From contig NW_027362767.1 of the NCBI RefSeq assembly GCF_046119375.1, forward strand, positions 137,206,001 to 137,270,000: 64,000 nt of DNA. The letters are read 5' to 3'. The translations under genes were made by a program, and so were the position numbers. Positions 1 through 64,000 of this stretch are shown here, piece after piece; position 1 is the stretch's first letter, and each line of letters opens with the position of its first letter. Source of the DNA: Phyllobates terribilis. Taxonomy: Eukaryota. The notes beneath the pieces are model-generated. The model did no database searches and had not been told where the DNA came from. It was given only the letters and a program-made list of their open reading frames with translations.

Positions 1-970
1 ATAAAAGGCAGGCCCACAATTACTTGAGGTAATTGATTATAATAATACACTAGATACACGATATACAACTAAATATACACAGGTATAAGGTCAGGCTAAA
101 CTATACAACAATGGAATACAACACACAGAATCACCACAGCATATCAGTTACCGGTTTCTTGATTTTCTTGTGACGCAGGGAGAGGATTCTGCGATCGCAG
201 GCACGGTTCTTTGTTACAGGCTGAGGCCTACCACCGCATGGTCAAACTGCTCCTCCCCTTGGTGGCCTCAGCTGGTGCTCAGATGTTCAGCACACCACTC
301 TTGGGTCAAGACTGACTTATCTCTTGTCTGTCCTGCTATCTTACCTGCCCCGTCCCGCCCACTGCTGGTGAGGTCAGCTGGCTCAGTCTCCACCCTCAGG
401 TCTAACTTCGATCAGAAGCCCAAATTCTAAGGAACCCAATAACTTCTTCTGGGATGGTCTCAGGATACCCACAGGGGTTCCCACGGATTCGGGCCGCCGT
501 AACCGACCTTTTGATATCAATTATGATACCATACGGTCCTCAGGAATGGCTCAGCGCTATATCTTGGCTTCCAGAGCACGTACAAACGTCTACCGCGGAG
601 GCTTGTGTGCGCAATGGCTCCGGGACGCCGTGATATTTTTTTATTGGCCCATCCCACGCAACATGCGTGTACTTTTCATGTTTCTATATCTTATGCCTCC
701 ATGCTTGTGACAGACAAAGAAACTAGTCCTATGGGACAAATGGTCAGTTACAGATGGACGAAGCACCCCCCCCTGCTGGCTGTGTTTCCTCTCGAAGTCT
801 TTGAAGCTCCTAGCATTCAAGTGTTAAGTAGGCTTCTTATCTTACAGGAGCCTGGATGGGGGGAAACTATCTAGTTTTAACAGAAGGTCCCAAGGGTGGG
901 GGCTGCTGAAGTGTGGCCATCCCTGGATATGATTTATCATTACCAAGATGGCGGCTACAGGTTCATCACA
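1..970 (-). mobile_element. Unrelated non-coding segment interrupting Gypsy pol, possibly an LTR of a second element
   Basis: Pol homology breaks at ~970, where the minus strand begins TGTGATG. No integrase-like ORF and no similarity to the 4575-5598 LTR. Confidence 0.35.
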
Positions 971-3216
971 CGGGCCATCCACCGCTGCTCTAGGGCACCA
1001 AGTCTAGCATTGTCCAGATGCGTTAACGGATTGTTGTCCATGTACACAGTGAACTTCGCAGAGTCCAGGTAATGCTTGAAACGCTCCGTTACGGCCCACA
1101 CCACTGCCAAGAATTCTAGCTTGAAAGAGCTGTAATTCTCCGGGTTTCTCACGGTGGGTCTCAGCTTCCGGCTGGCGTACGCGATCACCCTTTCTCTGCC
1201 CTGTTGGTTTTGTGATAGTACGGCTCCCAGCCCCACATTACTGGCGTCCGTGTGGAGGATAAAAGGCTGGCTATAATCCGGGTAGGCCAGGATCTCATCT
1301 CCTGTGAGGGCCATCTTCAACTGGCGGAAGGACTCCTCTTCCGGCTTGTCCCACTTGAAGGGTGGCTTTTGGCTTCTGGACTTATACTGTCCTATCAGGA
1401 GGTCCTGCATAGGGGCTGCCATCTTAGTGAACCCGGGGATGAACCTTCGGTAGTAGCCTACCAACCCGAGGAATTGCCTCACTTCTTTGATGTTAGAGGG
1501 GCTTGGCCAGCTCTTGATGGCTGTCACTTTGTCGGGGTCGGGGGCTACTCCCTCTGCACTCACCACGTGTCCTAGATACTGGACCTTTGGTTTCAACACG
1601 TGACACTTTGAAGGTTTCACCTTCAGGCCATAGCCTGCCAGGGCTTCGAACACCTCGGCCAGGTGCTTTAGATGGTCCTCGTAAGTCTTCGAATAGACAA
1701 TCACGTCGTCCAGGTAAAGTAGGACCGTCTCGAAGTTTCGGTGCCCTAGACAGCATTCCATCAGCCTCTGGAAGGTCCCTGGTGCGTTGCAGAGCCCGAA
1801 GGGCACACAGTTGAACTCGCTCAGTCCCATCGGGGTGGTGAAGGCGGTCTTCTCCTTGCCAGCCTCTGCCACAGGAACCTGCCAGTACCCGCTAGTAAGA
1901 TCCAAAGTAGAGAAGAAGTTAGCTGATTTTAGGGCTGCTAAAGACTCCTCTATCCTAGGTAGCGGATACGCGTCTTTATGGGTGATACGATTGACCTTTC
2001 TATAGTCCACGCACATTCTCATGGTACCGTCTTTCTTTTTTACCAAAACTAAGGGAGCTGCCCAGGGGTTACAGCTATCTCTAATGACCCCAGCTTCTTT
2101 CATTTCTCTTAGCATGCCCTTTTCGTTCTGATAATGTGCAGGGGGTACAGGTCTGTGCCTCTCTTTTATTGGTGGGTGGCTCCCCGTGGGGATGTGGTGT
2201 TCTATCCCTTTTACTCTGCCGAAGTCTAGCGGGTGCTTACTAAAAATTCTCTCGTACTCCTGAACCACCCGGTAGACTCCTTGTTTTTGGTGCAGGGGAG
2301 TGGAGTCAGCACCCACGTGGAGTTTCTGGCACCAGTCCTCCTTTTGTTTCTGGGAGCCATTACCCTCTGCCTGTGGAGATGGAGGCAAAGGTTCCACGGC
2401 CCTGATAGCTTTGTGTTCAACAGCAAACAGTTTGGCAAGTGTAGCGTACCTGGGTAAGTGTACCTCCCTCTCCCCAATGTTGAGAATGCGAACGGGCACC
2501 CTCCCATGACGGACATCAACCACCCCCCGGGCTGTCAAAATGGTGGGCCTGCTGTCTGAGTACACGGGTTCTACCATGGCTTGGTAGTCTCTACCTCTCA
2601 ACCCGATTGCTGTCCGACACCAGATCATCATTTCACTTTTGGGAGGCATGGAAATGGGGAATGGGTCACTCATTCTTACGCTACCGATCTCACCACCAGA
2701 CAGTTCTACCTGCTGCCGTCTCATCAGGGCTCTTATCTCTTTGTTGAGGACCCTCTGTTGGCTGGAACTAGCATTCATCGCCACCTGCTGCAAAATCATA
2801 ATTACTTCTGAAAGACAGTTTTCAATCACGTTAGTACCCACAGTTATTTTAGGGTGACTCTCACGACGATCAATGTCCACAATGATCACTCCCTGTGCCG
2901 GCAGTTCAACCTTACCAATCTTGATGGTCATCTCTCTGAACCCCACTTGCGGCACAGGTTGGCCATTGCTGGCGATGATGCTTAAGTCATCGTCTGGATA
3001 ACGAGTTATATCCGCGTCATTCCAGTACCGCTTGAAAAGTACGTAGGGGATGGTAGTCACTTGAGACCCGGTGTCCAGCAGTGCACTCATGGAGATACCG
3101 TCCAGCACTACGGGTAAGACCGGGCGTCCCCCCACGTACTTATCACGCCAATTAGACGGGCCTGATGACCTTATGCCTGGGGGTTGGCCCTCGGCCCCAG
3201 GTCGGGCCCATTTAAA
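955..3216 (-). CDS. Gypsy pol (protease-RT-RNase H), 3'-truncated
   Basis: Within ORF 955-3333: protease LLDTGSQV, RT motifs LPRIEE, FSTLDLTSGYWQV, PFGLCNAP and YLDDV, and RNase H FILHTDASNVGLGAVL. Start set at the predicted -1 frameshift site. Confidence 0.92.
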   Translation of the reverse strand, partial: FKWARPGAEGQPPGIRSSGPSNWRDKYVGGRPVLPVVLDGISMSALLDTGSQVTTIPYVLFKRYWNDADITRYPDDDLSIIASNGQPVPQVGFREMTIKIGKVELPAQGVIIVDIDRRESHPKITVGTNVIENCLSEVIMILQQVAMNASSSQQRVLNKEIRALMRRQQVELSGGEIGSVRMSDPFPISMPPKSEMMIWCRTAIGLRGRDYQAMVEPVYSDSRPTILTARGVVDVRHGRVPVRILNIGEREVHLPRYATLAKLFAVEHKAIRAVEPLPPSPQAEGNGSQKQKEDWCQKLHVGADSTPLHQKQGVYRVVQEYERIFSKHPLDFGRVKGIEHHIPTGSHPPIKERHRPVPPAHYQNEKGMLREMKEAGVIRDSCNPWAAPLVLVKKKDGTMRMCVDYRKVNRITHKDAYPLPRIEESLAALKSANFFSTLDLTSGYWQVPVAEAGKEKTAFTTPMGLSEFNCVPFGLCNAPGTFQRLMECCLGHRNFETVLLYLDDVIVYSKTYEDHLKHLAEVFEALAGYGLKVKPSKCHVLKPKVQYLGHVVSAEGVAPDPDKVTAIKSWPSPSNIKEVRQFLGLVGYYRRFIPGFTKMAAPMQDLLIGQYKSRSQKPPFKWDKPEEESFRQLKMALTGDEILAYPDYSQPFILHTDASNVGLGAVLSQNQQGRERVIAYASRKLRPTVRNPENYSSFKLEFLAVVWAVTERFKHYLDSAKFTVYMDNNPLTHLDNARLGALEQRWMARVMNL

Positions 3217-3229
3217 GTACAGTACCTTG

Positions 3230-4153
3230 CTATGTGTCCTGGCTGACTGCAATCGGCTGTCCATCCTCAGTGTAGCAGTCGGCGGGCCTCCCTCTGAACG
3301 GCGGGATCCTCCTTTGTCGACGCCACGGGACATCCTCCGGACTGGAAGCCAGCTTGATGGGTCCTGACGGGTCCACCTGTAACGACTGTACGGTCCTGGT
3401 CAATGCAGCAACACTTCTGGTTAGTTCCTGGACCTGATGGTGCAGGTCTGCAGGTGGGGATGGGCTTGAGACCTGCGCATCAGCCCCCACAAGGTCTGCA
3501 GGGTAGGGCCCCGCCCCTTGGTGGTAAGTAATGGCAGGGCGCCGGGAAGCTACAGCGCCACTTGGTGGGGGTTCTCGGAGCACCCGGATGGCCCTATCCT
3601 TGAACTGCGCAAAAGTCAAATCGGGGTTCTGTAGGGCCATGAGGCGCAACTGGGTCCTGTGGGCGCTGGACAGCAGACCTTCTATGAACTGGTCAGTCAA
3701 CAGTTTATCAGAGTCCTGCACGCTACCAGGGTCAGCTTGTTTGATAGCTCTCAGGGCTTCTTGCAGGTTCAAGGCATAGTCTCTGATACTATCCTGGGCT
3801 CGCTGCTTACAGCCATAGAACCGCATTTTAATTTCTGCTGAGGTACGGGTATCAAAGGTACTCCGCAGCCGGGTCAGAATGTCCTTTACTGTTCTTTTCT
3901 CTTCATCTGACCATGATTTCACTTCCCGCTGGGCTGCACCGGTGAGCTGCCCCGTCAGAATGCTCACTTTCTGTTCCTCTGTCAGGAGATAAACTTTAAA
4001 TAAACTGTGCAGTCTTTCCTTAAAGTCAGTTAATGTATGGGATTCCCCTGAGTATTGGGGCAGCCAGGCTGCTCCGGGGATGTAGGGCATGGAGAATGGC
4101 ATCACCGCTGCTGCAGCCACACTGGTGGTAGGGGGTCCCTCCGCATCCGTCAT
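3230..4153 (-). CDS. Gypsy gag (capsid-like), with a frameshifting deletion in the zinc knuckle
   Basis: 307-aa ORF between PBS and pol. The remainder of the knuckle (C-SQPG-H-IARY-C) lies in a shifted frame just past the lesion. Confidence 0.85.
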   Translation of the reverse strand: MTDAEGPPTTSVAAAAVMPFSMPYIPGAAWLPQYSGESHTLTDFKERLHSLFKVYLLTEEQKVSILTGQLTGAAQREVKSWSDEEKRTVKDILTRLRSTFDTRTSAEIKMRFYGCKQRAQDSIRDYALNLQEALRAIKQADPGSVQDSDKLLTDQFIEGLLSSAHRTQLRLMALQNPDLTFAQFKDRAIRVLREPPPSGAVASRRPAITYHQGAGPYPADLVGADAQVSSPSPPADLHHQVQELTRSVAALTRTVQSLQVDPSGPIKLASSPEDVPWRRQRRIPPFRGRPADCYTEDGQPIAVSQDT

Positions 4154-4551
4154 CTTCCTCCCCCCTAGTTAACCGTGGCCTACCTTCCGTTGATCCTCTT
4201 CCGTAGGCCGCTGCTCCGCTGGTGCTGCTCCGGGCGAGGACCTTGCGTCGCGTCCTGGTGACGTCAGCGTCGCTCTCTCTCCCTTTCAGGACCTTGCGCA
4301 GCGTCGGTGCGTAGGGCGGAGCTTCAGGTCTCGCGCGGTTTGGACGTCCACGCCCCTCTTCTTCCCGCGCGGCGTCCTGCAGATGGCGTCCGATAGTGGG
4401 AAAACGGCTGAAGATGGCGGGAAACTGCTAAAGATGGCGGGAGATGGCTGAAAATGGCGGGAAACGGCTCTGGATGGCGGGAAACCTCTTTTTAAGGTAC
4501 GTGTACAGTCTTTTTCAGGCACGCAATACCCATCTGTGGCGGGTTGGTCAC

Positions 4552-4570
4552 AATCCTGCTGACTACGCCA
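4552..4570 (-). other. Primer-binding site complementary to the tRNA-Ser 3' end
   Basis: Minus strand reads TGGCGTAGTCAGCAGGATT; tRNA-Ser(AGA/TGA) ends ...AATCCTGCCGACTACG-CCA. 18/19 match, and the mismatch is a CpG-to-TpG change. Confidence 0.85.
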
Positions 4571-4574
4571 AAGC

Positions 4575-5598
4575 TGACTCGCCCCCTGGGCTGTGGTGCA
4601 CTCGGAGCCGGGCAACAGGGCAATAATGGGGGTAGTAGTGGCAACCCGGTCCGTGGCTCAGGGTGGTCAGACCAAATGTTGTGGCAGTCTATTTGTAAGG
4701 TTTTAAATGTCCGACTACGCCACCCGTGGATTGCGGTCAGGGTTAACCGCCGCTGCAGTGCAGACCGCTGGGGCAGATGTAAATGTGCAGCACTGAATAG
4801 TACAACTCCCCACAGGAGGAGTATGGCCCCAGGGCAGTATATAGATGGATGATGGAGGGGATGATTCCGACCGCAATAGCCAGGAAACGGAGGCCTCTTA
4901 AACAGTTCAGGGTCTTTATTAGAACAGGTGAGACGACCCAAAAACAGTCCCGGCTAGGAGGGGGCCTGGATGTCTGAGAACAAGTGGGAAGCTGGCCCTG
5001 GTCAGGGTGAGGGTGTAGGCCTACCATATTCCCTGCGCTCTTTCTGGCTATTTCCCTCCTTGTGGTGTAACAGCCCACGTTCCTGAGCTCACCGTGTCTT
5101 CTCGCCCGTATCGCTTGCAATTTGGGTCCCTTTCTACTCTTGGCTTTGTGCAGCTCTGCTGGTCCCTTCTGCTGTGGCGGAACCTCCGTGCTTCTTAGGC
5201 CAAGGAACATACAATCCCCTGCGGACTGGTTATTTTCTGTAGGACTTGGAATCCTAACAGCCTCGGACACCAAAGTCCGGTAGTTCAGTTTCTCTCTCAG
5301 CCAGGACAGGCTTCCCTCGCCTTCCGTCCCTGGCTCGTGGCTCCTCTGCTGCCACTCGTCTTCCTCAGCCTCAGCTGAACGGGCTCTCCCTTCTCTGGGA
5401 CACCTCTCACTCCAGAGACAGGTCGTCCAGCTCTCTCTAACCCTGCCCCCAGCTCCAGCTTTTATAGGGGCAGCCTGCTCCCCCTACTGGCCTGGGACAG
5501 GAGGTGCTGCATGCTAATGGTCCCCTGACCAGAGAACCTCCCCCTTGCTCTCAGACACAGCTTTATTATACATTAGTGGCATCCAGGCCAGGGTGACA
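4575..5598 (-). repeat. 5' LTR of the Gypsy element
   Basis: Starts TGTCACCC and ends ...GGGGGCGAGTCA just before the PBS. TATAAAA at 5460-5466 and AATAAA at 4915-4920 (minus strand). Boundaries inferred without a second LTR. Confidence 0.65.
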
Positions 5599-5839
5599 AA
5601 CATATCCTTGATGGCCATCTTGATAAATTAGAAGAGAACATGGGAGCTTATTCAGAGGAGCAAGACGAGCGCTGTCACCAGGACATAATGAACGTTGAAC
5701 GCCATTACCAAGGACAGTATGACGAGAACGTGATGGGAGAGTAGATTTGAGGACTGATTTGTGAAAGTAATATACAATACAGTCACAAATCCAGAAAATA
5801 TAATCATTTTTGAGCTATTATTATTATATTATATTATAT

Positions 5840-8800
5840 AAGAAAAAAGCGATCAAGATCGCCCAAAAGAATGTTTCTTAATATAAAACACAAATTTTAT
5901 TGTATGAATATAAAATGCAAAATGCAATACACATGCTTGACAAGAATGGTGCAAATACATACACTATAAAAAATCCATCGTAATGTAGGACCGACGGGGT
6001 CCGTTCTGTGAGAATCACAACAGCTCAGTGGCCATGTGCACTGTCATTAAGTGACCCACCAAGCCATACTAGAGTCCAAGTAAATGTACAAGTATTTAAA
6101 GATGTCCAGGAAAATAATACTGGTCTTTAGTAAACTGTTTACTATAGACCAGTATTATTTACTATAGATCAGTATTATTTACTATAGACCAGTATTATTT
6201 ACTATAGACCAGTATTATTTACTATAGATCAGTATTATTTACTATAGATCAGTATTATTTACTATAGACCAGTATTATTTACTATAGATCAGTATTATTT
6301 ACTATAGATCAGTATTATTTACTATAGATCAGTATTATTTACTATAGATCAGTATTATTTACTATAGACCAGTATTATTTACTATAGACCAGTATTATTT
6401 ACTATAGATCAGTATTATTTACTATAGACCAGTATTATTTACTATAGATCAGTATTATTTACTATAGACCAGTATTATTTACTATAGATCAGTATTATTT
6501 ACTATAGACCAGTATTATTTACTATAGATCAGTATTATTTACTATAGACCAGTATTATTTACTATAGATCAGTATTATTTACTATAGATCAGTATTATTT
6601 ACTATAGACCAGTATTATTTACTATAGATCAGTATTATTTACTATAGACCAGTATTATTTACTATAGATCAGTATTATTTACTATAGATCAGTATTATTT
6701 ACTATAGACCAGTATTATTTACTATAGATCAGTATTATTTACTATAGACCAGTATTATTTACTATAGACCAGTATTATTTACTATAGATCAGTATTATTT
6801 ACTATAGACCAGTATTATTTACTATAGATCAGTATTATTTACTATAGACCAGTATTATTTACTATAGATCAGTATTATTTACTATAGATCAGTATTATTT
6901 ACTATAGATCAGTATTATTTACTATAGACCAGTATTATTTACTATAGACCAGTATTATTTACTATAGATCAGTATTATTTACTATAGACCAGTATTATTT
7001 ACTATAGATCAGTATTATTTACTATAGACCAGTATTATTTACTATAGATCAGTATTATTTACTATAGATCAGTATTATTTACTATAGACCAGTATTATTT
7101 ACTATAGACCAGTATTATTTACTATAGATCAGTATTATTTACTATAGACCAGTATTATTTACTATAGACCAGTATTATTTACTATAGATCAGTATTATTT
7201 ACTATAGACCAGTATTATTTACTATAGACCAGTATTATTTACTATAGACCAGTATTATTTACTATAGATCAGTATTATTTACTATAGACCAGTATTATTT
7301 ACTATAGATCAGTATTATTTACTATAGACCAGTATTATTTACTATAGACCAGTATTATTTACTATAGACCAGTATTATTTACTATAGATCAGTATTATTT
7401 ACTATAGACCAGTATTATTTACTATAGATCAGTATTATTTACTATAGACCAGTATTATTTACTATAGACCAGTATTATTTACTATAGACCAGTATTATTT
7501 ACTATAGATCAGTATTATTTACTATAGACCAGTATTATTTACTATAGATCAGTATTATTTACTATAGATCAGTATTATTTACTATAGACCAGTATTATTT
7601 ACTATAGATCAGTATTATTTACTATAGATCAGTATTATTTACTATAGACCAGTATTATTTACTATAGATCAGTATTATTTACTATAGACCAGTATTATTT
7701 ACTATAGACCAGTATTATTTACTATAGATCAGTATTATTTACTATAGACCAGTATTATTTACTATAGATCAGTATTATTTACTATAGATCAGTATTATTT
7801 ACTATAGACCAGTATTATTTACTATAGACCAGTATTATTTACTATAGATCAGTATTATTTACTATAGACCAGTATTATTTACTATAGACCAGTATTATTT
7901 ACTATAGACCAGTATTATTTACTATAGATCAGTATTATTTACTATAGACCAGTATTATTTACTATAGATCAGTATTATTTACTATAGACCAGTATTATTT
8001 ACTATAGACCAGTATTATTTACTATAGACCAGTATTATTTACTATAGATCAGTATTATTTACTATAGACCAGTATTATTTACTATAGATCAGTATTATTT
8101 ACTATAGATCAGTATTATTTACTATAGACCAGTATTATTTACTATAGATCAGTATTATTTACTATAGATCAGTATTATTTACTATAGACCAGTATTATTT
8201 ACTATAGATCAGTATTATTTACTATAGACCAGTATTATTTACTATAGACCAGTATTATTTACTATAGATCAGTATTATTTACTATAGACCAGTATTATTT
8301 ACTATAGACCAGTATTATTTACTATAGATCAGTATTATTTACTATAGACCAGTATTATTTACTATAGACCAGTATTATTTACTATAGATCAGTATTATTT
8401 ACTATAGATCAGTATTATTTACTATAGATCAGTATTATTTACTATAGATCAGTATTATTTACTATAGATCAGTATTATTTACTATAGACCAGTATTATTT
8501 ACTATAGACCAGTATTATTTACTATAGATCAGTATTATTTACTATAGACCAGTATTATTTACTATAGACCAGTATTATTTACTATAGATCAGTATTATTT
8601 ACTATAGACCAGTATTATTTACTATAGACCAGTATTATTTTCCTGGACATCTTTAAATACTTGTACATTTACTTGGACTCTAGTATGGCTTGGTGGGTCA
8701 CTTAATGACAGTGCACATGGCCACTGAGCTGTTGTGATTCTCACAGAACGGACCCCGTCGGTCCTACATTACGATGGATTTTTTATAGTGTATGTATTTG

Positions 8801-8912
8801 CACCATTCTTGTCAAGCATGTGTATTGCATTTTGCATTTTATATTCATACAATAAAATTTGTGTTTTATATTAAGAAACATTCTTTTGGGCGATCTTGAT
8901 CGCTTTTTTCTT
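5840..8912. repeat. 296-bp-arm near-perfect palindrome (centre T6136) with one arm interrupted by a 20-bp tandem array
   Basis: 5840-6135 is the reverse complement of 6137-6160 plus 8641-8912; one mismatch seen near the centre (6127/6145). Confidence 0.95.
6141..8640. repeat. 20-bp minisatellite ACTATAGA(C/T)CAGTATTATTT, 125 copies
   Basis: 2500 bp of exact 20-bp periodicity, with only a C/T dimorphism at unit position 9. Confidence 0.99.
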
Positions 8913-9674
8913 CTATGAGTCTTTATGGGTGGTGATTTACCCTTACTAGCATCCTCAGATGTGAGTTATCTAGTCTCATTTAATATGCACCAGTTGAGAA
9001 TGATAAGTATATTATTATATTCTATGCAGCAGTGGTAGAGTTTCAGAATAATTGCATTTGTAGTGAAATGTTGATTGTTTCTATGATAAAACACAAGTCA
9101 ATATTTCTTGTTTTATCTCAATAAATACAAAACTAGCGAAGACCATTGTCACAAGATCCAAGTCCATGAGGATTGTTGGTGATTTATTACCAGCTTTATA
9201 TGTGAGCAGTTAACCCGGGAACAAACCTTGGGTTCCATTTACCAGGTCATCTATTTGTTCCCATCACCTGCCAGCTGATTCCATCTACAGGCGGGGTGCA
9301 ATAATCTGCAGGATATATCACTGTGTCTGGCAAGGGGGTAGAGGAGCGATGTTCTGCAGAGAGTTCGGTGGTGTCATGCTCTGTATGACTAGTTGTCATA
9401 TTGTGCAGGGCACACAGGGGGCGCTGTGCCAGCGATGAGCTGTAATGGACACCTCCTCCGTGGAGTCTGGAATCACCCGATACTGTATGTAGGGGATAGA
9501 CCGATGTAGATAGATATTTCCGTCCACCTCCCCGTAGCTTTCTGCACAGGTTCTGTCTCTGGGGGGTGCACTTTGGGGGCACTGATTGATGACATTAGTC
9601 GGAGCAGTGTCGGACCCCCCGCAGGTCTCGCTGCTTTGGTCCTGTAAACAGCACACCCCATGAGGTCCCCTGTG

Positions 9675-9729
9675 ATTGGTGGCGGCTGCTGTCAGTCTCC
9701 CTGGCGTTGCCCGCCCTCCTCCTATAAAT
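9675..9729 (+). promoter_or_regulatory. Candidate core promoter of the RERG-like gene (reverse CCAAT box and TATA box)
   Basis: ATTGG at 9675-9679 and TATAAAT at 9723-9729, about 70 bp upstream of ATG 9798. Confidence 0.5.
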
Positions 9730-9797
9730 CTGCGCTCTCCGGCCGCCGGCTCACACTTCTCCTTCCTTCTCGTCTGCTGCCTGAGCCCGGATTACAA

Positions 9798-11092
9798 ATG
9801 GTGGTACAGCAGCTTCCCAGGATGACCGACTCCGGCCACCAGCAGCACAAGGCGCAAGCCAACATCCTGGTCCTGGGAGCCGAAAGCGTGGGCAAATCCG
9901 GTACGTGGCCATTATAAGAATTATAATTATAGGAATTATTGTACGGTCACTAGATGGCCAGCTCTTCTGACAAGTCCTTTCTTACCTCCGTCGTCTTCCT
10001 CTCTGCAGCTCTCACCGTTCGCTTCCTGACACGGAGGTTTATTGGAGAATACGTGGGCACAGGTGAGCGGGATTATAACCCAGGTGATAATAAAATGGAT
10101 TATAATGTATAGTCCTGGGGATATTATACTCACCCTCTATTATATATTACAGAGTCCATCTACACCCACCATGTCAGCCTGGACGGCAGAGAGACCTCCT
10201 TCAGCATCTGGGACTCCGTCTGCCCCGAGGTAACCACCCATTATACACCGTACCATAATAACTGCCCCTAGTCTGCAGACTATTACACCACTGACCTCTC
10301 TGCAGAACATCGCTCCTCCACCTCCTGACACATACATAGTGATATATCCTGCAGATTATTACACCACTGACCAGTCTGCAGAACATCGCTCCTCCACCTC
10401 CTGACAGATACATAGTGATATATTCTGCAGATTATTACAACACCGACATCTCTGCAGAACATCACTCCTCCACCTCTTGACAGATACATAGTGATATATC
10501 CTGCAGATTATTACACCACCGACATCTCTGCAGAACATCGCTCCTCCACCTCCTGACAGATATATCCTGCAGATGATTACACCTCTGCAGAACATCACTC
10601 CTTTGGTTTTTGCACTGTATTGGCTATGGCCCAGCTTTCCCGGGAGCAGATATCTGATCTCCTCCCCTCTCCCCGCAGAAGCCGAGCTTGCAGAGCTGTG
10701 TGAGCGAGGAGCAGCTGCGCTGGGCAGACGGTTTCATCCTCGTCTACAGCATCTGTGACAGTGACAGCTTCAATGTGGTGCGGCAGCTGCTCCAGCGAAT
10801 CCGCCAGCTGAAGAAGCGGCACAGCTCCGCGCCCGTCATCATCGTGGGCAACAAGCGGGACCTCCAGCACCGGCGTCAGATCTCCAGCGAGGAGGGCCGC
10901 CTTCTTGCCATTTCTTCGGACTGTGACTTTTTCGAGATCTCGGCAGCAGAGACCTACCATGGCTCCTTAGTGGTTTTCCATCAGCTGCTGGAGACAGTGA
11001 GGGTGAGCCGGACCTTGAGCAAGAAGAATGTGGGCATCAAGGGCATCGTGAGGAGCATGTCTGCTGTTTTCGGGAGAAGAAGGACCGAGTGA
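9798..11092 (+). CDS. RERG/RERGL-like Ras-family small GTPase, 4 coding exons, 215 aa
   Basis: Exons 9798-9900, 10009-10062, 10153-10229 and 10679-11092, all GT-AG and in frame. G1 GAESVGKS, effector region RRFIGEY, G4 NKRD, G5 EISA, no CAAX. AATAAA at ~11699. Confidence 0.9.
10262..10600. repeat. Degenerate ~60-76-bp tandem repeat in intron 3 of the GTPase gene
   Basis: Recurring ctgcagattattacacc...ctgcagaacatcgctcctccacctcctgacaga. Confidence 0.85.
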
Positions 11093-12023
11093 GGCAGGAA
11101 GACCCAACCTCATCCCTGGTGGACTTAACCCTTTGGAGACAGACTATAACACCTTCTTCTCCACCTTGCCCACTTAGGGAATGCAAATGACTGATCCTTG
11201 GTTGCATCACTGTCCTCAAAGTGATCGCCTCCATGCCCGGGACACCCCTTGGGACGTTAGCTGTTGCGGTCGGACTCTGAGGAATGCAGACTATTATGCA
11301 AACTTTTGGAAGAGTTTTCGCTGGCACGTGGCAGCACCACACACTGGAGCATGCTGAGCTGTGTGGTGTCAGCTGTCCCACAATGCACTGGGGCAGGACG
11401 GTTATAACCTAGCTCCTTAGGAGTGTTATTTGCACTATTTGGCAGAAAGGGGGCACACTATGGTAGCGTTCCACCAAGCTTTCTGTAGCCCTTCTAGAAG
11501 GTATGGGGAGAAATGTACAAACTGATCTAAAGCGTTCAGTAGTGAACCACCCTGAAATCAAACCAAAGTATTGGTGACCCTTTTACGGGCGATATAAAAA
11601 TTGCACAATGGACAGTTAAACCTTTGCATTGTTTACATAAAGATATTTATTTTTTTACACCGTCTCTGTAAATTTGTAATTTTTTTTTTGTTTTCTGAAA
11701 ATAAAATATTTATTGTTGAAAAATGATGTTATATTTAAAAAACAAAACATAAAATCAACAGGTCAGGTGAGTGAATAAGGTACATGCTGCTTTCCTGTTA
11801 GCTCTCAGGCTGCGCACTTCACATAACTGTATGGCAGTGTCACCAACCTGTGCTTGCATCTCTATATATAGGTGCGTGCGAGTGTGTATATACTATATTG
11901 TAGTTATAAGTGAAGCATAAAGAACATAAGCAATCATCTGCACACAATATAGTCCCAGTCATCCATCATCAGTCCTGGGGGGTGAAGGCCGCATTTTCAA
12001 GATCTCTAAGAGTCCGTAACAAC

Positions 12024-12026
<3 letters not shown>

Positions 12027-12076
<50 letters not shown>

Positions 12077-13677
12077 TAATATTAGAGATGAGGGAGGACA
12101 CAGAAAATACATGAGGAGGGGGACACAATAGTCAGTAGGAGGGAGGACCTGGAGGAGGAGGAGGAGGATGAGGAGGATGATGACAGAGAAGTCTGGAAGG
12201 GGGGGGGGGGGGGCGCACAGAGGAGTATGGAGGAGAACAGAGGCGTCTGGACGAGTGGGTGACTGAGAAGTCTGGAGGAGGAGGCCACAAAGGAGTCTGG
12301 AATAATGGGACAACTATAAGTCCAGAGGAGGAGGACACAAAGTTTGAAAGAGAGGGATAGCAAAGTCTGGAGGAGGGAAAACACAAAGAATTCTGGAAAA
12401 GGGAGGGCAGAAGGGTCTCTCAAAAGTTTTTATGGGGGGCAGTGGGGCTGGAGGAGGGGGAAGGGACAGAGGATCTACCAGTGGTTTGCTTCCTTATCCA
12501 CAATCTCAAAACATACTTGCATAGAGGAGGCCACAAAGGAGTCTGGAGGAGGGGCACACAGAAGAGTCCGGAAGAGAATGGGGACAGAAAAGTCTGGTAA
12601 TGGTACGACAAAGGCGTCTGGAGGAAGAGGAGAACAGCAAAGTTTGGTGGATTATGGGGACAGAGAAGGGAAGAGGCAAAGAAGTTTGGAGGAGGGGGTT
12701 AAGAAGAAGTCTGGAGGAGGGAGGACAGAAGGGTCTGGAGGAGAAAAACAATAGTCTGGACGAGGGGGTGACTGAGAAGTTTGGAGGAGGGAGGAAACGA
12801 AGTCTAGAGGAAGGAGGACACAAAGAAGTTTGAATGAGGGAGGACCGAAAGGTCTGGAGAAGGGAGTGGCTGAGAAGTTTAGAGGAGGGAAGACACAAAG
12901 AAGTCTAGAAGAGGGAGGACAGAAGGGTCTGGAAGAGGGGTTGACTTAGACTTTTGTAGAATGGAGCACACAAAATTCTGGAAGAGGGTAGACACGAAGT
13001 GTGGAGGAGGAGGACAATAGTCTGGAGGAGGGGGTGACTGAGAAGTTTGGAGAAGGGAGGATACAAAGAAGCCTGGAGGAGGGCGAACACAGAAGTTTGG
13101 ACGAGGGAGGACTGAAAAGACTGGAGAAGAGGGTGACAGACGTTTAGGTGAGGGAGGACATGAAGAAGTATAGAGGAGGGAGGATAGAATGGTTTGGAGG
13201 AAGGGGTGACTGAGTAGTTTGTAGAATGGAGGACACAGTCTGGAGGAGGGAGGACAGAAGGGTCAGGAGAAGAGGGTGACAGAAGTTTGTAGGAGGGAGG
13301 ACACAGAAGTCTAGAGGAAAGAAGACACAAAGAAGTATGAACGAGAGAGGACAGAAGGGTCTGGAGGAAGGGGTGACTGAGAAGTTTGTAGAATGCAGGA
13401 TACAAAGTTTTGAGGAGGGAGGACACAAAGAAATCTCAACGAGGGGGGACAAAAAGTTCTGAAGGAGGCAGGACACAAAAAAGTCTGGATGAGGGAGGAC
13501 AGAAGGGTCTGGAGGAGGGGGTGAATGAGAAGTCTGGAGGAGCGAGGATACAAAGAAGTCTGGAGGAAAGGATGACTGAAAAGTTTGGAGAGGGGCAGTG
13601 GCGTCAGAAAGACAGGGTCTATCTGTGGTTTACTCCCCTATCCACAATCACAAAACATACTTACACAGCTGAGTTGA

Positions 13678-13722
<45 letters not shown>
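12027..13722. repeat. Purine-rich degenerate repeat block bracketed by (TA)n microsatellites
   Basis: (TA)n at ~12027-12072 and ~13685-13722; recurring gtctggaggagggggtgactgagaagt and ggaggacacaaagaa motifs between them. Confidence 0.85.
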
Positions 13723-13725
<3 letters not shown>

Positions 13726-15662
13726 GGTAGTGGTCAGGAGAACGGCTGACAGCAGACAATTGTCTACTAAAGTTGTGATCTGTAAAGTGGAAATTTTCAT
13801 CCAAAAATACAAGAACATGGCAAAATCTCAGTATTCGGCTGATCATTTGCCACTGTGCAGAGTTCCACCTGCCTACCTGAGCTGGCCAATTAAAGTGTTC
13901 TGTGTGTGCCCAGCTTATATCATTGCTACTCTCTACCCTCAGTGTCGAGTCCCATTCGCTCCTGCCCCTATCTCTTCCATCCACTTTGCCTTTCCACCCT
14001 CAAATCCCCCCCACAAATATTACTATGTTATTAGTCGGGTTAGGATGGGGTCAGTAAACACAAGGATTGTCTTGTTAGGGCTCTTAGTGCTACGGAAAAG
14101 CTGTATATAAGGACTTCACCATATACATTGCGTATCAGGACTGAAGATTGTTAGATAAAGGGGAGCTCAACTTTTAAGTATCTTCTGACATATTTCTAAC
14201 ATAAATCTACAACAGAGGATCTAATGCAGATGTGGACGGAGCCTAATACCGGTAGTCACCAGCACTTCCAGACACAATGCACCTAGTCCTCCTGGATCGG
14301 GGAGGGGGACAAGGAGCTGTACAGACTCTGGCATCTCCGGTCCGGTTCGCTTACATCACAGAAGCCATGATTGTCATCGCTGAAGAATTGCAAGCCAGAC
14401 ACACCAATTGGGGAGTGTATTGAGTGTCTCCTGTTTGGAGCGTCTACCAAGGAGGACTCCACCTGGTCCTTCTGCTTTGGATCTTCCTTGGAGATGTTCA
14501 GAGCCTCCGGGGTGGTATCGGAGGATCTCTTCAGCTGCAAGAAAACATGGTGGTTATTGGACATTCATAAGATAGGTGACCACCAATAAGGCTGACTCTA
14601 CAGTTCTACAGCTTTCACTTCCTATCACAAGAAAAAGCTTTCCTGTTAACCCTCATGGGGATAATAATCAGGTCTCCTTATAACACTTCCCTCTGTGAGA
14701 ACATTAATAGTACACATCAGCTGGTACCAGATATCATATTTGTCAACTATCCCGGAGTATCAACGCAAACCCTGGAAAAAAAGGGAAGATCTCCTGAAGG
14801 AGTTAGCGAAACTCTCAGGCACTGCTGAAGCTTCTCGAAACCTTCTGGAAAGCAAAACTCAGGACCGGGGATGGTGCAGGGATAAAAGGAAAACATTGCT
14901 GGAATCAGGAGAAGAGCGGTATTTACACCAGGAAAGAAAAAAAATTACACATTTATGACAAGCGCACGGTCACCTTCAAGAAGCCAGGCAAGAGTTATAA
15001 AAAAAAAATAAGAAAAAAATAAATAGAAGAAATCTTTCCGTTCTTTTCTGGGCCATGCTAAGTGGACGTGCCCTTTAACATCAATGGTCGATTTTCTACT
15101 GTACTAGAAGCAGGAGTTGAGGCAATCTCCGCGGCAAGGAGCGGTAATGGGAGATCTCGGAGACAATGGCTGTCACCACTTCAGTGTCTCTTAAGACAAA
15201 TACATCTGGAGTGAAGTGTCCCGCGGCATCCTGGGAGAACATTACAGTGACATTACAAAGCTCTTGACCTGTGTCAGATATCACTCACTGTCCTGACAGG
15301 ACTCCGGCAGCCACAATTATACGCCACTTCTTGGAAAAGACAAAGAAATGTACAGTACAGGACACGGCTCACTGCGAAACGTGGAGCGAAGGCGACATGA
15401 AAATAAGGCGCTCCACCTGCCGCCTCTCCATAACATATCTATTCTTTCCTGTTATCAGCCAGGATGGCACGTGGGCAGTCATGTGGCCTTAACATGAGAA
15501 AAAATTACAAAACGCAGACAAGTCTGACAGAAATAAAGGATGAAAACGTTTGTGACCGGGTGACCAGAAAGGTCGGTGCCAATGTTCCCAAAATGGCCGA
15601 CTGTGGTAGCAACAGAGCACAAAGCGTTAAACAGTGTACAACGAGCCCGTGGAGGATACATA

Positions 15663-17275
<1,613 letters not shown>

Positions 17276-17846
17276 TGTGCAGACATGGTGTTATGTGATC
17301 GGTGGCATCGGACAGACTGTGGGGATACACTACAGGCCGCTCACTCTGCACCGCACATTATCCTGTATGTGGGTCAGGATGAGGAGCTTGACAATGGAAG
17401 GAGGCAGGAATCCAGCAGCACATGGCCGACACGCAGCGAGACCGCACAGCGCCAGCCGGCCACGTTTATGGCCCCCAAACAGGCGACTGAGGGAGAAATT
17501 GTACACAGGACTGGGCTCTTCATGAGAAGGAGAAATCTGAGGAGAATAAGCAGACATTACTGGGAAAGCTGGGTGACCACAAACATGGCCGACACACAGC
17601 CATTCAGGACTCTGGAAGAGACGAGAGGAAGATGTAATGGACGACAAAATAACGAGATAATTACCAATGTGACAGAGAGGATCCCTGGTGTCCAGTCACA
17701 AGAGCCGGAATCATCCATTTATCTACACTCCCTGCAAGGAGCCCCAGAATGCCCCGTAATCATTAACCACTCGACGACAGGTTTATTATAAACTACATTA
17801 TATCTGCTCCACAGAGGAAAGAGCGTCCGCAGACACAGAGTCCAGA

Positions 17847-20800
17847 TCACTGAGAATGCCGCCTATCCATCACTAGAGATCAGCGGTGACATCACTGAGA
17901 ATGCCGCCTATCCATCACCAGAGATCAGCGGTGACATCACTGAGAATGCCGCCTATCCATCACTAGAGATCAGCGGTGACATCACTGAGAATGCCGCCTA
18001 TCCATCACTAGAGATCAGCGGTGACATCACTGAGAATGCCGCCTATCCATCACTAGAGATCAGCGGTGACATCACTGAGAATGCCGCCTATCCATCACTA
18101 GAGATCAGCAGTGACATCACTGAGAATGCCACCTATCCATCACCAGAGATCAGCGGTGACATCACTGAGAATGCCGCCTATCCATCACTAGAGATCAGCG
18201 GTGACATCACTGAGAATGCCTCCTATCCATCACTAGAGATCAGCGGTGACATCACTGAGAATGCCGCCTATCCATCACTAGAGATCAGCGGTGACATCAC
18301 TGAGAATGCCGCCTATCCATCACTAGAGATCAGCGGTGACATCACTGAGAATGCCGCCTATCCATCACTAGAGATCAGCAGTGACATCACTGAGAATGCC
18401 ACCTATCCATCACCAGAGATCAGCGGTGACATCACTGAGAATGCCGCCTATCCATCACCAGAGATCAGCAGTGACATCACTGAGAATGCCGCCTATCCAT
18501 CACTAGAGATCAGCGGTGACATCACTGAGAATGCCGCCTATCCATCACTAGAGATCAGCGGTGACATCACTGAGAATGCCGCCTATCCATCACCAGAGAT
18601 CAGCGGTGACATCACTGAGAATGCCGCCTATCCATCACTAGAGATCAGCGGTGACATCACTGAGAATGCCGCCTATCCATCACTAGAGATCAGCGGTGAC
18701 ATCACTGAGAATGCCGCCTATCCATCACTAGAGATCAGCGGTGACATCACTGAGAATGCCGCCTATCCATCACTAGAGATCAGCGGTGACATCACTGAGA
18801 ATGCCGCCTATCCATCACTAGAGATCAGCAGTGACATCACTGAGAATGCCTCCTATCCATCACTAGAGATCAGCGGTGACATCACTGAGAATGCCGCCTA
18901 TCCATCACTAGAGATCAGCAGTGACATCACTGAGAATGCCGCCTATCCATCACCAGAGATCAGCGGTGACATCACTGAGAATGCCGCCTATCCATCACTA
19001 GAAATCAGCGGTGACATCACTGAGAATGCCGCCTATCCATCACTAGAGATCAGCGGTGACATCACTGAGAATGCCGCCTATCCATCACTAGAGATCAGCG
19101 GTGACATCACTGAGAATGCCGCCTATCCATCACTAGAGATCAGCGGTGACATCACTGAGAATGCCGCCTATCCATCACCAGAGATCAGCGGTGACATCAC
19201 TGAGAATGCCGCCTATCCATCACCAGAGATCAGCGGTGACATCACTGAGAATGCCGCCTATCCATCACTAGAAATCAGCGGTGACATCACTGAGAATGCC
19301 GTCTATCCATCACTAGAGATCAGCGGTGACATCACTGAGAATGCCGCCTATCCATCACCAGAGATCAGCGCTGACATCACTGAGAATGCCGCCTATCCAT
19401 CACTAGAGATCAGCGGTGACATCACTGAGAATGCCGCCTATCCATCACTAGAGATCAGCGGTGACATCACTGAGAATGCCGCCTATCCATCACTAGAGAT
19501 CAGCGGTGACATCACTGAGAATGCCGCCTATCCATCACCAGAGATCAGCGGTGACATCACTGAGAATGCCGCCTATCCATCACCAGAGATCAGCGCTGAC
19601 ATCACTGAGAATGCCGCCTATCCATCACTAGAGATCAGCAGTGACATCACTGAGAATGCCTCCTATCCATCACTAGAGATCAGCGGTGACATCACTGAGA
19701 ATGCCGCCTATCCATCACTAGAGATCAGCAGTGACATCACTGAGAATGCCGCCTATCCATCACCAGAGATCAGCGGTGACATCACTGAGAATGCCGCCTA
19801 TCCATCACTAGAAATCAGCGGTGACATCACTGAGAATGCCGCCTATCCATCACTAGAGATCAGCGGTGACATCACTGAGAATGCCGCCTATCCATCACTA
19901 GAGATCAGCGGTGACATCACTGAGAATGCCGCCTATCCATCACTAGAGATCAGCGGTGACATCACTGAGAATGCCGCCTATCCATCACTAGAGATCAGCA
20001 GTGACATCACTGAGAATGCCACCTATCCATCACCAGAGATCAGCGGTGACATCACTGAGAATGCCGCCTATCCATCACCAGAGATCAGCAGTGACATCAC
20101 TGAGAATGCCGCCTATCCATCACTAGAGATCAGCGGTGACATCACTGAAAATGCCGCCTATCCATCACTAGAGATCAGCGGTGACATCACTGAGAATGCC
20201 GCCTATCCATCACTAGAGATCAGCGGTGACATCACTGAGAATGCCGCCTATCCATCACTAGAGATCAGCGGTGACATCACTGAGAATGCCGCCTATCCAT
20301 CACTAGAGATCAGCGGTGACATCACTGAGAATGCCGCCTATCCATCACTAGAGATCAGCGGTGACATCACTGAGAATGCCGCCTATCCATCACTAGAGAT
20401 CAGCGGTGACATCACTGAGAATGCCGCCTATCCATCACTAGAGATCAGCGGTGACATCACTGAGAATGCCGCCTATCCATCACTAGAGATCAGCGGTGAC
20501 ATCACTGAGAATGCCGCCTATCCATCACTAGAGATCAGCGGTGACATCACTGAGAATGCCTCCTATCCATCACTAGAGATCAGCGGTGACATCACTGAGA
20601 ATGCCGCCTATCCATCACTAGAGATCAGCAGTGACATCACTGAGAATGCCGCCTATCCATCACTAGAGATCAGCGGTGACATCACTGAGAATGCCGCCTA
20701 TCCATCACTAGAGATCAGCGGTGACATCACTGAGAATGCCGCCTATCCATCACTAGAGATCAGCGGTGACATCACTGAGAATGCCGCCTATCCATCACTA

Positions 20801-23163
20801 GAGATCAGCGGTGACATCACTGAGAATGCCGCCTATCCATCACCAGAGATCAGCGGTGACATCACTGAGAATGCCGCCTATCCATCACCAGAGATCAGCG
20901 GTGACATCACTGAGAATGCCGCCTATCCATCACTAGAGATCAGCGGTGACATCACTGAGAATGCCGCCTATCCATCACTAGAGATCAGCGGTGACATCAC
21001 TGAGAATGCCGCCTATCCATCACCAGAGATCAGCGGTGACATCACTGAGAATGCCGCCTATCCATCACTAGAGATCAGCGGTGACATCACTGAGAATGCC
21101 GCCTATCCATCACTAGAGATCAGCGGTGACATCACTGAGAATGCCGCCTATCCATCACTAGAGATCAGCGGTGACATCACTGAGAATGCCGCCTATCCAT
21201 CACTAGAGATCAGCGGTGACATCACTGAGAATGCCGCCTATCCATCACTAGAGATCAGCGGTGACATCACTGAGAATGCCGCCTATCCATCACTAGAGAT
21301 CAGCGGTAACATCACTGAGAATGCCGCCTATCCATCACTAGAGATCAGCGGTGACATCACTGAGAATGCCGCCTATCCATCACTAGAGATCAGCGGTGAC
21401 ATCACTGAGAATGCCGCCTATCCATCACTAGAGATCAGCGGTGACATCACTGAGAATGCCGCCTATCCATCACTAGAGATCAGCGGTAACATCACTGAGA
21501 ATGCCGCCTATCCATCACTAGAGATCAGCGGTGACATCACTGAGAATGCCGCCTATCCATCACTAGAGATCAGTGGTGACATCACTGAGAATGCCGCCTA
21601 TCCATCACTAGAGATCAGCGGTAACATCACTGAGAATGCCGCCTATCCATCACCAGAGATCAGCGGTGACATCACTGAGAATGCCACCTATCCATCACTA
21701 GAGATCAGCGGTGACATCACTGAGAATGCCGCCTATCCATCACCAGAGATCAGCGGTGACATCACTGAGAATGCCACCTATCCATCACTAGAGATCAGCG
21801 GTGACATCACTGAGAATGCCGCCTATCCATCACTAGAGATCAGCGGTGACATCACTGAGAATGCCGCCTATCCATCACTAGAGATCAGCGGTGACATCAC
21901 TGAGAATGCCGCCTATCCATCACTAGAGATCAGCGGTGACATCACTGAGAATGCCGCCTATCCATCACTAGAGATCAGCGGTGACATCACTGAGAATGCC
22001 GCCTATCCATCACTAGAGATCAGCGGTGACATCACTGAGAATGCCGCCTATCCATCACTAGAGATCAGCGGTAACATCACTGAGAATGCCGCCTATCCAT
22101 CACTAGAGATCAGCGGTGACATCACTGAGAATGCCGCCTATCCATCACTAGAGATCAGCGGTGACATCACTGAGAATGCCGCCTATCCATCACTAGAGAT
22201 CAGCGGTGACATCACTGAGAATGCCGCCTATCCATCACTAGAGATCAGCGGTGACATCACTGAGAATGCCGCCTATCCATCACTAGAGATCAGCGGTGAC
22301 ATCACTGAGAATGCCGCCTATCCATCACTAGAGATCAGTGGTGACATCACTGAGAATGCCGCCTATCCATCACTAGAGATCAGCGGTGACATCACTGAGA
22401 ATGCCGCCTATCCATCACTAGAGATCAGTGGTGACATCACTGAGAATGCCGCCTATCCATCACTAGAGATCAGCGGTAACATCACTGAGAATGCCGCCTA
22501 TCCATCACCAGAGATCAGCGGTGACATCACTGAGAATGCCGCCTATCCATCACTAGAGATCAGCGGTGACATCACTGAGAATGCCTCCTATCCATCACTA
22601 GAGATCAGCGGTGACATCACTGAGAATGCCACCTATCCATCACCAGAGATCAGCGGTGACATCACTGAGAATGCCGCCTATCCATCACCAGAGATCAGCG
22701 GTGACATCACTGAGAATGCCGCCTATCCATCACTAGAGATCAGCGGTGACATCACTGAGAATGCCTCCTATCCATCACTAGAGATCAGCGGTGACATCAC
22801 TGAGAATGCCGCCTATCCATCACTAGAGATCAGCAGTGACATCACTGAGAATGCCGCCTATCCATCACCAGAGATCAGCGGTGACATCACTGAGAATGCC
22901 GCCTATCCATCACTAGAGATCAGCAGTGACATCACTGAGAATGCCGCCTATCCATCACCAGAGATCAGCGGTGACATCACTGAGAATGCCGCCTATCCAT
23001 CACCAGAGATCAGCGGTGACATCACTGAGAATGCCGCCTATCCATCACTAGAGATCAGCGGTGACATCACTGAGAATGCCGCCTATCCATCACTAGAGAT
23101 CAGCGGTGACATCACTGAGAATGCCGCCTATCCATCACTAGAGATCAGCGCTGACATCACTGG
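17847..23163. repeat. 45-bp minisatellite (gagatcagcggtgacatcactgagaatgccgcctatccatcacta), ~118 copies
   Basis: Exact 45-bp periodicity with few variants. Confidence 0.99.
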
Positions 23164-23360
23164 AAATGTACCGCACCTCCCCCCTCCCTCCCGCCGCGAT
23201 CTTTGTAGTTTTCCGTATAATCTGTTGGTGAATATTTAACCTGGCAGGAATTTGCTGTGTGTATTATTGACTTGCCCTCCTGCCGCCTTCCTCCATGGGA
23301 GGTAATTTGGTCACAGAGGATAAGTTTGGGATTAGGGTGTGGAGAATTGTACATACAGTA

Positions 23361-24485
23361 CAGGTGCATCTCACTAAATTAGAATATCATCAAAAAGTTA
23401 ATTTATTTCAGTTCTTCAATACAATAAGTGAAACTCATATTATATAGAGTCAATACACACAGAGTGATCTATTTCACGTGTTTATTTCTGTTTATGAAAA
23501 CACAACAGTCATTATCTCAGTAAATTAGAATACTTTATAACAACAGATTGAAAAATGTTTTTAAAATCCGAAATGTTATCCTACTGAAATGTATGATCAG
23601 TAAATGCCCTCAATACTTGGTCGAGGCTCCTTTTGCATCAATTACTGCATCAATGCGGCAATGTGGCATGGAGGGATCAGCCTGTGGCCCTGCTGAGGGG
23701 TTATGGAAGCCCAGGTGGCTTTGATAGCCGCCTTCAGCTCGTCTGCATTGTTGGGTCTGGTGTCTCATCTTCCTCTTGACAATACCCCATAGATTCTCTA
23801 TAATAGATTCTCTATGGGGTTGAGGTCAGGCGAGTTTGCTGCCAATCAAGCACAGTGATACTGTTGCTTGTAAACCAGGTATTGGTACTTTTGGCAGTGT
23901 GGACAGGGGCCAAGTCCTGCTGGAGAATGAAACTTCCATCTCCATAAAGCTTGTCAGCAGAGGGAAGCATGAAGTGCTCTAAAATCTCCTGGTAGACGGC
24001 TGCGCTGACTTTGGTCTTGATAAAACACAGTGGACCTACACCAGCAGATGACATGGCCCCCCAAACCATCACTGATTGTGGAAACTTCACACTAGACCCC
24101 CAGCAGCTTGGATTGTGGCCTCTCCACTCTTCCTCCAGACTCTGGGACCTTGTGGAGTGTGTCAATGACTGCCTTCTGGACATCTGTCAAGTCAGCAGTC
24201 TTCCCCATGATTGTGGAGCCTACTGAAACAGACTAAGGGACCTTATTAAATGCTTAGGAAGCCTTTGTAGGTGTTTTATGTTAATTATTCTAATTTACTG
24301 AGATACTGACTTTTGTGTTTTCATTGGCTGTAAGCCATAATCATCAACATTAACAGAAATAAACCCTTGAAATCGATCACTCTGTGTGTATTGACTCTAT
24401 ATAATATAGGAGTTTCACTGTTTGTATTGAAGAACTGAAATAAATTAACTTTTTGATGATATTCTAATTTAGTGAGATGCACCTA
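23361..24485 (-). mobile_element. Internally deleted Tc1 element with long TIRs
   Basis: CAGGTGCATCTCACTAAATTAGAATATCATC... TIRs of more than 100 bp with TA flanks; transposase fragment SVKFPQSVMVWGAMSSAGVG...QQDLAPVH. Confidence 0.93.
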
Positions 24486-24843
24486 TATATTAGGGTGCAG
24501 GGAGCAGGTGATGAGGACAGACGTACTATAACTCAGGTGATGAGACTCCATAAATTAGTGCCCCCTGTACTTCTGCTGCCAGTCCTGTGAGATCTGCTGA
24601 GGCCTGTGCAGTGCGAGGCTCCTGACCAGCCTCGGTCGGCTCGCACCGGCCTCCATGTGGTGGTGGTGATCAGACCCGCCTCGGCCTTTAATGAGACTTC
24701 AGATTTCGCTGCTAATGACGAGGCCCGGAGTCACCAGATAATGGCTGGATGATGGCAGCACGTCTCACAATGTGTCAGGATCTCGTCCTCGAGCTTCACA
24801 GTCACAACTGGCAGAGACTTGGGAGACGTATTGAGAGACTCGT

Positions 24844-27800
24844 GATAAGGAAACTAGAGATCATCAGACTACTGGACCACCAGGGATCATACCAGAGATA
24901 ATAAGGAAAGTGGAGATCATCAGACTACTGGACCACCAGGAATCATACCAGAGATAATAAGGAAAGTGGAGATCATCAAACTACTGGAGCGCCATGGATC
25001 ATACCAGAGATAATAAGGAAAGTGGAGATCATCAGATTACTGGACCACCAGGGATCATACCAGAGATAATAAGGAAAGTGGAGATCATCAGACTATTGGG
25101 CCACCAGGGATCATACCAGAGATAATAAGGAAACTGGAGATCATCAGACTACTGGACCACCAGGGATCATACCAGAGATAATAAGGAAACTGGAGATCAT
25201 CAGATTACTGGACCACCAGGGATCATACCAGAGATAATAAGGAAAGTGGAGATCATCAGACTACTGGACCACCAGGAATCATACCAGAGATAATAAGGAA
25301 AGTGGAGATCATCAAACTACTGGAGCGCCATGGATCATACCAGAGATAATAAGGAAACTGGAGATCATCAGATTACTAGACCACCAGGGATCATACCAGA
25401 GATAATAAGGAAAGTGGAGATCATCAGACTATTGGGCCACCAGGGATCATACCAGAGATAATAAGGAAACTGGAGATCATCAGACTACTGGACCACCAGG
25501 GATCATACCAGAGATAATAAGGAAACTGGAGATCATCAGACTACTGGACCACCAGGGATCATACCAGAGATAATAAGGAAACTGGAGATCATCAGATTAC
25601 TGGACCACCAGGGATCATACCAGAGATAATAAGGAAAGTGGAGATCATCAGACTATTGGGCCACCAGGAATCATACCAGAGATAATAAGGAAAGTGGAGA
25701 TCATCAGACTACTGGACCACCAGGGATCATACCAGAGATAATAAGGAAAGTGGAGATCATCAGACTACTGGACCACCAAGGATCATACCAGAGATAATAA
25801 GGAAAGTGGAGATCATCAGATTACTGGACCACCAGGGATCATACCAGAGATAATAAGGAAAGTGGAGATCATCAAACTACTGGACCACCAGGGATCATAC
25901 CAGAGATAATAAGGAAACTGGAGATCATCAAAACTACTGGACCACCAGGGATCATACCAGAGATAACAAGGAAAGTGGAGATCATCAAACTACTGGACCA
26001 CCAGGGATCATACCAGAGATAATAAGGAAACCGGAGATCATCAAAACTACTGGACCACCAGGGATCATACCAGAGATAATAAGGAAAGTGTAGATCGTCA
26101 AACTACTGGACCACCAGAGATCATAGCAGAGATAATAAGGAAACTGGAGATCATCAGACTACTGGACCACCAGGGATTATACCAGAGATAATAAGGAAAC
26201 TGGAGATCATCAAACTACTGGACCACCAGGGATCATACCAGAGATAATGAGGAAACTGGAGATCATCAAACTACTGGACCACCAGAGATCATACTGTAGA
26301 TTATAAGGAAAGCGGAGATCATCAGATTACTGGACCACCAGGGATCATACCAGAAATAATAAAGAAACTGGAGATCATCAGACTACTGGACCACCAGAAA
26401 TCATACCAGAGATAATAAGGAAACTGGAGATCATCAGACTACTGGACCACCAGGGATCATACCAGAGATAATAAGGAAAGTGGAGATCATCAAACTACTG
26501 GACCACCAGGGATCATACCAGAGATAATAAGGAAACCGGAGATCATCAAAACTACTGGACCACCAGGGATCATACCAGAGATAATAAGGAAAGTGTAGAT
26601 CGTCAAACTACTGGACCACCAGAGATCATAGCAGAGATAATAAGGAAACTGGAGATCATCAGACTACTGGACCACCAGGAATCATACCAGAGATAATAAG
26701 GAAAGTGGAGATCATCAAACTACTGGACCGCCATGGATCATACCAGAGATAATAAGGAAAGTGGAGATCATCAGATTACTGGACCACCAGGGATCATACC
26801 AGAGATAATAAGGAAAGAGGAGATCATCAGATTACTGGACCACCAGGGATCATACCAGAGATAATAAGTAAAGTGGAGATCATCAGACTACTGGACCGCC
26901 ACAGATCATACCTGAGATAATAAGGAAAGTGGAGATCATCAGATTACTGGACCACCAGGTATCATACCAGAGATAATAAGGAAAGTGGAGATCATCAGAT
27001 TACTGGACCACCAGGGATCATACCAGAGATAATAAGGAAAGTGTAGATCATCAGACTACTGGACCACCAGGGATCATACCAGAGATAATAAGGAAAGTGT
27101 AGATCATCAGACTACTGGACCACCAGGGATCATACCAGAGATAATAAGGAAAGTGGAGATCATCAGACTACTGGACCACCAGGGATCATACCAGAGATAA
27201 TAAGGAAAGTGGAGATCATCAGATTACTGGACCACCAGGGATCATACCAGAGATAATAAGGAAAGTGGAGATCATCAGACTACTGGACCACCAGGGATCA
27301 TACCAGAGATAATAAGGAAAGTGGAGATCATAAGAATACTGGACCACCAGGGATCATACCAGAGATAATAAGGAAAGTGTAGATCGTCAAACTACTGGAC
27401 CACCAGAGATCATAGCAGAGATAATAAGGAAACTGGAGATCATCAGATTACTGGACCACCAGGGATCATACCAGAGATAATGAGGAAACTGGAGATCATC
27501 AAACTACTGGACCACCAGAGATCATACTGCAGATTATAAGGAAAGTGGAGATCATCAGATTACTGGACCACCAGGGATCATACCAGAGATAATAAGGAAA
27601 CTGGAGATCATCAGACTACTGGACCACCAGGGATCATACCAGAGATAATAAGGAAACTAGAGATCATCAGATTACTGGACCGCCAGGGATCATACCAGAG
27701 ATAATAAGGAAAGTGGAGATCATCAGACTACTGGACCACCAGGAATCATACCAGAGATAATAAGGAAAGTGGAGATCATCAAACTACTGGAGCGCCATGG

Positions 27801-30438
27801 ATCATACCAGAGATAATAAGTAAAGTGGAGATCATCAGACTACTGGACCACCAGGAATCATACCAGAGATAATAAGGAAAGAGGAGATCATCAGATTACT
27901 GGACCACCAGGGATCATACCAGAGATAATAAGTAAAGTGGAGATCATCAGACTACTGGACCACCAGGGATCATACCAGAGATAATAAGGAAAGTGGAGAT
28001 CATCAGATTACTGGACCACCAGGGATCATACCAGAGATAATAAGGAAAGTGGAGATCATCAGATTACTGGACCACCAGGGATCATACCAGAGATAATAAG
28101 GAAACTGGAGACCATCAGACTACTGGACCACCAGGGATCATACCAGAGATAATAAGGAAAGTGGAGATCATCAGATTACTGGACCACCAGGGATCATACC
28201 AGAGATAATAAGGAAAGTGGAGATCATCAGACTACTGGACCACCAGGAATCATACCAGAGATAATAAGGAAAGTGGAGATCATAAGAATACTGGACCACC
28301 AGGGATCATACCAGAGATAATAAGGAAAGTGGAGATCATCAGACTACTGGACCACCAGGGATCATACCAGAGATAAGGAAAGTGGAGATCATCAGACTAC
28401 TGGACCGCCAGGGATCATACCAGAGATAATAAGGAAAGTGGAGATCATCAGATTACTGGACCACCAGGGATCATACCAGAGATAATAAGGAAAGTGGAGA
28501 TCATCAGATTACTGGACCGCCATGGATCATACCCGAGATAATAAGGAAAGTGGAGATCATCAGACTACTGGACCACCAGGAATCATACCAGAGATAATAA
28601 GGAAAGTGGAGATCATCAAACTACTGGACCACCAGGGATCATACCAGAGATAATAAGGAAAGTGGAGATCATCAGACTACTGGACCGCCAGGGATCATAC
28701 CAGAGATAATAAGGAAAGTGGAGATCATCAGATTACTGGACCACCAGGGATCATACCAGAGATAATAAGGAAAGTGGAGATCATCAGATTACTGGACCAC
28801 CAGGGATCATACCAGAGATAATAAGGAAAGTGGAGATCATCAGACTACTGGACCACCGGGGATCATACCAGAGATAATAAGGAAAGTGGAGATCATCAGA
28901 TTACTGGCCCACCAGGGATCATACCAGAGATAATAAGGAAACTGGAGACCATCAGATTACTGGACCACCGGGGATCATACCAGAGATAATAAGGAAAGTG
29001 GAGATCATCAGATTACTGGACCACCAGGGATCATACCAGAGATAATAAGGAAAGTGGAGATCATCAGATTACTGGACCACCAGGGATCATACCAGAGATA
29101 ATAAGGAAAGTGGAGATCATCAGATTACTGGACCACCAGGGATCATACCAGAGATAATAAGGAAAGTGGAGATCATCAGACTACTGGACCACCAGGGATC
29201 ATACCAGAGATAATAAGGAAAGTGGAGATCATCAGATTACTGGACCACCAGGAATCATACCAGAGATAATAAGGAAAGTGGAGATCATCAGAATACTGGA
29301 CCACCAGGGATCATACCAGAGATAATAAGGAAAGTGGAGATCATCAGACTACTGGACCACCAGGGATCATACCAGAGATAATAAGGAAAGTGGAGATAAT
29401 CAGACTACTGGACCACCAGGGATCATACCAGAGATAACAAGGAAAGTGGAGATCATCAGACTACTGGACCACCAGGGATCATACCAGAGATAACAAGGAA
29501 AGTGGAGATCATCAGACTACTGGACCACCAGGGATCATACCAGAGATAATAAGGAAAGTGGAGATCATCAGATTACTGGACCACCAGGGATCATACCAGA
29601 GATAATAAGGAAAGTGGAGATCATCAGATTACTGGACCACCAGGGATCATACCAGAGATAATAAGGAAAGTGGAGATCATCAGACTACTGGACCACCAGG
29701 GATCATACCAGAGATAATAAGGAAAGTGGAGATCATCAGATTACTGGACCACCAGGAATCATACCAGAGATAATAAGGAAAGTGGAGATCATCAGATTAC
29801 TGGACCACCAGGGATCATACCAGAGATAATAAGGAAAGTGGAGATCATCAGACTACTGGACCACCAGGGATCATACCAGAGATAACAAGGAAAGTGGAGA
29901 TCATCAGACTACTGGACCACCAGGGATCATACCAGAGATAACAAGGAAAGTGGAGATCATCAGACTACTGGACCACCAGGGATCATACCAGAGATAATAA
30001 GGAAAGTGGAGATCATCAGATTACTGGACCACCAGGGATCATACCAGAGATAATAAGGAAAGTGGAGATCATCAGATTACTGGACCACCAGGGATCATAC
30101 CAGAGATAATAAGGAAAGTGGAGATCATCAGACTACTGGACCACCAGGGATCATACCAGAGATAATAAGGAAAGTGGAGATCATCAGATTACTGGACCAC
30201 CAGGAATCATACCAGAGATAATAAGGAAAGTGGAGATCATCAGATTACTGGACCACCAGGGATCATACCAGAGATAATAAGGAAAGTGGAGATCATCAGA
30301 CTACTGGACCACCAGGGATCATACCAGAGATAACAAGGAAAGTGGAGATCATCAGACTACTGGACCACCAGGGATCATACCAGAGATAACAAGGAAAGTG
30401 GAGATCATCAGACTACTGGACCACCAGGGATCATACCA
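24844..30438. repeat. 56-bp minisatellite (ggagatcatcagactactggaccaccagggatcataccagagataataaggaaagt), ~100 copies
   Basis: 56-bp periodicity throughout. Confidence 0.99.
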
Positions 30439-30974
30439 CACATTCCATCTTACAGCCACTTGCCACCGTGATATCTCAGAAATAGAGATCGTTATATGAC
30501 AAGACCGCCAGAAATTATACCACAGTTTTTCAGAAAACTGTGGTTCATCAGAGCACCATGCCACCAGGGATCAGGCTAGGGAGCACAAGGATGCTGGAGA
30601 ACCACCACTGGTAAGATCTAGGACAGGTATTTGGGGTCTCGCACTGGGCACAGAACAGTCTGAGAGCAGCGCACACCGGGGGCTTTAGGTCATCACAGGG
30701 ACAGTGGCAATACTCCGCTCTACTGACCGCACTCACCTCATCGGCTCCATGGGAGTCACCCCGGCCGAGTCCTCATTGTACCTGACCTGCAGCCTCACCT
30801 GGAAATGTAACTATGTCACAGCGATGTCTGGAATCTCAAGAATGTCAAATAATGGCGGCTACAACCCGGGGGAGCGAGGAGGACGTCACCTGTGTGACAG
30901 CACGGCACAGGAGCGTCCCCCTCACAGCTCCGCAGTCAGGGGGCGCGAAATAACACAGCACCCCAACATTCAGA

Positions 30975-31921
30975 GTGTCAGTGTCATTATCCTATACCCC
31001 GAGTGTCAGCGTCATTATCCTGTACCCCCAGTGTCAGCGTCATTATCCTGTACCCTCAGTGTCATTATCCCGTACCCCCAGTGTCAGTGTCATTATCCTG
31101 TACCCCCAGTGTCAGTGTCATTATCCTGTACCCCTAGTGTCATTATCCTGTACCCCTAGTGTCATTATCCTGTACCCCCAGTGTCAGTGTCATTATCCTG
31201 TACCCCTAGTGTCATTATCCTGTACCCCCAGTGTTAGCGTCATTATCCCTTACCCCCAGTGTCAGTGTCATTATCCTGTACCCTCAGTGTCATTCTCCCA
31301 TACCCCAGTGTCAGTGTCATTATCCTGTACCCCCAGTGTCAGTGTCATTATCCCGTACCCCCAGTGTCAGTGTCATTATCCTGTACCCTCAGTGTCAGCG
31401 TCATTATCCCGTACCCCCAGTGTCATTATCCTGTACCCCCAGTGTTAGCGTCATTATCCCTTACCCCCAGTGTCAGTGTCATTATCCTGTACCCTCAGTG
31501 TCATTCTCCCATACCCCAGTGTCAGTGTCATTATCCCGTACCCCCAGTGTCAGTGTCATAATCCTGTACCCCCAGTGTCAGCGTCATTATCCTGTACCCC
31601 CAGTGTCAGTGTCATTATCCCGTACCCCCAGTGTCAGTGTCATTATCCTGTACCCTCAGTGTCAGTGTCATTATCCTGTACCCTCAGTGTCAGCGTCATT
31701 ATCCCGTACCCCCAGTGTCAGCGTCATTATCCTGTACCCCCAGTGTCATTATCCAGTACCCCCAGTGTCAGCGTCATTATCCCGTACCCCCAGTGTCAGC
31801 GTCATTATCCTGTATCCCCAGTGTCAGTGTCATTATCCTGTACCCCCAGTGTCATTATCCCGTACCCCCAGTGTCAGTGTCATTATCCTGTACCCTCAGT
31901 GTCATTATCCCGTACCCCCAG
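30975..31921. repeat. Modular 22/28-bp minisatellite (cagtgt)n-cattatcctgtacccc
   Basis: Direct inspection; it explains the overlapping Cys/Ser/Val-rich ORFs. Confidence 0.95.
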
Positions 31922-33143
31922 TTTCCGTCCCCCTGTACGCCCCTATATGTTGGGGACACCGGGTGATGTGTATACAGCAGTTATGTAATGACAGTTAACC
32001 CTTCCTGTGCCGCGGGGCTGAGCTGCTGTGAGGCAGACAATGGCGCTGTGTTGGTGTCACGTGCGGCTCCTCGCTCTGCATTGTGTGTCTCTGCGGGGGA
32101 CGGTGCAGCGCTGGAGATACGTGTGACGGCCATTGTTGGCTGTTTCAGGAGGTCGCTGAACACGAGGCGACGGTGCAGACATCTGACAGCCTGCGGCGTG
32201 CGCACACATTGGGGACCGTGCCCGAGTTGTGGGGGGTCAGCGTAGGCTCCGGCCCTTTAACACATTAGGTTTTCTGCTGACACATGGCGGTCTGTCCCTG
32301 CCGCCGCTGACGTCCGTCCCGGGGTAACACAATTACAGCTTCTGTACATTATCAGCTTATTACATTACAGCTCCTATAATCCAATCCTGTGAGAACAGGA
32401 GAACCCGAGCCGGCGGCCATGTGTGAGGAGCGAGGACGCCGTCACGTACTATCGGGACCTCACGACAAGCAGAGAGCGGCAGAGGTGGCAGGGGCTGGCC
32501 GCCTACCGGAGAGGTCACCTCTCCTGGCATGTCTGATTATTATATTGTTCCTCTATTACCCCTCCTGGAAATGCAGGAATAAACTGACAACTGAGTGTAC
32601 AGGGGGCCAACAAGCACTGACCAGAGACCATCAGCATGTAGGGACCATCCATACCAATAAAGGGAATTGTAACCCTCAGTCACCACTTACTTTATCCAGT
32701 TCCAGGAGGAGTAACAGAGGGGTATTATTAGAAAGTATCAGTATTGACTAAAACAATGATCTATGTCAGTATGTCATTGAGATATATCATTAACAGAATG
32801 GTCAATGACGGAGCGTCCGGACATTGTGCCGTAACGTCCTCTGCTAATGTAATTACTGGGAAAGCTCGAGGCCAAAGAGGAATCACCACGTCCCCGGAGC
32901 AGAGGCCTCCACATCCTGAGACCTGGAGCAGCACTACAACCCCCAGCATGTCTCTGAAGAGGGATGATATTTCCCATGATGCAGTTTCATATTTTCAGTT
33001 CTCTTTGAACCTCGGGAAAGTGGCTCTGAGGCGGAGGATTGCCGCAGGCGGAGGACGGTCTGTGCCCTTACATGGGACTGCAGGCAATTACCAGCATTAT
33101 TCCCAGGCCTGGCAGGCCGATCCCCAGGGATGATAATCAACGC

Positions 33144-33484
33144 CAGCACAGGAGGCGACACTGCAGGCAGCACAGGAGGCGACGCTGCCGGCCGCACAGG
33201 AGGCGACGCTGCCGGCCGCACAGGAGGCGACTCTGCAGGCCGCACAGGAGGCGACGCTGCCGGCCGCACAGGAGGCGACGCTGCCGGCAGCACAGGAGGC
33301 GACGCTGCCGGCCGCACAGGAGGCGACGCTGCCGGCCGCACAGGAGGCGACGCTGCCGGCAGCACAGGAGGCGACGCTGCCGGCCGCACAGGAGGCGACG
33401 CTGCAGGCAGCACAGGAGGCGACGCTGCCGGCTGCACAGGAGGCGACGCTGCCGGCAGCACAGGAGGCGACACTGCAGGCAGCA
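33144..33484. repeat. 24-bp GC-rich minisatellite (cgcacaggaggcgacgctgccggc), ~14 copies
   Basis: 8-aa periodic ORFs on both strands (TGGDAAGR, PAASPPVR). Confidence 0.95.
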
Positions 33485-33553
33485 CGTACCACTCTGCTGA
33501 GCTACCATGCATCCGAGCAGACATCACTGTACCAGAGGACAAAAGACAGATAT

Positions 33554-34020
33554 GATAGGATTAGATACACGGTTTAGCAAGCAGTATCATAAAGGATTAG
33601 ATACATGACTCAGCAGACAGTATCAGTAGGATTAGATACATGACTCAGCAGACAGTATCAGTAGGATTAGACTGTGGGTACCATACTTTGTGTGTGTGTG
33701 TGGGGGGGGGGGGGGGGCGGGACTGTGTGGTACAGTACTGTGTGTGGGGGATTGTGAGGTACAATACTGTGTGTGGGGGATTGTGAGGTACAATACTGTG
33801 TGTGGGGGATTGTGAGGTACAATACTGTGTTAGCGTACTGTGGGGTACCATACTGTGTGTGGGGGAACTGTGGGTTACCGTACTGTGTGTGGGGGGACTG
33901 TATGGTAATGTACTTTGTGTGGGGGGACTGTATGGTAGCGTACTGTGTGTGGGGGAACTGTGAGGAACAGTACTGTGTGTGGGGGGACTGTAGGGTACTG
34001 TGTGTGGGGGGACTGGACAC
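33554..34020. repeat. Short cagcagacagtatc/ggattagatac repeats followed by ~31-bp tactgtgtgtggggg repeats
   Basis: Direct inspection; the first motif recurs at ~36065-36100 and, inverted, at 49214-49972. Confidence 0.8.
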
Positions 34021-34021
34021 A

Positions 34022-34838
34022 CAACTCAGGACCTCAGTCTACCATCCACAGATGGACAGTTTGGTTGCAAGGTTTAATAAAACCTTGAAGGCCATGTTGA
34101 AGTAGGTTGCTGTCTACTGCCATACCTTCTATTCTCCATCAGTGAAGTCCCATAGGCCTCTTCTGATTTTTCCCCTTTTGAGCTCTTGTATGGCCGACAC
34201 CCCTGTGGACTCCTGGATATAGGAAGGACACCTGGGAGGCAGAGTCTACACCCTACAGGAGTGTAATTGAACATGTCGCCCAGATGCTGAATGAGGTCTC
34301 TAAGTTCGGCACCTACCCAATGCCCCGTGTCGATGAATTGATTGAAAGGTTAGGGCCGGCCAGGGACATTACCACCCTTGACTTCACAAAAGGGTATTGG
34401 CAAATTTCTATGTCCCAAGACACCAAAGAGAAGATGGCCTTCTCAACGCCAAACGGCTGCTTCCAGTACACCAGGATGCCGTTTGGGTTGCAAGGTGCTC
34501 CAGCTACCTTCTAGAGAGCCATGGACCAGACCCTAGCTCCCCACAAGGAGTATGCAGTGGCTTACCTGGATGATATTGTGATCTACAGCCAGGATTGGGG
34601 AAGCCATCTGAGCAAAGTCCAGGCAATATTCAATGCTCTACGGAAGGTGGGGTTTTCCATCAACCCGAAGAAATGTGCCAAGGGCATGGATGAGGCCAGA
34701 TATTTGGGCTATGTCATAGGCAGAGGCGTGATAAAGCCTCAAATAAATAAAACTGAAGTGATCCAGGGATGGCCAGAACCTCTCTCAAAGAAGCAGGTCA
34801 GAGCCTTCCTGGGCATCGAGGGCTACTTTGGCAGATAA
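34022..34838 (+). mobile_element. Degenerate Gmr1-type Gypsy pol fragment (integrase upstream of RT)
   Basis: Integrase-like TSVYHPQMDSLVARFNKTLKAML and FSPFELLYGRHP precede RT motifs YPMPRVDEL, TLDFTKGYWQ, MPFGLQGAPATF and YLDDIVI. Several stops. Confidence 0.85.
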
Positions 34839-35034
34839 AATGGAGACCGAGTGTCTCATTCACTGTCTGTGGCTGGAGGTGTGGAGACCTCCAGTGTGTT
34901 TGTGCTAAAGGACACTGAACGTGAGCGGGCGGACCCGCCATTTGGTATGGACTATGTAGTTCTAATAAACCAGCCAGGACATTTTACTGAAGCCGCTTAC
35001 TGTGCTGACCTCAACTGCTGCTGAGTGAGTAAAA

Positions 35035-35214
35035 NNNNNNNNNNNNNNNNNNNNNNNNNNNNNNNNNNNNNNNNNNNNNNNNNNNNNNNNNNNNNNNNNN
35101 NNNNNNNNNNNNNNNNNNNNNNNNNNNNNNNNNNNNNNNNNNNNNNNNNNNNNNNNNNNNNNNNNNNNNNNNNNNNNNNNNNNNNNNNNNNNNNNNNNNN
35201 NNNNNNNNNNNNNN
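35035..35214. other. Assembly gap (180 N)
   Basis: Run of N. Confidence 1.
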
Positions 35215-35569
35215 GTCTGAGGAGCTCACAATCTCCCCCATCATCAGTACTCGCATACACGCGGTATCAGGCGCTGCAGCCGCTGGTTCCTCCGCAGGAC
35301 GCTCAGGCGGTCACATTATCTGGGACGTGGCGGAGGACGGATCGATCCTCCATCTCCAGGCTAAAAATATTCTCCGAATTCAGTTTATTGTGACCGAAAT
35401 AAATGTGTCTGAGTATGGAGGATGCAGGGGAGATGACGTGTCCTCCGAATATTCACAAAGTGACCTCAGGGGGCGCCATCACTACATGGATGATCTGGCT
35501 ATATAACTACAAGTCCCAGCATAACCTTACCGTTACATGTGAGACCAGAGCTCTATGTAGAGACCTTAC

Positions 35570-38500
35570 CTGTGTAAGGACACCATAAACCAGGTGGAGG
35601 GCGACATGGAGGAACGAGAAGACCTGATCCAGGGAGGAGTACAGTCTAGAGACACATCGTGTAAGAACAACACCACCCAACATCCAGAGACGAGACACCG
35701 AGCCAGACTCCGACTCCTCATCCGCCTCCTCAATACCGCCGCTCCGCAGTCCTGCAACATGGGACTATATTAATGCTGACAACCAGCTGTATCCCCTGTG
35801 TGAGATGTTGTCAGCCCCGCCCCCTAGTGATGACATCACTGATATAATTAGATAATAACTGGGGTACATGTGCGAATGATATGATAAGCCAGTGCTCTGA
35901 CAACTATGACTTTTCAGTTACTGTGCAACTACAACTCCCAGCATACACATGTCCACCTCACCAAGTGATTGCAGCGTACACATTGTCCTATAGTCACAGC
36001 CTGTACATGTGAGGAGTGAGAGTTTATCGCCACCTGCTGGGCACAACCTTGTACTGCACCCAGAGACAGCAGCTCTGCCGACAGTATCACACAGGATAGG
36101 ATTTAGGGGTATCATCTCTCCTTGTGGAAAGTGCCAAGCTCGTGTAAGGAGACTTAGTGGCCATGCAGTGCTCCTCTGGGAAATTATATATACAAATTGT
36201 CTCTTCAGAGAAGTAGGGGACTTGAACTCAATATTGACCCTTTAACAAGCCCAAAAGGCGATGTTACCCCTTATATCTCATCAGAGGCCTCTCATCCAGC
36301 ATAATCAGACCTGTTGATTTGCACTGCTGAGGGGTAAACACCCAGAAACAAGTGTCAACAAATACAGATGTATCTTACCCCGTGCGTCTCCTTCCTCGTC
36401 TTGTTTCGGGAGGTACAGATCCACCAATTCTTCTGCGTGGCTCACAGCCAGTTCAGCTCCCAATCTCACCACCTCCCAGGCCCTGAGGGTCCCCAGAGAA
36501 AGCATCCCTAAAGAAGTGACTTCATAGACTTCTCTGACCATAGTCTGGGTCCTGTTTATCATGTCCTGTGCCCGACCCATCGCCCGCGTCCTCACCGCGC
36601 TCACACCCATCACCAGCTTGATGTGGATATCTGCCGCCACCTATAATATGAGATTAGCAATGAGCGTGAACGAGGATAAATGATCCCAATATTCAATGGA
36701 CACAATGACAGGTCAGGACAACGATGACGTCACATATATATATTATTTACCTCATCCGCTGGTTCGTCAAGCACAGGGAGACGATCCTCCAGCTCATCAA
36801 CAACACATAACGCAACACCATTCATCACCGCAACTAGTCAGGAAAAAAACAGTACCCAATGAGATCCAAAGTATCACCGCTCTATGTCCTGGTGATCTGG
36901 GTGTAGTACTGATCACTATAGTGACCTCTCCCCAGTGATGTATATACAGTGATATCACCGCTCTATGTCCTGGTGATCGGGGGGGATACTGATCACTATA
37001 GTGACCTCTCTATGTCCTGGTGATCGGGGGGGTAGTACTGATCACTATAGTGACCTCTCCCCAGTGATGTATATACAGTAATATCACCGCTCTATGTCCT
37101 GGTGATCGGGGGGGATACTGATCACTATAGTGACCTCTCTATGTCCTGGTGATCGGGGGGGTAGTACTGATCACTATAGTGACCTCTCCCCAGTGATGTA
37201 TATACAGTAATATCACCGCTCTATGTCCTGGTGATCGGGGGGGTAGTACTGATCACTATAGTGACCTCTCCCCAGTGATGTATATACAGTGATATCACCG
37301 CTCTATGTCCTGGTGATCGGGGGGGGGGGGGGGGGGGTAGTACTGATCACTATAGTGGTCTCTCCCCAGGGATGTATATACAGTGATATCACTGCTCTAT
37401 GTCCTGGTGATCTGGGTGTAGTACTGATCACTATAGTGACCTCTCCCCAGTGATGTATATACAGTGATATCACCGCTCTATGTCCTGGTGATCTGGGTGT
37501 AGTACTGATCACTATAGTGACCTCTCCCCAGTGATGTATATACAGTGATATCGCCGCTCTATGTCCTGGTGATCTGGGTGTAGTACTGATCACTATAGTG
37601 ACCTCTCCCCAGTGATGTATATACAGTGATATCGCCGCTCTATGTCCTGGTGATCTGGGTGTAGTACTGATCACTATAGTGACCTCTCCCCAGTGATGTA
37701 TATACAGTGATATCACCGCTCTATGTCCTGGTGATCGGGGGGTTGTACTGATCACTATAGTGACCTCTCCCCAGTGATGTATATACAGTGATATCACCGC
37801 TCTATGTCCTGGTGATCGGGGGGTTGTACTGATCACTATAGTGACCTCTCCCCAGTGATGTATATACAGTGATATCACCGCTCTATGTCCTGGTGGTCTG
37901 GGTGTAGTACTGATCACTATAGTGACCTCTCCCCAGTGATGTGTATACAGTGATATCACCGCTCTATGTCCTGGTGGTCTGGGTGTAGTACTGATCACTA
38001 TAGTGACCTCTCTCCAGTGATGTATATACAGTGATATCACCGCTCTATGTCCTGGTGATCTGGGTGTAGTACTGATCACTATAGTGACCTCTCCCCAGTG
38101 ATGTACATACAGTGATATCACCGCTCTATGTCCTGGTGATCTGGGTGTAGTACTGATCACTATAGTGACCTCTCCCCAGTGATGTGTATACAGTGATATC
38201 ACCGCTCTATGTCCTGGTGATCGGGGGGTTGTACTGATCACTATAGTGACCTCTCCCCAGTGATGTATATACAGTGATATCACCGCTCTATGTCCTGGTG
38301 ATCGGGGGGTTGTACTGATCACTATAGTGACCTCTCCCCAGTGATGTATATACAGTGATATCACCGCTCTATGTCCTGGTGATCGGGGGGTTGTACTGAT
38401 CACTATAGTGACCTCTCCCCAGTGATGTACATACAGTGATATCACCGCTCTATGTCCTGGTGATCTGGGTGTAGTACTGATCACTATAGTGACCTCTCCC

Positions 38501-40729
38501 CAGTGATGTGTATACAGTGATATCACCGCTCTATGTCCTGGTGATCTGGGAGGATACTGATCACTATAGTGACCTCTCCCCAGTGATGTATATACAGTGA
38601 TATCACCGCTCTATGTCCTGGTGATCGGGGGGTTGTACTGATCACTATAGTGACCTCTCCCCAGTGATGTATATACAGTGATATCACCGCTCTATGTCCT
38701 GGTGATCGGGGGGTAGTACTGATCACTATAGTGACCTCTCCCCAGTGATGTACATACAGTGATATCACCGCTCTATGTCCTGGTGATCTGGGTGTAGTAC
38801 TGATCACTATAGTGACCTCTCCCCAGTGATGTATATACAGTGATATCACCGCTCTATGTCCTGGTGATCGGGGGGGTAGTACTGATCACTATAGTGGTCT
38901 CTCCCCAGGGATGTATATACAGTGATATCACTGCTCTATGTCCTGGTGATCGGAGGGTAGTACTGATCACTATAGTGACCTCTCCCCAGTGATGTATATA
39001 CAGTGATATCACCGCTCTATGTCCTGGTGATCGGAGGGTAGTACTGATCACTATAGTGACCTCTCCCCAGTGATGTATATACAGTGATATCACCGCTCTA
39101 TATCCTGGTGATCGGAGGGTAGTACTGATCACTATAGTGACCTCTCCCCAGTGATGTATATACAGTGATATCACCGCTCTATGTCCTGGTGATCGGGGGG
39201 GTAGTACTGATCACTATAGTGACCTCTCCCCAGTGATGTATATACAGTGATATCACCGCTCTATGTCCTGGTGATCGGGGGGGTAGTACTGATCACTATA
39301 GTGACCTCTCCCCAGTGATGTATATACAGTGATATCACCGCTCTATGTCCTGGTGATCGGGGGGTAGTACTGATCACTATAGTGACCTCTCCCCAGTGAT
39401 GTATATACAGTGATATCACCGCTCTATGTCCTGGTGATCGGGGGGTTGTACTAATCACTATAGTGACCTCTCTATGTCCTGGTGATCGGGGGGGGGGGTT
39501 GTACTGATCACTATAGTGACCTCTCTATGTCCCGGTGATCGGGGGGGTTGTACTGATCACTATAGTGACCTCTCTATGTCCTGGTGATAGGGGGGTAATA
39601 CTGATCACTATAGTGACCTCTCCCCAGTGATGTATATACAGTGATATCACCGCTCTATGTCCTGGTGATCGGGGGGCAGTATTGATCACTATAGTGACCT
39701 CTCTATGTCCTGGTGATAGGGGGGTTGTACTGATCACTATAGTGACCTCTCTTTGTCCTGGTGATAGGGGGGTAGTACTGAACACTATGGTGACCTCTAC
39801 GAGTCCACACGTCCTGCGCTGTATGCGCCTGGCACTGGTCTCCTGGGCTGCAGAAGATTATTTCTGTCTTGTAGACATCAGTGATCATTGACAGTCTGTG
39901 TTTTCCTGTCTGTGCCCGGCTCCCGCCTGTTTAGACCTCAGCAGTGTCTTCTTTCTGTGCTCACATGGCCGTGGCAGAATCCGCCCTGGCTCAGCTGTCT
40001 TGTGCCCTCAGGCACAGCCAGCCCCTGGCATCAGATTAGAGAGTCAGCGAGAGTCGGGCGTAGCTGGAGGTTCTGCTCTGATGGCCCATTATAGAAGGGC
40101 AGGCTAACATGCGGCCCCCTGATATCGCCGTCACGAGCCGTGCCACGTGCCACTGCTTCTTCCTCCTGCCGGGCACATTAACTAGATTCCTGCTCCCCTT
40201 TTATAAAATGGGGTCAGAGATTTGGCACCGGTCTGACCACTTCATTACGTGACTGTCCCGCAGGTCTGCCTCATGTGGGGATATAGTGCCAGGAATGTGC
40301 CCACCACTAACAATCTAATCCCAAAACCACCAAATAAACTGTAAAGTATTACCATGGACCTGACAGTCGGGCAGTGCCCATGCATAAAACCAATAGGGCA
40401 GCATCATAGATCCCACTGGACTTACGCTGAGGTTCCACAAGCTTTAAAATGGGAGAGACCCCGAGAGCGGCCGCTCCACCCACTGCTCGCACCCCTCTCT
40501 CCGAAACATCGCAGACGTACTCCACCAGGGGGTGCACAGACTTCACATCCTGGTACGCAAACGACAGGATCTGAGAGGCCGACTGGACGAGGGGCAAGCG
40601 GGCAACCCGCAGAACCACGCTGACCTAGACAACAACACATGTATGTAACAGAGAGATGGATGGATCATAGAGAGATAATAGACAGACGGACATGATGCTT
40701 ACAGTCTGGTTTTCTCCTCTTTCAGCCAT
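35570..40729 (-). CDS. Perilipin (PAT-family) gene, five coding exons (251 aa so far), probable plin6 orthologue; 3' exons unresolved
   Basis: Exons 40729-40703 (MAERGENQT), 40624-40426 (199 nt, PAT domain VSVVLRVARLPLVQSASQILSFAYQDVKSVHPLVEYVCDVSERGV...LKLVEPQ), 36833-36751 (83 nt, ...DELEDRLPVLDEPADE), 36640-36379 (262 nt, ...SHAEELVDLYLP...) and 35751-35570 (182 nt). All GT-AG, phases 0/1/0/1/0, no stops. The 83-nt and 182-nt exons match PLIN2 exon sizes. Confidence 0.92.
36881..39797. repeat. 81-bp minisatellite in a perilipin intron, ~36 copies
   Basis: 81-bp spacing (e.g. 37441 vs 37522); each unit contains the palindromes TCACTATAGTGA and GTGATATCAC. Confidence 0.98.
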
Positions 40730-41044
40730 TTCCTTTATAAATTTTGTAACTGCAGAAAAGAAAACAATATCTCATAATTAACAAAAAAAAATCAATACTG
40801 TTCCTACCAAAGGGTTAAGGACGCAAAAAGATGTTCTGCAGATCTATAGAGAGATCAGTGGTATAATAATCTGCAGGATATATCACCATGTATCTTTTGG
40901 GTTAGAGGAGCAATGTCCTGCAGATCTGTGGAGAGGTCATATCTGTATCTAGAAAAGCAGAGCAATAATGTAGCCGCTATGCAAAGGGCAAAGGGAGTAG
41001 CACCAAATCTTCAATGGCCAAGGTCAGAAGACTAGTAAAAGAAA

Positions 41045-42720
41045 GCCCCCGGGTGTAGGGGAGAGCCCCCGGGTGTAGGGGAGAGCCCCCGGGTGTAGCG
41101 GAGAGCCCCCGGGTGTAAAGAGAGTGTAGAGGAGAGCACCCGGGTGTAGAGGAGAGCACCCGGGTGTAGAGGAGAGCACCCGGGTGTAGAGGAGTGTAGA
41201 GGACAGCACCCGGGTGTAGAGGAGAGCACCCGGGTGTAGAGGAGTGTAGAGGACAGCACCCGTTGTAGGGGAGAGCACCCAGTATAGGGAGCACCTGGGT
41301 GTAGAGGACAGCACGAGAGCACCCGGGTGTAGAGGACAGCACCCAGTGTAGGGGAGAGCACCCGGGTGTAGGGGAGAGCACCCGGGTGTAGGGGAGAGCA
41401 CCCGGGTGTAGGGGACAGCACCCGAGTGTAGGGGAGAGCACCCGAGTGTAGGGGAGAGCACCCGGGTGTAGGTGAGTGTAGAGGACAGCACCCAGTGTAG
41501 TGGAGAGCACCAGGGTGTAGGGGAGAGCACCAGGGTGTAGGGGAGTGTAGAGGACAGCACCCGGGTGTAGGGGACAGCACTCGGGTGTAGGGGAGAGCAC
41601 TCGGGTGTAGGGGAGAGCACTCGGGTGTAGGGGAGAGCACCCGGGTGTAGAGGACAACACCCAGTGTAGAGGACAGTACCCGGGTGTAGAGGACAGCACC
41701 CAGTGTAGAGGACAGCACCCAGTGTAGGGGACAGCACCCGGGTGTAGGGGAGAGCACCCGGGTGTAGGGGAGAGCACCCGGGTGTAGAGGAGAGCACCCG
41801 GGTGTAGAGGAGAGCACCCGGGTGTAGGGGAGTGTACAGGGCAGCACCCAGTGTAGGGGAGAGCACCAGGGTGTAGGGGAGAGCACCCGGGTGTAGAGGT
41901 AGGGGAGAGCACCCAGGTGTAGGGGAGAGCATCCGGGTGTAGGGGAGTGTAGAGGAGAGCACCCGGGTGTAGGGGACAGCACCCGGGTGTAGGGGAGTGT
42001 ACAGGGCAGCACCCAGTGTAGGGGAGAGCACCAGGTGTAGGGGAGAGCACCAGGGTGTAGGGGAGAGCATCCGGGTGTAGGGGAGTGTAGAGGAGAGCAC
42101 CTGGGTGTAGGGGACAGCACCCGGGTGTAGGGGAGTGTAGAGGACAACACCCAGTGTAGGGGAGAGCACCCGGGTGTAGAGGAGAGCACCCGGGTGTAGG
42201 GGAGAGCACCCGATGTACACCCTCTACACCCAGGTGCGCTCCCCTACACCCGGGTGCTGTCCTCTACACTGGTTGTTGTCCTCTACACTCCCCTACACCC
42301 GGGTGCTGTCTCCTACACCTGGTGCTCTCCCTTACACTGGGTGCTGTCCTCTACACTCCCGTACACCCGGGTGCTCTCCTCTAAACCCGGGTGTAGGGGA
42401 GTGTAGAGGACAGAACCCAGTGTAGGAGAGAGTACCAGGTGTAGGGGAGAGCACCAGGGTGTAGGGGACAGTACACAGTGTAGAGGACAGTACCCGGGTG
42501 TAGAGGACAGTACCCGGGTGTAGAGGAGAGCACCCGGGTGTAGAGGAGAGCACCCAGTGTAGGGGACAGCACCCAGTGTAGAGGAAAGCAGCAGATGTGG
42601 AGGACAACACATGGTGTAGTCATCCACATCTCACTCAGGGTAGGGGACAGTACTCAGTGTAGAGGAGAGCACCCAATGTAATGGAGAGGACCCGGCGTAG
42701 AGGACAGCACCTGGCGTAGG
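41045..42720. repeat. Modular ~19-bp minisatellite (cacccgggtgtaggggagag) with an internal inversion
   Basis: Direct inspection; 42216-42385 is in the opposite orientation. Confidence 0.95.
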
Positions 42721-43597
42721 TTACTCGGAGTAAGTCCCCAGTGTAAGCAGTGTAGAGTACTTACAGTACCCATTGTCTGGGTGGGATTAGTATCCAGTTG
42801 CTGATGTCCGGTGGGGGCAGTAACCAGTCTGTCAGGAGTTAGAGGAGGGATGTTCTGCAGTGATCAGTGGTGTAATGATCTGTAGGGCATTTCGGGGTGT
42901 ATGTATGGGGGGGTACCTGCCTTTCTCCGGAGCTCTCCTCTCTGCCCGGCTGGTTATATTCGGTGCAGGGTGTGTTGTGATTCTCGGCTCCGGCTTTTCC
43001 TGTGAATAATTCTGTATCTGCAGAACTAAAGTGTGACCAAAGGAAAAGCCTGACGGGGTGTTATATAAAGGGGAAACCACCGCCGGCCACTGATCTGTGC
43101 CGTCATCACCAGGGGCTGACAACCTCTCACACAGGGTGCACAGGCTGGTTGTCAGCAGTAATAAGGTCCCGTGTTGTAGGACTGCAGAGGTCGCTGACCC
43201 TCGGACACTATTATAAAAGGTGAATCTTTAATCTGAGGCTTCGGATTATTTACACAATTACAATCATACATTATATACAGGTCGTGTTACTGCAGGAGAC
43301 GTACGGCCAGCATAGGGTTAAAACAGGCACGGGAGCGAGGGCAGAGAGCGCCTGACACCCACCACAATAGGAAAAAAGTGGGTTGTCAAAAGAGAGGGCA
43401 GGAGAAGATGCTGTGAGGGTCCCGCGCTCCTACAGACATCACACGTAGAATTATACAGTGATCACAATCCATTATAAGAAAGTGCAGCCCCAGAAATACG
43501 AGTGCCACCCACCGGAGGGCACCAAGGAGTCTGGGTAAGTCAGGCAGGGGGTAGACTTCTCAGGTAGGTGGTGAGATATGGAGGTTTCAGGTGACTA

Positions 43598-44270
43598 GTC
43601 AGGTAGGCGATCAGTCAGGGAGATGGTGACTAGTCAGGGAGGCGGTCAGTCAGGGGGATGGTGACTAGCCAGGGAGGCGGTCAGTCACGGGGATGGTGAC
43701 TAGCCAGGGAGGCGGTCAGTCGGGGGAATAGTGACTAGCCAGGGAGGCGGTCAGTCAGGGGGATGGTGACTAGCCAGGGAGGCAGTCAGTCACGGGGATG
43801 GTGACTAGCCAGGGAGGCGGTCAGTCAGGGAGATGGTGACTAGCCAGGGAGGCGGTCAGTCAGGGGATGGTGACTAGCCAGGGAGGCGGTCAGTCAGGGG
43901 GATGGTGACTAGCCAAGGAGGCGGTCAGTCAGGGGGATGGTGACTAGCCAGGGAGGCGGTCAGTCAGGGGGATGGTGACTAGCCAGGGAGGAGGTCAGTC
44001 AGGGGGATGGTGACTAGCCAGGGAGGCGGTCAGTCAGGGGGATGGTGACTAGCCAGGGAGGCGGTCAGTCAGGGGGATGGTGACTAGCCAGGGAGGCGGT
44101 CAGTCAGGGGGATGGTGACTAGCCAGGGAGGCGGTCAGTCAGGGGGATGGTGACTAGCCAGGGAGGCGGTCAGTCAGGGGGATGGTGACTAGCCAGGGAG
44201 GCGGTCAGTCAGGGGGATGGTGACTAGCCAGGGAGGCAGTCAGTCAAAGAGATGGTGACTAGTAAGGGAG
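43598..44270. repeat. 35-bp minisatellite, ~19 copies, downstream of the PEX11B stop (probable 3' UTR)
   Basis: Unit ggtgactagccagggaggcggtcagtcagggggat; candidate poly(A) signal ATTAAA on the minus strand at 43227-43232. Confidence 0.93.
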
Positions 44271-44356
44271 TTGGACAGTTGGGAGTGGGTGGCTAGTTAT
44301 GGAGGCAGCTGTTTGATGGTGACTTGTCAGGGGGGGTGACAAGTCTGTGTGCGGAG

Positions 44357-47300
44357 TCAGGGCTTCATCTTCAGCCAGGGGTGCAGGATGGTGAGGATGC
44401 CCAGTATGGAGGAGGTCAGGCCGCACAGGCCCACCACACCCGGGTTGGTCTTGTACAGTCCCAGTTTGTCCAGCGGGATGAAGAGGTCGCAGGCATTCTT
44501 CACAACGTCCAGCAGGAGTGGGGGGTTACCCCGCAGGACGTGCACTAGAAGACGCAGCTGGAGTGCCAGGATGTGCTGCGGAGGGCGATCGCCCCGGGTC
44601 ACTGCGCCATTCTCCATCTTGGAGGAGGAGCGTTTTGCGCCAGTTTCTGTTTCCATCAGTAATTTTATCTCATAGAGATCACGGCTCAGGTTCATGATGA
44701 GAGAGAAAAGGTAATACCTGCGGAGGAGAAGAGAGGGTGACCACCGCTCCACTCACAGCCAGAGCTGTATGTACAATATGAACGGAAAATAAACTCTAGC
44801 CTCCTCCAGAGCTGCAACTATAAAGAATGCCACTCGGAAAGAGACTGATGATACATGACTGGTGTGTAAAATAGTGAAAGTAGATATAAAGGTGACTAAT
44901 TACAAATGCAGCTCTACATGTAACTTGAAATGTGAATGCAGCTATGGAGGTGAGTGGAGTACTATGCTAGTGTTGCAGGTCCATGCAGGAGCGCCCACCT
45001 GAAGGAGCGCTGGCTCCACTTCTCCTGGTCCATGTTCTTGGACAGTCCGGTCTTCCCCAACCACAGGATGTTATCGCAGGCGAAGTACATGGCTCTGTTC
45101 AGGTGGCTGACGGTGATGCAGAGCCGCAGTACCACATCTGACAGGTGGATGGCGCGCTTCGCTGACTCCAAGGCGTCCACAGAGTTCCCCAGTCTGAACA
45201 CTGCAGATAGAGGAGGGTGTCTGTAATACGGGAGCCGAGCGGCAGCAGGTGGAGAATACAGAGGGGCAGAGGTGGTACTCACACTTCCGGCCCAGGCTCA
45301 GGTGCGCTTCCAACTGTTTGATGGTGGTAATGACATCAGTACTGACCCCATTCTTCTGCAGCGAGTACCCCAATAACGTGCAGGCATACTGGGCCGCTCT
45401 GCAAGACACAGAGGTGTGCGGGTAAGAGGGGCGACAAGCAGAGGATGTCACCGGGAGGACTTACCGTGTCACTACAGCCAGTATGGCCGCCATGAGCACA
45501 TCGCTCCCGGACTGCAGGAAAGGATGTCACCCCCATACCAGACAGAAATCCCCCTCTAAGGAACTACACATCCCAGCATGCCCTGCTCAGCTCACCAGGA
45601 GACCACCCGCTGGGACTCACTAGAGGCTGCACGGGAGCCGCTGATCTCACACAGAGGCCCGGGTCCCACTAGCGAATCATATCCGAGGCGAGACCGCCAA
45701 ATGCAATATGCTGATGACCCTCAGCTCCTGTCTCTGCTGCGGGCGTGAGCTGTCAGTGCTCTGTGCTCCTGTCTCTGCTGCGGGTGTGAGCTGACTGTCA
45801 GTGCTCTGTGCTCCTATCTCTGCTGCGGGTGTGAGCTGAATGTCAGTGCTCTGTGCTCCTGTCTCTGCTGCGGGCGTGAGCTGAATGTCAGTGCTCTGTG
45901 CTCCTGACTCTGCTGCGGGCGTGAGCTGAATGTCAGTGCTCTGTGCTCCTGTCTCTGCTGCGGCCGTGAGCTGAATGTCAGTGCTCTGTGCTCCTGTCTC
46001 TGCTGCGGGCGTGAGTTGAATGTCAGCGCTCTCTGCTCCTGTCTCTGCTGCGGGCGTGAGCTGTCAGTGCTTTGTGCTCCTGTCTCTGCTGTGGGCGTGA
46101 GCTGACTGTCAGTGCTCTGTGCTCCTGTCTCTGCTGAGAGCGTGAGCTGACTGTCAGTGCTCTGTGCTCCAGTCTCTGCTGCAGGCGTGAGCTGTCACTG
46201 CTCTGTGCTCCTGTCTCTGCTGTGGGCGTGAGCTGACTCTCAGTGCTCTGTGCTCCTGCTCTGCTGCGGGCGTGAGCTGACTGTGAGGGCTCTGTGCTCC
46301 TGTCTCTGCTGCGGGTGTGAGCTGACTGTCAGTGCTCTGTGCTCCTATCTCTGCTGCGGGTGTGAGCTGAATGTCAGTGCTCTGTGCTCCTGTCTCTGCT
46401 GCGGGCGTGAGCTGTCAGTGCTTTGTGCTCCTGTCTCTGCTGCGGGCGTGAGTTGACTGTCAGTGCTCTGTGCTCCTGTCTCTGCTGAGAGCGTGAGCTG
46501 ACTGTCAGTGCTCTGTGCTCCAGTCTCTGCTGCGGGCGTGAGCTGACTGTCAGTGCTCTGTGCTCCTGTCTCTGCTGCAGGCGTGAGCTGACTGTCACTG
46601 CTCTGTGCTCCTGTCTCTGCTGTGGGCGTGAGCTGACTCTCAGTGCTCTGTGCTCCTGCTCTGCTGCGGGCGTGAGCTGACTGTGAGGGCTCTGTGCTCC
46701 TGTCTCTGCTGCGGGCATGAGCTGACTGTCAGTGCTCCGTGCTCCTGTCACTGCTGCGGGTATGAGCTGACTGTCAGTGCTCTGTGCTCCTGTGTCTGCT
46801 GCGGACGTGCGCTGACTGTCAGTGCTCTGTGCTCCTGTGTCTGCTGCGGACGTGCGCTGACTGTCATTGCTCTGTGCTCCTGCTCTGTTGCGGACGTGCG
46901 CTGACTGTCAGTGCTTTGTGCTCCTGTCTCTGCTGCGGGCGTGAGCTGACTGTCAGTGCTCTGTGCTCCTGTCTCTGCTGAGAGCGTGAGCTGACTGTCA
47001 GTGCTCTGTGCTCCGGTCTCTGCTTTGGGCGTGAGCTGACTGTCAAGGATCTGTGCTCCTGTCTCTACTTTGGGCGTGAGCTGACTGTCAGTGCTCTGTG
47101 CTCCAGTCTCTGCTGCGGGCGTGAGCTGACTGTCAGTGCTCTGTGCTCCTGTCTCTGCTGCAGGCGTGAGCTGACTGTCACTGCTCTGTGCTCCTGTCTC
47201 TGCTGTGGGCGTGAGCTGACTCTCAGTGCTCTGTGCTCCTGCTCTGCTGCGGGCGTGAGCTGACTGTGAGGGCTCTGTGCTCCTGTCTCTGCTGCGGGCG

Positions 47301-50132
47301 TGAGCTGACTGTCAGTGCTCCGTGCTCCTGTCACTGCTGCGGGTGTGAGCTGACTGTCAGTGCTCCTGTCTCTGCTGCAGGTGTGAGCTGACTGTCAGTG
47401 CTCTGTGCTCCTGTGTCTGCTGCGGACGTGCGTTGACTGTCATTGCTCTGTGCTCCTGTCTCTGCTGCGGGTGTGAGCTGTCACTGCTCTGTGCTCCTGT
47501 CTCTGCTGCGGGCGTGAGCTGACTGTCAGTGCTCTGTGCTCCTGTCTCTGCTGCAGGCATGAGCTGACTGTCAGTGCTCCTGTCTCTGCTGCGGGTGTGA
47601 GCTGACTCTCAGTGCTCTGCGCTCCTGTCTCTGCTGTGGGTGTGAGCTGTCAGTGCTCTGTGCTCCTATCTCTGCTGCGGGTGTGATCAGAGTGTCAGTG
47701 CTCTGTGCTCCTGCGGGCGTGAGCTGTCAGTGCTCTATGCTCCTGTCTCTGCTGCAGGCATGAGGTGACTGTCAGTGCTCTGTGCTCCTGTCTGCTGCGG
47801 GCGTGAGCTGACTGTCAGTGCTTTGTGCTCCTGTCTCTGCTGCGGGCGTGAGCTGTCACTGCTCTGTGCTCCTGCTCTGTTGCGGGCGTGAGCAGTCAGT
47901 GCTCTGTGCTCCAGTCTCTGCTGCGGGCGTGAGCTGTCAGTGCTCTGTGCTCCAGTCTCTGCTGAGGGCGTGAGCTGACTGTCAGTGCTTTGTGCTCCTG
48001 TCTCTGCTGCGGGCGTGAGCTGTCACTGCTCTGTGCTCCTGCTCTGCTGCGGGCGTGAGCTGACTGTCACTGCTCTGTGCTCCTGTCTCTGCAGCGGGTG
48101 TGATCAGAGTGTCAGTGCTCTGTGCTCCTGTCTCTGCTGCGGGCGTGAGCTGACTGTCACTGCTCTGTGCTCCTGTCTCTGCTGCGGGCATAAGCTGACT
48201 GTCAAGGATCTGTGCTCCTGTCTCTGCTTTGGGCGTGAGCTGACTGTCAGTGCTCTGTGCTCCAGTCTCTGCTGCGGGCGTGAGCTGACTGTCACTGCTC
48301 TGTGCTCCTGTCTCTGCTGCGGGCGTGAGCTGACTGTCACTGCTCTGTGCTCCTGTCTCTGCTGCGGGCGTGAGCTGTCAAGGATCTGTGCTCCTGTCTC
48401 TGCTTTGGGCGTGAGCTGACTGTCAGTGCTCTGTGCTCCAGTCTCTGCTGCGGGCGTGAGCTGTCAGTGCTCTGTGCTCCTGTCTCTGCTGCGGGCGTGA
48501 GCTGACAGTCAGTGCTCTGTGCTCCAGTCTCTGCTGCGGGCGTGAGCTGTCAGTGCTCTGTGCTCTTGTCTCTGCGGCGGGCGTGAGCTGACTGTCAGTG
48601 CTTTGTGCTCCTGTCTCTGCTGCGGGTGTGAGCCGTCACTGCTCTGTGCTCCTGCTCTGTTGCGGGTGTGAGCTGTCAGTGCTCTGTGCTCCTGTCTATG
48701 CTGCGGGCGTGAGCTGACTGTCACTGCTCTGTGCTCCTGTCTCTGCTGCGGGCGTGAGCTGACTGTCAGTGCTCTGTGCTCCTGTCTCTGCTGCGGGCGT
48801 GAGCTGACTGTCAGTGCTCCGGTCCTCTCACATCAGGGAATCTGCGGAAGAGAAGCAGAAAGTAATTTCTCCATCTCCTCTGTTGCTGGCGTCGGTGGGA
48901 ATCGCACTGCACTCGTATGATATCCGAGTGCAGTGCTATGTTTCACATGCACCCATAGACTTATATACGTGCGATCTGAATCCAGCGTGCTGCTCTTTTT
49001 TTAGTCTGATTGCGAACTGATTGGAGCAGGAAAAAAAAAACACAAATGAGAACACGAGCAGAAGCTCACAAGGGGGCGCCACGCCGGACATGGACTCCTA
49101 GATCTGTGTGTAATGAAAGAGCCAAACAGTGCGACACCACAAAGCACAGCGACCCCGGACTGCTGCACCACGGAGAAAGGAGCCGGTGTACTGACCAGGG
49201 AGAACCGCGCCCCGCATCTAATCCCATCATGTGTGATACTGTCTGCTGTATCTAATCCCGTCCGGTGTGATACTGTCTGCTGTGTCTAATCCCGTCCGGT
49301 GTGATACTGTCTGCTGTGTCTAATCCCGTCCGGTGTGATACTGTCTGCTGTGTCTAATCCCGTCCGGTGTGATACTGTCTGCTGTGTCTAATCCCGTCCG
49401 GTGTGATACTGTCTGCTGTATCTAATCCTGTCCGGTGTGATACTGTCTGCTCTATCTAATCCCGTCCGATGTGATACTGTCTGCTGTATCTAATCCCGTC
49501 TGATGTGATACTGTCTGCTGTATCTAATCCCGTCTGATGTGATACTGTCTGCTGTATCTAATCCTGTCCGGTGTGATACTGTCTGCTGTGTCTAATCCCG
49601 TCCGGTGTGATACTGTCTGCTGTGTCTAATCCCGTCCGGTGTGATACTGTTTGCTGTATCTAATCCCGTCTGATGTGATACTGTCTGCTGTATCTAATCC
49701 CGTCTGATGTGATACTGTCTGCTGTATCTAATCCCGTCTGAAGTGATACTGTCTGCTGTATCTAATCCTGTCCAATGTGATACTGTCTGCTGTATCTAAT
49801 CCTGTCCGGTGTGATACTGTCTGCTGCGTCTAATCCCGTCTGATGTGATACTGTCTGCTGTATCTAATCCCGTCCGGTGTGATACTGTCTGCTGTATCTA
49901 ATCCTGTCCGGTGTGATACTGTCTGTCGTATCTAATCCTCTCCTGTGTGACACTGTCTGCTGAGCTGTATCTAGGCCCTTGCTGAGCCTTGTAGTCCTCC
50001 GCGGTCATTCTTGTATTTGTGGTTCTATCTATCTGCAGGGTATGCTGGGCTCAGTAGTAGTGGCCGGGGAGGTCACCTGAGGAGCCGCTCCTTGGCCTGG
50101 CTCTGGCTGCTGAACCGGACCCAGGAGTCCAT
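44357..50132 (-). CDS. PEX11B: Peroxisomal biogenesis factor 11 beta, 4 coding exons, 244 aa
   Basis: Exons 50132-50077 ([19 protein letters not shown]), 45398-45283 ([10 protein letters not shown]), 45200-44999 ([26 protein letters not shown]) and 44717-44357 ([13 protein letters not shown]...HPWLKMKP). The 56/116/202-nt exon sizes are as in human PEX11B. Confidence 0.96.
45724..48819. repeat. 45/41-bp minisatellite in PEX11B intron 1, ~70 copies
   Basis: Unit ctgtcagtgctctgtgctcctgtctctgctgcgggcgtgagctga. Confidence 0.98.
49214..49972. repeat. 34-bp minisatellite in PEX11B intron 1, ~22 copies
   Basis: Unit tgtgatactgtctgctgtgtctaatcccgtccgg. Confidence 0.96.
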
Positions 50133-53031
<2,899 letters not shown>

Positions 53032-54102
53032 GCTGGGATGGCAGGCTCTGCTCCCTGTGATTGGCATTGTTATGAAGGAGACCCTGGGCACCTAACAGAA
53101 CTTACAGTGTACAACGCCCTGCATACCTCTCTGGTGCCTCCAGAGCAAAATCCAGAGTGTTTCTTCGAAAGGAAACCTGTTACCAGGACTGACCCGATAA
53201 CACCAAACTAAACTCCCCAAGCTCCCAGGGGTGGAACGTATAAAAACACTGCACCAGTTAAGTAAAGGGCATATGTAGTGACTTTCCACTAAGCAGTGAG
53301 CATTTGTGGCTGGTCCGCAGTTCAGGAAGGCATCATGTGACCCAGTTTTGTGGGTTCTGTCCTGGTGTCGGGGATGACTGGAGAGGTTTTGGGAGCTGTA
53401 CACTGTAACTTCTTCTTCATACATTATTAACAAACCCCAGAACTAGAGACTTGTGTTAATATTCAGGCCGGCGTCAGCTATTACTCATATTCTGTCGCCA
53501 CCTTGGCTCCGACGGCAGCACTGAATACACTACCGTGGTATAGAGTATTGCTGGCCGGGCAGCACGCCCGTGCCCTCCTGCTGCGGTCCCGGCTTTGCAC
53601 ATGTTTGTACGCGCGCCGTGGTTTATACTCCGGTGACCTGTGTCTTGTCTACGTCTTTTATATATATATATATATTCTATATTTTGATAGCCGTTCTGCG
53701 CTGCCTGCAGTCTTAGGCTTCACCCCTTCTGCTTGCCCGCGGCCTGTGCCCAGGGCCGGGGGGGGGGGGGGATTTTTATAAGTGTCGGATTTTTTTTTAG
53801 TATTTTCACTTCTGTATCTTTTATACGTAGAATGAATGAGGGGACTGTGTGTAAATGTGGGGGAAGGGCTTAACAAGACAGATTAGTATTGTCTGCCGCC
53901 GTGTATTAGACCGTCCTGCACTCGCGTATCACAAGCACAGCCTGAAGGCACAACAGAAGGGAGCTGTGCATAGACGACATGAGAATGTACTCCAAAAAAA
54001 ATGTCAGGAAGCTAAACTGGCCACTCAGGTGCAATCTTTTCTCTACCTCCTAATCAGCCTTCTCTTCCCTGGTCATGTGTCCATGTCTTAGGGAGGCATA
54101 GG

Positions 54103-55372
54103 TCATAGATGATGTGTCTCAGCGCCTCCACCATTAAGCTTCTATTACAGGAGCACAGAACTCCCTGGCCGTGCATGCTCCATAGAGGATGTCTCTCACA
54201 CCTCCATCATTAAGCTTCTATTACACCAGCACAGAACTCCCTGGCCGTGCATGCTCCATAGAGGATGTGTCTCAGCGCCTCCACCATTAAGCTTCTATTA
54301 CACCAGCACAGAACTCCCTGACCGTGCATGCTCCATAGAGGATGTGTCTCACACCTCCATCATTAAACTTCTATTACACGAGCACAGAACTCCCTGGCCG
54401 TGCATGCTCCATAGAGTTAAGCTTCTATTACACGAGCACACAACTCCCTAACCATGCATGCTCCATAGAGGATGTGTCTCACACCTCCGTCATTAAGCTT
54501 CTATTACACCAGCACAGAACTCCCTGGCCGTGCATGCTCCATAGAGGATGTGTCTCACACCTCTGTCATTAAGCTTCTATTACACCAGCACAGAACTCCC
54601 TGGGTGTGCATGCTCACCTCTGTCATTAAGCTTCTATTACACCAGCACAGAACTCCCTGGGCGTGCATGCTCCATAGAGGATGTGTCTCACACCTCTGTC
54701 ATTAAGCTTCTATTACACCAGCACAGAACTCCCTGGGTGTGCATGCTCACCTCTGTCATTAAGCTTCTATTACACCAGCACAGAACTCCCTGGCCGTGCA
54801 TGCTCCATAGAGGATGTGTCTCACACCTCCGTCATTAAGCTTCTATTACACCAGCACAGAACTCCCTGACCGTGCATGCTCCATAGAGGATGCGTCTCAC
54901 ACCTCCGTCATTAAGCTTCTATTACACCAGCACAGAACTCCCTGACCGTGCATGCTCCATAGAGGATGCGTCTCACACCTCCGTCATTAAGCTTCTATTA
55001 CACCAGCACAGAACTCCCTGGGCGTGCATGCTCCATAGAGGATGCGTCTCACACCTCCGTCATTAAGCTTCTATTACACCAGCACAGAACTCCCTGACCG
55101 TGCATGCTCCATAGAGGATGCGTCTCACACCTCCGTCATTAAGCTTCTATTACACCAGCACAGAACTCCCTGACCGTGCATGCTCCATAGAGGATGCGTC
55201 TCACACCTCCGTCATTAAGCTTCTATTACACCAGCACAGAACTCCCTGACCGTGCATGCTCCATAGAGGATGCGTCTCACACCTCCGTCATTAAGCTTCT
55301 ATTACACCAGCACAGAACTCCCTGGGCGTGCATGCTCCATAGAGGATGTGTCTCACACATCCATCATTAAGT
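54103..55372. repeat. 76-bp minisatellite, ~17 copies, plus one inverted copy at ~55566-55652
   Basis: Unit atagaggatgtgtctcacacctccatcattaagcttctattacaccagcacagaactccctggccgtgcatgctcc. Confidence 0.96.
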
Positions 55373-56665
55373 TTCTAACCCTTAGATCAGGAATAGGACA
55401 GACATTTATAGGACATTTCATAACTTTCCCAAATTCTTATGAAAAAATGTTCCCCACAAACTGCATTGAACTACTGTACCCAATTTATTATATATTTTAG
55501 GAGTCGGAGTTGGTTCATTTTATACCGACTCCACCAAAATGGGCTCCGCTTCCACAGCCCTGGTGGTGAGACACATCCTCTATGGAGCATGCACGGCCAG
55601 GGAGTTCTGTGCTGGTGTAATAGAAGCTTCATGATGGAGGCTCAGAGATACATTATTGTACAGGCACCAGACAGTAGGTTCAGGCATGGCTGCTGGACAT
55701 AACATGACAGGAGCACATACTGAGACGTGGCCTTCAGGGTCAGGTGCTGCCATTCAGCCCTGGACATAGTGTGACCAGTGAGTAGAGTGCTGGGTATGGT
55801 GGTAGGACATTGGGAGATCTCAGGAAGGTGGCAGGGCCCATAATAATAATGTCATCTTTGCTTGCCCCCCCCCCGATCATACAGGGGGGATTCTGCCAAG
55901 TATTGAAATATATCCAGACTCCCTGTGCCCTCACAGATGCCCTAATAATTCTGAGCCCCCCAGTATAGAGAGCAGAACAGGGGTCAGATAACCAGTATCT
56001 ATGCTCTGCCTCTAGTTCATCCCACGAAGGGGTCACATGACACACTTCTCTGCAGTTCTGGCTCCTCGGGGGTGGAGCTTCTTTCTAGCCTTCTGATTGG
56101 TTATTATATCTATAGTATGTGGCATTTCTATGGAGAGTGAGCAGACTGTGCAATAACGGAGGAGGAGGCGCCATGTTCCTATACAGGTGACGGAAGCAAT
56201 AAGTGCGCCCAGCGCGGGAGGCGAGGACGGACACTACAGTATTATAATGTATAAAGGACGATTTTATAGCTGTACTTTTCTTACTACCTAACAAGGTCTC
56301 CACGACTGGTACCGGACCAATAGACTGGGTTTTATATCACTATCCGCTCTTTGTATGGCCGTATACACAAATAAAAAACTATTTACAAGAACACGGTGCG
56401 TTTACTGATGTGGAAAGTCCTGTACTGAGAGTGGAGCGCCGCCTACATCACAATTCTGGTACTGCTGACAACCAGCCTGTATACTATATGCTGTGCTAGT
56501 TGTCAGCCCCGCCCCCTGGTGATGACATCACTAATTTATTACATCAGGACTGGTAATAAGAAGATCTCCATTTTCTTTGGGGTTAGGACAGGACTATGAC
56601 CCGCCTTTTGTCACCGCCTCATCTATTATATTAGGTTATTGGACGATGCTCGCTCATATATATCA

Positions 56666-57068
56666 ATAAAGTAAGGGATCGCTTCACTGTCAAATATACG
56701 GGTGCACTGAAGTAATATATTACTAGCAAAAATCAAAGAAACTTCGGCACTCCAATGTAGATGCACAAAAAATTATATTTTATTTTATAGGTAGAAACCC
56801 CACAGAAAGTAGATCGGCCACCGTTTCGACCTAAAAGGTCTTTATCAGGGCCTTTTCTGGTAGATGGGGGAATGTATGAGACAGGTGAAGCGATGACATG
56901 CCGCCGCTTCACCTGTCTCATACATTCCCCCATCTACCAGAAAAGGCCCTGATAAAGACCTTTTAGGTCGAAATGGTGGCCGATCTACTTTCTGTGGGGT
57001 TTCTACCTATAAAATAAAATATAATTTTTTGTGCATCTACATTGGAGTGCCGAAGTTTCTTTGATTTT
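56666..57068. mobile_element. Palindromic insertion (164-bp arms) with a 15-16-bp flanking duplication; Penelope-like pseudo-LTR relic
   Basis: Arms 56729-56892 and 56905-57068 with a 12-nt spacer and one mismatch seen. CGCTCATATATATCA occurs at 56651-56665 and 57069-57083. A hammerhead-like core lies in each arm. The structure is seen directly; the family call is inference. Confidence 0.7.
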
Positions 57069-57105
57069 CGCTCATATATATCAGTTATCAGCATCTGACC
57101 TTCTC

Positions 57106-61533
<4,428 letters not shown>

Positions 61534-61984
61534 ATCCCGCGCCGCTCGCCTCGCACAATTTCCTTTCTCTCGTTTGTCCGTTCTGTTTTAGTTTTTACTA
61601 GTTGAGGCGACTTTATTCTACGCCTCATCCATGGGGATTGCAGCAGACCAGACGACGGGGGCGTAGTACAGGTCACAATGTCATGGGAGGGTAGGAGCTG
61701 GGCCCATGGGGGTCTCTGGAGGGTTGGGTGGGGTGTAAAACTTTTATTTTGCCACTTTTTATTTGTGGTGGGGGGGGGGGGGTAAATTTTGTATGATGTC
61801 TGAGGCTGCGTGTTCTTAATAAAGTTTCCTCGTGAGCACATCACAGGCGTCTCCATAACTTTATTCCCACTTTGTAAGACCTCTGCTTGCTGTCAGTGAA
61901 TGGAGCGCTCTTGGTTACATCCAAGCTCTGAAAACCACATGAATTTTGGCACGATCTTTGACATCATATAAACATTAAGAACAT

Positions 61985-63142
61985 GGAAGAGGCCAGTAGC
62001 CATTTTCTGAGCTGCATTGCATGCTACACGTTCAGACCAGTGGAAAAGCCAAACTTCACTTGCCAGAAATGCAGCTTGTGTCCCTGTTGGAGGAAAAGTT
62101 GCAAAGTCTAGAAGAGAGGTTAACTACCTTGAAAATTATTAAGGAAGGTGAGGAATTGTTAGAGCAGAAGTATCCCTTCAGAATACAGAAGAAGATATTT
62201 GTAATGCCCCTGAAGAAACAGAGGAATGGATGCATGTGACCCGGAGGATCGGAGGCAGACAGCACCCAGACTACTCAGGGATTAGTACAGGGCTTTCACG
62301 CAGGTGAACGATGATCAAATACATTAAGATAAGACTTTGAGTGCTTACAAGGTTGTCCTTTGTGGGCAGAGTCCTCTTGAATGGAGAAAGAAGAAGAAAT
62401 GGAGAGTGTTGGTCATGGGGGATTCCCTGGTGAGAGGAACAGGCCGCTATCTGCAGACCAGACATAACCTCAAGAGAAATGTGCTGTCTTCCAGGGGAAG
62501 AAAAACAAAGATGTGTCTGACAGGATATCAGGACTCTTTAGACCTACAGATGACTACCCATTCCTGCTAATACATGTGGGGACAAATGACACCGCAAGAA
62601 AGGACCTGGAAACCATCTGCAGTGACTTTAAAGACTTAGGCAAAATAGTGAAAGAACTGTGAGCGCAGGTGGTCTTCTCATCCATCCTCCCAGCGGATGG
62701 CCATGGAACAAGGAGGTGGAACAAGTTTCTACAGGTAAAGAACTGGCTACGTCCATGGTGCCGTCAGCAAGGATTTGGACTTGTGGATCACGGAGTGAAT
62801 TACCTGTACGATGGACTACTTGCTACAGATGGGCTTCTCCAAGACTGGAAAACACATATTTTGAAGTCCCCTTGCTACACTCATCAGGAGATGAGAACAT
62901 TGTGGGAAGGGAAGCAAAAGGCTAGGGAAAGCCATACAGCGAACACATACTATTGAGAGCTCTGCTATTAGGAGTGGAAAGGAAGAACAAAGACAGAAAA
63001 GTCAGAATAATAAAAATATTGGAGAAAGAGAAAACGATCACAAGCTAAGATTTCTATACAAATGCACAGAGCATGGGCAACAAACAAGGAGAACTGGAGC
63101 TACTAACGCAGGAATGGAAATATGATGTCATTGGAATCACTT
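61985..63142 (+). mobile_element. Degenerate CR1-type LINE 5' fragment: ORF1 with SGNH esterase domain and the start of the ORF2 endonuclease
   Basis: LVSLLEEKLQSLEERL, RVLVMGDSLVRGT, LLIHVGTNDTARKD and VVFSSILP, then KLRFLY/NAQSMGNKQGELELL...YDVIGIT*. Several frameshifts. Confidence 0.88.
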
Positions 63143-63674
63143 AATAGGCAGAAAAAGAACGTGTATTTATGCAGTGATCACCAAAATAATAAGCGAAGGG
63201 AGATATATGAATAATAATGAATACCCTGAATATAAAGTACATCAATTAATTTTATTTTTATTGAGATATAATCAGACACAAGTTAAGGACATACCAACAA
63301 ATTTAAAACACCATTAAAAAAGTGGAATGAACCACTATATAAGGAGCCAGCTACTAAAGAAACCTTCCCATGATATTAAAGAATGCAGTGCAAAAAGTGC
63401 ACATAATCCAGTCAAACCGCACAGGCTGTATAGAATATCTGTAGTGGTCAATAGTTGCACAAGCCCTATATTGCACACATCTAAGGCAATCCCCATATGC
63501 CTGGGTGCCACTGAGGTCCCAGCTTCACCTTCCAGAGCACATGCTGTTTTGATTTAAGTATATTTATTTAGGGTCATGTTGTGGGTCTAGATTGTCATAT
63601 TGTGCGGGGAGCCACTTTTTCTGCCTTTATAGTCATGGTGACTTATTAACTGTTTGCAGATATTCATTTTTTGG

Positions 63675-64000
63675 TATATTGTTGGCTTACTGAATAATTA
63701 TTGTTTATATCCTGATTACTCCAACTATATATATATGTGTATTATACCATTGGCCTGGCACCCAGGCATATGGGGATTGAGTTAAAATCTTTACTCATTT
63801 TTGATCATGCAAACACAGTGTGCTATGTATCATTCCTTGTCTTGGATATGTGCAATATAGGGCTTGTGCAATTATTGACCATTACAGATATTCTATACAG
63901 CCTGTGTATATTGTTGGCTTATTGAATAATTATTGTCTATACCCTGATTATTCCAACTATATATGTGTATTATGCCATTGGCCTGGCACCCAGGCATATA
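63675..64000. repeat. AT-rich ~232-bp direct repeat running off the window end
   Basis: tatattgttggctta...cattggcctggcacccaggcatat starts at 63675 and again at 63907. Confidence 0.8.

What the first reader, a model, noticed from the sequence alone, without database searches (positions are those of the whole stretch)
35570..40729. Intact perilipin in tandem with PEX11B: candidate amphibian orthologue of the 'teleost-specific' pigment-droplet gene plin6
Seen: five canonical, stop-free exons encoding a PAT domain, a helical repeat region and the EELVDLYLP motif, on the same strand as PEX11B and directly downstream of it. Known: PLIN1 lies in the same tandem layout downstream of PEX11A, and the human PEX11B/LIX1L/RBM8A block has no perilipin. 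Plin6 was described (Granneman et al. 2017, eLife) as a teleost-restricted perilipin from the early vertebrate genome duplications that coats carotenoid droplets in xanthophores. Inference: this is the PEX11B-linked ohnologue retained in a frog, and so a candidate gene for carotenoid-based skin colour. The six-frame track shows only fragments because a 2.9-kb satellite splits the gene.
Basis: partly seen in the sequence, partly recalled or inferred. Interest (0 to 1): 0.92.

Follow-up and report, generated by a model that had tools for sequence, protein, structure and literature searches.

The report
Frog orthologue of fish pigment-droplet perilipin
The golden poison frog keeps an intact copy of plin6, a gene for the protein that coats yellow and red pigment droplets in fish skin and was thought to be missing from all land vertebrates, so it is now a testable candidate for frog and turtle colour.

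Summary
They lie directly downstream of PEX11B on the same strand, and a 2.9-kb satellite sits in intron 2.

One correction: the reading frame is still open at 35570. A sixth coding exon at 14534-14283 completes a 334-residue protein. This is RefSeq XP_073495358.1 of Phyllobates terribilis, named 'perilipin-2-like'.

- **Phylogeny:** a careful maximum-likelihood tree puts the frog protein in a 100/100 clade. The clade also holds 9 other frogs, a turtle, a lungfish, a shark, a sturgeon, gar 'Perilipin 6' and teleost 'perilipin 6'. It excludes PLIN1, PLIN2 and PLIN3/5. AU tests reject placing the tetrapod genes with PLIN2, PLIN1 or PLIN3/5 (p 2e-5, 6e-4, 8e-7).
- **Synteny:** the order PEX11, PLIN, then a convergent Ras-like gene is shared by four frogs and a shark. 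Eel plin6 keeps the Ras-like neighbour. Bird PLIN1 sits in a paralogous PEX11-PLIN1-Ras-like block.
- **Protein features:** as in fish Plin6, only the N-terminal two thirds match the Pfam perilipin profile, and the C-terminal tail carries a conserved RRxS site. Frog and turtle copies lack the penultimate coding exon of fish.

A role on pigment droplets is inferred, not shown. No paper in the searched library reports plin6 in tetrapods.

The parts
40703..40729 (-). plin6 coding exon 1 (start codon, 9 codons)
   Evidence: The ATG is followed by a GTAAGC donor. Residues 1-9 are identical to XP_073495358.1.
40426..40624 (-). plin6 coding exon 2 (core of the PAT domain)
   Evidence: Pfam Perilipin E=1.4e-18, profile positions 7-71. 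Borders are an AG acceptor and a GTAAGT donor.
36876..39798 (.). 2.9-kb satellite inside intron 2 (81-bp unit with 129-bp and 48-bp variants)
   Evidence: Tandem Repeats Finder gives 26.4 copies of an 81-bp unit at 96% match, plus flanking variant arrays.
36751..36833 (-). plin6 coding exon 3
   Evidence: Borders are AG and GTAAAT, and the exon is entered in phase 1. tblastn with the RefSeq protein covers residues 76-104.
36379..36640 (-). plin6 coding exon 4 (amphipathic helical region, EELVDLYLP motif)
   Evidence: Weak Pfam Perilipin match, E=0.0026, profile positions 123-187. It is 100% identical to the RefSeq protein at residues 104-191.
35570..35751 (-). plin6 coding exon 5 (acidic linker and start of a long helix); the frame stays open at its GTAAGG donor
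   Evidence: AlphaFold2 models residues 180-206 as disordered and 208-267 as a helix.
17846..34015 (.). intron 5 region dominated by tandem arrays: 45-bp x118, 56-bp x100, 28-bp x35, 24-bp x14 and 29-bp x10
   Evidence: No trace of the extra fish exon was found here by tblastn.
   Evidence: tblastn with the RefSeq protein, residues 252-334, is identical from the first residue of the exon onward (98% for the whole hit, which also reaches four mismatched intron-side residues). The acceptor is TTGCAG and entry is in phase 0.
44360..50165 (-). PEX11B, directly upstream on the same strand (coding exons lie within 50165-50076, 45460-45074, 45297-44965 and 44752-44360)
   Evidence: Pfam PEX11 E=3.1e-25 and 8e-18. 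The open segments are listed. It is 64-77% identical to the PEX11 gene of Spea at the same relative position.
9954..11089 (+). Ras-family GTPase gene, convergent with the 3' end of plin6; a conserved neighbour of plin6 from shark to eel to turtle
   Evidence: Pfam Ras E=4e-19. tblastn to the neighbour genes gives 85% in Spea, 75% in turtle and 67% in eel. The same layout is seen in the shark.
51591..53028 (+). LIX1L exons, divergent from PEX11B
   Evidence: Pfam LIX1 E=2e-22 and 5e-32.
60624..60995 (+). RBM8A (Y14) exons carrying the RNA recognition motif
   Evidence: Pfam RRM_1 E=1.2e-15. The gene name comes from reading the peptide and from the known human gene order, and was not tested further.

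Best explanation
This is the Phyllobates terribilis orthologue of plin6. It is the fourth perilipin copy from the early vertebrate genome duplications and has been described as restricted to ray-finned fish. The gene is intact, with six coding exons spread over 26.4 kb on the minus strand, and encodes 334 residues. It still sits in its ancestral position between PEX11B and a convergent Ras-like gene.

The protein has four parts:
- an N-terminal PAT domain followed by long amphipathic helices (residues about 12-179);
- a disordered acidic linker;
- one further long helix (208-267);
- a disordered serine-rich tail carrying the protein kinase A consensus RRHS (286-289).

Shown here: the gene structure, the orthology, the synteny, and that the frog shares the features that set fish Plin6 apart from PLIN2/3.

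Inferred from the zebrafish work (PMC5342826) and from general perilipin biology: the helices bind the phospholipid monolayer of neutral-lipid droplets. In skin xanthophores the protein would coat carotenoid droplets, help them concentrate pigment and cluster, and be switched by PKA phosphorylation of the tail. I put orthology at about 0.9. Given orthology, I put a carotenoid-droplet role in frog xanthophores at about 0.45.
For: Gene model: canonical splice sites and phases, no stops, and identity to XP_073495358.1.

Family: Pfam Perilipin E=2.4e-36 for the whole protein.

Phylogeny: a careful ML tree of 53 perilipins gives a 100/100 split. On one side are 10 frogs, a turtle, a lungfish, a shark, a sturgeon, gar 'Perilipin 6' and 6 teleosts, 4 of them named 'perilipin 6'. 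On the other side are PLIN1, PLIN2, PLIN3/5-like proteins and a lamprey protein. Inside the clade the branching follows the species tree (names). AU tests reject the three alternative placements.

Synteny: PEX11, PLIN and a convergent Ras-like gene lie in this order in Spea (with LIX1 beyond), Ranitomeya, this window and the shark Heterodontus. Anomaloglossus shows PEX11-PLIN followed by a convergent gene with no Pfam hit on record. The PLIN-Ras-like pair is also seen in a turtle and in eel plin6. A paralogous PEX11-PLIN1-Ras-like block exists in a bird.

Shared Plin6 features: every clade member tested matches only positions of about 2-258 of the 403-position Pfam profile, whereas PLIN2 matches 3-400. 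The RRHS site aligns with RRxS in turtle, lungfish, shark, sturgeon and gar.

Constraint: full-length open reading frames are predicted in at least 11 frog species, with partial models in five more, and related proteins (262-371 aa, some partial) in 14 turtle species.

Fold: AlphaFold2 gives helices at 12-179 and 208-267 with a disordered linker and tail, and no compact domain (pTM 0.24).
Against: There is no expression, localisation or phosphorylation evidence for any tetrapod copy. The Ranitomeya diet study lists plin6 among known colour genes and reports no differential expression of any of them, but it does not say how, or whether, the frog gene was identified (PMC12715915).

The frog and turtle proteins lack the roughly 90-100-residue penultimate exon present in eel and lumpfish plin6. 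The frog clade also sits on a long stem branch of 0.87. Function may therefore have shifted.

The second C-terminal site is degenerate in P. terribilis (RRCQS, against RRQS in Hyla and Dendropsophus).

The functionally studied zebrafish protein itself was not retrieved. The three zebrafish PKA sites could not be mapped onto the frog tail. dN/dS could not be computed because no DNA was served for the other dendrobatids.
Confidence: 0.8

Rival explanations
1. It is a true plin6 orthologue, but in tetrapods it has taken on a job unrelated to pigment. It could, for example, coat ordinary triglyceride or cholesteryl-ester droplets in some other tissue. The loss of one exon would mark that change.
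For: Frogs and turtles lack the penultimate coding exon of fish plin6. The frog clade has a long stem branch. C-terminal RRxS sites vary in number and position among frogs, and Spea has only KKRT. No tetrapod expression data exist in the searched literature.
Against: In this sampling, the tetrapods found to keep the gene are frogs and turtles. From my own knowledge, not tested here, both groups have carotenoid-bearing dermal xanthophores. The PAT domain, the helical region and one RRxS site are conserved from shark to frog.
Confidence: 0.3
2. It is a lineage-specific duplicate of PLIN1, PLIN2 or PLIN3, as the RefSeq names 'perilipin-1-like', 'perilipin-2-like' and 'perilipin-3-like' suggest, that landed next to PEX11B by chance.
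For: The automatic names differ from species to species. Similarity to every perilipin is highest in the PAT domain.
Against: AU tests reject grouping with PLIN2 (p 1.8e-5), PLIN1 (p 6e-4) and PLIN3/5-like proteins (p 8e-7). The Plin6 clade has 100/100 support. The same three-gene layout is found in a shark. Only two thirds of the Pfam profile is matched, as in fish Plin6 and unlike PLIN2.
Confidence: 0.03
3. It is a decaying or untranscribed relic whose open frame in this species survives by chance, with exon 6 joined to it wrongly by the annotation pipeline.
For: The gene is broken up by huge satellite-filled introns and a sequence gap. No transcript evidence could be examined here. A plin6-like contig of unknown origin shows exons that look decayed.
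Against: There are six canonical exons without stops. The orthologous six-exon structure, with the same large last intron, is seen in Spea and a turtle. Full-length predictions exist in many frogs and turtles separated by long divergence times. The exon-6 peptide is conserved among dendrobatids and hylids.
Confidence: 0.05

Closest known systems
Plin6 of ray-finned fish (zebrafish zgc:162150; Granneman et al. 2017, eLife, PMC5342826)
   Same: It falls in the same clade. It has the same 3' Ras-like neighbour as eel plin6. It has a PAT domain plus helical region but no full-length match to the Pfam profile. RRxS sites lie in a disordered C-terminal tail. The positions of the first five coding-exon borders match.
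   Different: The frog protein has 334 residues, against 450-507 in the named teleost proteins recovered here and 490 reported for zebrafish. The penultimate coding exon is absent. The 5' neighbour is PEX11B, not a C2-domain (syt11-like) gene. Only one clean PKA consensus site remains in this species. Xanthophore expression and droplet binding are unknown.
PLIN1 (adipocyte perilipin), downstream of PEX11A
   Same: It lies in a paralogous three-gene block, PEX11-PLIN-Ras-like, in the same orientations. Both are perilipins regulated, or predicted to be regulated, by PKA sites in the C-terminal part (PMC5342826).
   Different: It forms a separate clade, and the AU test rejects joining the frog gene to it (p 6e-4). 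PMC5342826 reports no significant similarity between mammalian PLIN1 and teleost Plin6 in the C-terminal regulatory region.
PLIN2 (adipophilin), the name given by RefSeq ('perilipin-2-like')
   Same: Both have the N-terminal PAT domain and amphipathic helices.
   Different: PLIN2 matches the whole 403-position Pfam profile, including the C-terminal part, whereas the frog protein matches positions 3-236 only. The AU test rejects a PLIN2 affinity (p 1.8e-5). A separate PLIN2-clade protein exists in the dendrobatid Ranitomeya.

Membership tests
Plin6 | Perilipin (PAT) domain at the N-terminus | tested here: met
   Pfam PF03036 gives E=1.4e-18 for exon 2 alone and E=2.4e-36 for the whole protein.
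Plin6 | Falls inside the clade that holds gar and teleost proteins named perilipin 6, apart from PLIN1, PLIN2 and PLIN3/5 | tested here: met
   The careful ML tree gives a 100/100 split. AU tests reject placement with PLIN2, PLIN1 or PLIN3/5.
Plin6 | Lies in the chromosome segment orthologous to the fish plin6 segment (the human chromosome 1 paralogon) | tested here: met
   It is flanked by PEX11B, LIX1L and RBM8A. It shares the Ras-like 3' neighbour with eel plin6 and the PEX11 5' neighbour with the shark clade member. The 5' neighbour differs in the two teleosts examined.
Plin6 | Conserved PKA consensus sites in the C-terminal region | tested here: inconclusive
   RRHS at residues 286-289 aligns with RRxS in turtle, lungfish, shark, sturgeon and gar. 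The second site is degenerate in this species. Correspondence to the three zebrafish sites could not be checked because the zebrafish protein was not retrieved.
Plin6 | Similarity to other perilipins limited to the N-terminal part | tested here: met
   Frog, turtle, shark, sturgeon, lungfish, eel and lumpfish proteins match only positions of about 2-258 of the 403-position Pfam profile, whereas PLIN2 matches 3-400.
Plin6 | Fish-type gene structure with seven coding exons | tested here: not met
   Eel and lumpfish have an extra penultimate exon of about 90-100 codons. Frogs and turtles have six coding exons, and no trace of the extra exon was found in intron 5. This is a difference in structure rather than a published criterion for membership.
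Plin6 | Expressed in xanthophores, bound to carotenoid droplets, phosphorylated on PKA activation | not testable with these tools
   No expression or protein data are available here, and none was found in the searched literature.
PLIN2 | Groups with PLIN2 and has the full-length perilipin profile | tested here: not met
   AU p=1.8e-5 against a PLIN2 grouping. The Pfam match stops at profile position 236.
PLIN1 | Groups with PLIN1, downstream of PEX11A | tested here: not met
   AU p=6e-4. The adjacent PEX11 gene is 64-77% identical to the Spea gene at the same position, but only 40-49% identical to the PEX11 gene next to bird PLIN1.

The most novel reading that the evidence does not exclude
Plin6 is the ancestral carotenoid-droplet coat of jawed vertebrates rather than a fish speciality. 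Its patchy survival in tetrapods would track the presence of carotenoid-storing skin xanthophores. It is kept, minus one exon, in frogs and turtles, and was not recovered from mammals, birds or squamates in the searches run here. The gene would then be a shared genetic handle on yellow and red skin colour from sharks to poison frogs and painted turtles.
Probability: 0.35. Interest if true: 0.7.

Novelty: new member of a known kind. Interest (0 to 1): 0.55.

Why it matters
The paper that defined Plin6 states that tetrapods lack it. [quoted passage not shown] A 2021 paper still calls it unique to ray-finned fish (PMC8460263).

The evidence here shows orthologues in many frogs, in turtles of both suborders, in a lungfish and in a shark. 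These are hidden under inconsistent automatic names. This corrects the evolutionary account: the loss is lineage-specific within tetrapods, not a single loss at the base of lobe-fins. It also documents a three-gene block, PEX11-PLIN-Ras-like, that was duplicated in the early vertebrate genome duplications.

The result gives colour genetics in amphibians and turtles a concrete candidate gene with a known knockout phenotype in zebrafish. The gene model itself is already in RefSeq, so the advance is one of identity and distribution, not a new kind of gene.

Tried and rejected
- **Pfam on short exons.** Exons 3 and 5 alone gave nothing. They are too short, and this is not evidence against the model.
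- **Word-indexed protein searches.** With the frog protein the search reached only close frogs plus one unnamed 443-aa perilipin from a Logan read-set assembly, later placed in the PLIN2 clade. With the clade alignment it added teleost 'perilipin 6' but no salamander, caecilian, squamate, bird or mammal. These searches are not exhaustive, so the blanks do not prove absence.
- **Context look-ups.** They failed for sturgeon and Xenopus. They returned gene tables but no DNA for shark, lungfish, Ranitomeya and Anomaloglossus. dN/dS among dendrobatids could therefore not be computed.
- **Fish-specific exon.** tblastn of the fish, shark, lungfish and turtle proteins against the window found no trace of it.
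- **Solved structures.** The PDB sequence search with the frog protein gave no hit.
- **ESM Atlas.** The look-up returned only generic perilipin clusters.
- **Hydrophobic moment.** A sliding hydrophobic-moment scan was uninformative.
- **Supplements.** No supplementary files are held for the Ranitomeya study.
- **One wasted search.** A literature search with min_terms=2 returned irrelevant papers.
- **Ras-like neighbour.** I considered RIT1, the human neighbour of SYT11, but RERG and RIT1 tie in the PDB search, so I left it unnamed.


Full report
**What is in the sequence**

The feature lies on the minus strand. Reading the reverse complement of 35200-40800 gives five open segments with canonical borders:
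- Exon 1, 40729-40703: ATG, 9 codons, GTAAGC donor.
- Exon 2, 40624-40426.
- Exon 3, 36833-36751.
- Exon 4, 36640-36379.
- Exon 5, 35751-35570.

The exon phases fit and the sum is 753 bases, or 251 codons, with no stop. Exon 2 alone hits Pfam Perilipin at E=1.4e-18. Exon 4 hits weakly (E=0.0026) and carries EELVDLYLP. Tandem Repeats Finder shows arrays built on an 81-bp unit from 36876 to 39798, all inside intron 2.

**The rest of the gene and its identity**

An exhaustive HMMER search with exon 2 returned a 334-residue protein that is 100% identical. It is RefSeq XP_073495358.1, 'perilipin-2-like', from Phyllobates terribilis. Its first 251 residues are the five exons.

tblastn places residues 252-334 at 14534-14283. 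This exon sits behind a TTGCAG acceptor in phase 0 and ends in TAG. Intron 5 is 21 kb long. It holds a 180-N run (35035-35214, left untouched) and at least five tandem arrays. The coding region spans 26.4 kb.

**Neighbours**

- PEX11B lies upstream on the same strand, with four exon pieces within 50165-44360 (Pfam PEX11 E=3e-25 and 8e-18).
- LIX1L follows on the plus strand at 51.6-53.0 kb.
- An RRM gene that reads as RBM8A lies near 60.6-61.0 kb.
- A Ras-family gene on the plus strand at about 9.95-11.1 kb converges on the 3' end of the perilipin gene.

**Phylogeny**

Names for the search hits came from exact look-ups and two further searches.

A quick tree of 65 perilipins and a careful tree of 53 (IQ-TREE, LG+C20+F+G4 by PMSF, 414 columns) agree. 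Support for the split is 100/100 in the careful tree and SH-aLRT 99 in the quick tree. On one side are:
- ten frogs;
- the turtle Platysternon;
- the lungfish Protopterus;
- the shark Heterodontus;
- a sturgeon;
- gar 'Perilipin 6' (W5MJ87);
- six teleosts, four of them named 'perilipin 6'.

On the other side are PLIN1, PLIN2, PLIN3/5-like proteins and a lamprey perilipin.

Inside the clade the order follows the species tree. Sturgeon, gar and teleosts branch in that order, and turtle groups with frogs. This is what orthologues should show.

AU tests reject trees that force the frog and turtle genes together with PLIN2 (delta lnL 70, p 1.8e-5), PLIN1 (29, p 6e-4) or the PLIN3/5-like group (66, p 8e-7). 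A separate PLIN2-clade protein from the dendrobatid Ranitomeya is in the tree, so the gene studied here is an additional family member in dendrobatids.

**Synteny**

| Species | Gene order around the perilipin |
|---|---|
| Spea bombifrons (frog) | LIX1 - PEX11 - perilipin - convergent Ras-like |
| Ranitomeya (frog) | PEX11 - perilipin - convergent Ras-like |
| Anomaloglossus (frog) | PEX11 - perilipin, then a convergent gene with no Pfam hit on record |
| Heterodontus (shark) | PEX11 - perilipin - convergent Ras-like |
| Platysternon (turtle) | perilipin - small unassigned gene - convergent Ras-like |
| Conger (eel, named perilipin 6) | C2-domain gene - plin6 - convergent Ras-like |
| Cyclopterus (lumpfish) | C2-domain gene - plin6 |

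The frog Ras-like peptide is 85% identical to that of Spea, 75% to that of the turtle and 67% to that of the eel. The C2-domain neighbour in teleosts fits the syt11b flank reported for zebrafish in PMC5342826.

The PEX11 linkage is therefore ancestral for jawed vertebrates and was broken on the 5' side in teleosts. The 3' neighbour ties teleost plin6 to the frog gene.

A bird PLIN1 gene lies in the same arrangement, PEX11 - PLIN1 - convergent Ras-like. Its Ras-like gene is 53% identical to the frog one, and its PEX11 gene is 40-49% identical.

**Protein features**

All clade members tested match only positions of about 2-258 of the 403-position Pfam perilipin profile. PLIN2 matches 3-400.

The tail of every member carries RRxS sites. 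The frog RRHS at 286-289 aligns with RRxS in turtle, lungfish, shark, sturgeon and gar. A second site that is RRQS in Hyla and Dendropsophus reads RRCQS in P. terribilis.

AlphaFold2 with a 25-sequence alignment gives helices at 12-179 and 208-267, a disordered acidic linker at 180-206 and a disordered tail. There is no compact domain (mean pLDDT 63, pTM 0.24).

**A structural difference from fish**

Eel and lumpfish plin6 have an additional penultimate coding exon of about 90-100 codons. In the alignment, shark, lungfish, sturgeon and gar proteins contain that segment. Frogs and turtles do not.

In the turtle and in this window the last intron is very large: 32 kb in the turtle and 21 kb here. 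In Spea it is at most about 12 kb, because exon 5 did not score above the filter. tblastn finds no remnant of the exon in the window.

**Distribution in tetrapods**

A search with the turtle protein found related proteins in 13 further turtle species, including side-necked and soft-shelled turtles. All carry names such as 'perilipin-2-like'. Frog members cover dendrobatids, hylids, ranoids, pelobatoids, Discoglossus and Xenopus.

No salamander, caecilian, squamate, bird or mammal member was recovered. The searches that carry names are word-indexed and capped, so this is not proof of absence.

One GC-rich contig of unknown species (Logan run SRR18112698) has a plin6-like exon 2, while exons 3 and 4 have lost conserved residues.

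**What is known**

PMC5342826 states that plin6 orthologues were found only in ray-finned fish. It also states that tetrapods appear to lack them and that rearrangements in the lobe-fin lineage probably destroyed the gene. It describes the zebrafish protein as 490 residues long, with a PAT domain and three C-terminal PKA sites, the last of them conserved in gar.

In zebrafish, Plin6 coats carotenoid droplets in xanthophores and is phosphorylated on PKA activation. It is needed to concentrate carotenoids and to cluster the droplets. PMC8460263 repeats that it is unique to ray-finned fish.

Of the 35 papers in the library that contain 'plin6', none reports a tetrapod orthologue. The one frog paper only lists plin6 among known colour genes that were not differentially expressed.

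**Verdict**

The interpretation as the PEX11B-linked ohnologue, that is plin6, is supported by phylogeny, by tests of the alternative placements, by synteny on both sides and by shared protein features.

The proposed role in carotenoid colour is a reasonable inference from zebrafish but is untested. The lost exon and the long frog stem branch leave room for a changed function.

The gene model already exists in RefSeq under a misleading name. The finding is a new lineage for a known family, with a structural variant, rather than a new kind of gene.

Noticed in passing
window 9954-11089 (+); L003 29282-30755; L004 30333-31471; L001 59722-61110; L006 16485-17840: A Ras-family GTPase gene converges on the 3' end of plin6 in frog, turtle, shark and eel. 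A 53%-identical paralogue sits in the same position next to bird PLIN1. The subfamily is unresolved, because RERG and RIT1 tie in a PDB sequence search. PEX11-PLIN-Ras-like looks like a three-gene block duplicated in the early vertebrate genome duplications.
   Followed up: partly
L004 22261-22563 and L002 15530-15799, compared with window intron 5 (14535-35569): Eel and lumpfish plin6 have a penultimate coding exon of about 90-100 codons. Frog and turtle orthologues lack it, and no remnant was detectable in the window.
   Followed up: yes
L005 2085-3620 (Logan run SRR18112698, species unknown, 59% GC): A contig with a plin6-like exon 2 (42% identical to turtle). The exon 3- and exon 4-like stretches that follow have lost residues that are nearly invariant elsewhere. 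It may be a decaying plin6 in another amniote.
   Followed up: partly
window 958-4168 (-): Part of an LTR-type retrotransposon. An 814-codon open frame carries protease, reverse transcriptase and RNase H domains (Pfam E down to 1e-36). A 312-codon PNMA/gag-like frame lies upstream of it.
   Followed up: yes
window 17846-23162, 24845-30438, 45724-48819, 58605-60417 and others: Much of the non-coding DNA in this window consists of separate long tandem arrays with units of 20-81 bp and up to 125 copies. They fill plin6 intron 5 and PEX11B intron 1.
   Followed up: no
proteins P0001-P0012, P0195-P0207: RefSeq and GenBank name orthologues of this one gene 'perilipin-1-like', 'perilipin-2-like', 'perilipin-3-like', 'Perilipin-2' or 'uncharacterized', depending on the species. 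This hides the family from keyword searches.
   Followed up: yes
window 5840-8912: A palindrome with a 20-bp unit amplified about 125-fold (6138-8640). It was already noted by the scan as s1-205068 and is unrelated to this gene.
   Followed up: no
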